Position numbers and translations under genes: made by a program
Notes under the pieces: model-generated
Databases searched by the model: none
Told to the model about the DNA's origin: nothing
The model's input: only the letters and a program-made list of their open reading frames with translations
Shown: one piece after another, positions 1-64,000 of the stretch
Numbering within the stretch: position 1 is the stretch's first letter
How the letters are laid out: every line of letters begins with the position of its first letter
Assembly: GCA_030390025.1 (NCBI GenBank)
Contig: CM059431.1
Coordinates: forward strand, 120,158,001 to 120,222,000
Direction of reading: 5' to 3'
Length of the DNA stretch: 64,000 bases
DNA from: Squalus acanthias
Taxonomy: Eukaryota

Positions 1-1
1 G

Positions 2-1795
2 GCAGGACACTGGCAGCGAGAGGGTAGTGTGTTAGATTTTGGTGTGAATGTACGAAATGTTATGCAGGAAAAGATAGCAGATTATGTGTTCAGAAAGGTA
101 AATCTAACTAAGAAATGGATAAGTGACCTGTTAGCGGATAAGAGTCCACTAGAGGCAGCCGAGAGGTGGACAGATAGTAAGGAACATAAAAAGACAGTCG
201 AGAAAGCAGTCTGGTTAATGTGTTACAAAAGGCAGGTCCAGATTTCAAACCAGGTCATTACAGCGCAAACAGCTCGGATCAGGCATTTGGAGGAGGAAAT
301 GGATGAGAAAGTCTCTGGAGGGGAGTTGCTCATCAGGAATTTAAGTGCGCTGCACCGAGAACGCCAGGAAATCACCAGTCACCACAAAGCAAAAATAGAT
401 TACCTCGAGTGTCAGGTCACTGAGGCAAAGTTAAGTGAGGGCAGACTAAAGGAATGATGTGCCCGCCAAGCTGCCCAAATAAGAGCCCAGGAAGAGAGCT
501 TAACGGGGGTTAGGGCGGCATATAAGATGGCCCTTGAGGATAAATTTCAGGGGGCCGATCATAGCGCCTGCCAAAAGGAGATAGAGCACCTTAAAAGGGC
601 CGTGAACAAAGCGCACGGCATGGTGTGCCTTATCAGTCCGTCAGCACACCAGCCGCTAGTAGATGAGGAGTTTCAGAAATTCCCACCAAGTAAAGCAAAG
701 GAAGTATTAGCCACTACGCCCTCCGCGCCACCCAGCTATTCGGAAACCTGGGTAAGGGAGGAAGTAGTAGAAGAAACGAAAGAGCCCACTGAGGGAGAAG
801 TGGAAAAGGGACCGTTGTGTCCAGTTACGGGTATAAAAAGGGGCCCAAACGGGAACGGTGGGGAACCAGGGGATCTCCTGAACCAGCTTGTGTTGCCTCA
901 CAGCTCACACCAGCTGAGAGTTATGATAAATCACGTACGGAAGCTGACCGAGTCAGACGACCCTTCCGTACATTTCAGAGAAGTTGAGCAAACCGCAGCC
1001 ATTAACGGCTGCGATGATGGGGAAACAGCAAAAATGCTGTTATTTTCGTTAGGCAGTTCAATCCTTCAGTGTCTCTCGGACGAGAGCAAGAGGGGAACCA
1101 AGACATATGAGGCATTAAAAAATGAGGTCCTAGAAGTGTTGGGGACGGACGATGAAGGTCCGTTTCCTAGAGTGGGACAGACAGTGCAGATGGAGGGAGA
1201 ACCCCCGAAGGTTTTTGCCGACAGGCTGTGGCCAGTATATCAGCGCAGCTGTCCAGGTGCGCCAGAGCGCGACGCTGTGGACGGCGTCGGTTTAACTCAT
1301 TGGCTCAGGTGTATAGTAGCCAACAGTTTGCCAGCCGTCAGAGAGCAGGCAAAAGCGTGGTTTGATCCCACTGACCCCAACATTACGGAAGAGTCGGTCT
1401 TAAATCGACTCACGGTAGGATACCGCAATATAAGGGGTATGGGAACACGTCCCCTTAAGGGAAAAGTACATGAGGTACGACCCGCAGCCCCGGCTCAAAG
1501 GGAGTGGCATCAGGAGGGTAACCGCGCCCCGCAGGCAAGTAATGCTTGTTACGGGTGTGGGAGGACAGGGCACTGGCGCAAGAACTGCAGGAACCCTTGG
1601 AAGGATTCCAGGGATAAAAATCCCGCAGCCCGAGCCCAGATGCCTGTCTCGGTTAGGGAAGCTAGTGCACCCACCCGTCCCGACGACCTCGAAACAGTGT
1701 TGGGAGCCATGCGCAACTTCATGAGTGCACATGGAAAAGTGGCGGTTGCTACCGGCCCCGTAGGTGCCGCAGGCCCGTCTAACCATACCCAATGA
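2..1795 (+). pseudogene. gag: Gag (coiled-coil N-terminus, PSAPPSY late domain, capsid-like region, one CCHC knuckle) with one in-frame nonsense codon
   Basis: ORFs 29-457 and 527-1795 are in the same frame. TGA at 455-457 corresponds to AGA (Arg) in copy B. Knuckle is CYGCGRTGHWRKNC. Start codon lies just upstream of the window. Confidence 0.9.
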
Positions 1796-2902
1796 CTAGA
1801 GCCCACGCAGCCTGCCTACCTGTGTCCTTTTAAAAGACACGCACAGGAGGGCGTCGCCGGTGAGGAGGCCAGGTTAAAAGAGCAGGCCTTGCGGGAGGAG
1901 AACGCCCGCTTAATAGGGAAAATAGATGGGCTGGAAGGGCAGCTTAGAGAGCAGGCCCTGCGGGAGGAGAACGGCCGCTTAATGGGAAAGTTAGACGTGC
2001 TCAGGCTAGAAGGGCAGCTTAGGGAAATAAAAGCAGCCTACCAGGTAGCCAGAAGCAGGGATTTAAACCAGTGCAAACTGTACAAGCCAGGTGCACAAGG
2101 GAAAACCACAGGGGCAAAACCTGCGAGTGGGGACTCGCAGCCCCAGGTAGGACCACAAGGCACACAGGCAGGCAAAGCAGCTTGCATCAGGGGAGGAGAC
2201 ATCCTGGAAAATTGTGAAACATTTTTGTGGGGTTGGGAGTCAGATGAGGGAGAGTTCCCGGAACTCGAGTCAGATGAGGATAGTGATGAGGACGAGTGGG
2301 AATCGGGGAACGCAAGGGTCGCCCCCGATTCAGGTATAGGGAGGACAGGGGCTGCAGATAGAGATCCACACAGGGTGGACACCGAGGCTGCAGGTCCTGA
2401 ACAGAGGAGGGAGGAGCTAGGGGAGGCGGAGCCAGCCACTGTGAGACCACAGGGCGTGACGGCGGAAACCTCAGAGCCCGAGCCGCCCGCCTTGAACGTC
2501 CTGCCCTCGAGGGAGGTAGGGATTGCGAGTGAAGGGCCGCCTGCTGGGCCGAGCAGGGCGGTGCCACAAGCTGCAAGTCCCGAGGTCAGGGAGGCGGAGT
2601 CAGGGGAGGCGGAGCCAGCGACTGTGGTGGGACCACAGGTCGTCCCGGTGGAAGTCTCGGAACCCGGTCCGTCGGTCCTGGGATTCCTGCCCCCGACAAC
2701 TCCTCGTAGGTCAAGTCGAGCACCCCAGCCCAGGAAAATGTGGTCATGTCCCCAGACTGCCCCAAGGCGTAGACTCAAGGTTAAGGCAGCCCAGGTAGGG
2801 CCCAGTCCCATCGCAGCAGCAACAGGCTGCGGCAGATCAAAGGAAGGGGTCAGTGCCCTCCCACCGTCGGGAAGAGCTCGCAGCAGCCTTCTCAGAATTT
2901 AA
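1796..2902 (+). CDS. Readthrough ORF: about 11 Pol N-terminal residues + novel duplicated coiled-coil module + acidic/Pro-rich Pol C-terminal tail (no PR/RT/RH/IN)
   Basis: Open and in frame with gag after TGA-CTAG. Matches copy B pol up to about 1827 and again from about 2064 (NQCKLY.PGAQGKTTG ... RARSSLLRI). Confidence 0.8.
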   Translation, partial: LEPTQPAYLCPFKRHAQEGVAGEEARLKEQALREENARLIGKIDGLEGQLREQALREENGRLMGKLDVLRLEGQLREIKAAYQVARSRDLNQCKLYKPGAQGKTTGAKPASGDSQPQVGPQGTQAGKAACIRGGDILENCETFLWGWESDEGEFPELESDEDSDEDEWESGNARVAPDSGIGRTGAADRDPHRVDTEAAGPEQRREELGEAEPATVRPQGVTAETSEPEPPALNVLPSREVGIASEGPPAGPSRAVPQAASPEVREAESGEAEPATVVGPQVVPVEVSEPGPSVLGFLPPTTPRRSSRAPQPRKMWSCPQTAPRRRLKVKAAQVGPSPIAAATGCGRSKEGVSALPPSGRARSSLLRI

Positions 2903-3205
2903 AGGGGCCGCCCTGAGAACGGGCGGCGCTGTACAGTAATAAGTTTAAGTTTAGGATAAGTTTCTAAGTTTATAAGTTTAAGGTTATAAGTTTATAGTTT
3001 TAAATAAGGTTAAGTTTGTAGTTTAATTTTAACAGAAAATGGTAAAATGATGGGAGCTTTAGAGATAGGTCTAGTTAAAGTTTATTTAGTGAACATTGAA
3101 GTTTACGTGAGGCGAGGTCAGGGGACCCGCTCACCCTTCACAAAAGCCAGAGACTCTTGTGAGGCTGGCTACCTCATTCTATCTGATCACAGGAACCAAG
3201 GAAGG

Positions 3206-5557
3206 ATGGAACGAATTTTGGTATTGCTCGCGGCAATCGGATGTGGATTGGCCTATCGAGGCCGCACCAAGGATGTCGTGGTGTTTGGATGCTCCGGGGA
3301 CACGGCCCCCATCGCGGTGGATGGGACCGGAAGACGGGAGGCTGAGGACACCACCACCTATTTCCACAAGGGAAGGTGGCCAGGATGGCTGGGAACAAAC
3401 TCAACGGAGTATTCTAGCACATCGGGGTTTGCCTACCAAGAGACTTCTTTAATGTGCCCCAAAGTAAGGATCATCGCACCCAGAATCAGCGTCACCGTCG
3501 GCAAACGGATTTGTTTGACTTGTAATGGGAATGTCCCATTGAGCCGATGGTGGTGGCTGCGAAAGCTGAGCAAAAACATGAGGAACTCTTCGGTCGAGTG
3601 GGAACGACTGGGTAATAATACCCATCGGACAATTACGGGGACAAACGGACAAGTGAGAGTCTGTTGGGACAAATGGTGGGAACCGGATGAGGGAATTTAT
3701 GTATGCATGTGGGGGTCAAAGTACGCTTGCCCCAAAGGCATCTCCATATTTTTCATTAACCAATGGCAGGATAACGGACAGGGGATGAGGTGGGATGCGA
3801 GCACCAGGGGGTGCGGAGCCCCATACTCTTCGATCCCGGTAAATGCCACTGAGCTCATTACGCGCCCACGCAAAGCCCCGCCCACGATTCCGGTGGTTCT
3901 AGCTGAAGAGGAAGGGTGCCCTAAAACTAGTAAGGGACCCGGGAATGGTTTGGTACTGGTCCCCACAGACCAGATACTATTTCAGGGGGTACATTACGCG
4001 GTGGCCTCGGTGATTTTAAATCTCACCGAGGTGCGGTTACCAGAGTGGTGCCCCAAAAAGACGGAACAATTATATCAGGTCCTGTTGACCAAGATGTTCA
4101 GACAATTTTACGAATTCAATTTCGCGGAAATTGATAAAACAAGTTTGTACACCGCACCACATGAAGTTTTGGATCAAGTAGGGAGGCAAAGAAGGGGTGT
4201 AGTGAACGACGTGTTCACTGCTTTTAACACGGGTACATCTGTGGTCAACGCTCTAGACAGTGTGGAGCTGCAGACCCAGATTAATGGTTTAAAGACACAA
4301 TTAAAAGACATTCTAACAGATGAAAATAAAGTGGTTGGGTCGGGTTTACATGAGGACCAAGCCATGACTCTCCATTTAAAGGAAATTATAGCAGAGTTGG
4401 AGAAACATGCAAAGACGGTAAATGCCCTGATTAGGGAAGATCGGAATGCATCCGATCAAGCTGCGCAGAACGAGGTGTGCGTGCTTTACGGGGCGTGGTT
4501 ACTGGGCGAGGGCCGCAGTAATTTGGAGGATTTAAAACAAGGTTTGGTCCCGTCCTGGATAAGTAACAAACACCTGCGGGCGCTCCACCCTTTTCAGAAC
4601 GCATTAAGCCCGTGCCAGCTCAGGCTAGCTTCAGAAGCATACCCAGTCCCCGTGGACTGCGGACGATCAAACCATACTATCATGGGTATAGTATTACGTA
4701 TGCCGGTTTTGGGCGACACAGCAAAGCCCGCCCCGATGTATCGGGTAGAGAACATTGGTGTCATTCAGGGGGGAGCCCACATTCGCTATGCAGCGGTTCC
4801 ACCCTACGTCATCCACTGGGAGCAAACGATGACAGGTACAGATCTCTCTGGTTGTCGTGGCAGGGGAGCACACATAATACTGTGTCCCCAGCACTTGAAT
4901 GCCTTTTTAACACCACAGTGCGGGTTCAGAACGGCTGGCGCCAAGTCCATGAATTGCACCATGGAGGCAATGGCACAAGATCATGTGCCTCCGCAGGTAG
5001 CATACATCGGGGGTGGAACATATTGTGTTACCACTGCAGCGCAACACTACCAGCATGGAAACCGTAGCCGGTGTCCGGTGAGTGACAGCAGTTTCTGTTT
5101 TAAACCCAGGGCGGAAGTTCAAGTAGCACAACGGCGAATTGTCCCAATCCCTGAACCATCCACTGTTCATCTAACAGTAAAAGAGAATTTCACCGACTTG
5201 CAGCGATTCGTCGCGCATTTCGGATACCTCATTCCCCCTCTCCCTGAACACCTCACCAAGCTTTTAAAAGCCGTCGCGGTGTCACAGAAACATTTTTACA
5301 CATTAGAACAGAAAACTGTCGAAATAGGAACAGACATTCTGGATATAGTAATTCCACCGTGGTGGAATCTGTTCACCAATATTGAAGTGCCTTCATGGAT
5401 CAGAATAGCCTCCCACATTTTAGTCGTATGCCAAGTTTTTATTGTAGTGTACCTATTGATCGTACATTGTAAAAGAGGCAAACGCCTCACCAAGCATGAA
5501 AACACGGGAGTGTGGCGAGAACGTTACGTGCGCGTGCACGATGAAAGCACCGTGTAA
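3206..5557 (+). CDS. env: Env glycoprotein, 783 aa: signal peptide, Ig-like domain, class I fusion protein (Mononegavirales F-like), TM anchor, cytoplasmic tail
   Basis: MERILVLLAAIGCGLA signal peptide at ATG 3206 (the frame is open from 3047). Furin site RQRR at 4184-4195 followed by a fusion-peptide-like stretch and heptad repeat. Cys-rich region, TM segment SHILVVCQVFIVVYLLIV, several NxS/T sequons. Confidence 0.88.
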   Translation: MERILVLLAAIGCGLAYRGRTKDVVVFGCSGDTAPIAVDGTGRREAEDTTTYFHKGRWPGWLGTNSTEYSSTSGFAYQETSLMCPKVRIIAPRISVTVGKRICLTCNGNVPLSRWWWLRKLSKNMRNSSVEWERLGNNTHRTITGTNGQVRVCWDKWWEPDEGIYVCMWGSKYACPKGISIFFINQWQDNGQGMRWDASTRGCGAPYSSIPVNATELITRPRKAPPTIPVVLAEEEGCPKTSKGPGNGLVLVPTDQILFQGVHYAVASVILNLTEVRLPEWCPKKTEQLYQVLLTKMFRQFYEFNFAEIDKTSLYTAPHEVLDQVGRQRRGVVNDVFTAFNTGTSVVNALDSVELQTQINGLKTQLKDILTDENKVVGSGLHEDQAMTLHLKEIIAELEKHAKTVNALIREDRNASDQAAQNEVCVLYGAWLLGEGRSNLEDLKQGLVPSWISNKHLRALHPFQNALSPCQLRLASEAYPVPVDCGRSNHTIMGIVLRMPVLGDTAKPAPMYRVENIGVIQGGAHIRYAAVPPYVIHWEQTMTGTDLSGCRGRGAHIILCPQHLNAFLTPQCGFRTAGAKSMNCTMEAMAQDHVPPQVAYIGGGTYCVTTAAQHYQHGNRSRCPVSDSSFCFKPRAEVQVAQRRIVPIPEPSTVHLTVKENFTDLQRFVAHFGYLIPPLPEHLTKLLKAVAVSQKHFYTLEQKTVEIGTDILDIVIPPWWNLFTNIEVPSWIRIASHILVVCQVFIVVYLLIVHCKRGKRLTKHENTGVWRERYVRVHDESTV

Positions 5558-5997
5558 TCGGAAAATGGCGTCACTCCCGCTTGCCACGTGCGCCGCGGAA
5601 GTTTGTACTCGATCATGATTTTCAAAGACTGTAAATACGTTTGCAACTCGACATGTGTTGAGAGTTGGTGTTGGTTATTTTGGTGATGGTGTTGTCGTTA
5701 AAAATGATTGTTTGGTTTTGGGTTTTGTTTTTCCTTTCCCTGAATAAAAAGATGAATATACAGGTGATACGAGAGGCATCGGCCTGGTCACACCGGGAAG
5801 GAAAACAAGTGGTGTAAGTTTGAAGGCAAATGATGCCTACGGTGATATAAAGTGTAATTTTCTTGGGAAATAAGGACGACGCAAAGACCCTAGATAGTTT
5901 AAGTTATGGGATTAAATTTGCTGGATTCGGAGAAAATCGAGATAATATTGCTCACCACAATATATTTTTGATACGATAAGCGGAGTTATTCGCATCA

Positions 5998-6008
5998 ACA
6001 GGAGGGAC
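5998..6008 (+). promoter_or_regulatory. Short polypurine tract (ACAGGAGGGAC)
   Basis: Purine-rich run immediately 5' of the TG that starts the 3' LTR; identical in copy B. Confidence 0.7.
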
Positions 6009-6585
6009 TGTAGAATTCGCAATATATCGCGATTTTATAAATAAGGAGAAAAACACATAGTTTCGTTCAAACAGCTTTTATTTCAGCAGAATGCTGTCAG
6101 GTTTTCAAAGTGGACACAAGCAGCTTGTAAAATGGCCGCCGCACCTCGTGGCAGAACATTCTAGACATTTCAACAGGCAGACAAGATGGCGTTCCAGTAA
6201 ACATTTGTGCAAGATCGATTAGGACTCAGCACATTTAAAATAATACACGAGACATCATGGTTTCACAGTATACACATAAATACTGAAATCGGTCTCCCAG
6301 GTGCGAATGAGGGCTGTTGTACCAAGTAATCAAGAACCCATCCAAAGACATTAATATGTAAAATCCCAACGACTCTACGATGAGAGAGCCGTTAGCGGGT
6401 AGTTACAGAAAACACTTGGAAGCCCCAAAACCCCTCCAGGGAGAACACCGACCGATTAAACAATGGGAGAAATATTAACAGGTACTCAGACAGTTACAAG
6501 TAGCCCCGAAACCCATTAAAACGAAGATCACCCTATACAAGACATTTGAGCGCCAAACCCTAACAAAAGAAAAGACATTAAGGTT

Positions 6586-6616
6586 GGGCGGGAAACGGAA
6601 GATTTTGCACTATAAT
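6586..6616 (+). promoter_or_regulatory. Putative LTR core promoter (GC box GGGCGG, ETS-like CGGAAG, TATAAT)
   Basis: Motif cluster conserved in all three LTRs in the window. Confidence 0.55.
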
Positions 6617-7376
6617 TGCAAGCTCCAAACCGTCCATCTTTCTCTTGACTCTTGACTCTTATTCGATTGACTCTTATCCTCATGGCTGCTCCTGTGCTCT
6701 TGACTCGCCGTCTTGTTCCTGCTTGCCTCGTGTCTCTTTTCAAAAGACTGTTGAACTTTACGATCCGCTTGAATCTACCTCGTGTCGTGTCGCGAAGACC
6801 TGTGTAGAACTGGGCTCTGAAGCCTTGAAACGGGCGCACCATTCCGCTAAGTCGGTAAACGGTGTTGGAACCGAAGGCCCGAGATGAGATGAGATGAGAT
6901 GAGATGAGATGAGAAGAGAAGACGGCAATACATCTCGTCATGGTCAGTAAACCCCGACCGCGCCCGAAATAAGTGAACTTTGTAGGTTTTGATCGGGAAT
7001 CCAAGGTCAGCACCGATCTTCATGACAGCAGACGTTCCAGCCTGCTAGCCGGAGCAGAAACGAGTAAACAAGTGGGGCCAGGAGACCCCCTGATCGACAC
7101 GTGGGCGCTGCGGTGAAAAACATCCGATCAGAGTTTTCGGAATTCTCCGAGTTATCACGAGTGGTGAGCATGAGTCTCGAATCCTACGAATCTAGCTTAG
7201 GACAGATATTGATAGGGGAGGGTTTTAAGTATTAAGGATAATTGTAATGTGTGCCCCCATTTACGATGTGTCGTTCGTTCCTCGTTTCCCCGAAATTAGT
7301 TACATAACTGCGTGTAAGATTGTACTGTCATTAATCTGTGCTTATGACATGTATTTCGTAATCTTAAGTATTATGC

Positions 7377-7382
7377 AATAAA
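7377..7382 (+). terminator. Putative LTR polyadenylation signal AATAAA
   Basis: Conserved at the equivalent position in copy B LTRs (38858-38863 and 50004-50009, minus). Confidence 0.55.
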
Positions 7383-7622
7383 GATTTTCCATTTCGTACC
7401 ATTCAACCGAGTCTACCTGAGTTTCATCTCCATTACTGCTCTCGCATCTAAGTCCAGTGTCTAGAACCGTAAGGGCGAGTGGGTCGAACCACTCACAGGG
7501 GTGTCTAGTGCTCCCAGACTGGCTGGAGACCAGAACAGGCAACAAGGCCTAAACCCGCACTAGCACCCGGGCTGCACAGAGCCACACGAATCTCACAGGC
7601 TGAGAGACAAAAAACCCTTACA

Positions 7623-8713
7623 ATTAACACGGTCTAATAAAAGAACCCTCCTGCGAAATAAACTAACACAGGACCCCGGCACTAAACCCCTCTAAGGTTT
7701 GGTTGGGACTTACAATCACCCCCTCACACAGCTACGTGGTCTTGTGGATGTGTAGGCGCAGGCAATATGCTCACCCCGATTGCCCGTTGTCTTGCTTGCA
7801 GCTTCTTCCTGTACATCTCGCTCCTGGTTCCGTACTGCCGACGTGATATCCAAGTTCCAGTTTGAGTCGAGGTCCGTTGATTAGGGATGAAGAGCAGTGC
7901 TCAGCTTCTGGCAGTGTTCCGTCGAGCCAAGCCACACTCGGGAGACTCACTGTAGATTGATGCCGAAGAGAAGAGAGAGAGTCCCTGAACGGCTCCTGAT
8001 ATACCCAAAACCCATCGCCTTTTCCTCCTGCCAATACTGATCGATGTATTGACTCTGGTGATCTGTCTGGACCCCCCTGTGTCCTGGAGTGACTCATGAC
8101 CTTTGAAATCTTTGTGAAAAATGATATTCCGTTTCCCCGCTCCCAGGCCTGGCACCTGGAGAGACAATGAGTGCTGATTACTGGATGTCTGTCGTTTCCT
8201 GAGTTGATGGCCCCCATTAGCAGGTAATGGGTTTCAGTCTCAAACCAAACTTGCTTAACTGGCTTATCTCCTGGAAGACAATGAGTGCTGATTACTGGAT
8301 GTCTGTCGTTTCCTGAGTTGATGGCCCCCATTAGCAGGTAATGGGTTTCAATCTCAAACCGAACTTGCTTAACTGGCTTATCTCCTTGAAGACAATGGCC
8401 TGGCCATCTCCTGCCTTCCACCAGTTTCGGTTGGGACTGTATTTTATCGATAGTGTCTCTGAGTTACCTCTCGGGGTATTGTTGCCAGTAATCATGTTAG
8501 ATGGTGATGACGTCAATCGGCCTGGGTTCCCTTCCACCCAGCCTGTCAGTGTGAGATGGCCATTCGCATATGAATGCACCTTAGTCAGGTTAGCCTGGCT
8601 TGCAATCCTATTCCCTAAGCCACTCCCACAAGCTTGCCCAACAGTACAGTTCTTTCTTGGAGTTTTGGATATAAAATATGATTCATAAAAATGGCCAGAA
8701 AGCTGGTGCTACA
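7623..8713. mobile_element. Probable LTR of an unrelated element into which copy A inserted
   Basis: Ends in ...GCTACA exactly where a LINE 3' tail resumes mid-sequence (8714). Carries an enhancer-like tandem duplication. The other end is not visible. Confidence 0.4.
8162..8397. repeat. 114-bp tandem duplication (2 copies plus a partial)
   Basis: AGACAATG recurs at 8162, 8276 and 8390 with near-identical units. Confidence 0.9.
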
Positions 8714-8860
8714 GTACTCCCACATTGCTGTTAGGGAGGGAGTTCCAGGATTTTGACCCAGTGACGATGAAGGAATGGCGATATACTTCCAAGTCAGGAT
8801 GGTGTGTGACTTGGAGGGGAACTTGGAGGTGGTGCTGTTCCCATGCGCCTGCTGCCCTTG
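8714..8860 (-). mobile_element. LINE 3'-tail fragment (same family as 32755-35800)
   Basis: Reverse complement matches about 35530-35675 and 63590-63735. Confidence 0.8.
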
Positions 8861-9859
8861 TCAAGGGTCAGATCACAAGATCTGGAAAGCTAAGAGAAAA
8901 TAATAGTTGAGCAAGACAAATCAAAATCAGGAAATATTACTGTAGTTACACAAAATGATTAGTGAGACAGAAAAGGACGAATACGAAGATATAAAAGAGA
9001 ATATAAAAAAGAAGCTGAAGAAAACAATGAAAAAGAGACAGGAAATCAAAAGAAAGGAAATTGTTACATAAAAAGGATAGAAATAAAGAGAATTATAAAT
9101 GATTGGGGCACAACCAATTAGAAATAACATTTTTCTGCTATTAAAAGACACTCAAAATGAACAAAGAAATGACTGGCATCTATGTTGTCAATCAGGGTGT
9201 TCAGTTCCCATGGTAACCTTCATTCTCAACCATTCAATACTGAGGGAAAAAAGCTGTAAAAATTGAAAAGCTTTCATGAGGATGTAATTTGTATCCCTAC
9301 ATGATTACTTTCTTTTTGAATTGTGAGGCAATGATCTCAAGCCATTAGACAATGCATTTCTTATACATAAGGGTACATAGATAGACTAAGCTCTGTGTTG
9401 ATACTCTTGTGGGATGCTTGTCATGTCGAGTTTCTGGGATGCTGCTCTTGTCACATTGGAAGAGGCTCTGATAGGATTATCCCAAGTGAATTAAAAGTGT
9501 CATTATTGGAGTTCTTGGAACAAAGAAAGAATTTAAAGAAGCCCTACTTGTTTTTGAGGGCCAACTGAGGACTCTTCAGAAATAGATCCAAACCCAGTGT
9601 CAGAGAATGGATATATCGCTTCAGAACATGTTCATGATGAAAGAACTGCATTCAATTTATTTTTTCAATGCATATAAGGCCAACACAGGCAGTTGTAACA
9701 TGTGGTGTTCCCACACTCTGAGGTGAGAGAGTGGTCGACCCACAGTTTTGAGGGTAAGCAGTGAAGGAAATAGTTTCTTTATTGAACTTTTATAGTTCGT
9801 GGCCAGGGGCTGTGGGGCGGTGGGGGGCGGCGGCGGTTGGTGGAGGGAGCAACTATACC

Positions 9860-9992
9860 AAAAGCAAAATACTGTGAATGCTGGAAATCTGAAATAAAAA
9901 CAGAAAATGCTGGAAATACTCAGCAGGTCAGTCAGCATCTGTGGAGAGAGAAACAGAGTTAACGTTTCAGGTCATTGAGCTTTTGTCAGAAT
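9860..9992 (-). mobile_element. Penelope-like terminal-repeat fragment with degenerate hammerhead-like core
   Basis: Minus strand reads CTGACAA-stem-GAAACGTT followed by a typical PLE end sequence. Confidence 0.5.
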
Positions 9993-10244
9993 AACTATAG
10001 TTGCCCAATAGTAAAGTTTCCAAAAGTAGAAGATGTATCGAATAATGAGGTACAGCAGCAGGTGTTCTGGTGGCTATGGTGTTAACATTTTATTGCATGT
10101 ATACTCCATTATGGTGAATATGTTATAAAAATACATAATTAAACATGTTTTTCAACTTTATGCACCACATAATTACATGACTAAAATTTCTCAGTCATGA
10201 AATACAGGGGTGCAGCGATATGGCATGGTAACACAGCTCGAAAG

Positions 10245-13200
10245 TAGGGTTGCCAACTCTGGTTTGATGTACTCCTGGAGATTTGATCATGTAATATTTG
10301 CCCATTATTTACCTTAGTTGAATGCCTTAGTGTCACCAAGCTCCAAATAAAATAGTTCACTTTTTATTTTACAGCGAGATGAATAACATAATTTATAATC
10401 AAAGAAAGTACACAAAAGAATAGAAAGATTTAAGGATAAGTAATGTTTAAATAAAATATATTTCTGTGATGTTTCTATAGTATTGACCGCAATGAGCAAT
10501 ACCAAGTAAATTCCACTGATTCAATAAAAACATCTTCAATACCAGTAACAATTTTATGACTTTTTACTATACACAGCAAGTTATAAAACAGTAAATAAAA
10601 CCAAAGCCAAACCTAATTCAATTCACCGACTCCTTCAGGGATGTAAGGCTCAGTCCTCAGGGAGAAGCACCAAAGCTGCCTGACTCCCGTAATAACACAT
10701 TATACAACAGCACATACCACAGGCCAACAGGAACTCTCACTCCCTCCAGTTTGTGCTGCTCTCTCCCCAGTTTGTGATTCTCTATCTTCTTTCCCAGTTT
10801 GTGTTTCCCTCTCCCCAGTTTGTGTTTCTCTCTCCCTCTCTCCCCAGTTTATGTTTCTCTCTCCCACTCTCCCCAGTTTGTGTTGCTCTCTCTCCCTCCC
10901 TCCCCAGTTTGTGTTTCTCTCTCCCTCCCTCCCCAGTTTGTGTTTCACTCTCTCCCCAGTTTGTGTATCTCTCTCCCACTCTCCCCAGTTTGTGTTTCTC
11001 TCTCCCTCTCTCCCCAGTTTGTGTTTCTCTCTCCCTCCCTCCCCAGTTTGTGTTTCTCTCTCCCTCTCTCCCCAGTTTGTGTTTCTCTCTCCCTCTCTCC
11101 CCAGTTTGTGTTTCTCTCTCCCTCCCTCCCCAGTTTGTGTTTCTCTCTCCCTCCCTCCCCAGTTTGTGTTTCTCTCTCCCTCTCTCCCCAGTTTGTGTTG
11201 CTCTCTCTCCCTCTCTCCCCAGTTTGTGTTTCTCTCTCCCTCTCTCCCCAGTTTGTGTTGCTCTCTCTCCCTCTCTCCCCAGTTTGTGTTTCTCTCTCCC
11301 TCTCTCCCCAGTTTGTGTTTCTCTCCCTCTCTCCCCAGTTTGTGTTGCTCTCTCCCTCTCTCCCCAGTTTGTGTTTCTCTCTCTCTCTCTCCCCAGTTTG
11401 TGTTGCTCTCTCCCTCTCTCCCCAGTTTGTGTCTCTCTCTCTCTCTCCCCCCAGTTTGTGTTTCTCTCTCCCTCCCTCCCCAGTTTGTGTTTCTCTCTCC
11501 CCCCAGTTTGTGTTTCTCTCTCCCTCCCTCCCCAGTTTGTGTTTCTCTCTCTCCCCAGTTTGTGTTGCTCTCTCCCTCTCTCCCCAGTTTGTGTTTCTCT
11601 CTCTCTCTCCCCCCAGTTTGTGTTTCTCTCTCCCTCCCTCCCCAGTTTGTGTTTCTCTCTCTCCCCAGTTTGTGTTTCTCTCTCTCCGCAGTTTGTGTTT
11701 CTCTCTCTCCCCAGTTTGTGTTTCTCTCTCCCTCTCTCCCCAGTTTGTGTTGCTCTCTCTCCCTCTCTCCCCAGTTTGTGTTTCTCTCTCTCCCCAGTTT
11801 GTGTTTCTCTCTCTCTCCCCAGTTTGTGTTTCTCTCTCTCTCTCCAGTTTGTGTTTCTCTCTCTCTCTCTCTCTCCGCAGTTTGTGTTTCTCTCTCTCTC
11901 CCCAGTTTGTGTTTCTCTCTCCCTCTCTCCCCAGTTTGTGTTTCTCTCTCCCTCTCTCCCCAGTTTGTGTTGCTCTCTCTCCCTCTCTCCCCAGTTTGTG
12001 TTTCTCTCTCCCTCCCTCCCCAGTTTGTGTTTCTCTCTCCCTCCCTCCCCAGTTTGTGTTTCCCTCTCCCTCCCTCCCCAGTTTGTGTTTCCCTCTCCCT
12101 CCCTCCCCAGTTTGTGTTTCTCTCTCCCTCTCTCCCCAGTTTGTGTTGCTCTCTCTCCCTCTCTCCCCAGTTTGTGTTTCTCTCTCTCTCTCCCCCCAGT
12201 TTGTGTTTCTCTCTCCCTCTCTCCCCAGTTTGTGTTTCTCTCTCTCTCCCCAGTTTGTGTTTCTCTCTCTCCCCAGTTTGTGTTTCTCTCTCTCCCCAGT
12301 TTGTGTTTCTCTCTCTCTCCCTCCCCAGTTTGTGTTTCTCTCTCCCTCCCCAGTTTGTGTTTCTCTCTCTCTCTCCAGTTTGTCTTTCTCTCTCTCTCCG
12401 CAGTTTGTGTTTCTCTCTCTCCCCAGTTTGTGTTTCTCTCTCCCTCTCTCCCCAGTTTGTGTTTCTCTCTCTCTCCCCAGTTTGTGTTTCTCTCTCCCTC
12501 TCTCCCCAGTTTGTGTTTCTCTCTCCCTCTCTCCCCAGTTTGTGTTTCTCTCTCCCTCTCTCCCCAGTTTGTGTTTCTCTCTCTCCCCAGTTTGTGTTTC
12601 TCTCTCCCTCCCTCCCCAGTTTGTGTTTCTCTCTCCCTCTCTCCCCAGTTTGTGTTTCTCCCTCCCTCCCTCCCCAGTTTGTGTTTCTCTCTCCCTCTCT
12701 CCCCAGTTTGTGTTGCTCTCTCTCCCTCTCTCCCCAGTTTGTGTTTCTCTCTCCCTCTCTCCCCAGTTTGTGTTTCTCTCCCTCTCTCCCCAGTTTGTGT
12801 TGCTCTCTCCCTCTCTCCCCAGTTTGTGTTTCTCTCTCTCTCTCTCCCCAGTTTGTGTTTCTCTCTCCCTCTCTCCCCAGTTTGTGTTTCTCTCCCTCTC
12901 TCCCCAGTTTGTGTTGCTCTCTCCCTCTCTCCCCAGTTTGTGTTTCTCTCTCTCTCTCCCCCAGTTTGTGTTTCTCTCTCTCCCCAGTTTGTGTTTCTCT
13001 CTCCCTCTCTCCCCAGTTTGTGTTTCTCTCTCTCCCTCCCCAGTTTGTGTTTCTCTCTCCCCCCAGTTTGTGTTTCTCTCTCCCTCCCTCCCCAGTTTGT
13101 GTTTCTCTCTCTCCCCAGTTTGTGTTGCTCTCTCCCTCTCTCCCCAGTTTGTGTTTCTCTCTCTCTCTCCCCCCAGTTTGTGTTTCTCTCTCCCTCCCTC

Positions 13201-16200
13201 CCCAGTTTGTGTTTCTCTCTCTCCCCAGTTTGTGTTTCTCTCTCTCCCAGTTTGTGTTTCTCTCTCTCTCTCCGCAGTTTGTGTTTCTCTCTCTCCCCAG
13301 TTTGTGTTTCTCTCTCCCTCTCTCCCCAGTTTGTGTTGCTCTCTCTCCCTCTCTCCCCAGTTTGTGTTTCTCTCTCTCCCCAGTTTGTGTTTCTCTCTCT
13401 CTCCCCAGTTTGTGTTTCTCTCTCTCTCTCCAGTTTGTGTTGCTCTCTCTCTCTCTCTCCGCAGTTTGTGTTTCTCTCTCCCTCTCTCCCCAGTTTGTGT
13501 TTCTCTCTCTCCCCAGTTTGTGTTTCTCTCTCCCTCTCTCCCCAGTTTGTGTTTCTCTCTCCCTCTCTCCCCAGTTTGTGTTTCTCTCTCTCTCCCCAGT
13601 TTGTGTTTCTCTCTCCCTCTCTCCCCAGTTTGTGTTTCTCTCTCTCTCTCTCCCCAGTTTGTGTTTCTCTCTCCCTCTCTCCCCAGTTTGTGTTTCTCTC
13701 TCCCTCTCTCCCCAGTTTGTGTTTCTCTCTCCCTCCCTCCCCAGTTTGTGTTTCTCTCTCCCTCCCTCCCCAGTTTGTGTTTCCCTCTCCCTCCCTCCCC
13801 AGTTTGTGTTTCCCTCTCCCTCTCTCCCCAGTTTGTGTTTCTCTCTCCCTCTCTCCCCAGTTTGTGTTGCTCTCTCTCCCTCTCTCCCCAGTTTGTGTTT
13901 CTCTCTCTCTCTCCCCCCAGTTTGTGTTTCTCTCTCCCTCTCTCCCCAGTTTGTGTTTCTCTCTCTCTCCCCAGTTTGTGTTTCTCTCTCTCCCCAGTTT
14001 GTGTTTCTCTCTCTCCCCAGTTTGTGTTTCTCTCTCTCTCCCTCCCCAGTTTGTGTTTCTCTCTCCCTCCCCAGTTTGTGTTTCTCTCTCTCTCTCCAGT
14101 TTGTCTTTCTCTCTCTCTCCGCAGTTTGTGTTTCTCTCTCTCTCCCCAGTTTGTGTTTCTCTCTCCCTCTCTCCCCAGTTTGTGTTTCTCTCTCCCTCTC
14201 TCCCCAGTTTGTGTTTCTCTCTCCCTCTCTCCCCAGTTTGTGTTTCTCTCTCTCCCCAGTTTGTGTTTCTCTCTCCCTCCCTCCCCAGTTTGTGTTTCTC
14301 TCTCCCTCTCTCCCCAGTTTGTGTTTCTCCCTCCCTCCCTCCCCAGTTTGTGTTTCTCTCTCCCTCCCTCCCCAGTTTGTGTTTCTCTCTCCCTCTCTCC
14401 CCAGTTTGTGTTTCTCCCTCCCTCCCTCCCCAGTTTGTGTTTCTCTCTCCCTCTCTCCCCAGTTTGTGTTGCTCTCTCTCCCTCTCTCCCCAGTTTGTGT
14501 TTCTCTCTCTCCCCAGTTTGTGTTTCTCCCTCTCTCTCTCCCCAGTTTGTGTTTCTCTCTCCCTCTCTCCCCAGTTTGTGTCTTTATCTCCCTCTCTCCC
14601 CAGTTTGTGTTTCTTTCTCCCTCTCTCCCCAGTTTGTGTTGCTCTCTCTCCCTCTCTCCCCAGTTTGTGTTTCTCTCTCCCTCTCTCCCCAGTTTGTGTT
14701 TCTCTCTCCCTCTCTCCCCAGTTTGTGTTTCTCTCTCCCTCTCTCCCCAGTTTGTGTTTCTCTCTCCCTCTCTCCCCAGTTTGTGTTTCTCTCTCCCTCT
14801 CTCCCCAGTTTGTGTTTCTCTCTCCCTCTCTCCCCAGTTTGTGTTTCACTCACTCCCCAGTTTGTGTTTCTCTCTCCCTCTCTCCCCAGTTTGTGTTTCT
14901 CTCTCCCTCTCTCCCCAGTTTGTGTTTCTCTCTCCCTCTCTCCCCAGTTTGTGTTTCTCTCTCCCTCTCTCCCCAGTTTGTGTTTCTCTCTCCCTCTCTC
15001 CCCAGTTTGTGTTTCACTCTCTCCCCAGTTTGTGTTTCTCTCTCCCTCCCTCCCCAGTTTGTGTTTCTCTCTCCCTCTCTCCCCAGTTTGTGTTTCTCTC
15101 TCCCTCCCTCCCCAGTTTGTGTTTCTCTCTCCCTCTCTCCCCAGTTTGTGTTGCTCTCTCTCCCCAGTTTGTGTTTCTCTCTCCCTCCCTCCCCAGTTTG
15201 TGTTTCTCTCTCCCTCTCTCCCCAGTTTGTGTTTCTCTCTCCCTCTCTCCCCAGTTTGTGTATCTCTCTCCCTCTCTCCCCAGTTTGTGTTTCTCTCTCT
15301 CTCTCTCCCCAGTTTGTGTTTCTCTCTCTCTCTCTCCCCAGTTTGTGTTTCTCTCTCCCTCTCTCCCCAGTTTGTGTTTCTCTCTCCCTCTCTCCCCAGT
15401 TTGTGTCTCTCTCTCTCTCTCCGCAGTTTGTGTTTCTCTCTCCCTCCCTCCCCAGTTTGTGTTTCTCTCTCCCTCCCTCCCCAGTTTGTGTTTCTCTCTC
15501 TCCCCAGTTTGTGTTTCTCTCTCTCTCCCCCAGTTTGTGTTTCTCCCTCTCTCCCCAGTTTGTGTTTCTCTCTCTCTCCCCAGTTTGTGTTTCTCTCTCT
15601 CTCTCCCCAGTTTGTGTTTCTCTCTCTCTCTCTCCCCAGTTTGTGTTTCTCTCTCTCTCTCTCCCCAGTTTGTGTTTCTCTCTCTCTCCCCAGTTTGTGT
15701 TGCTGTATCTCCCTCCCTCCCCAGTTTGTGTTTCTTTCTCCCTCTCTCCCCAGTTTATGTTTCTCTCTCCCTCTCTCCCCAGTTTGTGTTGCTCTCTCTC
15801 CCTCTCTCCCCAGTTTGTGTTGCTCTCTCCCTCTCTCCCCAGTTTGTGTTTCTCTCTCTCTCCCCAGTTTGTGTCTTTATCTCCCTCCCTCCCCAGTTTG
15901 TGTTTCTTTCTCCCTCTCTCCCCAGTTTGTGTTGCTCTCTCCCACTCTCCCCAGTTTGTGTTGCTCTCTCTCCCTCTCTCCCCAGTTTGTGTTTCTCTCT
16001 CCCTCTCTCCCCAGTTTGTGTTTCTCTCTCCCTCCCTCCCCAGTTTGTGTTTCTCTCTCCCTCCCTCCCCAGTTTGTGTTTCTCTCTCCCTCCCTCCCCA
16101 GTTTGTGTTTCTCTCTCCCTCCCTCCCCAGTTTGTGTTTCTCTCTCCCTCCCTCCCCAGTTTGTGTTTCTCTCTCCCTCCCTCCCCAGTTTGTGTTTCTC

Positions 16201-16674
16201 TCTCCCTCCCTCCCCAGTTTGTGTTTCTCTCTTCCCTCCCTCCCCAGTTTGTGTTTCTCTCTCCCTCTCTCCCCAGTTTGTGCCTTTATCTCCCTCCCTC
16301 CCCAGTTTGTGTTTCTCTCTCCCTCCCTCCCCAGTTTTGTCTTTATCTTCCTCCCTCCCCAGTTTGTTTCTTTATCTCCCTCCCTCCCCAGTTTCTGTTG
16401 CTGTCTCAGGACTCAGGGAGTTTCTAGGCAAATTTTGTTGACCCTGATCCTGTCATCCACACAACCGGCAATGAAGTGGTGTGTTCCGAATAACAGGGGG
16501 AACAGCAGGGTCCAACAATGCCTTTTCGTTGCAAGCGACGATATCCAGGTTACTGAACATGCACAAACCGGGCATCCAAGGACCGTTTCTCCAGCGTCTC
16601 CAGCAGCAATGCTCGGGAGACCAATCGCTCATTCTGGGAGACTCCCAGTCAAAGCGGAACAGTTGGGAACCCTT
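10245..16674. mobile_element. Non-autonomous hAT-type DNA transposon carrying an expanded satellite
   Basis: TIRs TAGGGTTGCCAACT (10245) and AGTTGGGAACCCTT (to 16674), 12/14 match. Perfect 8-bp TSD CTCGAAAG at 10237-10244 and 16675-16682. Confidence 0.88.
10745..16395. repeat. Minisatellite array, unit about 22-33 bp, consensus CCCCAGTTTGTGTTTCTCTCTCCCTCTCT
   Basis: Roughly 200 directly visible units that vary in (CT)n length. Confidence 0.98.
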
Positions 16675-17869
16675 CTCGAAAGGCACTTTCAGCTTACAGA
16701 CTTATTTTTTTAAATCATCGAAATGGGAGAGAAAATAGAAAAGTAAATGACATCATAGAAATATTGCAATGGGAAAAATTAAAAAGAAACAGAAGCAGTA
16801 TCGATATAATTATGTGGGGCATGAAGAAGTTGAGAAACATGTTCAATTATGTATTTATCATAACATATTAATGTAACATGCAACAAATGTTGACACCCTG
16901 GCCTCAAGAACACTGCATATTTTAACATTGAGAAAGACAAGGGCAGCAATCTTATAGGATCACCATCACCTGCAAGTTCCCCATCAACTTGGATTCTATT
17001 TAGATTCAATATCCTGGAATCTTTTTATTTGTTCTTGGGATGTAGGCGACACCAGCAAGGGAGCACATATTGTCCATCCCAAATTGCCCTGAGGCCATTG
17101 AGAGTCACATGTAGGCGTGACCAGGTAGCGTTGGCAGAAAAAGAAAAAAAATCAGAAGCAGTGCGCGCAATAAATATATTCGGAAAGGAATAAAATGAGG
17201 AGGAACGATAACCAGGCAGGAAAAGTTCAGATATAAAAATGAGTGGAAGAAAGAGACATATAAAGGTAAAGTAGAGACAAAGAACTAGAGAATTAAATTT
17301 AATGATATGAAATCATAAATATAAAGAAATGAAATGGAGGATTGTATAATAAAATAAATGCAGGAATATAAAAATGAGCAAAGAAGGAAATACATAAAAG
17401 AATAACAACAAAGAAGGAATCTCCTTTATAATGTAAAGAAGCTGACAGAATGACAAGAACAAAATGAATAAAGTAGGATTCAAGGAAAGAACTGATGATA
17501 AAGTTCATTTGAAAGATGAAATAAACCAGCAGCAAAGAGAAAAAAATCAAAGCTACATAGTACTATAAAAAGAGAAAAGGACAAATAAACCCAAAGGGAA
17601 ACAAACCAAAAGTGAACAGAATTAAAAGAAATAGGCGCACATTAATGGATTCTCCCATGACATTGATCTTCCGTAAGTCTGCGCCTGGGTTTGATGTTTT
17701 ATTGTTTACGGGTTTCACTCAAAAAACGACTATAGTTTGCTCATTATTTGTGCATCAAACTTCCTGAAGCACAATGTCCGATGACTGACTTGAATTAAAA
17801 TATTGACATCTTATTGATAATAAAAGGTACAAGTCCCACAGGACTCCCATTCTCCCTCCATAAGCTACA

Positions 17870-18515
17870 ACTTGTCCAAAACATAAACGCCATCTCCAGT
17901 ACAATGCTAAGTTTCGCTTTCCCACCACCACAAGCTTTCTAATCTATACCAGCACGTTGTCCCATAATATATTGGGACAAATTTTCATATCAGGGCATGA
18001 GCAGCAATCTGCCTCTATAGAACCCGCCCAATTATCATTTCATTGGTTTCAATGGAATGAAAATTGGATGGTTCCTATAACAGTGGGGCGATCCGCTCCG
18101 CGTGCCGTGAAGTCAAATATGTATCCAATTGAATTTAAAGATTTTACCTTCATCTTCAAATTCTTCTATGGTCTCACCTCACACTATCTTTACAACCCCC
18201 GCCAGCCTCACCTCCCCTTCTGCAACCCTCAGTCCTCTGACCCAAGCCTTTTGTGCATCCACCCCTCCCATTGTCCACCATTGATGGTGTGAACTTCAGA
18301 TATTAGCATCCTACTATCTTGAACCACTTCCCTAAACTCCTCTGACTTTCTTCTTTCTCCAACTTTCAAACCTTTTTAGTATCCATCTTTCTGATCAAGC
18401 TGTCTATCATTTCTCCTAACCCTCTGACTATGGCTTGGCTTTTTAATTTTCCTTCTGAAAAGCACTTGGGATGTTTTCCTAGGATAAAGGCGCTATATAA
18501 TTGCAAGTTATTGAT
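17870..18515 (+). mobile_element. Degraded L2-like LINE 3' end, with a palindromic MITE-like insert at about 17973-18126
   Basis: Tail AAAGGCGCTATATAATTGCAAGTT; diverged similarity to 19390-19945 on the opposite strand. Confidence 0.55.
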
Positions 18516-19389
18516 AACACTGCTGCTGATTCAACCATCGAGGGGATAGCTGTTTAGACTCAGACCTGAAGACTTGCTCATCTGAAGAATCCAGGAAGGA
18601 TGTCAATGCCCATGATGAGTATCCCAGCACAAATCACTGCTGTCAGGAAAAGGAGAGAGACAGGAAACAATGCTGATTGAAGGTCTGCCAGGGAGTAGAG
18701 CTTCATAATGTCACACTCTGAAACCCTTGCTCCGACAAGGCCTATAACTGGCAGTTTTAAAACATAAAACAGCAGAATAAAGATAATTGAGCGAAGCTGA
18801 CAGATATGGCCAATCAAACAATAAGAAATTGTGGATTTGTTCCGCAGAATAATGCATGTACTAATGCATTTCTCTGCAGCCTTTTGAAACAATATAAAAG
18901 CATGTAAATTAAAAAAGATGCCTGCAATTGGCACAGCACAACCTACTATGCATGTCATAGCGGGTTGTGCTGTAATTATTGCAGACATCTTTTTATTTCA
19001 TTTAAGATGAATTTTATTATCTCTTTTCTTTTTTACGGTTGCTGAACTCAATGTTGTGCAAATACTACTGACTTGCCAGAGGGACTCAGAGCCATGTCTA
19101 TGGAATTGTGGTAATAGGCATTAAAGCCCTTGTTTCACAGTTGACCTTAACCAAGTTGTGCAGAGACGGGTGCAAAGCCCATTACAATGCCACAGCCATA
19201 GCTCCAAGTTCTTCCAGCATGTAAGTACACTAAATAACACTGACGTCAGCTTTCAACAACTGTAGAACAGAAGGAGAGATAAAGCACTACGTTTAATAAT
19301 CCTAATGCTGATAAAAGTAAATCTCTACACACACTAGAATTTCAGACGTGTGCTACCTGCAGCAGAGGCTACCTGCTGGCAGCGCATAT

Positions 19390-19945
19390 TCAACAACAAC
19401 TACTTGCATTTAGATAGCCTCTTTAACATAGTAAAAATGTCCCAAGGACTGTTATCAAACAAAACTTGACACCGAGCCACATAAAGACAAATTAAGATAG
19501 GTGACCAAAAGCTTGGTCAAAGAAGTAGGTTTTAGGGAGCAACTTAAAGGAGGAGAGAGAGGTAGAGAGGCAGAGAGGTTTAGGGAGGGAATTCCAGAGC
19601 TTGGGGCCGAGGCAGCTGAAGGCACAGCCGCCAATGGCTGAGCGATTAAAATCGGGGATGTGCAAGAGACCAGAAGTGAAGGAGCACAGAGATCTCACAG
19701 AGGGGTTGTGGAGCTGGAGGAGGTTACCGAAATAGGGAGGGGCGAGGACATGGAGAGATTTGAACACAAGGATGATTGTTTTAAAATCGAGGCATTGCCG
19801 GATCAGGAGGCAATGTAGGTCAGCGAGCACAGGGGTGATGGGCGAACGGGACTTGGTGCGAGTTTAGGATACGGGCAGCAGAATTTTGGATGAGCTCAAG
19901 GTTACGGAGGTTGGAAGGTCAGAGGCTGGCCAGGAGAGCAGTGGC
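19390..19945 (-). mobile_element. L2/CR1-group LINE 3' fragment
   Basis: ORF2 C-terminal remnant (LADLH.L.I...DFK.IILVFKSLH ... PKLWNSLP ... SSFK) and a (GTT)n tail. Confidence 0.75.
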
Positions 19946-19989
19946 ATCGGAACATTATTCTATATAAATAAGCATCCCCATGCACTTTT

Positions 19990-20162
19990 TGGCCAGAACT
20001 TTGGCAGGGGTGTAAAACAAGCATTATCGGATTGGCTGCTCGTTACTCATCGGCCCATTTTCCTCGTCATTGATTATGGAAAATAAAGCTGGGCGGGGTG
20101 TATAACGGGGAAATGATCCGATATCGCCCGTTATACACCCCGGCCGAGATTGAACTTTCCGC
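19990..20162. mobile_element. Short palindromic MITE-like element
   Basis: Imperfect inverted arms (GGGGTGTA.AAC / GTTATACACCCC) around a central CATTGATTATGG. Confidence 0.5.
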
Positions 20163-20714
20163 CATTTGTTTCTATGAATCTTTTGATAAATTAGCCTGAT
20201 GCAACGAATTTTTACTCAATTCTTCGACACCTCAGCAGAAAAATGAGGACCATGTTGCATGATCTGTTTATTTTCAGCTCAATGACCTGAGACAAATAAG
20301 AGGGCAATTTAAGTGCTGATTTGATGTCGATTAATGTTAATATTAATGTTAATGTTGGTTGCCCGGGCAGAATAACAGAATTAGATGTGTAATAAATTAA
20401 TCAAAATCCTTGGCTCTGCACGGACTAAGAAGGTGCTTCTTGAAAATCTGAATTCGTTTTAAAATTTGGTACAAAATAACTGATGACATTAATGCTATAT
20501 ATTCATTACTAAATGTGTTACAATCTGTTTTACACTCTTTTAATTAACATGTTGTAGATTGCTTCTCGATGGCTGTTATGCAGTTCTTCTTATAGCACCT
20601 CAATGTATATTTGCAAGCCAAAACAGAAGAACATAAAGCATGGAATGAGAAAAGGACATTCAACATAATGTACCTGCACAGACAATCTACCCTACCACTC
20701 ACTGCGATAATAAA

Positions 20715-21180
20715 AAAAAGGAAAGAGTTACATTTCTATAGCGCCTTTCACGATCACCGAACATCTCAAAGAGCTTTACAGCTAATGAAGTACTTTTTTA
20801 GAGTGTAGTCACTGTTGTAATGTAGGAAACGCGGCAGCCAATTTGCAGACAGCAAACTTCCACAAACAGTAATGTGATAATGACCAGATAATCTATTTTT
20901 TTTTTAGTGATGTTGATTGAGGGATAAATATTGGCCAGGACACCAGGGAGAACTCCCTTGCTCTTTTTCAAAATAGTGCCATGGGATCTTTTACGTCCAC
21001 CTGAGAGAGCAGATGGGGCCTCGGTTTAACATCTCTTCCGAAAGACGGCACCTCCGACAATGCAGCCCTCCCTCAGTACTGCACTGGAATGTCAGCCTAG
21101 ATTTTTTCTGTGCTCAAGTCCCTGGAGTGGGAACTTGAATCACACAACCTTCTGACTCAGAGGCAAGAATGCTACCCACT
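20715..21180 (-). mobile_element. tRNA-derived SINE (DeuSINE/SacSINE1-like) with L2-type tail; its 5' end continues at 24104-24133
   Basis: Minus strand GTGGCTCAGTGGGTAGCA (A box), a degenerate B box, and tail AAAGGCGCTATAGAAATG. Family name is from memory. Confidence 0.7.
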
Positions 21181-21429
21181 TTTCTTTTAAATTTTATTAT
21201 TTATTAAACATTAAAAACATTTACAACATCGTGATCATTCCATTGTATCATACAAATCCATTCTGCCGCTCTGCACAGCCATTCCTCCACCATATATTAA
21301 CATCAAAACCTGAAGTTTAATTTGATTCCCATAACATATACTAATCTATTGTACTTTAAAAATTGATCAGTAATCATGGCTCCGAATAAGGGAAGTGTGC
21401 CTGATAATCCCCCGTCATTTAATCTCTGG

Positions 21430-23970
21430 CTATTCCCTTCTCTCATGCTCCTTCCCAACTTTTCGGGCAGCTATTGCTTTCTCCCGCAGCCTCTGGCTCT
21501 TTTTCACCCCCTGTTTGAACCTTCCCTGCAGTTTCAGCCTCTTCTTTACATTAGGTTTGGGCCAAGGAGCTGCCCCTTCTCCCTCCTTCTGCCCCTCACT
21601 AACCTTTCCCTTTCCATATGATGCCACCCCACCCCCACTTCCATGTCTCTGTCCCCCTCTGACTCCTCACTCTCGAGTTCTTCTGTAACCTCCCGTCCCT
21701 GCTTCCCATCAGATATATAGGCCGGGATCTTACCTGAAGAGGCGCGTTGGGGGCGGGACGGCTGCCTTTCGGGTTCTATTCCCGCCCCCAGCGACGTCCG
21801 ATGCACAGACGCTAATTTGCGTCAATTGGCCTTGTTAAGACCACACTGCGGGCTTGCCAGCCAATTAAGAGAAAGCCGGTGTCAGATGACGTCAGTTGAT
21901 GACGCGTCAGCTGCTGGTTTTCTTAAAGGGGCCACCACCATTTCTTTTTGACAGCTGCTTTTTTCAGTGTTTGACAGCATTGAGGTGCTGCAAACACTGA
22001 CAATCACTGTACAAAGGTGAGCCCTTGAATCCAGGCTCTCCAGTGACTCTCTCCTTAGGCTAAAATAGATGGCAGCTGCAGATGAGGTTACAGAAGCGAT
22101 CTGTCATTGGTGAGAGAGTTTCTCTCAATGAGGTGGGACTACACAAACAATTCAAAGCTTGTCGTGTACAGAAAATTCTAAACACATTAAAAATGACTTT
22201 CCCAACATTTTCTTACCTCTGCAACTCACCAGTGTCCCATTGGATCCTTCACACCACTTCTGAAGCTGTCATCTATACACAAACATTACAGTAGACCCAC
22301 AGCATGCCACACTTACCCTGGCGGGGTTTCCCGACGTCGCAGTAGAAGTGTCAAAATTGGAAAACACCTCTTAACTGCCTGTTAACTAGATGTTAACAAG
22401 CAGTTAAGTGGCTATAATCCTCTTCCCGCTGCTAGGAGTCAGGTCCCTGCGCAAATCGAGGACCCGACTGCCGGGAAGATTGATTGGAGGCGGGTTGGAA
22501 GTGGGTTCGGGACCCTCTGCCAATCTTTTTGATTTTGTCAGCAGTCCCGCCTCCAAACCCAACCCCTGAGCGCCGGGAAAATCGCCCCCATAATCTCCCT
22601 TAGACAGTCTTCCTGCTATCATGGTTTCTCCAACAGTGCCAATCCCTTCGGCCTCATCTCCACCGCTGACCCTTGCTCCCCGTTTCTTCTCTCTCTGGGA
22701 CAATGGCGCATCTGCACCTATCTTGCTCCCTTCTGGCATCTTTGTCTACCCACTCCCGTCCTGCTGTCCCTTTAAGGCTCCTGCCTCTTGCACCCTCTCC
22801 TTGTCTTGCCCCCTCCTGCTCCCCGAGATGTCCGACTCCCCGTCTTTCTTTGGAGTACTTACATTTACCCCGTATCCCGCTCCCGCCTCCTCTCCCTCCG
22901 CGGACACCAGATTCTTTAGGGAGAGCCGAGCCGTATTATGGTTCAACTCTGCCCTCGACCCGTGCTGCCCACTGCTGTCTTTGTCTTTTTCCACCGTATT
23001 TGGTGTGTTTTCCACCATTTCCATCCTGTTCTCTTCTCCGCAATTTTCTGCCTCTTCCTGCGCTCTTTTCTCCTTCCATTCACCAGCTGTGTCCTCCACC
23101 TGCTCCGCTTCTCCAGCCGCACCATTCACACCTCCTGCTCCTTCTACTTCTCCTTCTCCTATCTCCTCGTCACTCAAGGGGCTTCCTTCTGCCACACACT
23201 CATAGTGGGTGGGGCCTTTGTGAAACACCCCACAGCTCTCCGCCTTGCAGCTCCAAGCGATGTGTCCAGACTCACCGCAGTTAGAACAGTACAAGTCTGG
23301 ACAGCTTCTTACAAGATGGTCGTGTCCAAGGCAATAATAACAAACCTTCACCTGGTTATCATGCAGTACCCGGAAGTACTGCACCCCTTCCACTGTCTCA
23401 AATTTCATGCTATACGGCATTGACTTCACCCCCTCTGGGAACCGCACCTTTACATAACGGGTTCCATCTGCTACCCGCATTCCTGGATAGTATCTCCTCT
23501 TTATTGCTGAGCAAATTTTAATGTCCCACGACTCCAACCTTTTTATTAGCACATCGTCCTCAATATAAACCAGCAGGTTTAAGAACGAGACCATCACCTC
23601 TTCAGAGTATAGCAGAGATACCTCCAATAACTTATCTCCAACCTTCAAACTCATTAACAGTCTTTCCACCTCCTCTCAGCCACTGACCATCACCTCGAAC
23701 CCAACATTCGGCTTTGGTCGGCAGGCAAAGCAGCTTCCCTCGCCGCAGTCCTCATGTACCGCCTGGATAATATCCCAAGCTCGTATCTCCTTATCCTCGC
23801 ACTGAACCACCACTTTCCAAACTTCCTGGGGTCCCGGCCCAAATCTTTGGGCCTTTATTCCTCCCTTTCCCCAACATCTTCTCCCCTGATAAAATTTTTC
23901 CTGGGAACATTGTTCTCTGAGGGCCTGGCCCGGCACTCCGGGCCCTTGAGCAGCCAAATAGCTGCTGTGT
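21430..23970 (-). pseudogene. ORF1 nucleic-acid-binding protein with CCHC knuckles (Tx1-like); in-frame stops at 23676 and 22746, MITE insertion
   Basis: GTRYVKVRFP...PYSMKF...YFRVLHDNQVKVCYYCLGHDHLVRSC..CSNCGESGHIAWSC. ORF segments 23676-24023, 22746-23669 and 22404-22739 share one frame. The start position is approximate. Confidence 0.75.
21720..22591. mobile_element. Non-autonomous PIF/Harbinger-like MITE
   Basis: GC-rich ends GGCCGGGATCTTACC and GGGAAAATCGCCCC at a TA-rich site. Interrupts ORF1. Related to 53030-53690. Confidence 0.55.
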
Positions 23971-24334
23971 AAGGACCAAATAGGCCCTAAAACCTGCAAA
24001 AAAAAACAAAAACCCACCACCAACTTTTTACAAGCTCACTCCAACTCCCTGCAATAACCAAGCTCCCAGCACCACCTGCTCACTCCTCGCCCCTCCCACC
24101 TAGAGAGTGCTACCCACTGAGCCACGGCTGACAGTTTCTGCTCTGGCAATGTAATAAATAGGCTAACACCTCTAGTAGGATGAAGGAATTCCATTCAAAC
24201 CTATTAAAAAATGACATGTTGCACAGTCACACTTTGATAGGTAAGAATAGCTGAGCTGGTATTTTCAAGAAAACCATTATTAAAAGAAAATAATTGCTTT
24301 GGTATGTATTTCTATAATTAGATTCCATTCAGTT

Positions 24335-24595
24335 TTGGGCACCAAAACTCAGTAAAGATATTTTGGCCTTGGAAATCAGGAAGCACTTGTTCACACAGAG
24401 TGTAGTGGAAGTCTGCAACTCTCTCCCGCAAAAGGCTGGGTTAATTGAAATTCTCAAGACTGAGATCAATAGATTTTGTTATGTAAGGGTATCAAGGAAT
24501 GTGGAGCAAAGGTGCGTATTGGAGTTGAGGTGCAAATCAGTCCTGATCTAATTGAGGGGTTGAATGGTCTACTCCTGTTCCAGTGTTCCTATGTC
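24335..24595 (+). mobile_element. CR1 LINE 3' fragment
   Basis: RKHLFTQSVVEVCNSLPQKA remnant and tail GAATGGTCTACTCCTGTTCC. Confidence 0.7.
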
Positions 24596-27252
24596 TGCAT
24601 TAACTGCTTGTTATCTTCAACAGTGTGGCTTGAGGTCTAGGAAAACACTTTCCGCTCCTGCAATTGAATTTTGGTTCAGGCTCTGAGACAGAATAATAAC
24701 TGCAGCAAGATTTCATTTCAAACTCTGCCCCTTTTATAACCAATAGATCTCTCCTGTAAAAGTACTTCCATTACTTCATACTCTGGTCACTTTATGTAGC
24801 AGTATTGTAAAAGTATTTGTGAAGATTTTTTTTGTTATTTCTAACAAAATTGTAAACACGTTTGAAAGGAGTATGCTCCTAGTCTTGCTACAAATAGCAC
24901 GTGGAGAAAATCTTCATGAATGCATTTATGATGCCACTGGGGGTTATTTTCTGACTTTATGTCACAGCCAGGAATCGCTCTTGTTAACAATGAATATTGG
25001 AAATTTGAAAGCGCTGCCCCCAATTTTCCAGTACATGCTAGAGGCGTGCAATGCTCCTTGCTGCCGTGCAAACTTAGAAAATGACTCTGTAACAGATGCA
25101 GTTTTGTTTCTCTGTACTGTGACTGTGACTATTGAGGCCTGGGGCTCTAATTTCGAGGAGGCTTTTGGGCTCGAGAGGCTAGAGCATCAACGTGTAAGAA
25201 CCTTGCTGGCAGCACAGATGAGGCAATTGCCTCTAAAGGTGATGCTGATCTGTGCAACCGAGTATCCCCCAAAGATGACTGATACAGGTCAATTAAGCCT
25301 TTATGATTAAATGGTAATAGCAGTGAATAATGCAATAAATTAAATGACTTATCACACTGTTTCTTTGACACACTGAACTGCCACTGCAGCCTCCTTCTAC
25401 AATGTGCAGACAGGTCCCTGATCCCAACCCCAAACAGCCTATCTCTCATTCTGTATATTTCCACGGGCAGGACATCCAGATCAGGCTTTCTGAGTTGGCT
25501 GCTCTAATCTTGGATCTGGCTGTCATCAGTGCTTTCCAGATTTCTTGCTTCCTGCAGAGTTTCGACTCTTCCTTTAACCAGTTTTATATCCTGCTGCTGC
25601 ACATTTCACCACCTCTATTTACTGCCCTCTTTTCCCTGTTGTGGGTGTGCAGTGGACTAGCAGCATGTAGATGAAGCCCAGGAGTCAGAATACCTCAGGC
25701 CTCAAATTTCGGCCAGTGAGCAAGTTTTGGACTCGCCGCCCACCCAAAACCCGCTGAGGATTAAAATTGACTCTCTAGTTTTCCAGATTTTCAACATTTT
25801 CCAGATCTCCAGCATATCAGAGGCACTGCAGCCTATACTTACACAGCTTGCAGGCCTCTTCATAATCTGACTCCACAATTTAGGATCGGCTCAGGACCAG
25901 GGTATCATGGTGGGTAAAAGTTTCGCCCCCTGCCTTACTTCTGATAATATAATGGTGCCTTTGGAGTTTTGAGCACATGATCTTTAGAGAAGCTAAATAA
26001 GAGAGCACTTGCCCTTTTAATATATTTCTTTCTTTCTGTGTTTGCTGATTCTTGTTTCTAACATGAAGACGATACGACTGGAATGTTTGCGCCACATTAT
26101 AACACGTTGACTTTTTATATATTCAGCTGGTTATCAACTTAAGGGTCTATTGAATATTTCCTGTTGTAGATTGGTTCATTTTAAAATAAATAATATTTCA
26201 TTCATTCAAAATGAGTGGCATGTTATAGCTATCCTGCAGTTGGATTGAGAATAATTAAATACACAAATTTACTGTTCAACTTTATTTTGTACAAGAAACA
26301 AAACTATTTGAAAGCGCTGCCCCCAATTTTCCACCATTTTCTACAAAATTTGTGGAAAAAAGTTGCCCGTAATTTCCTGGAAAGTTTTGACATAGCTATG
26401 GTGTAAGAGCAGAGTTCTGCCATTGTTTTCTGAGGAAATACATGTGTAACTGATTTACATGGTGTTATGCCGAAACATCGCTATGCATGACTTTCATCAT
26501 TTGTATTGCTTCCGAGTTACTTTTGCCAAAACCCTAATTGACTCACACAAGTTTCCTGCATTTATGCCAGTACGGGCTCAAATTCACACTCAGAATTGTA
26601 GGCGGAGCAGGACCTGAAGTCACTATTTCTTGTGTTTTTGCAGTGATTTCTTTCAGCAATTTATTTTATTTCTCCTTACTGAGACCTGTACTGTATTTTC
26701 TATGACCGGAATATTCTCGCTGCCGGGCATGTGGGTTTGGAGGTGGATCGGCATTAAAAGTTGCAGAAATTGCAAGCGTGTCGAGAACCCGCCATCATCC
26801 CGCCGCCTCGTGCATTTAACTCGTGCGCGTTTCCTAGCCCACCAGGGACCTGAATGGCAGAGGCGAGCGACCTAATAGAAGTAATTAAGTGCTTGTTGTG
26901 AGACTCTTAACAGGGTTTTTAAACAGAGCTTTTGATTTTTACTGGATGACCACGGGAATCACGCAACTCGGGAACCACGTCTGTCAACGTGAGGCGGAAG
27001 CTCAATGGCCATTGTGCGAGGTCATTAATGTAGAGCATGAAAATCAAAATAAATACACCTATATGACAGCTGCTTACTTGCGTAAGGGAAAGGCTCTTGC
27101 TGACTCAATTTCATGCACAGATTTAGGTATCTAGAGTTTGCAAGTCTTTTCTGCAACCTCGGAAGCCACTCTCACCACATTGCTAGTAACTATCACAACA
27201 TTGACAGATTGGTCCTGTGATCTCTACTTGACCTGCCATCTATTACATCAGC

Positions 27253-28500
27253 ATGGGTACCACTTATACTGTCTCACCTTGGTCTTCAGAATCGAACCAA
27301 GATAAACCCCACCAGCAGCAGCAGGCACACCAACAGCAGCAGCAAAAACACCACCAACATTCTCCTCAACGACCTGGTGCTCCACAGGACAGAGGGCATC
27401 AACGCAGGGCTGCACCACGCTGGAGGCGATATCCCCAACACAGGATATACAGGCAGAGGATGGGCTTCCTCAACATGATTGAGCAGCAGTGCCAAAGGAG
27501 GCTCAGGCTATCATGCCAGGTCATTGCAGACATTTGCAGCTTACTGGCGCAAGACCTGCAGCCCAGTGGACCTGGTGGATACACCTTGACAGTGGCTGTC
27601 AAAGTCACCACTGCCCTCAACTTCTTTGCCTCAGGCTCCTTCCATGGATCTGCAGCAGACATTTGTGGCATCTTGCAGTTGGCTGCCCACAGATGCATCA
27701 CACAGGTGACCAATGCCATGTTTAACAAGTCAGCCAATTATGTCAACTTTGCCACTGATGAAGCCAGTGTTACTGAGCGGGCACTCAGCTTTGCAGCTCT
27801 GGCTGACTTCCCACAGGTGCAGGGCATCATCGACTGCACACAGGTGGCCATCAAGGCACCCCATCATCACCCAGGAGTGTTTGTGAACCGCAAGGGCTTC
27901 CACTCCCTCAGTGTGCAGCTGGTCTGCAACCATAGTAACATCATCATGCATGTGTGCATCAAATTCCCTGGCAGCTCTCATGACTCTTTCGTGCAGCACC
28001 AGTTCACCCTCCCTCAGCTCTTCGCACCGCCAAGCACACTTACCGGCTGGCTGCTTGGAGACAAGGGCTATCCACTGAAGACGTGGCTTATGACACCCTT
28101 GAAGAGGTCAAGCAATGAGGACAACGAGGAACATTATAATGAAAGCCACATATCCACCAGATGTATCATAGAGCAAACAATAGGCGCGCTCAAGATTCGC
28201 TTCAGATGACTTGACAGACCTGGAGGAGTCCTTCAGTATGCACCAGCCAGGGTCTCCAGAATTGTCGTCGTATGCTGCGCCCTGCACAACATAGCGCAGC
28301 AACGAGGATTAGCGCTGCATGAAGAACAAGGCACATAGCGCACAGTCTCTTCCGAGGAGCAGGAGGAGGAGGAGGAGTATCAGCTGGAAGATGAGGAGGA
28401 GGAGGAGCAGGAGGAACCTAAGGTCCAGATGGCACCAACAGCAGAGCACATTGCTGCCCAGGAGGCCAGGGATGACCTCATCATGGCCAGAATTACTTAA
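27253..28500 (+). pseudogene. Harbinger DDE transposase (HARBI1-like), premature stop at 28207-28209
   Basis: [55 protein letters not shown]; homology continues (CCALHNIA) past the stop. Confidence 0.9.
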
Positions 28501-28799
28501 ACTTCCTGCATTACACCCATATGGCTGCCACATGCTGTGCCAAGTTACCCCCCCAATAACACCATAAAGCATCCATACAATGACCAAGCCATTCCTCTCA
28601 CCGAAACCCTCCAGTGCTCGAGGTTACGTAATGTCTCACCATTCACTCCAACTCACAAAGCCACTTCCAAGGTAGCAGACAAATACGGGCGTGACCGGAA
28701 AGCGGTGAAATTGGATACTTTTATGTGTGGTAACAGTAATGGAACCCTAAAAATAACACTTCTTTATACACCCATGTGCATACCCATGTGCAAATAGGA

Positions 28800-30587
28800 T
28801 TGTGGCTTTTTTCTTTTACACGCGCTTCTACGAGGTGCAACCCCTGTGGCTTCAGCAGAGTAGAGGCAGGCTGCTCACTTCCCTGCTGTGACTGCGTAGA
28901 CACTTTGGGCGGATGTCCTCTGGGTTTTGGAGCCTGTGAGGGCCTCACCAAAGTCTGCTCCTCTTGCGACTGTGCAGACTAGGCCATCATGATCTGAAGA
29001 AGCATCTGGGGCTCTGACTGAGGGGGAGGCAACAGGGGGAGAAGTGGGGGTGCTTTGAGAGGAGCCCCCACTTCCATGTCCCCTCTCATCATCATCCCTC
29101 TCACGGGCCACCCGCACTTCCCTGCTAGCATGGAGCTGGAGAGCACCTGGCTGCACAACAGTGGGGCCATGAGGACACACGTCAACTTTTAGATCCCTCT
29201 CCATAGCTAGCATGTGCTCATGTGAGTGGCGCATTAGCTGCTCCATGCAGGTGGCCATCCTTTCCATGGAAGAGCATTTCATTGCCATTACCTGCGACAT
29301 AATGGTGCTCATGTTGGAGATGGACTCCTCCATTCTCTGCACATTTGCAGATATCGCAGCTGCAAAACCTGCCAGAGCTTCCTGCATTTCTTGCTGCCCC
29401 TCCATGATCACCCTCTTTCACGATGGCCCCCGAGACTCAGCGTCTGCATGCAGCTGAGCAGAGCATGAAGCGTCCCGTGCCCTCCAACGAGGAGTCTCCA
29501 ATGCTGTCCCTGTCAACAACATCTGCTCTTGCTCACTTGTGAAGTGTGAGACACCAGGTGACAACACTACTCTATCTCACATAGGACCCACCGAGGTGTG
29601 CGTATCTGCGCTGGTGCTGGGTGTATTTTTGTCTGCTGATGGTGCACCCTCAGAGAGTGGAGCTTCCTCTGAGGAGTTGTCTTCCTCCTCCGGCTGGACA
29701 GTGTGGGGGGCTCTTGATGGACCTGTGGGAGAGTAAAGAGATGATTTAGAAATTTTATATTGAGAATGGGTAACAATACCATTATGCACATGATGAACAT
29801 TCACTGGCTGCTGACAACAGTCACCAAATGAGTGACTGCAGTATGCCATGTGGCTGTATGAGATGTAATTCTGACACCAGGTTGCTGAAAGTTCCCCCTC
29901 TATCCGTCTCCCCCCGCCAGCAGCTCTGCAGCTCTCGACAGCTCCAGGGCCACCTCCTCTGCTGCAGTCAAAGTGCTGAAGGCTGGAGGGCCACCTCCGG
30001 TTCTTTCCCTCCCCCTCTTATTGTGGGCTCTCTTCTCCTGCAAGGAGGGAAAGAAGAGAAGTTTGAGTGAGAGTGATGGCATAAGTGTAAGGAGTGAATG
30101 GGTTACATCTGTAGAGGGTGACTATGAGGGAGTGTGGTGCCAATGCCAAATGGCCTTCTTCTTTTATGGTGTTAATTAGTATCATTACATTAGGATGAGG
30201 GTGAGTGTGAGGGGTGGCTAGTCAGATGGGGATGTGAGTATGTAGATAGAGAGAGGGGATGGGTGGATGTGCAAGGTATGCTGGTATGAGTAATGATGTG
30301 CAGGAGTAGGCTTGGGAAGGTAGATTGATGGGGATGTGGTGACAGGCACAGTAGGATGAAGGTAAGTGTGGCTTTGCACTCACCCTTCCTGATCTCATGA
30401 GATCATTGAATCTCTTTCTGCACTGTACCCAGGTCCTCCTGAGGACATCCCTGCTGTTCACCTCCTCAGCAATTTCAAGCCATGCCCCTTTTGTCTCTTG
30501 GGGACGTCTCTTCCGCCCATCAGCAGGGAATAGGACCTCCCTGCGTGCTCTGACGCCCTCTACAAGAATATGTAGTGAGTCATCCAA
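28800..30587 (-). pseudogene. Harbinger Myb/SANT-like DNA-binding protein, probably multi-exon
   Basis: W.EIAEEVN...RTWVQCRKRFNDL then a GT donor near 30383; the next segment EKRAHNKR..ERTGGGPP follows a polypyrimidine-CAG near 30040; further segments at about 29720-29420 and 29411-28875. Confidence 0.75.
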
Positions 30588-31004
30588 AAGTGGGGTACAG
30601 CCCTCTGTCTTTGTGAAGTCATTTTTATAACTCTCAGCAAGAGCCCACTCCTCAACAATACTCCCTCCACACTCCTACATGAACCTTCAAATGCGATGTG
30701 GCCAAGGCTGCTTTAAATATCCCCACTGGAAATGAGTCATCGATGAAGTCATCAGACCTGCACCATTTAATAGGGCTGCCAAACGCCCATGACTAGTTTA
30801 ATAGGGCCATTAACTGAAAGACGCAGTGGAGAACGCGCGATTCACGTCTTCGGGCTCCCGACCCGCTACACGGCCCGCACCCATGCAACCCGACTCCACG
30901 GTAAAAATTCCAGCCTATATCTTTGAATGCTTTTTATGGCATCAGAATCTGTTGTGGTAAAAAGAGAAAAGCTTCCACAGTTGCATTTTCTTAAACATAG
31001 CTGA

Positions 31005-31733
31005 GGTAGAGTTTCCGCTTTGGCCATAATTGGCAATCTGGGCGCAAATCGTGCTCGAAATTGCGCTAGTTTTCCGAAGTGAAGTTATGGTTCAAGTTTC
31101 CACTCAAACTTATTTGCATAATCACAAACGTAAAATCTTCCATGAACCAGGGCAGTGTTTTAGAAGGTAATTGTTTATTTTTTTCCTCTTGCATTAAAAA
31201 TATTTCTTGATATATTTAAGAGTGGTAACCTGTTCCAGTTTTATTAATACAGCTGGAATTAGGTTTATCACAAAATATAAGCATTTTTAATAAGAGTGTC
31301 TAGTCCACCACCTGTAAGTAACCCAATTTTAAAAAACTGAAAATGACTTTAAAACACTACACAGAACCATTTACTAGTTTCATTAGTGTACAGTAGGTAG
31401 TTTCTTAGTAAATTAAATATGTTTTAATATGTAACATTTTTAAAAGATGCCTACTCGTGCCTTTGCACCTAAAAACAAGCTAAATGTAATGACTCTCCTC
31501 AAAGGCCCGTATACCGGCGCAATCGGCGGAAACTCGCCATCATGATTCATTCAATCAGGGGGTGTGGCCAGTTTTGTGGGGGGTGGGGCCGGGTTCCAGC
31601 ACGATGTTTTTTTAAACTAGTGCAAAGGGTCGCGGAAACACAATTTGCGCTGAACGTAACTTGCGCTTGAAATTGCTCGAACCTTTACGCTGGTTTGGCG
31701 AATTTCGGGTGAACCAAGCAGAAACTTTACCCC
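31005..31733. mobile_element. MITE-like non-autonomous DNA transposon
   Basis: TIR-like GGTAGAGTTTC(C)GCTT and AAGCAGAAACTTTACCCC; a second diverged copy lies at 36649-37400. Confidence 0.65.
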
Positions 31734-32754
31734 GCTGTGCTTAATGAGCATAAATGATGGTTTAATGACTTCCAACTTTAATTTTCGTAACAGAGAGGGA
31801 ATTAAAGAAGGAAGATGGCATATGTTCCGCGCATTCCTTCAGCCCCGATTATTTACACTGATTTCTGTTTGTTTTATGCAGATTTATATGTTCCAGGAAA
31901 TTTCAGTGTAGGTTCCCATCGGCAAGATCTGTGTAAAAATAGGAGTAAATTTTGGTGTCACTTCAGCATTAGTGCGATCCAGGAGATTCCCGGCCATAGC
32001 CACGATTCATCATGTACCTTTGACATTTGCGTGCTCTGAAGACTGATGCTTCACATATATTGTATTTATATATATATATGTATATATATATCATCCCAGT
32101 GCTAATAAGTCCATGTGCTACATTCATCAATCTCAAATTGTTCTGCACATACTGAGCTCCCAGGCAAAAACTGGAGTTTACCTAACTTAGATACTCTCCA
32201 GTCCAAATCTTTTACAACTTGATCCTTGGATATATTTTCAGACTACAATTTATTTCGTGTGGGCGGAACATATCACCACAATCTCCATTTGGTCTCCAGG
32301 TCCACTAATAACTAGAATCATAGCATTTAAGTTTTTAATGTTTATACAAACTTCCACTACCAGCTCTCAAACCCTCACCTTCGCCTTAATTCATGCATGT
32401 CTTACCAGTCAAATTAACATTGCACAAAATAATATAGGTAATTGTAAAGATAGGCACTTTATTATGACAATATGTATAGGTGCAAATTCAATATTCTATA
32501 TTTTTAAAGAAAAATAGGGGCCAAAAATGCCCAGAGACCAAAGTAGATATAGTAAAACTTGTGTACTACTAGACAACCTATTGCATGCTGCACAATATTT
32601 CTAATAAATGCTTTAATTCTCTGAGAGCAATTTTATTTTTTTATCTAATAGAAAATGTCAGTCTACAACTACATTGTACGATTGAATACTCAAAATTACA
32701 TGAAGAAGAATAAACAGATCAAGACAAGAATTTATTGACCAGCCATATGCTAAC

Positions 32755-35700
32755 TGGGGACAATAGCATAGTGGTTCTGTAACTGGACGAGTAATCCTAA
32801 AGGCCTGTACTAATAATCTGGATAGTTGTGAATTCAAATCCCACCACGGCAGCTGGGGAATTTAAATTCAATTAAATAAATCTGGAATGAAAAAGCAAGT
32901 ATCAGTAATGGTGACCATGAAACTATTGGATTGTTGTAAAAACCCATCTGGTTCACTAATATCCAGATTAGGAAATCTGTTGTCCTTACCTATATGTGAC
33001 TCCAGACCCACAGCAATGTTGTTGACTCGTAATTGCCCTCTGAAATGGCCTTGCAAGCCACTCAGTTGTAAAAAAAATGCTACAAAAAACAATAAGAATA
33101 AAACCGGACGGACCACTCGGCACCGACCATGTGGACACAACATAGTCATACTCACAAAATCATACCTTTCAGCCAATGTCCCAAACTCCCCCATCACCAT
33201 CCCTGGGTGTGTCACCCACCAGGGGTGGCGGCATAGTGGTATACAGTCGGGAAGGAGTGGCCCTGGGAGTCCTCAACATTGACTCCTGACCCCATGAAGT
33301 CTCACCACAGTACTCCTCTAAGTTGAACACCACTTGGAAGAAGCACTGACAGTAGCAAGGGCACAGAATGCACTCTGGGTGGGGGACTTCAATGTCCATC
33401 ATCAAGAGTGGCTCGGTAGCACCACGACCGGCTGAGTCCTGAAGGACATAGCTGCCAGTCTGGGCCTGCAACAGGTGGTGAGAGAACCAACATGAGGGAA
33501 AAACCTACTTGACCTTGTCCTCACCAATCTACCTGTCACAGATGCATCTGTCCATGACAGTATTGGTGGCAGTGACCACCGCACAGTCATTGTGGAGACG
33601 AGGTCCTTTCTTCATACTGAGGACACACTCCATCGTGTTGTGTGGCACTACCACCAGGCTAAATGGGATAGATTCAGAACAGATCTAGCAGCTCAAAACT
33701 GGGCATCCATGAGGTGCTGTGGGTCATCAACAGCAGCAGAATTGAAATCCACCACAATCTGTAACCTCATGGCCCGGCATATACGCCACTCTACCATTAC
33801 CATCAAGCCAGGGGACCAGCCCTGGTTCAATAAGGAGTGAAGAAGAGCATGCCAGGAACAGCAGAAGGTGTACCTAAAAATACGGTGCCAACTTGGGGAA
33901 GCTGCAACACAGGACTACATGAATGCTAAAAAGCAGAAGCAGCATGCTATAGTCAGGGCTAAGTGATCCCACAATCAATGGATCAGATCAAAGCTCTGCA
34001 GTCCTGCCACATCCAGTCGTGAATGGTGGTGGATCATTAAACAACTAATGGGAGGAGGAGGCTCCATGAATATCCCCATCCTCAATGATGGTGGAGCCCA
34101 GCACGTGAGTGCAAAAGACAAAGCTGAAGCATTTGCAACCATCTTCAGCCAGAAGTGCCGAGTGAATGATTCATATTGGCCTCCTCCTGAGGTCCCCACC
34201 ATCACAGCAGCCAGTCTTCAGCCAATTCGATTCACTCCACGCGATATCAAGAAATGGCTGAGCGCACTGGACACAGCAAAGGCTGTGGGCCCCGACAACA
34301 TCCAAGCTGTTGTGCTCCAGAACTAGCCAAGCTGTTCCAGTACAGCTATAACATCGGCATCTATCTGACAATGTGGAAAACTGCCCAGGTATTTCCTGTC
34401 CACGAAAAGCAGGACAAGTCCAATCCGACCAATTACCGCCCCATCAGTCTACTCTCAATCATTAGCAAAGTGATGGAAGGTGTCGTCGACTGTGCTATCA
34501 AGCAACACTTACTCACCAATAACCTGCTCACTGATGCCCAGTTTGGATTCTGCCAGGACCACTCGGCTCCAGACCTCATTACAACCTTGGTCCAAACATG
34601 GACAAAAGAGCTGAATTCCAGAGGTGAGGTGAGAGTGACTGCCCTTGACATCAAGGCAGCATTTGACTGAGTGTGGCATCAAGGAGCCCTAGTAAAACTG
34701 AAGTCAATGGGAATCGGGGGGAATAATCTCCACTGGCTGGAGTCACACCTAGCACAAAGGAAGATGGTTCTGGTGGTTGGAGGTCAATCATCACAGCCCC
34801 AGGACATCGCTGCAGGAGTTCCTAAGGGCAGTGTCCTAGGCCCAACCATCTTTAGCTGCTTCATCAATGACCTTCCCTCCATCATCAGGTCAGAAGTGGG
34901 GATGTTCGCTGATGACTGCACAGTATTCAGTGCCATTCACAACTCCTCTGATAATGAAGCAGTCCATGCCTGCATGCAGCAAGACCGGGATGACATTCGG
35001 GCTTGGGCTGATAAGTGGCAGGTAACATTCACGCCACACAAGTGCCAGGCAATGACTATCTCCAACAAGCGAGCGCCTAACCACCGCCCCTTGACATTCA
35101 ACGGCATTACCATCGCCGAATCCCCCACCATCAATATCCTGGAGGTCACCATTGACCAGAAACTTAACTGGACCAGCCACATAAATACTGTGGCAAAAAG
35201 AGCAGTTCAGAGGCTGGGTATTCTGCAGCAAGCGTCTCACCTCCTGACTCCCCAAAGCCTTTCCACCATCTACAAGTCAGGAGTGTGATGGAATACTCTC
35301 CACTTGCCTGGGTGAGTGCAGCTCCAACAACACTCAAGAAGCTCGACACCATCCAAGACAAAGCAGCCCACTTGATTGGCACCCCATCCACCAACTTAAA
35401 CATTCACTCCCTCCACCACCAGCATACTGTGGCTGCAGTGTGTACCATCTACAAGATGCACTGCAGCAACTCACCAAGGCTTCTTCGGCAGCACCTCCCA
35501 AACCTGTGACCTCTACCACCTTGAAGGACAAGGGCAGCAGGTGCATGGGAACACCACCACCTCCAAGTTCCCCTCCAAGTCACACACCATCCTGATTTAG
35601 AAGTATATCGCTGATCCTTCATCGTCGCTGGGTCAAAATCTAGGAACTCCCTCTCTAACAGCACTGTGGTAGTACCTTCACCACACGGACTGCAGCCGTT

Positions 35701-35800
35701 CAAGAAGGCGGCTCACCACCACCTTCTCAAGGGAAATTAGGGATGGGCAATAAATGCTGGCCTTGCCAACGATGCCCACATGAACAAATTTTAAAAAAAT
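32755..35800 (+). mobile_element. Near-full-length degenerate non-LTR retrotransposon (APE endonuclease + RT; CR1/L2-related group)
   Basis: GDFNVHH and SDH endonuclease motifs, NYRPISLLS, LDIKAAFD, GVPKGSVLGP, FADD. Multiple stops and frameshifts. A-rich tail at about 35790. Confidence 0.88.
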
Positions 35801-36648
35801 AGAAAAACTCCCATAAGTGCATTATAAATAATGTCACAAAGCAAATAGGTCCATAATTGAGGGTGATTGATTCCTCAAATCAGTGGTTATATACAAAAAG
35901 AAGGATGGATTGAAACTTCATTAATCTGGTCAGGACAGTGTTTACAGAATAGGAAGTAACTGCATGATGTCACTGATTGACTCCTGAACTTTTGTTTAAA
36001 GTAAAGTCACTGTGCCTGTAAAACTTTCAAAATATGCACACAAATGAAGAAAATTATAAAATATAGCATAACAGGCTCATAAAACTGAGAAAAAGCAAGC
36101 AAAGGTGAAGAAAAGAAATTTGGATTAATTTACAGTTGGATTTAAATAACCTCCTAAATTTAGATTTTAAATCCTAATCACATTTAATACACAGGCGTAT
36201 TGAAGGAATTCCCCGCAGTGAATCATTGCCCCACATGGAGTCATATTGAGCCATACAGACCAGGAAGATTCCAAATTTAATCCTGGATCTGTAATCTGAC
36301 TGATCTCATCCAGGGTAGTACCGGAACACTAATATGGGCTTCAGCATCGCTGCACTTTAAAGGGATAAATCAGCCCTGATTCACACAATTAACTGCCATC
36401 AAGTGATTCATGTTCAAAAAGGTCTATTTGTGGATGTACAGAGAGGACAGTTTCAGGTTCAGTGTGATGCTCCCATGTTCAAATAGACTGTCTTTGAGAT
36501 GAAAAATGGCCACTTTAGCAAGATACTGGAGGGCTGTCAGAGCCCATTGAACTATACCACAGCATGGATTAGTGCTCCCAGGAGTGAGGCGAGTTGGAAA
36601 ACTGGAAAAAACATTGAAAAATGCACTTCCATACATTGAAAAGATTCT

Positions 36649-37400
36649 AGGGTAGAGTTTCTGCTTTGGACGCCATTGGCGATCTGGGGGAAAATTGCGC
36701 TCGAAATTGCGCCAGTTTTCAGAAGTGATGTTTTTGATCAGGTTTCCGCTCAAACTCATTAGCATATCGGCATATGTAAAATCTGCCATGAGCCAGCGCA
36801 ATCCGGTAGCGTTTTAGAATGTCATTTTAAAAGAAAAAAACTGGCATTAAAAATATTCCTTGATATATTTAAGAGTGGCAACCTGGTGCAGATTTATTAA
36901 TGCAGCTGAAAATGGGTTTATCACAAAAAGTAAGCATTTTTAACCAGATTGTCTAGTGCCCCATCTGTGAGTAACTTGATTTTAAGTAACTGAATATGTC
37001 TTTTAAAAAATATACAGAACTATTTACTAGTTTCATTGGTGTACAGGACTCAATTTCTTAGTAAGTTATTGTTTTAATATTTAAAAGCTTTTAAAAGGTG
37101 CCTATTGGTGTCCTCGCCCTGAAAAAAACAGCTTAAACGTAAGACCCTCCTTGAAGGCCTGCAAACAGGCGCAATTAGTGGAAAATCGCCATGGTGATTC
37201 GTTCTGGGGGTGTGTCCAGTTTTGTGGGCGGGGCCAGCCTCTAGCCCAATTTTTTTTCAATTAGTGCAATAGATCGCAGAAACTCGATTTGCGCTGGATA
37301 TAATTTGCACTTGAAATTCCCTGATCTTTTGCACTGGTTTGACTGATTTTGGGCGAATTTGGCTGAAAAAACCAGCGCAACCTCGTGAACATTCTAGGCC
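36649..37400. mobile_element. MITE-like element, relative of 31005-31733
   Basis: Colinear similarity over about 700 bp. Confidence 0.65.
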
Positions 37401-37986
37401 CTTAAGTGTAATTGGCACTGGAAAAATTAGCTTTATATTCAGCAATTTCACTATGATAACAGTAGTGCAGGTGTGATTTCAGGTGCCATTGTAGCTCAGA
37501 AATAAATACAGGTGATGCAGATGACCAGATATGATTAGTGAATCCCAAATGTTTTCAGCCTAACTTGAAAAATCATAGTTGGCAGGACCAATATGCTCAT
37601 TTACTGTTACAGCCATGAAGATTTGATATCAACAAGAAAGCCTTTAGCTGATAGCCTCAAACTGTCCAACAACTAAGGATGATGCAAAATAGGAGACATT
37701 AGTAATAATATCGGATGCATCAAATACACTGACTCAGAGCTTTTTCACCACTGTTGTTACTGCTCACAAGTTCTTGTTTTTATTTTTTCATTAGTGCTGA
37801 CTCTTGCTATTTTCATGAACAATGCAAAACCACTTCATCTTGACAATCCCACATATTGGACACCTACTGCAATTGCTGTGCTTGGACCAGAACTTCCAAA
37901 TGTTGATATCTTAATCATCCATAACCACATAATTATTGGAAAAAGTTAGAGATGTAACAGATTTTAAGCAAGTGCAAGGGGCAGGG

Positions 37987-38619
37987 AAACCTGCTGACAA
38001 GGGTGGCATTGTTGTTGTTTGGCGAACTGAACTCTACCTTGTGGAGGCTGAACGCTAAGTCTCTGACGCCTCCTCCTCCCTCCCCCTGAACCATGACCCC
38101 ACTACCAAACATCAAGCCATCGTTTCCAAGACTGTCACTGATCTCATCGCCTCTGGAGATCTTCCCTCCATGGCTGGCAACCTCATAGTTCCCGAATCCT
38201 GCACGGCCCGCTTCTACCTCCTTACCCAGATCCACAAACCAGACTACCCTGGTAGACCCATCGTTTTAGCCTGTTCTTGCCCCACAGAACTGATTTCTTC
38301 CTATCTTGACTCTATTTTATTTCTCCTCTTATCCAGTCTCATCCCACCTACATCCGCCACTCTTTTGACACCCTCCGCCACTTTAACAATTTCTAGTTTC
38401 CTGGCCCCAACCATCTCCTTTTCACTATGGACGCCCAATTACTCTACACCTCCCACCAGGACGGCCTGAGGGCGCTCCACTTCTTTTTTGAACAGAGGCC
38501 CAACCAGTCCCCATCCACCACCATCCTCCTCCGCCTGGCTGAACTTGTTTTGACATTGAAAAACTTCTCCTTTGACACCACTCACTTTCTCCAATTAAAG
38601 ATGTTGCTATGGGAACCCA
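37987..38619 (+). mobile_element. Penelope-like element, RT 5' part (split by copy B)
   Basis: PADKGG, ARFYLLTQIHK, GRPIV motifs; runs up to AMGT at the LTR boundary. Confidence 0.85.
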
Positions 38620-40329
38620 TGTAAGGGATTCCTGACCCTGCGTGTCTCGCAGCCTGTGAGATTCACGCGGCTCTGTGCAGCCTGTATGTCAGTGCGGGTC
38701 TAGGCCTGGTCTCCAGCCAGTCTGGGAACACTAGACACACCTGCGAGTGGTTCGAATCACTCTCCCTTACGGTTCTAGACACTGGACTTAGATGCGAGAG
38801 CAGTAATGGAGATAAAACTCATGTAGACTTGGTTTGAATGGTACGAAATGGAAAATCTTTATTGCATGATACTTAAAATTATGAAATACATGTCATAAGC
38901 ACAGATTAATGACAGTACAATCTTACAAACAGTTATATAGTCGATCTTAGGGAAACGAGGAACGAACGGCACAAAGTAAATAGGGGCACACATTACAAAT
39001 ATCCTTAATCCTTAAACCCTCCCCTATCAATATCTATCCTAAACTAGATTCGTAGGATCTTGAGACTCATGCTCACCACTCGTGATAACTCGGAGAAATT
39101 CCGAATAGCTGATCGGATGTTTTTCACCGCAGCACCCACGTGTCGGTCAGGAGATCTCCTGGTCCCACTTGTTTACTTGCTTCTGCTGCTCCGGCTAGCA
39201 GGCTGGACCGTCTGCTGTGATGAAGACCTGTGTTGGTTGGCTTAACAGGTACTCTTGGAGCACAGTTGTCAATATCATCGATACGATGTGTTTTCACGTT
39301 CCAATCTCCTTGGACACAGTCCCGTTATCGTCGATGCAATATGTTTTGTTAAAAGTTCAAAAGAGAAATCTTCCTGGCGAGGAAAACTTGGCTAATCGAC
39401 CTACAGGCGCGGTCGGGATTTACTGACCGTGGCGATGGATATGGTCTTCCTCTCTTCTCATCTCATCTCATCTCATCTCATCTCATCTCGGGCCTTTGGT
39501 TCCGCTGCCAGTTACCAACATAGGTCTTCGTTACGCGACACGAGGTAGATCCGAACGGATCAGAAAGTTCAACAGTCTTTTCAGAAGAGGCAACAGGCAA
39601 GCAGAAGCCCAACTACGAGTACACAGGAGCAGCCACGAGGTTACGAATCGACCGGATAAAGGCACAGGAGCAAGCGAGCGAATGCAAGAGCAAGAGAGAG
39701 AATGGACGGTTTGGAGCCTGCAATTATAGTGCAAAAATCTTCCGTTTCCCGCCCAACTATAATGTCCATTCTTTTGTTTAGGGTTTGGCGCCCAAATGTC
39801 TTGTATGGGTGATCTCCGTTCTTAATGGGTTTCGGGGCTACTCGTAAATGTCTGAGTACCTGTTAATATTTCTCCCATTGTTAAATCGGTCGGTGTTCTC
39901 CCTGGAGGGGTTTGGGGCTTCCAAGTGTCCTGTATAACTACCTGCTAACGGCTCTCTCATCGTAGAGTCGTTGGGATTTTACATATTAATGTCTTTTGGA
40001 TGGGCCCTTGAGTACTCGGTACAATGGCTTTCCTTTGTACCTGGGAGACCGATTCCAGTATCTATGTTTATACTGCAAACCCATAATGTCTCGTGTATTA
40101 TCTTCACTGTGCTGAATCGTAATCGATCTTGCACAAATGTTTATTGGAACGCCATCTTGTCTGCCTGTTGAAAAGTCTAGAATGTTCTGTCACGAGGTGC
40201 GGCGGCCATTTTACAGGCTGCTTGTGTCCAATTTAAACCTGCCAGCATTCTGCTGAAATAAAAGCTGTTTGAACGAAACTTTGTGTTTTCTCCTTATTAA
40301 TCACATCGCGATATATTGCGAATTCTACA
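38620..40329 (-). repeat. 3' LTR of copy B (1710 bp)
   Basis: Direct repeat of 49753-51475 apart from a 13-bp deletion near 38707 and two substitutions seen by eye. Confidence 0.97.
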
Positions 40330-40340
40330 GTCCCTCCTGT
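40330..40340 (-). promoter_or_regulatory. Polypurine tract ACAGGAGGGAC
   Basis: Directly abuts the 3' LTR. Confidence 0.7.
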
Positions 40341-40771
40341 TGATGCGAATAACTCCGCTTATCGTATCAAAAATCATAGTGGTGAGCAATATTATCTCGA
40401 TTTCTCTCCGAATCCAGTAAATTAATCCCATAATTTTTAACTTATCTAGGGTCTCTGTGTCGTCCTTATTTCCCAAGAAAATTACATTTTACATCACCGT
40501 AGGCATTATTTGCCCTTAAACTTACACCACTTGTTTTCCTTCCCGGCGTAACCAGGCCGATACCTCTCGTATCACCTGTATATTTGTCTTTTATTCAGGG
40601 AAAGGAAAAAACAAAACCCAAAACCAAACAATCAACACCATCACCAAAATAATCAAAACCCCAACTCTTAAAACATGTCGAGTTCCCAACGTATTTACAA
40701 TCTCTGAAAATCTTATATGAGTACAAACTTCCGCGGCGCACGCGGCGAGCGGGAGTGACGCCATTTTCCGA

Positions 40772-43123
40772 TTACACGGTGCTCTCATCGTGCACGCGCA
40801 CGTAACGTTCTCGCCACTCTCCCGTGTTTTCATGCTTGGTGAGGCGTTTGTCTCTTTTACAATGTATGACCAATAGGTACACTACAATAAACACTTGACA
40901 TACGACTAAAATGTGGGAGGCTATTCTGATCCATGAAGGCACTTCAATATTAGTGAACAGATTCCACCACGGTGGAACTACTATGTCCAAAATGTCTGTT
41001 CCTATTTCGACAGTTTTCTGCTCTAATGTATAAAAATGTTTCTGTGATACCGCGACGGCTTTCAGAAGTTTGGTTAAGTGTTCAGGGAGAGGGGGAATGA
41101 GGTATCCAAAATGCGCGACAAATCGCTGCAAGTCGGTGAAATTCTCTTTTACTGTGAGATGAACAGTGGATGGTTCAGGGATTGGGATGATTCGCTGTTG
41201 TGCTACTTGAACTTCAGCCCTGGGTTTAAAACAGAAACTGCTGTCACTCACCGGACACCGGCTACGGTTTCCATGCTGGTAGTGTTGCGCTGCAGTGGTA
41301 ACACAATATGTTCCACCCCCGATGTATGCTACCTGCGGAGGCACATGATCTTGTGCCATTGCCTCCATGGTGCAATTCATGGACTTGGCGCCAGCCGTTC
41401 TGAACCCGCACTGTGGTGTTAAAAAGGCATTCAAGTGCTGGGGGCACAGTATTATGTGTGCTCCCCTGCCACGACAACCAGAGAGATCTGTACCTGTCAT
41501 CGTTTGCTCCCAGCGGATGACGTAAGGTGGAACCGCTGCATAACGAATGTGGGCTCCCCCCTGAATGACACCAATGTTCTCTACCCGATATACCGGGGCG
41601 GGCTTTGCTGTGTCGCCCAAAACCGGCATGCGTAATACTATTCCCATAATAGTATGGTTTGATCGTCCGCAGTCCACGGGGACTGGGTAAGCTTCTGAAG
41701 CTAGCCTGAGCTGGCACGGACTTAATGCGTTCTGAAAAGGGTGGAGCGCCCGTAGGTGTTTGTTACTTATCCAGGACGGAACCAAACCTTGTTTTAAATC
41801 CTCCAAATTACTGCGGCCCTCGCCCAGTAACCACGCCCCGTAAAGCACGCACACCTCGTTCTGCGCAGCTTGATCGGATGCATTCCGATCTTCCCTGATC
41901 AGGGCATTTACCGTACGCGCATGTTTCTCCAGCTCTGCTATAATTTCCTTTAAATGGAGAGTCATGGCTTGGTCCTCGTGTAGACCTGACCCTACCACTT
42001 TATTCTCATCTGTTAAAATGTCTTTTAACTGTGTCTTTAAACCATTAATCTGGGTCTGCAGCTCCACACTGTCTAGAGCGTTGACCACAGATGTACCTGT
42101 GTTAAAAGCAGTGAACGCATCGTTCACCAAACCCCTTCTTTGCCTCCCTACTTGATCCAAAACTTCCTGTGGTGCGGTGTACAAACTTGTTTTATCAATT
42201 TCTGCAAAATCGAATTCGTAAAATTGTCTGAACATCTTGGTCAACAGGACCTGGTACAACTGTTCCGTCTTTTTGGGGCACCATTCTGGTAACCGCACCT
42301 CGGTGAGATTTAAAATCACCGAGGCCACCGCGTAATGTACCCCCTGAAATAGTATCTGGTCTGTGGGGACCAGTACCAAACCATTCCCGGGTCCCTTACT
42401 AGTTTTTGGGCACCCTTCTTCCTCAGCTAGAACCACCGGAATCGTGGGCGGGGCTTTGCGTGGGCGCGTAATGAGTTCAGTGGCATTTACTGGGATCGGG
42501 GAGAATGGGGCTCCGCACCCCCTGGTGCTCGCATCCCACCTCATCCCCTGTCCGTTATCCTGCCATTGATTAATAAAAAATATGGAGATGCCTTTGGGGC
42601 AAACGTACTTTGACCCCCACATACATACATAAATTCCCTCATCCGGTTCCCACCATTTGTCCCAACAGACTTTCACTTGTCCGTCTGTCCCCGTAATTGT
42701 CCGATGGGTATTATTACCCAGTCGTTCCCACTCGACCGAAGAGTTCCTCATAGTTTTGCTCAGCTTTCGTAGCCACCACCATCGGCTCAATGGGACATTC
42801 CCACTACAAGTCAAACAAATCCGTTTGCCGACGGTGACGCTGATCCTGGGTGCGATGATCCTTACTTTGGGGCACAGTAAAGAAGTCTCTTTGTAGGCAA
42901 ACCCCGAGGTGCTAGAATACTCCGTTGAGTTCGTTCCCAGCCATCCTGGCCACCTTCCCTTGTGGAAATAGGTGCTGGTCCCCTCTGCCTTCCGTCTTCC
43001 GGTCCCATCCACCGCGATGGGGGCCGTGTCCCCGGAACATCCAAACACCACGACATCCTTGGTGCGGCCTCGATAGGCCAATCCACATCCGATTGCCACG
43101 AGCAATACTAGAATTCGTTCCAT
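40772..43123 (-). CDS. env: Env glycoprotein, 783 aa (signal peptide, Ig-like domain, F-like class I fusogen, TM)
   Basis: Intact ORF with the same motifs as 3206-5557; about 27 amino-acid differences by manual count. Confidence 0.9.
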   Translation of the reverse strand: MERILVLLVAIGCGLAYRGRTKDVVVFGCSGDTAPIAVDGTGRRKAEGTSTYFHKGRWPGWLGTNSTEYSSTSGFAYKETSLLCPKVRIIAPRISVTVGKRICLTCSGNVPLSRWWWLRKLSKTMRNSSVEWERLGNNTHRTITGTDGQVKVCWDKWWEPDEGIYVCMWGSKYVCPKGISIFFINQWQDNGQGMRWDASTRGCGAPFSPIPVNATELITRPRKAPPTIPVVLAEEEGCPKTSKGPGNGLVLVPTDQILFQGVHYAVASVILNLTEVRLPEWCPKKTEQLYQVLLTKMFRQFYEFDFAEIDKTSLYTAPQEVLDQVGRQRRGLVNDAFTAFNTGTSVVNALDSVELQTQINGLKTQLKDILTDENKVVGSGLHEDQAMTLHLKEIIAELEKHARTVNALIREDRNASDQAAQNEVCVLYGAWLLGEGRSNLEDLKQGLVPSWISNKHLRALHPFQNALSPCQLRLASEAYPVPVDCGRSNHTIMGIVLRMPVLGDTAKPAPVYRVENIGVIQGGAHIRYAAVPPYVIRWEQTMTGTDLSGCRGRGAHIILCPQHLNAFLTPQCGFRTAGAKSMNCTMEAMAQDHVPPQVAYIGGGTYCVTTAAQHYQHGNRSRCPVSDSSFCFKPRAEVQVAQQRIIPIPEPSTVHLTVKENFTDLQRFVAHFGYLIPPLPEHLTKLLKAVAVSQKHFYTLEQKTVEIGTDILDIVVPPWWNLFTNIEVPSWIRIASHILVVCQVFIVVYLLVIHCKRDKRLTKHENTGEWRERYVRVHDESTV

Positions 43124-43412
43124 CCTTCCTTGGTTCCTGTGATCAGATAGAATGAGGTAGCCAGCCTCGCAAGAGTCTCTGGCTTTTGTGAAGGGTGAGC
43201 GGGTCCCCTGACCTCGCCTCACGTAAACTTCAACGTTTGCTGAATAAACTTCCACTAAACCTATCTTTAAAAACTCCCATCATTTTATCGTTTTCTGTTA
43301 AAAACACTACAAACTTAGCCTTATTAAAAAAAACTATAAACTTAACCTTGAACTATAAACTTAAAACTTAACTTCTTACTATACAGTGCCGCCCGTTCTC
43401 AGGGCGGCCCCT

Positions 43413-46400
43413 TTAAATTCTGAGAAGGCTGCTGCGAGCTCTTCCCGACGGTGGGAGGGCACTGACCCTTCCCTCTGATCTGCCGCAGCCTGTTGCTGCG
43501 CTGACCTTTCCCTCTGATCTGCCGCAGCCTGTTACTGCTGCGATGTGGCCGGTCTGTACCCGGGTTATCTTAACCTGAAGTCTACGCCTTGGGGCAGTCT
43601 GGGGACATGACCACATCCTCCTGGGCTGGGGTTCTCTGCTTGACCTACGGGGAGTTGCTATGGGCGGGGGTTCCGTGACGGACGGACCGGGTTCCGAGAC
43701 CTCCAACGGGATGACCTGGGGTTCCATCACAGTCGCCGGCTCCGCCTCCGCTGACTCCGCCTCCCTAACCTCGGGGCTGGCAGTTCGTGGCTCCGCCCTG
43801 CTCGGCCCAGCAGGCGGCCCTTCACTCGTGATCTCTGCCTCCCCTGAGGACTGGACGTTCAAAGCGGGCGGCCACATCTCTGGGAGCCACACCGGTACTC
43901 TCTGTGCTCCTATAGCGGCTGGCCCTGCCTCCTCTAGCTCCTCCCTCCTGTCCTCGGGACCTGCAGCTTGTGTGTCCACCCTGTGTGGGTCTCTACCTAT
44001 AGGCCCCATTCCTTCCAGACCGTTCCTCAGGAACCACCCGTCATCATCACTATGCTCATCTGCACTATCCTCATCTGACCAGGGTACCCTGGGTTCTTCC
44101 TCATCTAACCCCCAACTCCAGAAAAACGCTGCATGATCGTCCGGGATGTCCCTTCCCCTGATGCAAGCTGCTATGCCTGCCTGTGTGCCTTGTGGTCCTA
44201 CCTGGGGCTGTGCTTTCCCATTGGCGGGATTTACCCCTGTAGTTTTCCCCTGCGCACCTGGCTGGTACAGTTTGCATTGGTTTATGTGGAACCACTTAGT
44301 GCGCCGAGGTACTTTTACGGCGTAAACCATGGGACTCGCCTTGTCTACAATGTTGTAGGGTCCCATATACAGTGGTTCCAGACTCCCTACTCTGGCGTAG
44401 TTTCTGACCATGACCTGGTCTCCTACTTCCCACTCCCGCGTTTTGCGGGGTTCCAGCAACAAGCGATTGCCCTGATGCTGCCTTCCCATGTTCCCAGCCG
44501 CCTGCTCATAAACTTGCTTCAGGCGCTCCAAGAGAGTCTGGGCGAACTTGTCCCTGCTTATCTCTTGGAGCTGACCCTCAGTGAGCACCGGTGCTAGCAC
44601 ATGGGTGGGGGTTCGCATGAGCCTCCCAGTCATTACCTCGTGCGGGGAGTACCCCGTACTTTTTGACTGACTGGCCCGGACCCCCATGAGGACTAAAGGC
44701 AGAACTTCCGCCCATTTTTGGGGCGAGTTCCTAGTCTCTTTCCTCAATTTCTCCTTCAGGGTCCGGTTCATACGTTCAACAATCCCGGATGACTGGGGAT
44801 TGTGTGCTACGTGCCACTTCCCTTCAATGCCCAAAAGCATGAGGGTGTTCTGCATCACCTGGCCGGTGAAATGACTCCCTTGGTCTGACTCCACAAAACG
44901 GGGAAGTCCCCACCGCGAGAACACTTCCCGGACCAAGATTTTTGCTGTACCCAGTGCCGTAGCTGTTCGACAAGGGAAGGCTTCCACCCACTTGGAAAAC
45001 ACATCCACCAGGACGAGGCAGTACTTATAACCTCCCTGGGTGGTGGGCAGGGGTCCTATATAGTCGATCTGTATCGACTGCCATGGTCCCTCTACCCTTC
45101 TTACGTGTCCCATGGGCACCTTCCTTTTCTGGGGGTCTGGGTTGTTTGCAGCGCACACAAGACAGTTTGCACAGAACTCGCGGACTTGTTCCCTGAGCCC
45201 TGGCCACCATCCCGCTTGCTCTACCCGTTGCCAGGTAACCTCGGGCCCGGGGTGCCCTGCCCCTGGTCCCTCGTGAGCCAACTGGAGGAATTCCCTCCTG
45301 TGCTGCTGCGGCACAACCCACTGCTCCTCGCGGAACAGCATGCCTTCCTTAACTGAGAGGGTTGCCGTACTGTACGGACCTTCTACCCGCCTCCCCTCAG
45401 CAATCGTTTTTAGGACTGCTTTTAGGGCGGGATCCTGGGCTTGGACGGTCTTGAGGTCTAGGGGCAATGCTACCCTGGTGTTCCCGGGATTCCCATCCCC
45501 GCCTCGGACCGCTGCTATGGGTCCGGTCCTATAGGGGTTCCAGAAAATGCCGTCGCGGGCACCCTCCCTGGCTAGCGCATCCGCCTGCCGGTTGCCCTCC
45601 CCACGGGGCTCTGTGGAGGAGTGAGCTTTCACCTTATGGATGAAAGTCTCTCCTTCCTCCCCTACTGCTGCTGCTAAGATCTTTTCCAGCAAGGGCTTCA
45701 CCGTTAAAGGTCGCCCGTCCGCGGAGGTGTATCCGCGGCGGGACCAAATGGCCAGGTATTCCGTACACGAATTGCAGGTGAACATACTGTCCGAGCAAAT
45801 CGTGTATGGGGTTGGGAAAATGTCTGGGTGGGTCACAACGTACACCACGGCAGACAGCTCAGCCTGCTGCGCGCTCATGGTGCTAGGGAGCTTGATTGCC
45901 AGGGCAAGGTCTGCCGCAGGGTCATAAACTCCACACCCTGTGAGTCGCTCGCCAGCAGACACTGTGCTAGACCCATCAACATAAATCTCGCGCCCAGTGG
46001 GATGTATCCCGGCCCGTAAACCTATGTTGACATCCCACACCCCTTCCACCGAACACCGGTGGGCTGTACCGGGGTATACCAAATTGGCCGCAAGCCTGGG
46101 CTCGCAAAGACCTTTTACTCTAAGATCCAACTGGGAGAGAAGAAGGGTCCAACGCGCAATGCGTGCGCTGCTTACGGTCCCGTCTTTAATCCTCCCATCC
46201 AGAAGCATCTTAGTTGGTGTGTGATGTGTGAGGAGAGTGATGGGAGAGAGCCCTGTGAAGATCGCTGATCTTTTCACAGCCCAATGCGTGGCTAAAAGGT
46301 GCCTTTCGCAATTGGAGAAACTTCTCTCCACATCCGTTAATACCCTGGATGAGTAGACAACCGGCCTCAGCTTGCCGTGACGCTCTTGGAGCAGCACGGC

Positions 46401-47936
46401 GCTTAAGCTGTCTCCGCTGGCAGCTACCTCCAGGAAAAACTCCTTCCCCCCATCTATGGCCCCTAAGGCTGGCGCGGTCTGCAGATCCCCTTTTAACTTC
46501 TCGAAGGCTGCTTGGCAGCCCTCGTCCCAAAGCCACTCCACCCCCTTATGGAGGAGTCGGAGGAGCGGCGCCGCTGTGGCCGCATAATCTTCGATAAAAT
46601 CCCTGCAGTAACCGGTCAGTCCCAAGAAGGACCTCACACCCCTTACGTTGTTGGGAATCGGTAATTCTTGCACCGACTCCCTCCTTGCTTTGTCTATGGC
46701 TCTTTCCCCAGCGCGTATGGTCAGTCCCAGGAATTTTACTTCCCGCTGACCGATACGTGCTTTCTTAGGGTTTATTTTAAAACCCTTTCTCGCTAACAGT
46801 TCCAATAACTCGTCCAGTAGTGGTCCGTGCTCCTCCCTTGAGTCCGTAAATAGGAGCAAATCATCCACATACTGTACTATCTGATTGGGCTGACTAAACT
46901 CCTTTAAGCTTCCTGCCATACACTGATGAAAAATACTGGGGCTATTGTGGAAACCCTGTGGCAGACAGTTCCACGTGTACTGTTGCCCTTTGAAAGTAAA
47001 GGCAAACTTGTACTGGTCCTCTCGCCGCAGCGGGATGGACCAAAAACCGTTCGAGATATCCAGCACCGTGAACGTGGTCGCGGACGCTGGGATGCTCCCT
47101 ATTAGGTCAGCAACTGCTGCTACTGTGGGCGCGCAGGCGGGAATGTTACTGTTAAGGACTCTGTAGTCCACCGTGGCTCTCCACGAATTATCCGGCTTCC
47201 TAACCGGCCATAATGGGGAGTTCACGTGTGTGGCTATCGGCCTCAACACGCCCTGCTGCACCAAGGAAGACATTGCTGTCTCCATATCGGGTTCTGCTTC
47301 TTTGGGGAAGTTATACTGCTTTTGGGGTCGGGTCATGGGGTCCCCATCTACGCTGACCTCAAACCCGACCACTCTCCCACAATCGTGCTTGTGGGTTGCA
47401 AACGCGTGCATATTATCTGACACGTACGTTTGCATGTCCGTTGGGACATCTGCGACCATAAGCCTGAGGTCGTAGCCTCCGGATGGCTGTACGGTACACA
47501 GGACCCCTGTTTCTTCCTCCCCCGGAATCACTATTACCTCGCCTTTTTCACCTTTAGCCCCCCAGAGACAGTGATTTCTGAGGTCCACGAGGATCCCGTG
47601 TCCCGCTAGGAGATCGGACCCGAGAATACCTCTTCCACCCCCCTTTTGCCATGCCATCAGTATACACTTCCACTTAAGGCGAAGTGTTCCTAAACGAATG
47701 GATAGCGGAAGGGAAAACGTGCCAGCCTGTTCTTTTCCTGTGAACCCTGCCAACGTGAATGGGACCTTGGTAGATAGCGGCGAGTCAAAAGGGTTATCTG
47801 TATGGATTATGGTGCAAGAAGCTCCCGTGTCCAACAAATAACTGCCCTTCTGTTTCTCTACCTCCATCTCCACCACAGGTCGCCTCCACGCATCATAGCT
47901 AAGCGGACACAGGTAGACGGGCTGTGCTGGTTCTAG
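43413..47936 (-). CDS. pol: Pol: aspartic protease, RT, degenerate RNase H (tether), RNase H, integrase, GPY motif, about 290-aa low-complexity tail; probably made by gag stop readthrough
   Basis: LLDTGAS and GILGSDLL; LPQGFHNSP and YVDD; IYVDGSS..AEL..SDS..GNRQAD; HHCC plus IDYIGP, SDQGSHF, VERMN. The frame is open right up to the gag TGA. Confidence 0.96.
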   Translation of the reverse strand, partial: LEPAQPVYLCPLSYDAWRRPVVEMEVEKQKGSYLLDTGASCTIIHTDNPFDSPLSTKVPFTLAGFTGKEQAGTFSLPLSIRLGTLRLKWKCILMAWQKGGGRGILGSDLLAGHGILVDLRNHCLWGAKGEKGEVIVIPGEEETGVLCTVQPSGGYDLRLMVADVPTDMQTYVSDNMHAFATHKHDCGRVVGFEVSVDGDPMTRPQKQYNFPKEAEPDMETAMSSLVQQGVLRPIATHVNSPLWPVRKPDNSWRATVDYRVLNSNIPACAPTVAAVADLIGSIPASATTFTVLDISNGFWSIPLRREDQYKFAFTFKGQQYTWNCLPQGFHNSPSIFHQCMAGSLKEFSQPNQIVQYVDDLLLFTDSREEHGPLLDELLELLARKGFKINPKKARIGQREVKFLGLTIRAGERAIDKARRESVQELPIPNNVRGVRSFLGLTGYCRDFIEDYAATAAPLLRLLHKGVEWLWDEGCQAAFEKLKGDLQTAPALGAIDGGKEFFLEVAASGDSLSAVLLQERHGKLRPVVYSSRVLTDVERSFSNCERHLLATHWAVKRSAIFTGLSPITLLTHHTPTKMLLDGRIKDGTVSSARIARWTLLLSQLDLRVKGLCEPRLAANLVYPGTAHRCSVEGVWDVNIGLRAGIHPTGREIYVDGSSTVSAGERLTGCGVYDPAADLALAIKLPSTMSAQQAELSAVVYVVTHPDIFPTPYTICSDSMFTCNSCTEYLAIWSRRGYTSADGRPLTVKPLLEKILAAAVGEEGETFIHKVKAHSSTEPRGEGNRQADALAREGARDGIFWNPYRTGPIAAVRGGDGNPGNTRVALPLDLKTVQAQDPALKAVLKTIAEGRRVEGPYSTATLSVKEGMLFREEQWVVPQQHRREFLQLAHEGPGAGHPGPEVTWQRVEQAGWWPGLREQVREFCANCLVCAANNPDPQKRKVPMGHVRRVEGPWQSIQIDYIGPLPTTQGGYKYCLVLVDVFSKWVEAFPCRTATALGTAKILVREVFSRWGLPRFVESDQGSHFTGQVMQNTLMLLGIEGKWHVAHNPQSSGIVERMNRTLKEKLRKETRNSPQKWAEVLPLVLMGVRASQSKSTGYSPHEVMTGRLMRTPTHVLAPVLTEGQLQEISRDKFAQTLLERLKQVYEQAAGNMGRQHQGNRLLLEPRKTREWEVGDQVMVRNYARVGSLEPLYMGPYNIVDKASPMVYAVKVPRRTKWFHINQCKLYQPGAQGKTTGVNPANGKAQPQVGPQGTQAGIAACIRGRDIPDDHAAFFWSWGLDEEEPRVPWSDEDSADEHSDDDGWFLRNGLEGMGPIGRDPHRVDTQAAGPEDRREELEEAGPAAIGAQRVPVWLPEMWPPALNVQSSGEAEITSEGPPAGPSRAEPRTASPEVREAESAEAEPATVMEPQVIPLEVSEPGPSVTEPPPIATPRRSSREPQPRRMWSCPQTAPRRRLQVKITRVQTGHIAAVTGCGRSEGKVSAATGCGRSEGRVSALPPSGRARSSLLRI

Positions 47937-49748
47937 TCATGGGGCACTATTAGACGGTCCTGCGGCACCTACGGGGCCGGTTGCGACCGCCACCTGTCCA
48001 CGCGCATTCAAAACCAGCTTGCGCATGGCTCCTAACACTGCTTCGAGGTCGTCGGGAGGGGTGGGTGCCTTGGCTTCCTTAGCCGGGACAGGCGCCTGGG
48101 CTCGCACCGCGGGATTTTTATCCTTGGAATCCTTCCAAGGGTTCCTGCAATGCTTGCGCCAGTGCCCTGTCTTCCCACACCCGTAACAAGCATTACTTGC
48201 CTGTGGGGCGCGATTACCCTCCTGATGCCACTCTCTTTGATACGGGGCTGCGGGTCGTACCTCATGTACTCTTCCCTTAAGGGGACGTGTTGCCATACCC
48301 CTTATATTGCGATAACCTAACGTGAGTCGATTCAAGACCGACTCTTCCGTAATGTTGAGGTCATTGGGATCAAACCATGCTTTTGCCTGCTCTCTAACGG
48401 CTGGTAAACTGTTGGCTATTATGCACCTAAGCCAATGAGTTAAAGCGGCGCCTTCCACATCTTCGCGCTCGGGCGCACCTAGACAGCTGCGCTCATATAC
48501 TGGCCACAGCCTGTCGGCAAAAACCTTCGGGGGTTCTCCCTCCATCTGCACTGTCTGTCCCACTCTAGCAAACGGACCTTCGTCGTTCGCCCCCAACACT
48601 TCTAGGACCTCGTTCTTTAATTCCTCATAACTCTTGGTTCCCCTCTTGCTCTCGCCTGAGAGACACTGAAGGACCGAGCTGTCTAATGAGAACAGCAGCA
48701 TTTTTGCTGTCTCCCCATCATCGCAGCCGTTAATGGCTGCGGCTTGCTCAACTTCTCTGAAATGTACGGAAGGGTCGTCTATCTCGGTCAGCTTCCGTAC
48801 GTGATTTATCATAGCTCTCAGCTGATGTGAACTGTGAGGCAACACCAGCTGTCCGAGGAGATCCCCCGGTTCTTCCCCACCGTTTCTGCTTGGGCCCCTT
48901 TTAATACCCGTTACTGGATACAACGATCCCTTTTCTGCTTCCTTTTCAAAGGGCTCTTTTGTTTCTTCCATTGCTTCCTCCCTAACCCAGGTTTCTGAAT
49001 AGCTGGGTGGCGCGGAGGGCGCAGTGGCTACTACTTCTTCTGCTTTACTTGGTGGGGATTTTCTAAATCTCTCATTTACTAGCGGCTGGTGCGCCGACGG
49101 ATTGATAAGGCACACCATGCCGTTCGCATTGTTCACGGCCTTTTTGAGGTTCTCTATCTCCCTTTGGCAGGCGCTATGATCGGCTCCCTGAAACTTATCC
49201 TCAAGGGCCAACTTATATGCCGACCTAACCCCCATTAAGCTCTCTTCTTGAGTTCTTATCTGGGCAGCTTGGCGGTTACATCTTTCCTTTAACCTGCTCT
49301 CATTCAATTTTGCCTCAGTGACCTGGCACTCGAGATAATCTATCCTTGTTTTAAGGTGACTGGAGACTTCCTGGCTTTCTTGGTGTAACTCATTTAAATT
49401 CTTAATGAGCACCTCCCCTCCAGAAACCTTCTCCTCCATTTCTCCCTCTAAATGACTGATTCGAGCTACTAGCGCTGTAATGGTCTGGTTTGAAATCTGA
49501 ACCTGCCTTTTGTAACACATAAGCCAGACTGCTTTCTCAAGTGTCTTTCTATGTTCTTTACTATCTGTCCACCTTTCAGCTGCCTCTAGTGGGCTCTTAT
49601 CCGCTAACAATTCACTTATCCATTTCTTAGTTAGATTAACCTTTCCAAACACATAATCCGCTATCTTTTCCTGCATAACATTTCGTACAGTCATTCCAAA
49701 ATCTAACACACTACCCTCTCGCTGCCAGTGTCCTGCCGCGGTCGCCAT
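47937..49748 (-). CDS. gag: Gag, 603 aa (coiled coil, PSAPPSY late domain, capsid-like region, CCHC knuckle)
   Basis: ATG in AAAATGG context at 49748; CYGCGKTGHWRKHC; uninterrupted. Confidence 0.93.
   Translation of the reverse strand: MATAAGHWQREGSVLDFGMTVRNVMQEKIADYVFGKVNLTKKWISELLADKSPLEAAERWTDSKEHRKTLEKAVWLMCYKRQVQISNQTITALVARISHLEGEMEEKVSGGEVLIKNLNELHQESQEVSSHLKTRIDYLECQVTEAKLNESRLKERCNRQAAQIRTQEESLMGVRSAYKLALEDKFQGADHSACQREIENLKKAVNNANGMVCLINPSAHQPLVNERFRKSPPSKAEEVVATAPSAPPSYSETWVREEAMEETKEPFEKEAEKGSLYPVTGIKRGPSRNGGEEPGDLLGQLVLPHSSHQLRAMINHVRKLTEIDDPSVHFREVEQAAAINGCDDGETAKMLLFSLDSSVLQCLSGESKRGTKSYEELKNEVLEVLGANDEGPFARVGQTVQMEGEPPKVFADRLWPVYERSCLGAPEREDVEGAALTHWLRCIIANSLPAVREQAKAWFDPNDLNITEESVLNRLTLGYRNIRGMATRPLKGRVHEVRPAAPYQREWHQEGNRAPQASNACYGCGKTGHWRKHCRNPWKDSKDKNPAVRAQAPVPAKEAKAPTPPDDLEAVLGAMRKLVLNARGQVAVATGPVGAAGPSNSAP
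49730..49747 (-). promoter_or_regulatory. Primer-binding site TGGCGACCGCGGCAGGAC (tRNA-Ser-like pattern)
   Basis: TGG starts 5 nt after the LTR-terminal CA. TGGCG-N7-CAGGA resembles complements of vertebrate tRNA-Ser 3' ends; the exact tRNA is not verified. Confidence 0.65.
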
Positions 49749-49752
49749 TTTC

Positions 49753-51475
49753 TGTAAGGGATTCCTGACCCTGCGTGTCTCGCAGCCTGTGAGATTCACG
49801 CGGCTCTGTGCAGCCTGTATGTCAGTGCGGGTCTAGGCCTTGTTGCCTGTTCTGGTCTCCAGCCAGTCTAGGAACACTAGACACACCTGCGAGTGGTTCG
49901 AATCACTCTCCCTTACGGTTCTAGACACTGGACTTAGATGCGAGAGCAGTAATGGAGATAAAACTCATGTAGACTTGGTTTGAATGGTACGAAATGGAAA
50001 ATCTTTATTGCATGATACTTAAAATTATGAAATACATGTCATAAGCACAGATTAATGACAGTACAATCTTACAAACAGTTATATAGTCGATCTTAGGGAA
50101 ACGAGGAACGAACGGCACAAAGTAAATAGGGGCACACATTACAAATATCCTTAATCCTTAAACCCTCCCCTATCAATATCTATCCTAAACTAGATTCGTA
50201 GGATCTCGAGACTCATGCTCACCACTCGTGATAACTCGGAGAAATTCCGAATAGCTGATCGGATGTTTTTCACCGCAGCACCCACGTGTCGGTCAGGAGA
50301 TCTCCTGGTCCCACTTGTTTACTTGCTTCTGCTGCTCCGGCTAGCAGGCTGGACCGTCTGCTGTGATGAAGACCTGTGTTGGTTGGCTTAACAGGTACTC
50401 TTGGAGCACAGTTGTCAATATCATCGATACGATGTGTTTTCACGTTCCAATCTCCTTGGACACAGTCCCGTTATCGTCGATGCAATATGTTTTGTTAAAA
50501 GTTCAAAAGAGAAATCTTCCTGGCGAGGAAAACTTGGCTAATCGACCTACAGGCGCGGTCGGGATTTACTGACCGTGGCGATGGATATGGTCTTCCTCTC
50601 TTCTCATCTCATCTCATCTCATCTCATCTCATCTCGGGCCTTTGGTTCCGCTGCCAGTTACCAACATAGGTCTTCGTTACGCGACACGAGGTAGATCCGA
50701 ACGGATCAGAAAGTTCAACAGTCTTTTCAGAAGAGGCAACAGGCAAGCAGAAGCCCAACTACGAGTACACAGGAGCAGCCACGAGGTTACGAATCGACCG
50801 GATAAAGGCACAGGAGCAAGCGAGCGAATGCAAGAGCAAGAGAGAGAATGGACGGTTTGGAGCCTGCAATTATAGTGCAAAAATCTTCCGTTTCCCGCCC
50901 AACTATAATGTCCATTCTTTTGTTTAGGGTTTGGCGCCCAAATGTCTTGTATGGGTGATCTCCGTTCTTAATGGGTTTCGGGGCTACTCGTAAATGTCTG
51001 AGTACCTGTTAATATTTCTCCCATTGTTAAATCGGTCGGTGTTCTCCCTGGAGGGGTTTGGGGCTTCCAAGTGTCCTGTATAACTACCTGCTAACGGCTC
51101 TCTCATCGTAGAGTCGTTGGGATTTTACATATTAATGTCTTTTGGATGGGCCCTTGAGTACTCGGTACAATGGCTTTCCTTTGTACCTGGGAGACCGATT
51201 CCAGTATCTATGTTTATACTGCAAACCCATAATGTCTCGTGTATTATCTTCACTGTGCTGAATCGTAATCGATCTTGCACAAATGTTTATTGGAACGCCA
51301 TCTTGTCTGCCTGTTGAAAAGTCTAGAATGTTCTGTCACGAGGTGCGGCGGCCATTTTACAGGCTGCTTGTGTCCAATTTAAACCTGCCAGCATTCTGCT
51401 GAAATAAAAGCTGTTTGAACGAAACTTTGTGTTTTCTCCTTATTAATCACATCGCGATATATTGCGAATTCTACA
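49753..51475 (-). repeat. 5' LTR of copy B (1723 bp)
   Basis: Minus strand TGTAGAATTCGC...CCCTTACA; TATAAT at 50869-50874 with an upstream GC box. Confidence 0.97.
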
Positions 51476-52384
51476 CCCATATAGGTCCTAGCTATGCCTA
51501 CCTTTTCGTGGGATATATGAAACATTCTTTGTTCAAGTGCTACTCAGGTCCCCTCCCTCACCTCTTTATCCGGTACATTGATGACTGTCTCGGTGCCGCT
51601 TCCTGCTCTCGACCTGAACTAGAAAATTTCATTCCCCTTGCTTCCAATTTCCACCCTTCCCTCACCTTCACATGGTCCATCTCCGACTCTTCCCTTCCCT
51701 TCCTCAACTTCTCCGTCAACATTTCTGGGGATAGGCTATCGACAAATATCAACTGTAAGCCCACTGACTCCCACAGCTACCTGGACTACACTTCCTCCCA
51801 CCCCACTTCCTGTAAGGACTCAATTCCATTCTCCCAGTTTCTCTGTCTCCGTCTGTTTTGCCAACTTCCATACTAGTGCTAACGATATGTCTTCCTTTTT
51901 CCTCAACCGAGAATTCCCCTCTACCATGGTTGACACGGTCCTCGACTGTGTCCATTCCATTTCCCGTACTTCTGCTCTTGCCCATTCCCCTCCCTCCGAG
52001 AACCACAATAGAGTTCCCATTGTCCTCACCTTTCATCCCACCAGCCTCCACATTCAATGGATCATCCTCCGCCATTTCTGCCACCTCCAGCGTGAGCCCA
52101 CCACCAAACACATGTTCCCCTCCCCTCCACTTTCAGCATTCTGAAGGGACCACTCCCTCCGCAACACCCTGGTCCACTCTTCAATCACCCCCAACACCCC
52201 CACCCCTTTCGACGGCACCTTCCCATGCAAGCGCAGGAGATGCAACACTTGCTCTTTTACCTCCTTCCTTCCCACTGTCCAGGGCCCCAAACACGGCTTC
52301 TGTGTGAAACAGCGATTTACTTGTACTTCTTGCAATTTAGTATACTGTATTCGCTGCTTATGATGCGGTCTCCTGTACATTAAG
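51476..52384 (+). mobile_element. Penelope-like element, RT 3' part and start of GIY-YIG region
   Basis: GPSYA, RYIDD, LPFL, KPTDSH.YL, Cys motifs. Removing the provirus restores AMGTHIGPSYA. Confidence 0.85.
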
Positions 52385-53020
52385 ATCATAAGAACATAAG
52401 AAATAGGAGTAGAAGTAGGCCATTTGGCACTTCAAGCATGCTCCGCCATTCAAAAAGATCATGGCTGATCTTCTACGTCATCTCCACTTTCCTGCACTAT
52501 CCCATATCTCTTGATTCCCTTAATATTCAAAAATCTATCGATCTCTGTCTTGAATATACTCAACAACTGAGCCTCCACAGCCCTCTGGGGTAGAGAATTC
52601 CAAAGATTCACCACACTCTGAGTGAAGAAATTTCTCCTCATCTCAGTCCTAAATGGCCGACCCCTTATTCTGAGACTGTGACCCCTTGTTCTAGACTCCC
52701 CAGCCAGGGGAAACATCCTCCCTGCATCTACCCTGTCAAGTCCTGTAAGAATTTTGTATGTTTCAATGAGATCCCCTCTCATTCTTCTAAACTCTAGAGA
52801 ATTAAGGCCCAGGCTACTCAATCTCTCCTCATAGGACAATCCACCCATTCCAGAAATCAGTCTGGTGAACCTTCATTGCACTCACTCTATGGCAAGTATA
52901 TCCTTCCTTAGGTAAGGACCAAAACTGTACACAATACTCCAGGTGTGGTCTCACCAGGGCCCTATATAATTGCAGTAAGACATCTTTACTCAAATCCGCT
53001 TGTAATACCATTTGCTTTCC
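52385..53020 (-). mobile_element. CR1 LINE 3' fragment
   Basis: [36 protein letters not shown], and a (TTCTTATG)n tail. Confidence 0.9.
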
Positions 53021-53029
53021 TAATTCCAC

Positions 53030-53690
53030 TCTTGGAGGCAGGAAGGGGATTACAGCCACTTAACTGCCTGTTAACAGGCAGATAAGAGGATTATCCCTAT
53101 TTTACCCACACAAGTGCGGGCTTCCTGAAGGCTGCGAACCCCGCCAGGGTCACCGAGGCGAGTAGTGGGTCTGCGGGGGTCTGCGGGGTACAAAAGTGCG
53201 CTGTGAAGGTAAGTGATGGATGCAAGTGTGGAGAGGTGAGTATGTGAGGTAAGTGGAAAGTGTTAGAAAAAGTTTATTTACCTTTGTTTCTTCCTGCAGG
53301 CTTCAAGAGTTGGGGATGCGGAGAGTCTCGCACCTCCGCCGCAGAGATGACAGATGGCTGCTGCATTCTCCAATGCAATAATCATCTAATTTCTGCTAAA
53401 GAGGTTTGATGAGTCTTGAATTCAAGAACTCATCAAACTACAGAGAATGTCAGTGTTTGACACCTTCACAGAGCTGTCAAATGATGACAATTCATCTGTC
53501 AAAAATGTTTGACAGATGAAATGTCATACGCTGACGTTCTCTATAACCGGCTTTCCCTTAATTGGCCTGCTAAGCCCGCTGGGCGGACTTAACAAGGTCA
53601 ATCAAGGGAAAATAGCATGGGTTGGCCACAAATTGATGGAGGCGGGACATCGACCCTCCAACGTGCCCCCATTGGTGAAATCGCCCCCAT
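53030..53690. mobile_element. Harbinger-like MITE fragment related to 21720-22591
   Basis: Shared TTAACTGCCTGTTAAC core and terminal GAAATCGCCCCCATA. Confidence 0.5.
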
Positions 53691-53912
53691 AGAATCTTAG
53701 AATGGTTACAGCAGAGAAGGAGGCCATTCAACCCGTCAAGCCTGTGCCAGCTCTCTGCAAGAGCACTTCAGCTAGTCCCACTCCCTGCCCTTTCCCCATA
53801 GCCCTGCTAATTTTTTCCCCTCAGGTACTTATCCAATTCCCTTTTGAAAGCCATGACTGAATTTGCCTCCACCACCCTTTTAGGCATTGCATTCCAGATC
53901 CTAACCACTGCA
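53690..53912 (-). mobile_element. CR1-type 3' end fragment
   Basis: VVRIWNA.P..VVEA.S..AFKRELD remnant. Confidence 0.7.
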
Positions 53913-54149
53913 TGAGTTATTGAGGAAGATAGAGGGGGAAGGCACCAAATTAAATCCCTTTTTTGTGCTGAGTTAGCTGACCTTAGCTGGGCAAATGATA
54001 GGCGCACCAAAATTACCCTCAGCTCTCAGGTAAGGAAGGGGAAAATCTGCCAGAGTTCTATCTCCTGATCACTATCCAGTGACCCTGATTAGAATGTGCA
54101 TGTTAGGATGTTTAGTGAAGAGAAAAACAAACCAAATCTGGCCCATGGA

Positions 54150-54725
54150 CAAAGCCACAATAAAGACCAATAGTATTTTGGATTTTGTAAATAGAGGCAT
54201 AGAGTACAACAGCAAAGATGCAATGATAAATTAGTACAAAACATTGTTTAGGCCATAGTTGGAGTGTTTGTAGTTTTAAATGCTTCATGATAAAAATTAT
54301 TTTAATTCACCAAGATGATACCAGGGATGGGAGCCTATAGTTCTAAGGAGAAAATGTAGAAGCTGGGGCTATTGGAGCAGAGGTGATTAAAGTCTGATTG
54401 AGTGAATATTTCCTTTGTTGGGGAGTCAGTGGTGAGGGGTTATCAATTCAAAATTGCCTCTGAGAGCGAGGACAAAGGTTAGGAGAAATTTCTTTACCTA
54501 AAAAGTTGTTAGAGTATGAGCTACTTTGCCCACAGAGAGTGGTGGAGGCAGAGACTATTGCATCGTTTAAAGGAACAGTCGATAGACATTTAAAATAGAG
54601 GACGATACAGGGCCATGGGGAGAGAAGAGGGCAGGAGGTTTAGTTTTGGATTGCTCTAGCAAAGAGCGAACAGAAATACAGTGGGCCAAATTGCTTCCTT
54701 CCGTGCTGTGAACTTCTATAGTTCT
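54150..54725 (+). mobile_element. Old CR1 3' fragment
   Basis: Degenerate ORF2 C-terminal remnant and CR1-type tail. Confidence 0.6.
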
Positions 54726-56494
54726 ATTGTAGTGCTGAGTCTTTTTTAGATCAGTCTGAAAATGGCATTAATAATAAATGACAGCAGGACAAAAGAATTG
54801 AAATGGAAACAAAATGCGACTGGATATGATTCATGATATGGACTACCATTTCTGTAGGTTTACTTTAATTATTTACATTACCACCAAAGAGGTCTGCTCA
54901 GTTGTCACAGTTTCCACTTTGTTCAAATTGGTTATTACCAAAAGTTTTCATTGGGACTATTCCACTTGATTCCAATGACAGCTGTAATGAACTATGAAAA
55001 TACATATTATTATTTATGATGCAGATGTCATTACAATTGAGTAGTGTGCAGTTCATAATGCATTTTTAAAATTTCCCTGTTTTATTTACTTAGTCACCCG
55101 TCATGTAGAATAAAAGATTGATTTTACTTCCATTCACATCCACTAATTTAGTGGAAATAAAGATGATTATTGTTCAAGCTCACAAAAAAACTGGAACAGC
55201 AGCCAGGCATTGTGAAATTTGTGTTGTTCCAGCCAGACACATTGACATAATTCTCTTCAATGGAACCATTCTTCAAAACATTCCATCTCCTCCCTCTTCA
55301 AAAGACACTGCCAGCTGTTGCCACAGCACTGAAATACACTGAGAACTCGCAAACAAAAAAGTCCAGCAACCACTCCATTGCTGGGTGAACTGGCGTCTCT
55401 AGTGGGAGACAGAGCACACAGTGTTTGAGATCCAATTGAATATCAATTTTTGTGATGTCCTTTATCCATTTCTGGGCTCAGGTTCGGTGTTTCTGATAAA
55501 GTGAAGGTTATCCTGAAAATATAACATGGTGCTACACAGCCTGAATCTTGTTCAACTCTTGCTCATTACGCGAGTATTCCTGTTGCCGGAGCCTGGTGTG
55601 TAGGTTAAATCTTATCCCTTATGCTGTGCTCCTCTTCTGAAGAACTCAAGCTAGGTTATGGTTTCACAGTTCCATCATGCTGCATAATGGGATAGTAGAT
55701 GCAAGTTTATTTTATCCCTAAAGTTTACAACTGGTGACTTCTCTGTCCTTGAGAGAGTACAGAGATTGACAGCCAAAGTTACTCAAGATATCATGTTGTG
55801 AGGAAAAGTCAAAGGTCTTATAAGGAAAGAGGAGGCTCCTGCTGATGAAATTGTCATTTACAAAATTATTTACCTCTCTAGTGGCTCAGGCTGAAGTATC
55901 AGGTGGTGGCAAAGGAGCAGCCACAGTCATAAGCAGTTTATTTATTCATTCTCAAAGGGTCAACGTTCCCTTCTGACGACTCTCAAGTCACTCTTTGCCG
56001 CAGTGTGATTCTAGTCCTAAGATACTTCACATAGAATAGTTACAGAACAAGATAAAGCTAAAATATTAATCCAGTAGTGATACTCGATTTTTCTGCTGAA
56101 TACTCTTTTTCTTGGCTTTGGCCTAGTAACTGGGGTGTCTGTCTTAGATTTGCTCCATACTGGCATTTTGCTAGGGTAATTGTCCATTTTAAAAAAGACA
56201 TGCTTTTTACACCTCTCAGTCTGTTACTATGGTGATCTCGGTGGGATCAAGTGCGCCCAAGTCTTTAAGTTTTGGTAAGCCACTGTGTTCCTTATTACAT
56301 GGATATGTGGGGCATTCCCCCAGGGCACCCAATTCAAAGTGTATTTATTTATTTTAATTTATTTCTGGGTTTTTCCCAGATTATAATTAGGTAAGGTACT
56401 GTGCTCTCCCTGTTCATTTCTCAGGCAAATGCCCTGATTCTCACATCAAGGGTTTTACTACTATACTGCTGCTGTGCCATGGTGATAGATTGAA

Positions 56495-56823
56495 AGCATC
56501 CATCTTGTGATACAGACAGCTTCCCTTTTACAATCAGGTATTTCTTTCTGCAATGCTCATTAGCATCAATCTTGTGATGAATAAAACTAGTTTTGATTTT
56601 ACATCCAGCTATTTGTTTCTGCTACAACCATTCTAATCCATTTTGCGATACAGACAGTTTTGATTTTACAATCAAATATTTATTTCTGCTATACCTATTA
56701 TCATTCATCTTGTGGGGAAGCAAATTTTGATTTTACAGCCAATTATTTGTTTCTGCCACAACCATTATTATCCATCTTGTGATATGGCTAGTTTTTTCTT
56801 TTACAGCCAATTATTGCTTCTGC
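56495..56823. repeat. Degenerate tandem repeat, about 5 x 67-70 bp
   Basis: Recurring CATCTTGTGA...TTTTGATTTTACA...TATTTGTTTCTGC. Confidence 0.75.
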
Positions 56824-56929
56824 TTCAAAGAGGTTTGTAAACAATGATCTGTTCATGTAGACTTTAAAATTTATCCGTTTAACAATTCTGCTAAACAAAG
56901 AATTTGAACAGTCAACTTTTACCTAAAGG

Positions 56930-57420
56930 ATGGGTGCCCAGAGATGGAGGAAAGCATTGACTGCACTCATTTGGGCTTGAAAATCCCAAACAATAATCCT
57001 CTCAATTTCATCAAAGGGAAAGGCTCCCATTCCATTAACAGGCAGCTAATGTGTAATGTCAAATCACATAGTACATCAATGCTCGTTACCCAGATAGTTG
57101 GTATGACTCTTTCATACATTGTCAATCATACCTGCTTTGATGAGTCAAAACAATGTTTCAAAATTATTGATTGGAGACCAGGGATATCCCCTGCAGTCAC
57201 GGCTAATGACTCCTCTAAGGCATCTGCACTCAGAAAGGGCAACAGATATAATAAGGCCCTTAGAGCAACTGGAATTGTTATTGAGCAGGACACAGGAATA
57301 TAGACATCCTGTTTCAGAGGAATTGACAAATCTGGTCGTGACCAGCAATACAGCCCAGCAAAGGTCTCGCAAATTATTGCCACATGCTACATTCTATATA
57401 ACTTTGCAATTCACAAAGGC
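56930..57420 (+). pseudogene. Highly decayed Harbinger transposase relic
   Basis: IDCTH, KG.HSIN.QL.C, LIGDQGYPL..LMTPLR, VIEQ..G spread across frames. Confidence 0.75.
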
Positions 57421-58274
57421 ATACTCCTTCCAGAAGCAGTTAATAAGGAAGAACGGGAAGAAGGAACCAGCTCTTCATCATCAGCTCATAAATAGCATGC
57501 ACAGGAAGAAGAGTTGACTCATGATAGCACTCTGCCTCCACCATGAGCGAGAAGGCAGTGAATAATAAACAACTGCTTTCAATAAATATTACTCAAGAAA
57601 GACATTTACAACCTTTTCCTTCTGAACCAATTCCCTCCATGGCCTTAATATTGACACCTTTCTCCAAAGCTTGTGAACTTTGACTCTTTCATGGAGAATT
57701 CCCAGCCTCACTGCTTAACCTTTTAGAACACATATCTGCATACAACCACAAAAGGACATTCTAAACAAATCTACATATTACTTGAGACATCATATCAACT
57801 CTAACTACAGCAAGTTCTTACCATTGCATCTATCCCTTCTGTTTGCTAACCTGAGCTCCTTAAACTTCTACTTCTACGGGAGGAAATGCAGTGGGAATGG
57901 ATGTGAAGGGCGTGATTGCATTGCCAGGGATGGGGGGAGAGCAGGGTGGCAGGGAAGCATAAGTGATGTAGAAAGGAATGAGAAGGCATCACTGAGGCAT
58001 TTGGACCACACTTTCTCCACAACACCCACCTAGCTTGCAAGCTTTAGCGGCTCCTTTCCCCACCACACCATACCCAGTCACCATCTCCCACCCAAAAGAC
58101 AAAAAGAGGGAGAGCATAAGTGGTCAGAGGAGAGAGAGAGAAAAAAAGAGAGAGAGAAGAAAGAAGTAAATAGTACCATAGGATCTTTTACGGGAGAAAG
58201 AGAGAGACAGAAGCAACAGAGGAGAAACAACAACATGAAGACAACAGAAACAAGTAAGAGAGATGTCATATTCA

Positions 58275-59066
58275 CTGATGAGAAGTCGCACAACACCAGG
58301 TTATAGTCCGACAGATTTATTTAAAATTACAAGCTTTCGGAGCTATCGCCCCTTCTTCAGGTAAAGTTACCATGAGTGAATCTACAAAAGTTCACAGAAT
58401 ATAAACACAGAAAATGCAGAGATACAATCTTTCCTTACATCAAAGACACACCCAGAGCACAGCCAAGACAATGAGATAAGTCCCAGGGGGTCCAATGTGT
58501 CAAATCTTGCTGTCTGCAGCAGATCTCTCTCCATATCCCTTCCACTCTCTCCGTCTTTTTTGGGGTTTGTTTTTTGTGTTTGTTTTTTTGTGTTTGTTTA
58601 TCAAAAACTGGAAAGACAGACAACGATGTCAAGTCACGTTCTGTAGCGTGACATGAACCCGATATCCCTATTGAGGCCGTCCTCATGAGTGTGCAACTTG
58701 GCTATCAGTTTCTGCTCGATGATTTTGCGTTGTCATGTGTCTCGAATGCCGCCTTGAAGAAAGCTAACCCGCAGATCCAAGGCTGAATGCTCTTGACTGC
58801 TAAAGTGTTCCCCGACTGGAGGCAACCATCATGCCTGGCAATTGTTGCGCGGTGTCTGTTCATACGTTGTCTCAGGGCTGGATTTTGTCTTGGGGTCGGG
58901 TTGGGATCATGTAATCCGCATTTCGTGTTTCCCCCCTGACTCCAGATTAATGTGGATGAATGATGCAATTTTCACTTAATTGGGCAATTGAGTTCCAGCA
59001 TGTGGGAACCCATGAACCAATTTGTGGTTTCAGTCTGAAAGTCGCCTCTGATGATGTTATCATTGC

Positions 59067-59105
<39 letters not shown>

Positions 59106-60095
59106 CCGCAAATTTAATCCCCCACACGCCTCCAAACCCGACTCCATGGGTCATTCAAAATCCAGACCTCAGTGTCTGCATGGTCTCGCCGATGTACCAT
59201 GCTCTGGGGCATCCTTTCCTGCAACGTATCAGGTAGACAACGTTGGCCGAGTCACATGAGTATGTACCATGTACCTGGTGGGTAGTGTCCTCACGTGTGA
59301 TGACGGTATCTGTGTTCATGATCTGGCATGTCTTGCAGAGGTTGCCGTGGCAGGGTTGTGTGGTGTCGTGGTTGCTGTTCTCCTGACAGCTGGGTAATTT
59401 GCTGCGAACGATGGTACTTTTGAGGTTAGGCGGCTGCTTGAAGGTGATTAGTGGAGGCGTGGGGATGGCCTTAGCAAGGTGTTCGTCGTCATCGATGACA
59501 TGATGAAGGCTGCGACGAACATGGCGTACTTTCTCCGCTCCGGGGAAGTACTGGACGACATAGGGTACTCTGTTGGTTGTGTCCCGTGTTCGACTTCTGA
59601 GGAGGTCTATGCGGTTTTTCGCTGTGGCCCGTCGGAACTGTCGATTGATGAGTCGAGCGTCATATCCCGTTCTTACGAGGGCGTCTTTCAGTGTCCGTAG
59701 GTGTCCATCGCGTTCCTCCTCGTCTGAGCAGATCCTGTGTATTCGCAGGGCTTCTCCATAGGGGATGGCTTCTTTAACGTGGTTAGGGTGGAAGCTGGAG
59801 AAGTGGAGCATCGTGAGGTTGTCCGTGGGCTTGTGGTAGAGTGAAGTGCTGAGGCGTCCGTCTTTGATGGAGATTCGTGTGTCCAAGAATGAAAACGATT
59901 CTGAGGAGTAGTCCATGGTGAGTTTGATGGTGGATCGAACCTGTTGATGCTATCGTGTAGTCCTTTCAGTGATCCTTCGCCGTGGGTCCAAAGGAAGAAG
60001 ATGTCGTCGATGTATCTGGTGTACAGCGTTGGTTGGACGTCCTGTGCAGCGAAGAAGTCTTGCTCGAACTTGTGCATGAAGATGTTGGCATATTC
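58275..60095 (-). mobile_element. Penelope-like element 3' portion (RT, GIY-YIG, terminal repeat), interrupted at about 58880-59165 by a (GA)n-containing insert
   Basis: YTRYIDDIFF, FLD, KPTD, CKTC, VVYLIRC...YIGET.Q.LR; LRQRMN.HR resumes after the insert. Confidence 0.88.
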
Positions 60096-60130
60096 ACTGA
60101 TGCCTTACAAAATCCACCAGTAATGATATA

Positions 60131-61023
60131 GGGGGAAAAATTCAGTTGGTTGCGCCTCCCGTTAGCGCCTTAAGAGGGCGCTAATGGGGCGCAAAGCATC
60201 TAGCACACAGGTGCGGCGAAGTTTGCGCCGCTCGCGAAATTAACTAGACATTTTGCGGCGGCGCTAAACACTACCGCCACGATCTCCTGCGCCGGCAGAT
60301 CATGACGTCACTCGAGTGCGCAACGCCCCGGTATCGCCCCGGAGCGGATATTGAGTGGCGCCCCCTGCCTTACCGCCTGACGCTAGCAACGACAGGTTGA
60401 GGGGATCGTTCTGCAGTCATGAAGGGAAAGGGGGAGCGCTAGTTAAAGGTGACCGCTTCCTGCCTTTTATTGTTGGTGCCATTTTTGAACTACGCATTCT
60501 GAGAGAGAGAGGGAGAGACTTCTGGAGAGATTCAACATTGTGTGAAGGAGTTTTGGGTACTGAGCAGCACTTTGCAGGTTCATTTTGATTTGCCATTCCT
60601 TGTATCGATTTAGCAGAGACTGTGGGGGCTGCATTCTGAGCTCTTGGCCTGGTACTCTCCATTGTTCTTTCCAGCACATTTGATGTGCAAGTCTCTCCAG
60701 GCCGAGATTCAAGGCTGCAATGAGCAGGATGTGGATGGAAAGCAAGATTTACCATCCCCTTTAAGAACTGGCCCGTGCCATTGTGAGTATGTTCCATTGC
60801 TGACTGACATTACATGAGCTTCGCCAGCGCACTGAGGTAGCGCCTCGCTCCTCGGCCTTTGCGCCTTAAGACAGGTGTGAAGCGCCTGATATAGCGCTGC
60901 AATCACCTCCAGGGGCGATAAAAGTCAAGTTTGCAGTCGGTGGCGATAATTAGCGCCAGGCGCTAATCTTTGCGCCCGGCCGATAATTGCGCCCCAAATG
61001 GGGCGATACTGAATTTCTCCCCC
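60131..61023. mobile_element. MITE-like element with long GC-rich subterminal arms
   Basis: TIRs GGGGGAAAAATTCAGT and ACTGAATTTCTCCCCC; ATA on both flanks. Confidence 0.7.
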
Positions 61024-61819
61024 ATAGACTCTTACAGAGCTTTTACACAGGGGAATGAAAACCTGAATCCTCTCCTCACCAAGTGTGGAACCAGTTTTCA
61101 ATAATAAACTACAATTGATCGTGTCCTTTGATTCAGAGATATTCGGTTATGAAGAAAATCAGGGCAATTAGAATTAGCAGTTGGGGTCACTATGAATTCT
61201 CAGCTGGGCCATATTATGGCCCGTTAAAACTTTTTGATTGTCTCCCACAACAAGATTATTATCAGACACCAATACCATTAGAGGCAGTGAAACCCTTCGG
61301 GAGTGGAATTTTGTTGGGTACTTGGGTACCAACGGAAAATGTCACCAGGTCCAAAGATAAAATGTTTCCTGCTGGCAACACTTACCATCAGATCTGCCAC
61401 GTTGGGGTTGGCAGCAGGTGGATTGACTCCTCAGCTCAACCATTTAGTCAGCAATGTGCTTTTGCATCAATGAAGGTCTCATCCAAAGTGATAAATTCCC
61501 AAGTGTAACTAACCATGCATGCCATTCCAGATCAACACTTCACCCTTTCCACACCATATTTTTATGCTGGTTATTTTTGTCACCTCTGTTTTGAGGGATG
61601 GATTTCCCTATTCTACTGGAGGGCAGGAGGATAATATCCTTCGCTGCAATCTTTTATCGGTTGTTCTATTATACGTATAGGACTTGGATATACCAGAGTT
61701 TAATTTGGTCTCACAGGTTCTCCAAAAGAAACAAAAATATAATAACCAGGTTGAAATAAATGTTTGTCCTATTTGTATTCCATAATGGAAGCTTTATACT
61801 GGTTGCCCAGCAAAAGACA

Positions 61820-63860
61820 ACAACTCAACTCGAATGCAGCAAGACCTGGATGACATTCAGGTTTGGGCTGATAAGTGGCAAGTAACATTCGCACCACACA
61901 AGTGCCAGGCAATGACTATCTCCAACAAGTGAGAGTCTAACCACCACCCCTTGACATTGAACGGTATTACCATCGCCGAATCCCCTATCATCAACATCCT
62001 GGGGGGGTCACCATTGACCAGAAACTTAACTGGACCAGCTACAAGAGCAAGTGGTTATTCTAAGAACATAACATAAGAAGTAAGAGCAGGAGTAGGCCAG
62101 ACGGCCCCTCGAGCCTGCTCTGCCATTCAATAAGATCATGGCTGATCATTGACCTCATCTCCACTTTCCCGCCCGATCTCCATATCCCTTGATTCCCCTA
62201 GAGTCAAAAAATCTATCTATCTCAGCCTTGAATATACTCAAAGACTCAGCATTCACAGCCCTCTGGGGCAGAGAATTCCAAAGATTCACAACCCTCTGAA
62301 TGAAGAAATTCCTCCTCATCTCAGTCTTAAATGACCTACCCCTTATCCTGAGACTATGCCCCCTAGTTCTAGACACTCCAGCCAGGGGAAACAGCCTCTC
62401 AGCATCTACCCTGTCAATCCCCTTCAAAATCTTGTATGTTTCAATGAGATCACCTCTCATTCTTCTAAACTCCAGAGAGTATAGGCCCATTCTACACAAT
62501 CTCTCATCATAGGACAGCCCTCTCATCCCAGGAATCAATCTAGTGAACCTTTGTTGCACCTCCTCCAAGGCAAGTATATCCTTCCTTAGATAAGGAGACC
62601 AAAACTGTGCACAGTACTCCAGGTGTGGTCTCCCCAAGGCCCTGTACAATTGTAGCAAGACTTCCTTACTCTTATACTCCAATCCTCTTGCAATAAAGGT
62701 CAACATGCCACTTGTCTGCCTTATTGCTTGCTGTACCTGCATGCTAGCTTTCTGTGTTTCTTGCACGAGGACACCCAAATCTCTCTGAACACCAACATTT
62801 GAAAGTTTCTCACCATTTAAAAAATATTTGTTTTTTCTATTCTTCCAACCAAAGTGAATAATCTCACATTTCCCTACATTATACTCCATCTGCCACCTTA
62901 TTGCCCACTCACTTCGTCTATCTATATCCCTTTGCAGACTCTTTGTGTTCTCCTCACAGCTTACTGTCCCACCTAGCTTTGTATCATCAGCATAATTGGA
63001 TACATTAACTTGGACCCTTCATCTAGGTCGTTAATATAGATTGTAAATAGCTGAGGCTCCAACACTGATCCTTGCGGCACCCCACCAGTTACAGCCTGCC
63101 AACCTGAAAAAAATCCGTTTATCCCTACTCTCTGGTTTCTGTCCGTTAACCAATCCTCTATCCATGCTACTATTATACCCCCAACCCCATGAGCCCTAAT
63201 CTTGTGTAATAACCTTTTATGTGGCACCTTATAGAATGCCTTTTGGAAATCCAAATATACTACATCCACTGGTTCTGCGGCGAGTGTCTTACCTTCTGAC
63301 TCCCCAAAGCCTTCCCACCATCTACAAGGTATAAGTCAGGAGTGTGACGGAATACTCTCCACTTGCCTGGATGAGTGCAGCTCCAACAACACTCAAGAAG
63401 CTCGACACCATCCAGGACAAAGCAGCCCGCTTGATTGGCACCCCATCCACCACCTTAAACATTCACTCCCTGCACCACCGGCGCACCATGGCTGCAGTGT
63501 GTACCATCTACAAGATGTACTGCAGCAGCTCGCCAAGGCTTCTTCGGCAGCACCTCCCAAACCTGTGATCTCTACCGCCTAGAAGGACAAAGGCAGCAGG
63601 TGCATGAGAACACCACCAGCTGCAAGTTCCCCTTCAAGTTACACACCATCCTGACTTGGAAATATATCGCCGTTCCTTCATCATTGCTGGGACAAAATCC
63701 TGGATCTCCCTCCCTAACAGCACTGTGGGAGTACCTTCACCACACGGACTGCAGCGATTCAAGAAGGTGGCTGATCACCACCTTCTCAAGGGCAATTAGG
63801 GATGGGCAATAAATGCCGGCCTTGCCAGCGACGCCCACATCCTAGGAACGAATAAAAAAA
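61820..63860 (+). mobile_element. 3' part of the LINE family seen at 32755-35800, split by a CR1 insertion
   Basis: 61830-62050 matches about 34972-35200; 63272-63860 matches about 35220-35800. Confidence 0.85.
62061..63275 (-). mobile_element. 5'-truncated CR1 LINE (RT C-terminal half)
   Basis: [35 protein letters not shown], and a TTCTTATG tail. Confidence 0.92.
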
Positions 63861-64000
63861 ACAGAGCAAAAACATCATGACAAATGCTGTTCTTTTAAAA
63901 TGTACAATTGCAATTATTGTTATAGGTGGCAGCTCTTGTTCCATTTCATGAGGAGAAAGTCAAGGTGCCCAGCTCAGAAAGACTAATGCATCCTTGCAGT

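Follow-up and report, generated by a model that had tools for sequence, protein, structure and literature searches.

Two proviruses of one ERV family lie in the window, the 64,000-nt stretch of the Squalus acanthias assembly (GCA_030390025.1, contig CM059431.1, positions 120,158,001 to 120,222,000, forward strand) that was analysed. Copy A lies at the left end on the + strand and lacks the Pol enzymes, and copy B is a full-length provirus on the - strand. Their features, in window positions, are as follows.

1..1795, + strand: gag of copy A; the first 10 nt are outside the window (ATG at window -10), and the normal stop is TGA 1793-1795
1793..1799, + strand: TGA-CTAG readthrough context at the gag end, found in 20 of 20 full copies examined and in B
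1796..1827, + strand: start of the pol frame, 32 nt retained from the parent, 5' of protease; the alignment with B ends at 1827
1828..2063, + strand: 236-bp replacement segment, coding for a predicted continuous helix at the position of the 3.6-kb PR-RT-RNaseH-IN segment of B
1880..1948, + strand: heptad unit 1 (EQALREENARLIGKIDGLEGQLR), 23 codons
1949..2023, + strand: heptad unit 2, repeating unit 1 with 6 nt inserted, 25 codons
2064..2902, + strand: Pol C-terminal tail past the integrase SH3 domain, ending with TAA 2900-2902; 79.8% identical to B 44284-43498
3206..5557, + strand: env of copy A, 783 open codons, with an in-frame ATG upstream at 3047
6009..7622, + strand: 3' LTR of copy A (TGTAGAATT...CCCTTACA), matching the 5' LTR over 1614 bp with 20 mismatches
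7623..7626, + strand: TSD ATTA of copy A, with its partner at L025 609-612
38620..51475, - strand: copy B, full-length provirus with LTRs at 51475-49753 and 40329-38620 and TSD TGGG
44285..47904, - strand: PR-RT-RNaseH-IN segment of B, missing from copy A (blastn and Pfam)

The gag of copy A itself is interrupted by a premature TGA at 455-457, and the 5' LTR of the copy, at L025 613-2226, falls outside the window on the upstream side. The LTR size, earlier given as about 0.95 kb, was corrected to about 1.6-1.7 kb. Copy B has open gag, pol (1484 aa), and env frames, and 2 mismatches and one indel separate its two LTRs. When window positions 1-7000 were compared with the window by blastn, A 1-1827 matched B 49737-47905 (88.5%), A 2064-2856 matched B 44284-43498, and A 2816-6813 matched B 43499-39508 (92.5%), and no counterpart in B was found for the 236 bp of A 1828-2063. 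Pfam assigned RVT_1, RNase_H, Integrase_H2C2, and rve to B 47904-44285, with no counterpart in copy A; in the 368-aa readthrough product of A it recognised neither PR nor RT, RNase H, or IN, and the Pol tail, acidic and Pro-rich with internal repeats, matched no family at all. The earlier note had described just this replacement, 3.6 kb of PR-RT-RH-IN gone relative to B with 236 bp instead and the frame intact between the gag UGA-CUAG and the Pol tail, and both points were borne out, the latter by translation of 1796-2902 (368 open codons immediately 3' of the gag TGA-CTAG).

Gag and pol share a frame with one stop between them (TGA-CTAG), and the TSDs are of 4 bp. The best solved relatives were the XMRV/MLV RT for the RT-RNase H part (1e-69) and the PFV integrase for the integrase part (2e-33). 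By frame layout, TSD, and the MLV-like RT, the family is assigned to class I (gamma/epsilon-like) ERVs with gag-UGA readthrough. A and B have the same PPT and LTR start, the same LTR end with a PBS-like 18-mer, and the same gag start; over the LTR bodies their identity is 86-90%. In env, the synonymous divergence of the two copies (0.123) was half that in gag (0.228), suggesting a mosaic history; the dN/dS of the Pol tail between them was 0.78.

Copy number and relatives of the pol-less provirus

The earlier note took copy A for more than a simple deletion, proposed a genome search for copies with the same junctions and their own TSDs, and held that a unique junction or an assembly artefact would speak against it. 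The 30-mer of the 5' junction was found, with at most 2 mismatches, at 1,101 places spread over the contigs of the genome, and the reversed control gave 0. All 40 matches scored for a query of window 1760-2130 crossed both junctions at 96-100% identity, and the 40 scored for the insert alone, all of them filled by pol-less copies, were full length (97-100%). Contigs from two other sequencing runs (X5 and X9) bridge the 5' junction as well; no splice joint was seen in the Logan contigs of the sequencing runs, whose RNA origin is only guessed. Both LTRs were visible at 16 of the 20 loci extracted (pair identity 98.48-99.87%), and five of the six loci with both ends visible had distinct 4-bp TSDs (ATTA, CCAG, CCAC, GTGC, and CCTG). 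The flanks differ among the sampled loci, and the copies differ pairwise by 0.9-7.1%, these samples being the copies closest to copy A by a 371-bp query and hence non-random. The copies form a large, amplified lineage that has integrated independently, neither a private deletion nor an assembly artefact, as the earlier note had anticipated. Taken alone, the reading of this lineage as non-autonomous and amplified is very probable.

The gag-PR junction 30-mer of the full-length elements occurs at 2,119 places in the genome, roughly twice the number for the pol-less morph. All 40 scored matches to the B-type junction windows were 99-100% identical. The pol-bearing relatives are abundant and as young as the pol-less copies. 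Three of them (L061-L063), located via a gag motif, have an A-like gag end (96.5-97.5% identical to A and 82-86% to B) joined to protease. The helper therefore need not be B, and these gag ends suggest that B is probably not the closest one. Another route to full-length relatives, the exact A-type linker with any base but T after it, gave 2 places, both of them pol-less variants.

Because the pol-less copies have no enzymes, they would have to borrow them from intact relatives in the same genome; the absent enzymes together with the young integrations point to mobilisation by helper proteins. The helper "such as copy B" of the earlier note accordingly fared well as to the existence of young potential helpers and less well as to B. 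Its suggestion that copy A supplies Env to the helper found no support, since B carries its own open env. As for arrangement and age, some pol-less copies stand in tandem arrays with a spacing of about 7.7 kb, some full-length copies are identical across the tested 371-bp windows, and some LTR pairs are 99.9% alike.

Selection on gag, env, and the readthrough frame

Among the pol-less copies, the pN/pS of gag was 0.25 in frame (off-frames 1.36 and 0.94), and that of env, among 9 copies, was 0.14 (off-frames 1.32 and 1.71). Variants common to at least two copies comprised 74 synonymous and 58 non-synonymous changes in gag and 63 and 13, respectively, in env. Frameshifting indels numbered 8 in the gag of 20 copies and 7 in the env of 16 copies, copies with large env rearrangements being left out of the latter count. 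Judged by these ratios, gag and env of the pol-less copies are under purifying selection, which agrees with the earlier claim that all Pol enzymes are gone and gag and env are kept. Part of this signal and of the divergence between subfamilies could come from full-length relatives by recombination.

In 22 of 34 copies, the readthrough frame runs uninterrupted as far as its normal stop. Across 32 usable copies (L049 and L058, with rearranged or interrupted tails, were left out), 239 substitution events included one nonsense change in this frame against 8.25 expected (P 0.0024). The five control frames gave 12 seen against 10.1 expected, 7 against 8.7, 2 against 7.7, 6 against 7.0, and 4 against 5.3. 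A copy of a one-unit subfamily (L059+L064), 75.7% identical to A, has the frame open over 350 codons; its 255 differences from A would be expected to include 9.9 nonsense changes, none was seen, and its dN/dS was 0.56. Between subfamilies, dN/dS was 0.56-0.61. By these counts, the readthrough frame is protected from stop codons.

The residues themselves appear to be held loosely. Within the sampled subfamily, pN/pS was 0.985 in the readthrough frame, 1.11 in the tail, and 0.52 in the insert; the last value is not distinguishable, since the off-frames of the insert give 0.40 and 0.94. Diversity at the three codon positions showed no third-position excess (tail 0.039/0.031/0.024; insert 0.019/0.015/0.018), and tail variants common to at least two copies were 17 synonymous and 48 non-synonymous. 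Amino-acid constraint on the tail within the subfamily thus looks weak or absent. Frameshifting indels in the frame (11, in 9 of the 32 usable copies) were as common as in gag and env. With weak constraint on the tail and a frameshift rate like that of gag and env, a Gag-helix-tail fusion protein is plausible only. Neither of the two outcomes that the earlier note would have held against its proposal appeared: the junction is not unique to this locus, and nonsense changes do not build up in this frame of the sibling copies at the neutral rate. Substitution ratios, which it had suggested for insert and tail, were below 1 between subfamilies and showed no constraint on the frame within the sampled one. 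Its Gag-zipper-tail protein of a helper-dependent lineage agrees with the protection of the frame from stops and with the absent enzymes, but less with the loose residues.

Several other candidates in this region were rejected. A 1-nt deletion near 2419 shared by L039 and L052 was judged recurrent and not inherited, because these copies differ at 46 of 1,209 sites. The antisense ORF 2811-2038 (257 aa) had 4 new stops against 5.3 expected and an unfitting codon-position pattern. The low pN/pS (0.39) of the +1 frame of the tail was a composition effect in a frame packed with stops. RNA structure 3' of the UGA was nothing notable in A, B, and L061 (z-scores -0.64, -0.25, and -0.26).

Structure and origin of the replacement segment

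The two repeated heptad units that the earlier note placed at 1880 and 1949 were recovered, as 23 and 25 codons; blastn aligned 1866-1947 with 1936-2022 at 82%. Most copies show 5 synonymous and 3 non-synonymous differences between unit 1 and unit 2, and copy A shows 6 and 4. The ratio of this divergence was 0.18 (Fisher P 0.014), and the off-frames gave 0.9 and an undefined value. Each unit, read from the sequence, has Leu, Ile, or Val at 3-4-3-4 spacing and Asn at one core position. AlphaFold2 on 1796-2140 predicted a single helix over residues 12-95, with block-mean pLDDT of 90-98 over residues 21-80. By the model and the spacing, the insert has the continuous helix with heptad-spaced hydrophobics of a putative leucine zipper or coiled coil. 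The homodimer prediction for the 79-aa insert scored 0.18 against a mark of 0.32, a result that speaks neither for nor against a dimer. A Rab11-FIP3-like domain (PF25450) in the readthrough product, at 17.1 bits against a cut-off of 31.9, was dismissed as a generic coiled-coil resemblance.

By Smith-Waterman, the insert aligned collinearly with Gag B residues 104-181 at a score of 54, compared with 33.5 +/- 5.0 for shuffled sequences (1 of 500 shuffles reached 54), and no score excess was seen against Pol or Env. Composition-adjusted BLASTP did not report the insert-Gag alignment, its best match being another segment (E 0.066). The likeness to the family's Gag coiled coil is therefore weak, and the echo of Gag that the earlier note heard in REIKAAYQVA holds in its collinearity but not in strength. 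The insert, which that note called unrelated sequence, may be a diverged piece of the gag coiled coil. The donor that it hoped to find by BLAST did not appear: no donor of 202-644 aa was found at E <= 0.1 in a word-indexed protein collection, no homologue at E <= 0.001 among 1.84 billion representative proteins, and no insert-like DNA elsewhere in the window.

Interpretation and comparison with known systems

We propose, with a probability of about 0.6 for the statement as a whole, a pol-less lineage with helper-borrowed enzymes and a selected fusion frame. Copy A would belong to a lineage of pol-less proviruses that is old and diversified, was recently active, and had as its parent a class I (gamma/epsilon-like, gag-UGA-readthrough) ERV family. 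A single ancestral event would have caused the loss of PR, RT, RNase H, and IN and left about 80 codons of helical heptads in frame between the pol start and the Pol tail; frame preservation at one event has a chance of 1 in 3. The lineage would have retained the LTR ends, PBS, and PPT of the family and its own gag and env, and would spread by packaging its own RNA and using the protease, reverse transcriptase, and integrase of full-length relatives expressed alongside it, among them a lineage with a gag end nearer A than that of B. Readthrough of the gag UGA would yield a minor Gag-helix-tail protein replacing Gag-Pol, its frame held open by selection with the residues only loosely constrained, and this protein might serve, for instance, as an assembly-competent stand-in for Gag-Pol. 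If selection kept the frame open, the fusion protein is probably made and somewhat useful to the element. The sequences establish the anatomy, the copy number, the separate integrations and youth of the copies, the selection on gag and env, and the shielding of the readthrough frame from stops; the trans-complementation, the translation of the fusion, and its role are what we infer. A bolder version is tentative and seems doubtful to us: a true satellite retrovirus in a vertebrate genome, with its own capsid and envelope genes, that evolved a Gag-coiled-coil-tail protein as a stand-in for Gag-Pol by recycling a Gag-type coiled coil duplicated within the lineage, joins helper particles to take their enzymes, and has maintained the open frame while about 1,100 copies arose and their sequences diverged by more than 20%.

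The same elements could instead be trans-complemented deletion derivatives with a functionless helix-tail, the frame being open because the copies are young, the sequence is GC-rich, and the junction fell in frame by chance. The pN/pS of 0.985 across the readthrough ORF and 1.11 in the tail, the flat codon-position diversity, the frameshift rate shared with gag and env, and the missing homologue in two protein searches all agree with such an inert by-product, as do LTR pairs differing by no more than 1.5%, which imply little decay after integration. It does not account easily for an eightfold depletion of nonsense changes that is confined to this frame, the five control frames being as expected, nor for a 75.7%-identical copy open for 350 codons against 9.9 expected stops; the mainly synonymous divergence of the two units and the dN/dS of 0.56-0.61 between subfamilies also go against it. 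We consider it possible, though on balance unlikely.

A third reading has the Gag-helix-tail protein co-assemble with helper Gag and Gag-Pol and cut helper output, as a defective-interfering genome or even a host-beneficial restriction factor. Full Gag joined to a predicted long helix would suit this role; in the parts of the sources consulted, engineered leucine zippers behind the HIV-1 protease in Gag-Pol lower particle yield (PMC3291649), and the non-autonomous morphs of a bovine ERVK paper are proposed as helper parasites (PMC10924933). The engineered effect, as far as described there, needed protease activity, and the fusion here is without protease. Moreover, some 1,100 scattered copies whose gag and env evolve under purifying selection look like a replicating parasite, not a fixed host gene, and the full-length elements, being twice as many and extremely young, are not visibly suppressed. 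Interference is accordingly quite improbable. An assembly artefact, or a single locus multiplied by segmental duplication, would draw on the tandem arrays at about 7.7-kb spacing and otherwise on its prior; it is refuted by 1,101 junction places across contigs, by differing flanks and 4-bp TSDs, by pairwise distances of 0.9-7.1%, and by contigs of other runs that bridge the junction, which leave it practically no probability.

Under the preferred reading of a helper-dependent lineage with a selected frame, copy A is of a known parasite-of-a-parasite kind in an unusual form, with gag, env, and a coding in-frame replacement kept. Non-autonomous ERV morphs are usually gene-less passengers, whereas here only the enzymes were discarded. 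If the fusion protein is real, the lineage would reveal which retroviral parts are needed in cis and which can be borrowed, and would be a natural experiment on the non-catalytic contribution of Gag-Pol to assembly. The family has thousands of copies, and the window identities and 99.9% LTR pairs suggest very recent or ongoing ERV activity.

IAP I-delta-1 makes a novel Gag-Pol fusion protein that acts on its own mobilisation in cis. In IAP I-delta-1, ETn/MusD, and recKoRV, env is missing or non-functional, and these elements retrotranspose or depend wholly on a helper; to our knowledge, none of them has a coiled coil for enzymes together with a selected env. The pol deletion of chicken EAV-HP is family-wide, and in HIV-1 Gag-Zip constructs the zipper reportedly replaces NC. 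The HIV-1 leucine-zipper chimeras, as presented in the part of PMC3291649 consulted, resemble the present case in having a zipper in the Gag/Gag-Pol frame, which there alters precursor multimerisation; they are laboratory-made and retain protease, whereas the present form is natural, is without protease, and has a predicted coiled coil. Like chicken EAV-HP in the passage of PMC3554524, the lineage has LTRs, parts of gag and env, no pol, and inserted copies; the EAV-HP copy also lacks parts of gag and env, and that passage describes no in-frame replacement module.

The closest comparison in the sections of PMC10924933 consulted is bovine ERVK[2-1-LTR], with non-autonomous D-type and autonomous C-type elements, for which trans-complementation and recombination between the morphs are proposed and ETn/MusD, IAP I-delta-1, and recKoRV are named as the same pattern. 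As in the D-type, a central segment is swapped with the LTRs and flanking gag and env parts retained, young insertions of both morphs sit in one genome, and the non-autonomous one is present in very many copies. The D-type elements are described there as without functional genes; here, in contrast, gag and env are present in full, about half of the sampled copies have them open, and purifying selection acts on them; the replacement, a short 236 bp, is coding and stays in frame, and the pol-less morph amounts to about half of the pol-bearing junctions, not to a majority. With IAP I-delta-1, ETn/MusD, and recKoRV/KoRV-A, as named in that paper, the lineage shares an internally deleted or replaced genome and, presumably, mobilisation by proteins of full-length relatives. 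The enzymes are absent, the LTR termini, PBS, and PPT are shared with the family, the copies have their own TSDs, and the pol-bearing relatives are equally young; on these sequence features, the lineage is best placed with ETn/MusD, recKoRV, and the bovine ERVK D-type, as an ERV morph with an internal replacement and probable trans-complementation.

Structure of copy A, the pol-less provirus

Copy A, the pol-less provirus at the start of the window, was compared with copy B, the full-length provirus on the opposite strand (38620-51475 (-)), by blastn of window positions 1-7000 against the whole window.

Segments of copy A and their counterparts in copy B (identities from blastn; L025 is the fetched locus of copy A)
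A 1-1827 (+), B 49737-47905 (-): gag part, 88.5% identity
A 1828-2063 (+): insert, 236 bp, without any match in B (blastn)
A 1880-1948 (+): heptad unit 1, 23 codons, codon register
A 1949-2023 (+): heptad unit 2, 25 codons, codon register
B 47904-44285 (-): segment absent from A (blastn)
A 2064-2856 (+), B 44284-43498 (-): tail part, 79.8% identity
A 2816-6813 (+), B 43499-39508 (-): env-side part, 92.5% identity
L025 613-2226 and 8250-9863: LTR pair of A, 1614 bp, 20 mismatches

The segment absent from A encodes the protease-like, RVT_1, RNase H, integrase zinc-binding, rve and SH3 matches of the B Pol (1484 aa). The readthrough frame of A is open for 368 codons, from 1796 (the first base past the gag TGA) to the TAA at 2900-2902. 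Within the insert, blastn indicated a direct repeat (1866-1947 versus 1936-2022, 82%), and AlphaFold2 predicted a single helix over residues 12-95 of the readthrough product (block-mean pLDDT of 90-98 across residues 21-80). Because these results and the translation agree, the description in the earlier note, an in-frame 236-bp insert with two repeat units in place of the Pol enzymes of B, was accurate. In copy A, gag is interrupted by a premature TGA (455-457); both env and the readthrough frame of this copy are open. Near the tail end (2816-2856), a 39-nt unit, AATGCGRSKEGVS, was present in 1, 2 or 4 copies among the proviruses L029-L056, always in frame.

The LTRs, which start with TGTAGAATT and end with CCCTTACA, were longer than first apparent (A, 1614 bp; B, 1723 bp), and the proviruses are flanked by duplications, ATTA for A and TGGG for B. 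The PPT stretch preceding the 3' LTR and the PBS-like stretch after the 5' LTR, which overlaps the gag ATG, each showed no difference between A and B. With the gag ATG placed inside the PBS-like 18-mer, 5 nt past the end of the 1.6-1.7-kb LTR (49725-49760 (-); L025 2220-2260), the first gag codons overlap the primer binding site. Elsewhere in the window, a long tandem array (~10900-16100) with RETQTGERGREKHKLGRE-like translated units gave background matches in tblastn, and a 129-aa ORF at 52459-52848 (-) presumably shares similarity with the C-terminal part of LINE reverse transcriptases.

Copy number, integrations and subfamilies

With a 371-bp query spanning both junctions, all 40 scored matches were full-length at 96-100% identity, on many contigs. 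The 30-mer of the pol-less 5' junction (≤2 mismatches) was found at 1,101 genome places (reversed control, 0) and its full-length counterpart, the gag-PR junction, at 2,119. The pol-less 5' junction was also bridged by contigs of X5 (record 20) and X9 (record 26), two further public runs, one of which could be the very sample assembled. Both LTRs were visible in 16 of the 20 pol-less loci sampled as whole copies, with a pair identity of 98.48-99.87%. Six loci had both ends inside the fetched piece; five showed clear 4-bp duplications, all different (ATTA, CCAG, CCAC, GTGC and CCTG), and the sixth, L027, sits in a tandem repeat where the duplication was not clear-cut. These distinct duplications and the LTR pairs indicate that the sampled copies are separate integrations. 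Uniqueness of the junction to this locus or an assembly artefact, either of which the earlier note had set against its reading, is contradicted by the number of places and the distinct duplications; the pol-less lineage is real and sizeable. Several of its integrations are as young as copy B, itself a member of an extremely young lineage: all 40 scored B-type junction windows were 99-100% identical, and the B LTR pair differs by 2 mismatches and one indel.

Pol-less junction motifs were spaced at ~7.72 kb (e.g. contig C1:143657921/143665644/143673362) and full-length ones at ~11.05 kb (e.g. contig C3:117795024/117806099/117817122), and in another derivative the junction motif occurred six times at 6,417-nt spacing (C3:64286081-64318164). 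These fixed spacings suggest head-to-tail proviral arrays with common LTRs.

The lineage has deep subfamilies. The copy L059+L064 (C3:185307500-185308700) has a single heptad unit and is 75.7% identical to A across the readthrough frame; its own frame is open for 350 codons, with no nonsense change against 9.9 expected among 255 differences and a dN/dS of 0.56. L060, a two-unit copy without a 6-nt insertion, gave 0.61. The motif of the L059-type 3' part was found at 446 genome places, and on contig C1 it lay at two-unit spacing in 12 of 46 exact junction places. In L059+L064, the integrase-end/tail-start segment occurs twice behind the insert, the first copy diverged and shortened, with the frame open throughout.

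Selection on gag, env and the readthrough frame

The TGA-CTAG was kept in all 20 whole copies. Gag was open in 10 and env open at full length in 9, with two further copies open despite internal length changes; gag, readthrough frame and env were all open in 4. Pairwise Nei-Gojobori pN/pS among pol-less copies was 0.25 for gag (other frames, 1.36 and 0.94) and 0.14 for env (1.32 and 1.71), and in both genes diversity at third codon positions was 2-4 times that at other positions. Variants common to at least two copies were 63 synonymous and 13 non-synonymous in env, and 74 and 58 in gag. These three measures therefore indicate that the pol-deleted elements diversified with their own gag and env constrained, although variation of this kind could also be brought in by recombination with full-length relatives. 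Between A and B, synonymous divergence was 0.228 in gag (1-1795 versus 47937-49737) and 0.123 in env (3206-5557 versus 40772-43123); the env value, half that of gag, suggests a mosaic history in which the lineages would have recombined. Singleton nonsense changes numbered 6-8 in gag among 20 pol-less copies (L025-L044) versus 1 in env among 16, at similar stop opportunities; copies with a defective gag may be better tolerated than those with a defective env.

The readthrough frame reached its normal stop in 15 of the 20 whole copies and in 7 of 14 more in which this region alone was examined. Its pN/pS was 0.985 overall, 1.11 in the tail and 0.52 in the insert (insert in the other frames, 0.40 and 0.94), and no third-position excess of diversity was found in it among the sampled copies, results that speak against constraint. 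With a dN/dS of 0.78, the tail was similarly loose in the comparison of A with B. Constraint is supported by the divergence between the two heptad units, with 5 synonymous against 3 non-synonymous changes (ratio 0.18; other frames, 0.9 and undefined; Fisher P 0.014), and by the open frame of L059+L064 and the dN/dS values of the subfamily copies given above. One nonsense change was seen against 8.25 expected (239 substitution events, 32 copies; Poisson P 0.0024), the expectation being built from observed counts of CpG transitions, other transitions and transversions. Five control frames were near expectation (12/10.1, 7/8.7, 2/7.7, 6/7.0 and 4/5.3 seen/expected); therefore, the method is unbiased and the pol frame distinctive. 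Against constraint, 9 of the 32 usable copies carried a total of eleven frameshifting indels; gag and env have a similar rate. Neutral decay of the frame, the other outcome named against the earlier reading, is thus opposed by the nonsense depletion, whereas the frameshifts do not oppose it. The evidence is mixed and leans towards a frame kept open. Judged from these patterns, the frame resembles a coding region that evolves fast, is probably disordered, and for which staying open would matter more than residue identity. A Gag-helix-tail protein is probably made and selected.

Origin of the insert, candidate helpers and known non-autonomous ERVs

Searches of 202-644-aa proteins and, at E ≤ 0.001, of 1.84 billion protein representatives gave no homologue of the insert. 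Its only collinear resemblance within the window was to the Gag N-terminal coiled coil (B Gag residues 104-187), with Smith-Waterman z-scores of 4.1 (A; score reached in 1 of 500 shuffles), 3.9 (one-unit form; 3 of 1000) and 4.6 (L060; 0 of 1000). Against Pol or Env, the A insert and the one-unit form had no excess score in this test; the L060 peptide gave 3.1 against Pol (10 of 1000). The proposed echo of Gag is weak, and BLASTP with composition adjustment does not bear out the alignment; descent from a diverged gag piece of a distant relative would be plausible, with about even odds.

The earlier note had looked to a helper such as copy B, which differs from A by 11.5% in gag and 20% in tail. 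An A-typical gag 30-mer was found at 438 genome places, some ~11 kb apart, the spacing of full-length tandem arrays. Three of these places (L061-L063) combine an A-like gag end, 96.5-97.5% identical to A and 82-86% to B, with a downstream protease that contains DTGAS and is 91-92% identical to that of B. Therefore, pol-bearing relatives nearer to A than B exist; candidate helpers of this kind are present, and B is probably not the nearest. We consider the non-autonomous core of the pol-less lineage well supported, with a probability of about 0.9; an interfering or satellite role is speculation.

Keyword searches of an open-access subset of papers found no published description of such a pol-less form or of this ERV family. 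PMC10924933 describes ERVs whose centre is swapped for another piece while LTRs and flanking gag/env parts are kept, proposes trans-complementation and recombination between morphs, and cites ETn/MusD, IAP I-delta-1 and recKoRV as similar cases. In chicken, one EAV-HP copy is without any pol and has also lost parts of gag and env (PMC3554524), and engineered zippers behind the HIV-1 protease change Gag-Pol multimerisation (PMC3291649). In its testable features, the pol-less lineage agrees with a trans-complemented ERV morph; what sets it apart is that its gag and env are both complete and under selection, and that its replacement is short, in-frame and coding.

Follow-up and report, generated by a model that had tools for sequence, protein, structure and literature searches.

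The 64,000-nt window analysed here, from Squalus acanthias (assembly GCA_030390025.1, contig CM059431.1; all positions are window coordinates), contains a full copy, inserted recently, of an endogenous retrovirus (ERV) that is very abundant in a cartilaginous fish. The explanation which we consider likely is that this coding-complete, young provirus represents an abundant shark ERV of a deep basal lineage, which has spread by infection, carries an F-type Env and has a reverse transcriptase (RT) unlike that of the lokiretroviruses (Loki). An earlier note on this DNA had described an intact, young, lokiretrovirus-like provirus with a dual-RNase-H Pol and an F-like Env. The element is indeed intact and young, with two RNase H domains and an F-like Env, whereas membership of the lokiretroviruses as stated there was not supported, in view of the RT motifs, a Latimeria relative and the PF00523 results.

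Structure of the provirus

The provirus consists of 12,856 bp (38620-51475) on the minus strand and has the hallmarks of Retroviridae sensu lato, namely paired LTRs, a primer binding site (PBS), a polypurine tract (PPT), a target duplication and gag-pol-env. The three ORFs, the catalytic motifs, the PBS, the PPT and the 4-bp target-site duplication of the earlier description were confirmed in every detail. The features outside env are as follows:

51476..51479, minus strand: target-site duplication, upstream copy, TGGG on the element's strand
49753..51475, minus strand: 5' LTR, 1,723 bp, TG..CA ends
49730..49747, minus strand: PBS, 18 nt, complementary to the tRNA-Arg(TCG) 3' end including CCA
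47937..49748, minus strand: gag ORF, 603 aa
43413..47936, minus strand: pol frame, continuing the gag frame past a single UGA, 1,507 codons between stops
47568..47867, minus strand: aspartic protease region, weakly matching gag-asp_proteas, with DTG at Pol residue 13
46716..47204, minus strand: RT core (RVT_1), LPQGFHNSP at 302, YVDD at 333
46131..46529, minus strand: first RNase H-like domain, Ty3/Gypsy type (tether), RT_RNaseH_2/RT_RNaseH, residues 447-579
45558..45989, minus strand: second RNase H (PF00075), residues 627-770
44265..45314, minus strand: integrase with an H2C2 zinc domain, the rve core and an SH3-like end that bears GPY
43416..44264, minus strand: C-terminal tail of the pol frame, ~280 aa, low-complexity
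40330..40341, minus strand: polypurine-type tract, immediately 5' of the 3' LTR
38620..40329, minus strand: 3' LTR, 1,710 bp, TG..CA ends, 13 bp missing close to its 3' end
38616..38619, minus strand: target-site duplication, downstream copy, TGGG

Alignment of the two LTRs gave 2 substitutions and one 13-bp indel, in agreement with the near-identity noted earlier, and the youth of the element is borne out both by these LTRs and by the lack of stop codons in the genomic copies scored. Gene conversion could partly maintain the LTR identity. The PBS begins 5 nt past the LTR and is overlapped by the first gag ATG. The matching tRNA-Arg(TCG) is encoded in the same genome: a 20-nt probe (PBS complement plus T-loop) matched 433 genomic sites, and in both of the two loci scanned ARAGORN predicted a tRNA-Arg(tcg) ending at the probe-matched place. 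The window flanks contain no nameable host gene: apart from a satellite and RT fragments, they hold a transposase of Harbinger type and ORFs that match nothing in Pfam. The cartilaginous-fish host suggested from these flanks is supported by Niban exons located elsewhere in the genome.

Gag and Pol

The predicted Gag has a long N-terminal coiled coil followed by an all-helical middle and, at residues 521-534, a zinc knuckle of the form CX2CX4HX4C. Neither Gag nor Env matched a Pfam family at 0.01, with only chance-level rows up to E 10, and among these families neither a spuma Gag nor Gag_p30 was matched by Gag. The Gag structure predicted from 2 sequences had a pLDDT of 41.6 and was judged unusable. 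The gag stop codon is UGA followed by CUAG, and the RNA fold 3' of it was not distinctive (z -1.55).

Read from its first ATG (47867) to 43413, Pol comprises 1,484 aa. Pfam recognised RVT_1, RT_RNaseH_2/RT_RNaseH, RNase_H, Integrase_H2C2, rve and, weakly, SH3_Tf2-1, and the motifs DTG, YVDD, HHCC and GPY were found. Both the degenerate Gypsy-type RNase H (tether) and the added RNase H that had been proposed were thus identified by Pfam; in the latter, D631, E670, D693 and D763 correspond to invariant or near-invariant alignment columns. The integrase carries the expected GPY motif and is of Gypsy-/foamy-like type, its best PDB match being the PFV integrase (118 bits). The tail of the pol frame contains a 39-nt tandem repeat (43459-43536), the repeat number of which differs among genomic copies.

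Env

The env features in the window are the following:

40772..43123, minus strand: env, 783 aa, with a signal peptide, ~240 additional residues in the N-terminal part, an F-like ectodomain, a TM helix and a short tail
42392..43066, minus strand: N-terminal Env region, residues 20-244, poorly modelled, weak Ig-like hints
42134..42145, minus strand: furin-type site RQRR, residues 327-330; after it come a stretch resembling a fusion peptide and a long heptad helix
40988..42391, minus strand: F-like ectodomain (245-712), the part that aligns with paramyxo-/pneumovirus F and with foamy-virus Env
40862..40933, minus strand: TM helix, about residues 731-754

The AF2 model of Env, made from 39 sequences, had a pLDDT of 61 and was confident at residues 240-310 and 430-650. 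In Foldseek all 38 matches listed for this model were paramyxo-/pneumovirus F proteins, the best being 1ztm_C (E 2.4e-11, probability 1.00). In VIA, 49 of the 50 rows were F and the remaining one was the foamy Env 8rm0_A (Z 8.7); the best match was postfusion Nipah F (Z 11.6, rmsd 4.7, 288 residues aligned), and the F matches, from Z 11.6 to 8.2, covered residues 245-650/710. The F-like Env of the earlier note is thus borne out by the structure searches, and on the predicted model the Env ectodomain shares the paramyxo-/pneumovirus F fold.

At the sequence level the profile of the Env family gave foamy gp130 (8rm1_D) as its top match among PDB sequences (E 0.0036), and hhalign aligned the family with 6 foamy Envs over 139 columns (probability 81%, E 1.2e-5). 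Searched singly, the window Env gave no match to PF00523 at E up to 10, none to Foamy_virus_ENV in Pfam and nothing under E 0.9 with phmmer against PDB sequences; PF00523 was also unmatched by 13 Env relatives (E up to 1), and the protein atlas search returned no usable match. An in-frame ATG pair lies 53 codons 5' of the env start in five of the six other copies examined, whereas this place is occupied by a stop codon in the window copy.

Phylogenetic position

An RT plus tether tree (71 rows, 433 columns) was rooted on 13 Gypsy rows, and a separate tree was built for the integrase (53 rows, 352 columns). Both were 'quick' searches with SH-aLRT support in which the foamy and beta/delta branches were long, and neither included Loki, CmiFLERV, XtrFLERV, teleost FLERV, ERV-L, SnRV or lentivirus RT. 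The 58 vertebrate rows of the RT tree formed one clade apart from the 13 Gypsy rows (aLRT 100). The window sequence belongs to a clade of 11 rows (aLRT 95), with sharks/skates, frogs, coelacanth and turtle as hosts, which is sister to a clade of 46 rows (aLRT 97) containing all foamy, gamma, epsilon and beta/delta viruses. The RT thus falls, as had been anticipated, outside the Gypsy and the sampled orthoretroviral clades in a tree without Loki RTs among its rows. In the integrase tree the window clade lies within a 28-row set together with Gypsy and foamy integrases (aLRT 95).

The RT motifs of the window element are LPQGFHNSP and QYVDDLLL, of which LPQGF and QYVDDLLL are as in the 11 exogenous retroviruses checked, and those of its clade are LPQG(F/L).(N/D)SP and Q/VY(V/M)DD(L/V)LL.

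Copies, selection and a pol-less variant

Of the 40 matches to the full-length LTR in the genome, 38 are at 98-100%. No stop codon was present in env in any of the 57 copies scored, which had been ranked by protein, or in the RT-IN region of pol in any of 43. All seven copies examined had distinct 4-bp duplications and LTR pairs 0-3 substitutions apart, and since each has its own target duplication the copies are not segmental duplicates. Tandem LTR-internal-LTR-internal-LTR arrays also occur. An abundant variant of 9.5 kb has lost PR-RT-RH-IN and retains gag, the pol tail and env; the insert specific to it was found at 100% in 40 of 40 scored copies. Among 20 DNA-sampled copies of the short-variant env, 14 were open, 5 had indels and 1 had a stop.

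An initial count of env variants, in 40 copies ranked by protein score, gave 16 non-synonymous to 106 synonymous changes; because this ranking is biased, it was replaced by a count in DNA-sampled copies. In 15 of these there were 51 non-synonymous and 136 synonymous variants, 129 of the 187 being at third codon positions, and the non-synonymous/synonymous ratio was 0.11 in the true frame as compared with 1.32 and 2.11 in the wrong frames. The env gene has stayed under selection, and the family looks like a repeat germ-line re-infector. The open env and pol genes, the pol-less variant that keeps env and the mostly synonymous env changes together point to spread by infection, and the recent activity suggested earlier, together with a likely infectious spread, is supported by the open copies, their own target duplications and the synonymous bias in env.

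No sequencing run listed as containing the element is known to be RNA, and seven runs can only be presumed to be so. Contigs from 4 runs contained no minus-strand splice-type joint. A 155-nt skip within gag was seen in two runs, and numerous low-depth joints occurred in the DNA run.

Proposed replication and alternative explanations

Judging from the anatomy of the provirus, transcription would proceed from the 1.7-kb LTR, reverse transcription would be primed by tRNA-Arg(UCG), and Gag translation would start at the ATG overlapping the PBS. Read-through of the UGA-CUAG stop would yield Gag-Pol, and the 4-bp duplication would be made at integration. Env would act as a fusion protein of class I, folded like paramyxo-/pneumovirus F and cleaved at RQRR, and its extra N-terminal part of ~240 aa may bind the receptor. 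Spread would be chiefly by re-infection of germ-line cells, as env has been kept open and selected, and the 9.5-kb derivative would be carried along with borrowed enzymes, having no PR-RT-RH-IN. The lineage would stand at the base of Retroviridae, adjoining the foamy viruses and the Gypsy-type integrases, with an RT distinct from that of the published lokiretroviruses. The family is probably the shark/frog 'foamy-like ERV' (FLERV) lineage so far known from pol only, an identity drawn from host pattern and position.

If the element were a true lokiretrovirus, its RT would fall inside the Loki clade (Wang and Han 2020) or be its closest sister, and Loki would extend to cartilaginous fishes. The gene order and domains (RT, tether, RH, Integrase_H2C2, rve, Env) equal those in the Loki figures, the Env has an F-like fold and, by eye, shares several short motifs with the printed Loki Env consensus sequences, the window RT clade has the place reported for Loki as sister to the sampled retroviruses, and relatives of the element are named NYNRIN-like or GIN1-like, the Loki integrase being reported near CGIN1. 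This is nevertheless unlikely, for the RT motifs CPFGY.NSPAEFN and IYVDDIL were present in all eight Loki Pol consensus sequences that were compared (PMC7947760 supplement), as against LPQGF/QYVDDLLL in the window clade, and the Loki motifs occurred in none of the 68 Pol relatives found by words. The Latimeria sequence P0012 of the window clade is clearly unlike the Loki-Lch consensus. PF00523, matched by Loki-Str Env with E 2.2e-7 (PMC7947760), was unmatched by the window Env and its 13 relatives, the ~240 N-terminal Env residues are additional here, and the Loki Pols compared have a long N-terminal region and two protease-like stretches where the window Pol has one DTG. Cartilaginous fishes lie, as the earlier note remarked, outside the described Loki hosts, with 0 of 6 genomes positive in the Loki screen (PMC7947760 and its supplement).

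That the element is instead an ERV of foamy-like type (class III, spuma-related), branching basally in the foamy lineage and having a divergent foamy Env, is a substantial possibility, although we hold it to be less than evenly probable. Its union with the foamy viruses is allowed by the AU test, in which the tree with the window clade and the foamy viruses as a clade had p 0.509 and an lnL 0.44 higher. The PFV integrase match, the remote homology of Env to foamy Env and the presence of foamy Env among the fold matches agree with such a placement. So does the upstream ATG of the other copies, which would put ~53 Env residues ahead of the hydrophobic stretch, a start presumably resembling the foamy leader peptide. 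Shark and frog pol fragments are among the basal FLERVs in published trees (PMC5512871), and chondrichthyan ERV RTs are reported to be mostly clade III (PMC11089739). The unconstrained tree, however, puts the window clade outside the foamy-containing group of 46 rows (aLRT 97). Gag contains a CCHC knuckle and does not match Gag_spuma, whereas all six foamy Gags scanned match spuma families; gag and pol form one frame across the UGA, with no separate pol message to judge from the reading frames; Foamy_virus_ENV is not matched; and there are no accessory ORFs in the ~440 nt 3' of env. The PBS is for tRNA-Arg, while Lys or Asn is reported for FLERVs and foamy viruses (PMC5512871).

It may also be asked whether the copies arose by intracellular retrotransposition or genomic duplication, Env being a passenger and the element never having been infectious in this host. 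The very high copy numbers, typical of retrotransposition, the abundance of a helper-dependent deletion variant, the tandem arrays and the lack of a known exogenous virus of the family would fit, but env is open in 57/57 protein-ranked and 14/20 DNA-sampled copies, its synonymous bias is seen in the true frame only, and all seven copies have target duplications of their own. The deletion variant, moreover, lost pol and kept env, the opposite of the env loss which intracellular retrotransposition is reported to favour. Such an origin therefore seems improbable, and an infection-spread ERV of a deep basal lineage is preferred.

Implications

An ongoing-invasion screen found ERVi in none of 13 cartilaginous-fish species (PMC10435555 Supplementary Data 8), and elephant-shark ERVs have been dated to >50 My (PMC4422223). 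Recent retroviral activity in cartilaginous fishes is thus missing from these published screens and from the Loki screen (PMC7947760). If it is the shark/frog 'foamy-like' lineage, the family supplies the gag and env genes missing for it, the Env being of F type. This Env also joins three separate observations, on the Env of Loki, on the fold of foamy Env and on the F-type Envs of invertebrate Gypsy elements, and actual sequences can now be used to test what the first retroviral envelope was. Material on how ERVs spread is provided by dozens of open env genes and by the natural pol-less, env-bearing derivative.

More tentatively, the provirus may be the first complete genome of a lineage between Loki and the crown retroviruses or at the foamy base, possibly still circulating, with an ancestral F-type Env and a pol-less satellite spreading by infection. 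Were this true, the F-like Envs of Loki, the window lineage and the foamy viruses would make the F type ancestral and the gamma-type and other Envs later replacements, and the pol-less variant would be a helper-dependent 'satellite' provirus, of which no description was found in the literature searched.

Comparison with known systems

As in gamma- and epsilonretroviruses, gag and pol of the window element form one frame with a single stop between them and the RT has QYVDDLLL, but the element lies outside their RT clade (aLRT 97), has an Env of a type other than TLV_coat and shows no match of Gag to Gag_p30. The target duplication of MLV is 4 bp, as here. With Spumaretrovirinae it shares the F-like Env fusion core (8rm0), remote Env sequence homology and the RT motif LPQGF.NSP; these viruses differ in having a Gag without a zinc knuckle, a pol not fused to gag, accessory genes 3' of env and YVDDIY in RT.

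CmiFLERV of shark and XtrFLERV of frog group together among the basal foamy-like ERVs, with pol the only gene recovered (PMC5512871). Together with the catshark ERV-Spuma.0-Sca (PMC10699275) they resemble the window family in their cartilaginous-fish and frog hosts and their position beside foamy viruses, and high copy numbers of 'clade III' type RT have been reported for cartilaginous-fish ERVs as well. In those accounts these three elements consist of pol alone or of a consensus without a recognised Gag or Env domain and have old insertion dates, whereas the window element, compared with them by description, is whole, open and young and has an F-like Env, a CCHC knuckle in Gag and the gag-UGA-pol layout.

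Lokiretroviruses (PMC7947760) have the same LTR-gag-pol-env order, a tether plus second RNase H, an H2C2 and rve integrase of Gypsy/CGIN1 type, and a class I F-like Env with signal peptide, furin site, fusion peptide, coiled coil and TM; near-identical LTRs in some copies and a deep position relative to the sampled retroviruses are also shared. In contrast to them, no smc-like gene was seen in the window element, and its Env exceeds theirs by ~190 aa and has an additional N-terminal part absent from the published Loki Env.

From the F proteins of Paramyxoviridae and Pneumoviridae the Env differs in its ~10-15% identity, the absence of a Pfam match, its reverse-transcribing carrier and its extra N-terminus of ~240 aa. 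Over Env residues 245 to ~710, however, the predicted fold and the domain order are the same, with a furin-type site ahead of the fusion peptide and, after the latter, a long HRA helix, HRB and the TM.

Structure of the provirus

Within the window, the element is on the minus strand. In BLAST its two ends align in one piece over 1,723 columns, with 2 mismatches and a single 13-base gap; the 13 bases are absent from the 3' LTR, close to its 3' terminus. A target duplication, TGGG, is present on each side. The uninterrupted reading frames, motifs, primer binding site (PBS), polypurine tract, target duplication and near-identical LTRs listed in an earlier note were all found in the sequence.

49753-51475, minus strand, 5' LTR, starting with TG and ending with CA
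49730-49747, minus strand, PBS of 18 nt, 5 bases 3' of the 5' LTR, complementary to the 3' end of tRNA-Arg(TCG)
38620-40329, minus strand, 3' LTR, starting with TG and ending with CA

The complement of the PBS, with its T-loop extension, matched the genome exactly at 433 sites, which lie in tandem gene arrays, and at both loci scanned ARAGORN predicted a tRNA-Arg(tcg) ending exactly at the site. The tRNA-Arg(TCG) arrays (C26:38.99-41.88 Mb; loci L096 and L097) are large and tandem, with a period of approximately 1,623 bp, and the L097 array also contains tRNA-Ser(GCT).

Three long open reading frames, of 603, 1,484 and 783 amino acids in the standard code, are present on the element strand. 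The gag and pol genes share one frame and are separated by a single stop codon, UGA followed by CUAG, a context which would favour read-through; the predicted RNA fold 3' of this stop was no better than those of shuffled sequences (z -1.55). The first ATG of gag (49746-49748) overlaps the PBS, so that there is no leader between PBS and gag, and the N-terminal residues of a skate Gag homologue are nearly identical to the start of the element Gag.

Pfam domains in Pol were RVT_1 (E 4.9e-36), a Gypsy-type RNase H-like domain (RT_RNaseH_2, RT_RNaseH), a second RNase H (RNase_H, PF00075, E 1.1e-18), Integrase_H2C2, rve and a weak Tf2-type SH3 domain. The motifs DTG, YVDD, the HHCC pattern and GPY were found, and the acidic RNase H residues occupy invariant or near-invariant columns in an alignment of 16 sequences. 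Among solved integrases the PFV enzyme was the top match (118 bits), while the RT-RNase H region scored about 238 bits with MLV/XMRV chains, 200-215 with foamy PR-RT and about 55 with HIV. The pol frame ends in a low-complexity tail of about 280 residues that includes a 39-nt tandem repeat (43459-43536).

Elsewhere in the window, a 5.6-kb satellite (10809-16407; 29-bp unit, about 201 copies, 89 % matches) has a strong strand skew and long spurious ORFs in all frames. Further features are:

458-5557, plus strand, a run of three large ORFs with stop-to-stop lengths of 445, 368 and 847 codons, in a region of higher G+C content
22746-23675, minus strand, ORF with a weak zinc knuckle
27232-28209, plus strand, ORF for a DDE_Tnp_4 (Harbinger-type) transposase (E 5.7e-26)
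34671-35288, plus strand, RT fragment of another element (RVT_1, E 7.2e-17)

Those at 22746-23675 and 34671-35288 are remnants of other retroelements. The three ORFs at 458-5557, in which Pfam found no match, may represent another mobile element.

The envelope protein

No Pfam family was detected in Env, PF00523 being absent even at E 10, and phmmer against PDB sequences found nothing below E 0.9. A HMMER search of 1.84 billion representatives gave 50 relatives, those named being from one skate, three sharks and three frogs; none of the 13 scanned matched PF00523, and one, a chimeric model, had a sub-threshold match to Baculo_F.

An AlphaFold model built from 39 sequences (mean pLDDT 61) was confident at residues 240-310 and 430-650. 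The 38 PDB matches listed for it by Foldseek were exclusively paramyxo- and pneumovirus F proteins, with hPIV3 F at the top (E 2.4e-11). VIA-align superposed it on postfusion Nipah F (Z 11.6, rmsd 4.7, 288 residues), and 49 of the 50 matches listed were F proteins, the remaining one being prefusion foamy-virus Env (8rm0_A, Z 8.7). In profile comparisons, the top PDB match of the Env family was foamy gp130 (E 0.0036), and hhalign against six foamy Envs gave a probability of 81 % (E 1.2e-5, 139 columns). The fold alignments span residue 245 to 650-710, and the first 240 or so residues, poorly modelled and with weak Ig-like hints at most, are thus an addition.

Env residues 327-330, minus strand, RQRR, preceding a fusion-peptide-like stretch and long helices
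Env residues ~731-754, minus strand, predicted transmembrane helix

Upstream of the env start (43124-43279), two in-frame ATGs are found 53 codons away in five of six other copies (L011-L019), and a stop codon takes the place of this pair in the window copy. If the upstream ATGs were used, about 53 residues would precede the hydrophobic signal stretch of Env. In two sawshark gene models (P0005, P0006) an env-type piece is fused to host proteins (Niban 1-like and ZFP2-like); these are either annotation chimeras or within-gene insertions. Contig C22 of the dogfish genome contains exons of a Niban-like gene that match the sawshark protein portion of P0005 with 64-87 % identity (6 matches), and these exons and the closest Env, Gag and Pol relatives jointly indicate a cartilaginous-fish host.

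Copies, short form and age

The genome searched comprises 3.7 Gb in 3,882 contigs, and the counts from it are floors rather than copy numbers. There were at least 40 full-length LTR matches, 38 of them at 98-100 % identity (40 scored of 3,249 candidates). All 57 env matches scored were full length, 99-100 % identical and stop-free, and all 43 scored RT-integrase matches were stop-free. Open pol frames among the copies had 1,494, 1,507, 1,520 or 1,533 codons; the step of 13 codons equals the length of the 39-nt repeat, the copy number of which seems to differ among genomic copies.

Spacings between paired LTRs fell into two classes, of about 11.1 and 7.7 kb. A short form of 9.5 kb, read in three copies, retains LTR and gag, and the pol tail, env and LTR, with a 245-nt insert in place of 3,620 nt of PR-RT-RH-IN. 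The insert codes for coiled-coil-like repeats, and the second ORF of this form is in frame with gag, behind the stop. The insert alone gave 100 % identity in 40 of 40 scored matches (1,343 candidates). Several same-strand pol or env pairs were separated by about 11.1 or 7.7 kb, and tandem proviruses with a common LTR (LTR-internal-LTR-internal-LTR) were observed, for example at C6:103907541-103932154.

All seven copies examined, four full and three short, had TG..CA ends, 0-3 substitutions between their LTRs and 4-bp duplications that were all different. The LTR distance of the window copy is 2 in 1,710, so that with rates of 2.2e-10 and 0.5e-9 per site per year, taken from two shark papers (PMC4422223, PMC10699275), its age is roughly 1-3 My, with a wide error.

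Words from the window env were found in sequencing runs with four organism labels from 8 studies, and in each of four runs examined about one third of the contigs were at least 99 % alike. Contigs of two runs, with two organism labels, skip 155 nt within gag (48532-48688); the skip lacks splice-type ends on the element strand and probably represents a deletion variant.

Selection on env

An initial count in 40 env copies gave 16 non-synonymous and 106 synonymous variants. Because this sample had been ranked by protein score and was therefore biased, the count was repeated with the env of 20 short-variant copies located by DNA alone, which were 96-99 % identical to the window env. Fifteen were ungapped (one with a stop) and five had 1-2 gap positions. 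Against the window env as reference, the 15 ungapped sequences contained 51 non-synonymous and 136 synonymous variants, with a ratio of 0.11 in the true frame versus 1.32 and 2.11 in the two wrong frames, and third codon positions held 129 of the 187 variants. Selection thus kept Env during divergence of the family lineages, the expected mark of spread via re-infection.

Phylogeny and comparison with known lineages

Reference viruses were taken from IMG/VR and labelled by Pfam content: L025 carried Gag_p30 and TLV_coat, L037, L049, L052, L056 and L063 spuma Gag families, and L037, L049 and L052 also Foamy_virus_ENV. Of 102 Pol sequences, 71 were retained for the RT tree, the choice of what to drop (near-duplicate viruses, and rows that were short or redundant) having been made before any tree was seen. 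The RT and integrase trees were quick searches without lokiretrovirus (Loki) or foamy-like ERV (FLERV) references. In the RT+tether tree (433 columns, IQ-TREE, C20 mixture, rooted on 13 Gypsy rows) all vertebrate rows formed a single clade (aLRT 100). The window Pol paired with a Logan protein (90 % identity) in a clade of 11 rows which includes frog, coelacanth and turtle proteins (aLRT 95), and the sister of this window clade was a 46-row clade (aLRT 97) holding every sampled foamy, gamma, epsilon and beta/delta virus. Uniting the window clade with the foamy viruses was not rejected (AU test, p 0.509), the constrained tree being 0.44 log units better. In the integrase tree (53 rows, 352 columns) the window clade fell within a 28-row set (aLRT 95) with Gypsy and foamy integrases, separate from gamma, epsilon and beta/delta.

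The earlier note had called the provirus lokiretrovirus-like. In Wang and Han (2020, PMC7947760), Loki are defined as an RT clade sister to known retroviruses; they have a dual RNase H and an Env that resembles PF00523, and Fig. S1 gives no positives among six chondrichthyan genomes. The dual RNase H and the F-like Env fold bear out the likeness, whereas the RT motifs and the lack of a PF00523 match do not: all eight Loki Pol consensus proteins readable in the supplement share CPFGY.NSPAEFN and IYVDDIL as RT core motifs, the corresponding motifs of the window Pol being LPQGFHNSP and QYVDDLLL. Motifs of the latter kind also occur in the relatives of the window Pol and in all 11 exogenous retroviruses compared (foamy, gamma, epsilon, beta/delta), in which LPQG is followed by F or M. 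The integrase end of the coelacanth member of the window clade (P0012) is very different from the Loki-Lch consensus. Loki Envs have about 590 amino acids and a short F2-like part, and by eye a few short motifs are common to them and the 783-residue element Env.

Published accounts of cartilaginous fishes describe high RT copy numbers, mostly of clade III (Gifford-lab DIGS work, PMC11089739), a catshark 'ERV-Spuma' consensus lacking recognisable domains of Gag or Env (2023, PMC10699275) and invading ERVs in none of 13 species (Wang and Han 2023, Supplementary Data 8, PMC10435555). Elephant-shark ERVs have been dated to more than 50 My (Han 2015, PMC4422223). According to Aiewsakun and Katzourakis (2017, PMC5512871), the frog XtrFLERV is nested among the shark CmiFLERVs, in a basal position relative to the foamy-like ERVs, pol alone being recoverable from both. 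From host pattern and tree position we infer that the window clade fits this shark and frog FLERV lineage.

Follow-up and report, generated by a model that had tools for sequence, protein, structure and literature searches.

Fusion proteins of the paramyxovirus F type, a textbook case of viral fusion machinery, rely on a separate attachment protein. F-like envelope proteins (Env) are also found in a group of endogenous retroviruses, the lokiretroviruses (Wang & Han 2020, PMC7947760). As described in the main text of that paper, these elements have the organization LTR-gag-pol-env with two RNase H-type domains, and their Env possesses a signal peptide, a basic cleavage site, a fusion peptide, coiled coils, a transmembrane segment and a likeness to the F proteins of Mononegavirales. 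The Env model published there lists only sp, fp, cc and tm, and the terms 'immunoglobulin', 'Ig-like', 'N-terminal' and 'receptor' are absent from the main text. Amphibians and the coelacanth are among the hosts named in the same text; it makes no mention of cartilaginous fishes, the host group of the element described here. Lokiretrovirus Envs have been described as F-like without an account of how they find the cell. A literature search found no lokiretrovirus paper mentioning immunoglobulin or an Ig-like Env domain, and nothing on the combination of endogenous retrovirus, shark, envelope and fusion glycoprotein. The idea of the initial annotation would have failed had an Ig domain been a standard feature of described lokiretrovirus Envs; none figures in the published model as given in the main text (PMC7947760).

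The window, the whole 64,000-nucleotide stretch of Squalus acanthias DNA that was analysed, probably contains an endogenous retrovirus of lokiretrovirus-like type in two copies. Its Env belongs to the class I fusion proteins, has the fold of paramyxovirus/pneumovirus F, and bears a head whose middle part may be a divergent Ig-like receptor binder. Copy B (LTR-gag-pol-env-LTR; 38620..51475, minus strand, ~12.9 kb) is delimited by its LTR pair and ORFs; the LTRs (38620-40329 and 49753-51475) are 99.1% identical over 1723 aligned positions. Its gag ORF (47937..49748, minus strand) encodes 603 amino acids; a CCHC zinc knuckle (CYGCGKTGHWRKHC) can be read in the sequence close to the C-terminus, and a Pfam search with the gag ORF of copy A gave no match. 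The N-terminal stretch of gag is coiled-coil-like, as judged by eye. The pol ORF (43413..47867, minus strand, 1484 aa) comprises reverse transcriptase, a Ty3-type RNase H-like domain (tether), RNase H, integrase and a long low-complexity tail, with Pfam matches to RVT_1 (5e-36), RT_RNaseH_2 (9e-21), RNase_H (1e-18), Integrase_H2C2 (2e-17) and rve (6e-15). The env ORF (40772..43123, minus strand) encodes 783 amino acids plus stop; env of copy A (3206..5557, plus strand) lies in a frame open from 3047, and its protein is 97% identical to that of copy B. The LTRs, the order gag-pol-env, the dual RNase H (RT_RNaseH_2/RT_RNaseH plus RNase_H in Pfam) and the F-like Env agree with the lokiretrovirus pattern. 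The element is one of a very large and young family whose env frames are open, and the 150 Env copies scored in its own genome are all 98-100% identical, which leaves no diversity to improve the AF2 models. In three contig runs env was covered more deeply than pol, a signal in which RNA and copy number are indistinguishable, and no joints were seen at the provirus; one RNA-Seq run from another organism placed 0 reads on it.

Env begins with a signal peptide (residues 1-16, MERILVLLVAIGCGLA; 43076..43123, minus strand) recognized from the hydrophobic N-terminus and an AF2 helix at residues 2-15, its cleavage point being a prediction. The conserved N-terminal segment that follows (residues 17-87; 42863..43075, minus strand) contains C29, C84 and the motif GRWPGWLG-NST-YSS; 7 of its columns are invariant and some further ones nearly invariant among close relatives, pLDDT is below 60 and the ESM Atlas gave no usable match. 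After the Ig-like domain (residues 88-175; 42599..42862, minus strand) comes a segment with a Pro-rich linker (residues 176-242; 42398..42598, minus strand; C203, a sequon at N213, PRKAPPTIP at 221-229, C238), which has pLDDT 27-40 and precedes the first F-aligned residue. In total, ~225 residues (17-242), referred to below as the add-on, are inserted behind the signal peptide and ahead of the F2 core; four N-glycosylation sequons lie within residues 65-213. The F2-like core (residues 243-326; 42146..42397, minus strand) was delimited by AF2 and by VIA alignments to F chains, all of which start at Env residue 243-245, equivalent to F residues 23-38 in 48 of the 50 rows; pLDDT is 82-93 over residues 241-300. 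A furin-type motif RQRR (residues 327-330; 42134..42145, minus strand), found by regex, is a predicted basic cleavage site aligned across those Env relatives that cover the position, and is followed by GLVNDAFTAFNTGTSVVNAL / GLVNDAFTAFNTGTSVV, read as the fusion peptide. The F1-like subunit (residues 331-783; 40775..42133, minus strand), identified by AF2 secondary structure and by Foldseek and VIA matches to F, consists in AF2 of an HRA helix (383-444), beta domains (477-650), an HRB helix (679-712), a C-terminal transmembrane anchor helix (~730-755) and a short tail.

The full-length AF2 model has a mean pLDDT of 61.7, with 80-94 in the core, and Foldseek returned 237 matches with E <= 0.001, the best being hPIV3 F (1.1e-10) and the top rows paramyxovirus/pneumovirus F proteins. 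Foldseek and VIA both recover the F fold with DI-DIII, HRA and HRB. Pfam Fusion_gly (PF00523) gave no match at E <= 10 for Env, nor at E <= 1 for 11 relatives, so the F fold is claimed here and not membership in the sequence family; for lokiretrovirus Env, in contrast, the main text of PMC7947760 gives an E-value of 2e-7 for PF00523. The initial annotation, which had proposed a Pro-rich linker followed by an F-like part, was correct in this respect.

Residues 92-171 (42610-42850) read ...ISVTVGKRICLTC...RWWWLRK...HRTITGT...VCWDKWWEPDEGIYVC..., with C103, W115-117 and D161-E-G-I-Y-V-C167. The Cys-Trp and Trp-Cys spacings are 12-14 and 50-52 residues, ~64 residues separate C103 from C167, and an Arg (R141) stands 20 residues ahead of the Asp; C106, C153 and C175 are additional cysteines. 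The canonical Cys-Trp-Cys spacings of V-type Ig domains agree with those of Env. The pin residues of the Ig superfamily, namely the B-strand Cys, the C-strand Trp and the F-strand DxGxYxC in canonical spacing, are all present, and the signature put forward in the initial annotation is upheld. The pattern C-x(10-17)-W-x(40-62)-DxGxYxC was found in 7 of 20,000 shuffles of Env, and in the six-frame translation of the whole window the same C-W-DxGxYxC pattern occurred only in the two env copies. Copy A carries the same pins in residues 88-175 (3467..3730, plus strand), as had been claimed, and these residues are kept in the skate and shark relatives that cover them (53-74% identity). The motif had been placed after the signal peptide; it does lie downstream, but not directly, since ~70 residues (17-87) intervene.

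Comparisons of this segment with protein families and structures gave signals of one kind and of low strength. The V-set/I-set check in Pfam reached no cut-off, but every weak signal for residues 88-175 was of the Ig V/I-set kind. Ig_3 was the sole family matched by the N-terminal fragment (E 0.084); the Env segment scored 13.8-16.4 bits, the cut-off being 30 (E 0.084 and 0.013), and Ig_3 was again the sole family matched by the segments of relatives, in 5 of 7 (best E 0.0011). All Ig HMM scores were below the Pfam gathering score (13-19 versus 24-30 bits). The family profile placed CRTAM IgV first in the PDB (E 0.026, 88 positions, with Cys, Trp and DEGxYxC in register), and IgSF proteins made up 5 of its 9 matches; JAM-A and two antibody VL chains were among the 5 matches of a single-sequence search, although the wealth of antibodies in the PDB favours Ig rows in such searches. 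A trimmed alignment (A3) was used for the profile searches in place of the first N-terminal alignment (A1), which had matched only zinc-finger proteins in the PDB, its profile including the zinc-finger part of the chimeric gene model P0005. The nearest ESM Atlas clusters were all Ig families (score 0.90). In the AlphaFold check, AF2 modelled residues 17-240 as all-beta starting at residue 101, in line with the proposed fold, but with low confidence: mean pLDDT is 36, block means over residues 81-180 of the full-length model are 36-62, and the two models disagree on the C strand, one showing a strand and the other a helix. Foldseek searches with the head model listed antibody, TCR or VNAR V domains in the top rows at E 0.025-0.07, below significance; neither PDB nor Foldseek searches gave a significant match for the head (best E 0.026 and 0.025). 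The AF2 model may merely echo the motif. On these sub-threshold, low-confidence signals, residues ~88-175 probably form a highly divergent immunoglobulin-superfamily domain of the V/I type.

A scan of 1.84 billion representative proteins, several shark and skate proteomes included, yielded 50 matches with E <= 0.001, compared with 11 proteins from a word-based search with the family alignment. Env fragments of skates and of sharks from several orders contain the Ig-like domain at 53-74% identity. Env relatives were also found in Xenopus, Pelodytes, Mantella and Latimeria, members of host groups named in the main text of PMC7947760. Two distant Envs showed weak Ig signals at the same position: P0035 (V-set E 0.0014, Ig_3 0.008, I-set 0.019) and P0014 (Ig_3 0.1, Ig_2 0.11), the latter carrying the UniRef name 'Ig-like domain-containing protein'. 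Alignment of the Ig segment with the N-terminal segments of distant Envs by hhalign gave a probability of 0.5% (A4) and of 4.4% over 14 columns (A6), and homology of Env heads across lineages is not shown by these comparisons. In two frog Env heads no Pfam family was matched and the 4 PDB matches included no IgSF protein, so Ig pins read by eye in these heads were dismissed as unsupported. The Cys-rich head of the Mustelus/Pristiophorus lineage gave Pfam matches in 0 of 4 cases, and the add-on is absent from P0038 and P0048. Beyond this clade and the two lineages with weak Ig signals, Envs carry other modules or none in front of the core.

Copies A and B differ at 27 amino-acid positions of Env. 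Residues 1-210 account for 13 of these (Fisher p = 0.015), in agreement with the earlier count of about 13 in about 27, and residues 87-175 for 5. The faster evolution of the front region that had been read from this count holds for dN (0.028, versus 0.013 in the core); dN/dS is nevertheless 0.30 in the front region (residues 17-210) and 0.33 in residues 87-175, against 0.088 in the remaining part. These ratios give no sign of positive selection in the front region and indicate that purifying selection acts on both parts of Env. Among 27 genomic copies, residues 17-235 showed 5 N and 14 S variants, counts that are not usable for the head because the copies were chosen by protein similarity of exactly these residues.

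The middle of the add-on would be held by a canonical C103-C167 disulfide around a core Trp, possibly with a second C106-C153 bridge, and would be flanked by the conserved 70-residue segment and the Cys- and Pro-containing linker. The predicted furin cut at RQRR (327-330) would leave the add-on attached to the N-terminal subunit, which is SU-like and contains F2, atop the fusion core. There it may serve as a receptor-binding head in cis, linking engagement of the receptor with refolding of the F type; because a retrovirus has no separate attachment protein, this is the most likely role, though we hold it with about even confidence.

Three other accounts of the head were weighed against this one. 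The head could be a Cys-rich, beta-rich domain of another or new fold, its Ig motif due to convergence or chance and the weak Ig matches a by-product of that motif. This is unlikely, since five methods give the same clan for the same residues, the Cys-Trp-Cys spacings and the Arg 20 residues before the Asp fit the canonical values of V-type domains, and the full pin pattern is so rare in shuffled Env. Less likely still is that the add-on is a cap or glycan shield that stabilises the prefusion F-like trimer or controls its triggering, with attachment residing elsewhere. The four sequons would suit a shield, and the existence of family members such as P0038 and P0048 that lack the add-on suggests that the core may work alone; purifying selection on the region and the conserved Cys/Trp framework speak against it, but none of the results tells such a cap apart from a receptor binder.

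Equally improbable is a recently captured host Ig domain serving as an immune decoy or immunomodulator rather than as a receptor binder. Capture of host Ig domains by viruses is known, the front evolves faster than the core, and the nearest weak PDB matches (CRTAM, TIGIT, JAM-A) are adhesion or immune receptors. The scan, however, found no host Ig or other non-Env protein among the 50 matches, so that no donor is detectable, and the domain is spread over skates and several shark orders. The weak Ig signals at the same position in P0014 and P0035 argue against recent capture in this element, the dN/dS of 0.30-0.33 lacks the mark of positive selection, and a retroviral Env needs a receptor-binding part, for which no other candidate is evident. 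The captured host domain of the initial annotation was therefore not borne out; the evidence argues that the Ig-like domain is part of a fast-evolving, modular N-terminal region of Env.

The preferred reading, a diverged Ig-like domain at the centre of a receptor-binding head, could be extended to an IgSF V-type domain derived anciently from a host adhesion receptor of the CRTAM/JAM/TIGIT kind and serving as the in-cis, ligand-mimicking head of F-type Envs in cartilaginous fishes, and possibly in more lokiretroviruses; this extension is speculative and somewhat doubtful. If true, it would account for the way in which a retrovirus lacking an attachment protein could make use of an F protein. 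The ~225-residue add-on with its Ig-like centre is in any case a concrete candidate for the receptor-binding part of an F-like Env, and this large young family, with env frames that are open and subject to purifying selection, is a good natural system in which to study how F-type Envs evolve.

Among retroviruses, foamy virus Env has a large receptor-binding part on its N-terminal subunit, a domain that is not known to be of the Ig kind; foamy virus Env gp130 (8rm1) was the best PDB sequence match of the Env family profile, marginal at E 0.0087 and located in the beta-rich core part. In the gammaretrovirus surface subunit the receptor-binding domain is N-terminal and has a beta-sandwich as its core, and a Pro-rich region comes after it. 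That domain is joined to a gamma-type TM subunit and not to an F-type core, and is not known to carry the IgSF sequence signature seen in Env. The IgSF V/I-set domains of CRTAM (4h5s), JAM-A (1f97) and TIGIT (5v52) have the B-strand Cys, C-strand Trp and DxGxYxC in register with Env; the E-values are only 0.026-0.9, Env has the extra Cys at 106, 153 and 175 and Trp clusters, and no subfamily is assignable. The paramyxovirus and pneumovirus F proteins (hPIV3 1ztm, RSV 3rki, Langya 8tve) share only 6-13% identity with Env in VIA, and their F2 begins directly after the signal peptide, whereas in Env ~225 residues, including the Ig-like segment, come first. That the head is present in some Env lineages and absent or replaced in others suggests a modular unit set on a conserved fusion core, and in other enveloped viruses host range is governed by arrangements of this kind; were the extended reading above true, Env would give the first demonstrated case of an F-type class I fusogen with its own Ig receptor binder.

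A single LTR element is present twice in the window, as copies A and B in opposite orientation. The provirus of copy B (38620-51475, minus strand) contains two LTRs of 1.7 kb each with 99.1% identity and open frames for gag (47937-49748), pol (43413-47867) and env (40772-43123), all on the minus strand; its pol encodes RT, Ty3-type RNase H-like, second RNase H and integrase domains. Copy A (window 1-7609) extends past the window start and is without most of pol, of which only the C-terminal tail (1982-2902) is left after gag (527-1795), and the N-terminal part of its gag forms a separate ORF (62-457). Its env (3206-5557, plus strand) is open and encodes a protein 97% identical to that of copy B. 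The dS of 0.13 between the copies marks copy A as a different subfamily, and its pol tail shares only 82% DNA identity with the counterpart in copy B. In copy B, gag residues 1-170 (49240-49748, minus strand) resemble a coiled coil by eye and gave no Pfam match; an SMC-like gene has been reported in some lokiretroviruses (PMC7947760). Past the integrase, pol ends in about 300 low-complexity, acidic and Pro/Ser-rich residues (approximately 1190-1484; 43413-44300, minus strand), overlapped by long antisense ORFs at 43660-44136 and 44133-44597. A satellite array of several kb (10670-14250) has a period of 23-31 nt, mostly 29 nt.

The 783-residue envelope protein (Env) gave no match to PF00523 at E ≤ 10. 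When the Env family profile was compared with PDB sequences, foamy virus Env was best (E 0.0087); this match, prototype foamy virus Env gp130 (8rm1), covers Env residues of approximately 470-620 (window approximately 41260-41710) and ranked above any paramyxovirus F. Spumavirus Env and F-type Envs may be linked at the sequence level. The full-length AF2 model, built from a 46-row alignment, has a mean pLDDT of 61.7, with 80-94 in the core, and matched 237 PDB chains in Foldseek at E ≤ 0.001; the matches listed are F proteins of paramyxoviruses and pneumoviruses, with hPIV3 F on top (1.1e-10). In the predicted model the F fold of the core is clear, though sequence methods miss F. A hydrophobic stretch comes after RQRR (327-330), and with two long helices (383-444, 679-712) and a transmembrane helix at approximately 730-755 (AF2) the class I layout is complete.

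Ahead of this core lies a head (residues 17-242), in which the initial annotation had noted Ig-type motifs. That observation is confirmed: C103, W115-117 and D161-E-G-I-Y-V-C167 are present (42610-42850, Env residues 92-171), as are the Pro-rich linker PRKAPPTIP (residues 221-229) and matching motifs in copy A (3467-3730). The motif does not directly follow the signal peptide as proposed; about 70 residues intervene, several of them invariant or nearly so in close relatives. The three signature elements at Ig-like spacing were matched by 7 of 20,000 Env shuffles, occur only in the two env copies in a six-frame translation of the whole window, and are conserved in skate and shark Env fragments of 53-74% identity.

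Ig_3 was the sole Pfam family matched by the N-terminal fragment (E 0.084), by a 103-residue segment (E 0.013, with 16.4 bits where the cut-off is 30) and by the segments of five of seven relatives (best E 0.0011). JAM-A and two antibody VL chains were among the five matches of a single-sequence PDB search. CRTAM IgV headed the nine matches of the family profile (E 0.026), its Cys, Trp and DEGxYxC falling in register across 88 aligned positions, and five of the nine were IgSF proteins. The full-length Env profile found TIGIT and JAM-A at E 0.14-0.5. By ESM Atlas features the nearest clusters were exclusively Ig families (score 0.90, graded by the tool as a lead only). Mean pLDDT was 36 for an AF2 model of residues 17-240 from 10 sequences, and block means were 36-62 for residues 81-180 of the full-length model; both models place strands at approximately 102-107, 139-146, 149-154 and 165-168. 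Foldseek with the low-confidence 17-240 model returned nothing at E ≤ 0.001, its top rows (E 0.025-0.07) being V domains of antibodies, TCRs and VNARs. All of the Ig-fold evidence points in one direction and no single line is significant alone. An Ig fold in the middle of the head is predicted, and we consider it likely; a non-Ig fold is rated unlikely.

A HMMER scan of the whole Env against 1.84 billion representative proteins yielded 50 proteins at E ≤ 0.001. All matches with their best stretch in the N-terminal part were Env fragments that also align outside the Ig-like segment (residues approximately 88-175). No host IgSF protein was among the 50, and the library includes several shark proteomes and one skate proteome; the scan therefore does not support recent capture from a donor that can be recognised, and the captured host Ig domain of the initial annotation finds no support. 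A captured decoy is rated improbable, and a cap or shield equally so. More distant full-length Envs (16-26% identical to the present Env, alignment A2) aligned with it only from residue 221-237 or so onwards, and their front parts vary. Weak Ig signals occur in the front parts of two of them, P0035 (V-set 0.0014, Ig_3 0.008, I-set 0.019) and P0014 from bamboo shark (Ig_3 0.1, Ig_2 0.11; UniRef name 'Ig-like domain-containing protein'), and none was detected in the front parts of the two frog Envs. Envs of the Mustelus/Pristiophorus lineage have a different, Cys-rich head, and P0038 and P0048 (Latimeria) have no head at all; profile comparison of these heads revealed no homology. These findings are best read as a conserved core bearing a modular head that evolves fast and is Ig-like in three or more divergent lineages.

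In env, copies A and B are separated by 27 amino-acid differences and 61 synonymous codon differences. The dN and dN/dS values are 0.017 and 0.127 for the whole protein (1-783), 0.028 and 0.30 for residues 17-210, 0.024 and 0.33 for 87-175, and 0.013 and 0.088 for 211-783. The interpretation of the initial annotation is partly supported. The faster evolution it proposed for the head holds, with dN about twice that of the rest, yet the head is constrained, and dN/dS between the two copies gives no indication of positive selection on it. Across env codons 236-727 of another 27 genomic copies, 19 variant codons are nonsynonymous and 66 are synonymous, and stop codons are absent; these counts fit, and suggest, amplification that relied on a working Env. 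For the head, the way in which the copies were chosen biases the corresponding count.

For the architecture established here, together with its conservation and constraint, a putative receptor-binding function of the head is inferred. The signal peptide would be removed first and furin would then cut at RQRR, leaving the head on the F2-containing N-terminal subunit in the role of a retroviral SU; binding of a cell-surface molecule by the Ig-like domain would trigger F-type refolding. From their positions relative to paramyxovirus F, we take C282 and C425 to be candidates for the F2-F1 disulfide.

The Env N-terminus had 6068 candidates in the 3.7-Gb genome of the same species; all 150 scored were 98-100% identical, most within open frames of 815-859 aa, and the element is a member of a very large, young family. 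Sequencing runs from five organisms (A-E, six studies) contained 52-67% of sampled env 31-mers (window 40772-43400), an estimated identity of roughly 98%, so near-identical env is present in several organisms, which may be close relatives or point to transfer. In the public gene models P0004, P0005, P0041 and P0012, host genes are joined to fragments of this family's Env, the partners being 'Niban 1-like' and 'ZFP2-like' (Pristiophorus japonicus) and an F-box protein; these fusions are probably annotation chimeras, or may alternatively reflect co-option.

The Env model in the founding description of lokiretroviruses (Wang & Han 2020, PMC7947760) comprises sp, fp, cc and tm only, and its main text does not mention an Ig domain, the N-terminal region, a receptor, or sharks or cartilaginous fishes. 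A follow-up lokiretrovirus paper likewise mentions neither an Ig domain nor sharks or cartilaginous fishes, and a literature search found no paper linking lokiretroviruses with an immunoglobulin or Ig-like domain. The lokiretrovirus features tested, LTRs, dual RNase H and an F-like Env, are all present here, and by these the element is lokiretrovirus-like. Since the F-type retroviral Env is known and an Ig-like head is unmentioned in this literature, the protein represents a retroviral Env of F type whose N-terminal head, probably Ig-like, is undescribed.

Follow-up and report, generated by a model that had tools for sequence, protein, structure and literature searches.

A UGA-CUAG gag stop points to type II readthrough as the probable route to Pol in an endogenous retrovirus of Squalus acanthias

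Judged from its sequence, a young, intact endogenous retrovirus of Squalus acanthias very probably makes Pol by type II readthrough of its gag stop, a UGA followed directly by CUAG. The provirus (copy B) lies on the minus strand of the 64,000-nucleotide stretch of contig CM059431.1 that we analysed, here called the window, which also holds a related copy (copy A) on the plus strand. The initial annotation had proposed that Pol is made by UGA readthrough, and this proposal is supported by the layout of the junction. Readthrough fits because a single in-frame stop lies between the frames, no usable AUG precedes the protease fold, the end of Gag is kept in 4 of 4 related proteins, and the same six nucleotides recur in distant lineages.

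Copy B shows the order LTR-PBS-gag-pro-pol-env-LTR together with a 4-bp target-site duplication and a dual RNase H, and it belongs to Retroviridae in the wide sense. The 5' LTR (49753..51475, minus strand, as are all copy B features) and the 3' LTR (38620..40329) are 99.1% identical. The gag frame (47937..49748; 603 codons), whose AUG at 49748 falls within the primer-binding site, encodes a coiled-coil-like N-terminus and one CCHC knuckle, and the pro-pol frame (43413..47936; 1507 codons) encodes protease, RT, tether, RNase H and integrase, followed by a low-complexity tail of ~290 residues. The env frame (40772..43123; 783 codons from its own AUG) has features of an F-type fusogen, which may relate it to Mononegavirales F proteins, and possibly an Ig-like head; comparison with Gypsy/Baculo_F/Fusion_gly clusters gave Atlas features of 0.93-0.94, the single-sequence fold reaching a pLDDT of only 33, and neither a Pfam search with Env nor a BLASTP comparison with a lokiretrovirus-like fragment returned a match.

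One in-frame stop separates the two intact frames, gag and pro-pol. As initially annotated, the gag TGA (47939-47937) is followed in the same frame by CTA GAA CCA, the proposed readthrough signal UGA plus CUAG thus occupying 47933..47939; the distance from there to RPVVEMEV is 18 sense codons and not the 20 first counted. Counting both strands of the whole window, CTAG comes directly after only 4 of 2116 TGA triplets (0.19%), and two of these four are the gag stops of copies A and B; a stop arising by chance would rarely have CTAG behind it. In contigs assembled from four sequencing runs over 47300-50300, position 47941, 2 nt upstream of the motif, varies in all four runs, and among 40 of the 442 variants in these contigs none lay within the 7-nt motif, which is not proof of its constancy. 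A search of sequencing runs gave 20 with matches, from at least 6 organisms, none of them recorded as RNA.

Copy A carries its gag stop and CUAG at 1793..1799 (plus strand). The claim that it has the same context stands for the letters themselves, CAA TGA CTA G at 1790-1799, but no protease follows there, because similarity to copy B ends ~32 nt past the stop and PR-RT-RNase H-IN is missing. The open frame behind the stop (1796..2902, plus strand; 368 codons, no enzymes) consists of 11 protease-side codons, a repeated coiled-coil-like piece and the Pol tail, and the gag of this copy has a premature stop elsewhere. Given that the two copies are ~88% identical around the stop, their agreement is by itself weak evidence. 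The end of Gag reaches further: it falls at the same alignment position in all four related Gags (44-84% identical), including those of 44% and 52% identity. Both copies in the window, the two members of the clade whose junction DNA was seen, read UGA-CUAG. P0011, a gene model from coelacanth that belongs to this clade (Pol 44% identical), is continuous at the matching position; going by this model, and not by DNA, some members of the clade may lack the stop.

The position of the protease bears on where Pol can begin. Modelled with AlphaFold (pLDDT 82), the protease fold behind the stop spans 47577..47909, codons 10-120 after the stop, and aligns with residues 1-99 of HIV-1 protease (Z 12.0, rmsd 2.8, 99 aligned), and the Pfam RVP match begins at codon 17. 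It had been claimed that no AUG precedes the start of the protease, and indeed the first in-frame AUG (47865..47867) is codon 24, inside the fold and 12 codons ahead of the catalytic Asp at codon 36. According to the model, initiation there would cost ~14 residues of the fold, including strand E6-11 and most of E20-26. Because these residues precede the first AUG, Pol must be entered from upstream. By eye, the stretch before the AUG is similar to those of the SnRV-like locus and a coelacanth relative.

Entry from upstream could also be achieved by splicing, with Pol translated as in foamy viruses from an mRNA in which an upstream exon supplies the start codon and is spliced to an acceptor lying shortly after the gag stop. 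Before the first AUG, the region behind the stop offers a single candidate acceptor, a pyrimidine-rich stretch ending in AG (47899..47916). Its AG at 47899 is preceded by 12/17 pyrimidines, which puts it beyond the 95th percentile among 780 AGs; by this crude count of pyrimidines it does as well as the acceptor proposed for env. Moreover, the RT core scores 157 bits against foamy RT and 114 bits against MLV RT, and although the element does not group with foamy viruses in our quick tree, from which CmiFLERV and XtrFLERV are absent, a clade uniting them is not rejected (p-AU 0.19). We nonetheless hold splicing to be very unlikely. Foamy pol has its own AUG at the start of the protease and no long in-frame ORF before it (3/3 loci), and here pol has no such AUG and lies in frame behind gag; splicing at 47899 would remove codons 10-12 of the protease fold, and it leaves both CUAG and the common frame of gag and pol unexplained. 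None of the 8 joints listed for the contigs of the four runs over 47300-50300 resembles a splice into pol, which is not proof, and a strict pattern found no splice donor in the LTR or gag, a test that is too insensitive since env needs a donor and none matched. Initiation of Pol at AUG 47867 itself, through reinitiation after gag or an internal promoter, strikes us as highly improbable, even though this AUG has a good Kozak context (G at -3 and +4), the close relative P0007 and the lokiretrovirus consensus Lro carry an AUG soon past the stop, and a junction promoter of minor activity is described for the Candida albicans element Tca2 (PMC2194720). Besides the truncated protease that would result, a ribosome moving on from the stop would meet two AUGs in other frames before AUG 47867, the Dcl consensus has GTG at the position of Lro's ATG, and, as textbook background, a free Pol needs another route into the particle.

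A slighter chance still attaches to the stop being a nonsense mutation in a formerly fused gag-pol frame that spread with a successful subfamily. Among the 24 published lokiretrovirus consensus sequences, 10 are annotated as having gag and pol fused, P0011 is continuous, and copy A shows that a premature stop can be present in gag; against this, the distant Gags share the end position, copy B keeps an intact pol and env between nearly identical LTRs, and CTAG is rare behind a random stop. Decoding of the UGA as selenocysteine through a SECIS element in the 3' end is the least credible of these accounts: the codon and the vertebrate host would suit it, but Rfam, searched with 38500-51600 up to an E value of 1, gave 7 matches of which none was a SECIS family, and CUAG is accounted for without it. 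A doubt of another kind touches readthrough itself, in that the junction of Tca2, a copia element of an unrelated lineage that like copy B has gag-UGA-pol in one frame, gave no readthrough in a yeast reporter (PMC2194720).

Under type II readthrough, the unspliced proviral RNA would be translated from the gag AUG, and the majority of ribosomes would terminate at UGA to yield Gag. The CUAG directly behind the stop would weaken termination, such that a small share of ribosomes decode UGA with a near-cognate tRNA and go on to produce Gag-X-Pro-Pol, which the protease would then cleave. The outcome would be a low ratio of Pol to Gag, as with UAG readthrough in murine leukaemia virus but from a type II signal. 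The junction has the form of such a site, UGA followed by CUA(G) and a downstream frame that is open, coding and without its own start. In human cells UGA-CUA suffices by itself for 1.5% readthrough, and vertebrates have kept the motif throughout (PMC4132726); by analogy, the rate here would be a few percent. Readthrough itself, its rate, the residue inserted and any aid from 3' RNA structure are what we infer, whereas the layout, the domain content, the start of the protease fold ahead of the first AUG and the conserved Gag end are shown.

Readthrough at the gag-pol junction of retroviruses is textbook knowledge. The contrast drawn at the outset with gammaretroviruses, which use UAG, holds in our control set of 92 loci of other retroviruses from metagenome and viral contigs: of 58 junctions called, 54 were UAG-G and none UGA-CUA. 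The distance from zinc knuckle to DTG motif is 27-41 codons in the UAG-G loci and 36 codons, with a single stop between, in copy B. In MoMLV, WDSV and SnRV (PMC13517186), as here, gag and pro-pol share one frame with one stop between knuckle and DTG. Gamma- and epsilonretroviruses, however, rely on type III signals (UAG-G), to which MoMLV adds a pseudoknot, whereas copy B, as folded by tools that do not model pseudoknots, shows no clear one, and it does not have the UAG, GG and purine-rich spacer that mark type III together with an H-type pseudoknot 8 nt downstream. UGA is itself known at such junctions, in SSSV (UGAAGA), ZFERV (UGACGA) and toad RMEV (UGAAGU; PMC13517186) and in XtERV-S (UGACAG; PMC8278194 and its supplement); in these viruses of aquatic hosts, too, the UGA separates a gag and a pol that share one frame, and readthrough is assumed, but no CUA follows it in any of them. 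An in-frame UGA-CUA does stand at the gag end of a class III provirus of bullfrog related to XtERV-S, given in the supplement of PMC8278194 without comment in its accessible parts. Type II UGA-CUA(G) sites are known from Sindbis and chikungunya viruses, PSIV and human AQP4, OPRL1, OPRK1 and MAPK10 (PMC4132726, PMC13517186). Sites of the Sindbis/AQP4 type have a 7-nt core identical to that of copy B and need little or no downstream structure; unlike them, the signal here would set a retroviral Gag:Pol ratio.

The lokiretroviruses of Wang and Han (PMC7947760) share with the element a dual RNase H, a coiled-coil Gag head and perhaps an F-like Env, and by eye 7 of their 24 consensus sequences carry an in-frame UGA-CUA at the gag end (4 CUAG and 3 CUAA). 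The accessible main text of that paper mentions neither readthrough nor stop codons, and it lists no cartilaginous-fish host, in contrast to the host here. Lokiretrovirus identity was rejected for the element, the RT of which fell outside their clade (p-AU 0.0004; quick IQ-TREE analysis of RT + tether, 36 rows), where we assigned the lokiretrovirus labels ourselves, starting from a comparison by eye of P0016-18 and P0017 with the supplement. Its closest grouping is with elements from frogs and coelacanth, close to the root of the retroviruses, and this clade may be the one that PMC5512871 describes as a basal foamy-like lineage of shark and frog (CmiFLERV, XtrFLERV). Metagenome and viral contigs yielded no DNA of this clade, and the contig search no lokiretrovirus locus.

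UGA-CUA(G) appears to be unreported as a retroviral gag-pol signal in the literature searched, which lay outside subscription journals, Repbase, Dfam and the Odin supplement, and the available text of a 2026 review places no retrovirus under the UGA-CUA type (PMC13517186). What is new is the CUA(G) context only, UGA at the junction and the mechanism of readthrough being already known. If readthrough here is confirmed, the signal would be a third retroviral readthrough solution, found in at least three deep lineages, and a short, structure-independent signal that is the same as in vertebrate hosts' own genes, such as AQP4, and open to a cheap, virus-free reporter test. It would also supply a rule for annotating the split gene models called 'gag' or 'NYNRIN-like', of which the genomes of fish, sharks and frogs contain thousands. 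The mode of gag-pol expression serves as a taxonomic marker for retroviruses (PMC1224870), and the signal would be a character for asking which strategy was first. Speculatively, and we think it rather unlikely, UGA-CUA readthrough was already how Pol was made in the ancestor that lokiretroviruses share with the rest of the retroviruses, persisted in a lokiretrovirus subgroup, in the present basal clade from shark, frog and coelacanth and in part of the class III elements, and later gave way to UAG with a pseudoknot, -1 frameshifting, splicing or fusion.

Folding of the RNA downstream of the stop, with tools that predict no pseudoknots, gave no convincing 3' stimulatory structure at the usual distance. 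A long predicted stem-loop (47748..47897; z -3.6 to -4.7), absent from copy A, was rejected as a classic stimulator: it starts 40 nt past the stop, ranks third of 103 windows, behind two that fold better, and structure extends across the entire region (mean z -1.25). The search for a stimulatory fold left, as a lead, a weak 6-bp hairpin (47907..47927) that starts 10 nt past the stop and can form in both copies.

The gag gene of copy B, the intact minus-strand provirus that is the main element of the window, starts with an AUG at 49748 and ends in a TGA at 47939-47937. Reading of the minus strand bore out the initial annotation in that CTA GAA CCA follows this stop in frame, opening a pro-pol frame of 1507 codons that shares the gag frame, ends at 43413 and matches protease, RT, tether, RNase H and integrase (Pfam); env (AUG 43123, minus strand) lies 3' of pol. 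Because the LTRs (51475-49753 and 40329-38620, minus strand) share 99.1% identity across 1723 columns and a 4-bp duplication lies on both sides of the pair, copy B is a young, complete provirus. The UGA-CUAG at its gag-pol junction is confirmed. The sense codons ahead of RPVVEMEV number 18 rather than the 20 first counted, and, as had been noted, no AUG precedes the protease start: the first one in frame is codon 24, 12 codons ahead of the catalytic Asp (codon 36).

Of the window's 2116 TGA triplets, four have CTAG directly behind them; the gag stops of copy B and of copy A, the related plus-strand copy, make up two of those four. The Gags of both copies, a skate model (52%) and a further protein (44%) terminate at one alignment position. 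Judged from these sequences, the copy B gag stop is no accident, and a nonsense mutation that became fixed is a highly improbable account of it; counting against this is the coelacanth model P0011, which is continuous, with no stop at the equivalent position, reflecting either a sense codon or the work of the gene predictor. All four public runs aligned to the region carry a variant 2 nt ahead of the stop, and none fell in the motif among the 40 of 442 variants listed, which we did not take as support for its conservation.

The 136 codons behind the stop were modelled as a retropepsin (AlphaFold, 17-row alignment, mean pLDDT 82), of which residues 10-120 align to HIV-1 protease 1-99 (Z 12.0, rmsd 2.8, 99 aligned). 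Because a start at codon 24 would, in this model, remove about 14 residues of the protease fold, Pol must on structural grounds be entered from upstream of the first AUG, and initiation at that AUG is very unlikely, although the Candida albicans copia element Tca2, with gag-UGA-pol in one frame, shows that junctions of this kind can mislead reporters (PMC2194720, in part). The stretch ahead of the AUG is similar by eye to the post-stop stretches of a coelacanth relative and of control locus L093, labelled SnRV-like, as L089 was labelled SSSV-like, because the junctions match those in the available part of PMC13517186. A pol mRNA spliced to an acceptor at 47899, whose crude score equals that of the candidate env acceptor, is improbable; against it, each of the three foamy loci examined gives pol an AUG of its own. 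Decoding of the UGA as selenocysteine is extremely unlikely, no SECIS family being among the seven Rfam matches (E up to 1) at 38500-51600.

The sequence thus supports the proposal that Pol is made by UGA readthrough, which we regard as very probable: on the full-length RNA, ribosomes would decode the UGA as an amino acid in a few percent of passages, yielding Gag-X-Pro-Pol. According to the available portion of PMC4132726, four human genes owe their readthrough to UGA-CUAG, 12 nt of sequence on the 3' side is enough, UGA-CUA by itself gives 1.5% readthrough, and the UGA-CUA core is kept throughout vertebrates; given that conservation, the shark ribosome should, by analogy, respond to it. Folding of the downstream RNA, suggested as a check, was answered in part. 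Two hairpins were found, but one, of 6 bp, 10 nt past the stop and formable in both copies, is weak, and the other, a long predicted stem from +40 (z -3.6, third of 103 windows), is far from the stop and absent from copy A; such structure may add to readthrough.

Among the 24 lokiretrovirus consensus sequences in the material available from PMC7947760 and its supplement, seven have an in-frame UGA-CUA at the gag end (frames by eye), with CUAG in Ofa, Cne, Pyo and Sau and CUAA in Bsp, Dcl and Lro, the Bsp consensus slipping frame further downstream. All seven readable stops are therefore UGA-CUA, in sequences that share ancestry. Ten are labelled as fused gag-pol (Oja, Sri, Sme, Str, Ame, Xla, Xtr, Npa, Pfl and Pma; labels only), the Tfu Gag protein reads X-L-S at the junction place, and in six the junction is missing or not readable. 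The main text never mentions readthrough, stop codon, frameshift or suppress. In the part of the PMC8278194 supplement available, gag of a bullfrog class III provirus ends in UGA-CUAG, unlike XtERV-S, whose junction is UGA-CAGG. For 92 control loci of other retroviruses, many of them redundant, a junction was called in 58 (54 UAG-G, four other or broken, none UGA-CUA) and not in 34. The retroviral metagenome locus L068 carries a further kind of UGA junction, UGA-GGA (1065-1073), 39 codons ahead of the protease Asp.

Gag-pol readthrough is itself textbook. Retroviral UGA junctions (UGAAGA, UGACGA, UGAAGU) are already known, and the available part of the 2026 review PMC13517186 that lists them calls epsilonretroviral readthrough unverified and assigns UGACUA only to alphaviruses, a triatovirus and cellular genes. 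Our literature search, whose coverage lay outside most subscription journals and repeat databases, found no report of UGA-CUA at a retroviral gag-pol junction. That the motif is ancestral to retroviruses plus lokiretroviruses is doubtful; convergence is more likely, because it has only six letters and arose in alphaviruses and host genes, and because the lineages that bear it are separated by others with fused or UAG junctions.

The closest named Env and Gag relatives come from skate, sawshark and other cartilaginous fishes, which points to a host of that group. For Pol, the closest proteins (44-46% identity) carry the label NYNRIN-like and come from frog and coelacanth. In RT plus tether they join the element in one clade (SH-aLRT 95), which branches with the retroviruses, outside SnRV and the epsilon and gamma groups. 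These were quick trees of 36-38 chosen rows, drawn without ERV-L and CmiFLERV/XtrFLERV references. A lokiretrovirus grouping was rejected (p-AU 0.0004, RT plus tether); one with foamy viruses stood unrejected (p-AU 0.19, quick tree). The element may be the basal shark-frog lineage described in the available part of PMC5512871.

Copy A, said to have the same stop context, does have it (CAA TGA CTA G, 1790-1799, plus strand), but all four enzymes are missing there and similarity to copy B ends about 32 nt past the stop. A 368-codon frame (1796-2902, plus strand) nevertheless stays open behind the kept UGA-CUAG, and readthrough would extend Gag by a coiled-coil-like segment that is repeated and by the Pol tail. 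Between the copies, dN/dS is 0.35 for gag, 0.74 for the tail and 0.14 for env; copy A gag has a premature stop at 455-457 (plus strand), and its env is intact.

In copy B the gag AUG lies within the primer-binding site, a few bases past the 5' LTR (49748-49730, minus strand). The Pol tail, about 290 residues beyond integrase (43413-44280, minus strand), is acidic and proline-rich with short repeats, and had no Pfam match. Env has F-type features, and at its front residues 132-225 (42886-42605, minus strand) weakly match immunoglobulin V-type domains (E ~1); the frog model P0008 has an Ig-like stretch at its end, after integrase (by eye). LTR contig depth (49753-50300) exceeded gag depth many times over in two small, presumably RNA, runs, with a smaller excess in two DNA runs; either transcripts of the LTR or solo LTRs may account for this. 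Elsewhere in the window, a 6-kb satellite of 23-31-nt units (10650-16700) shows strong strand skew and is open in several frames.
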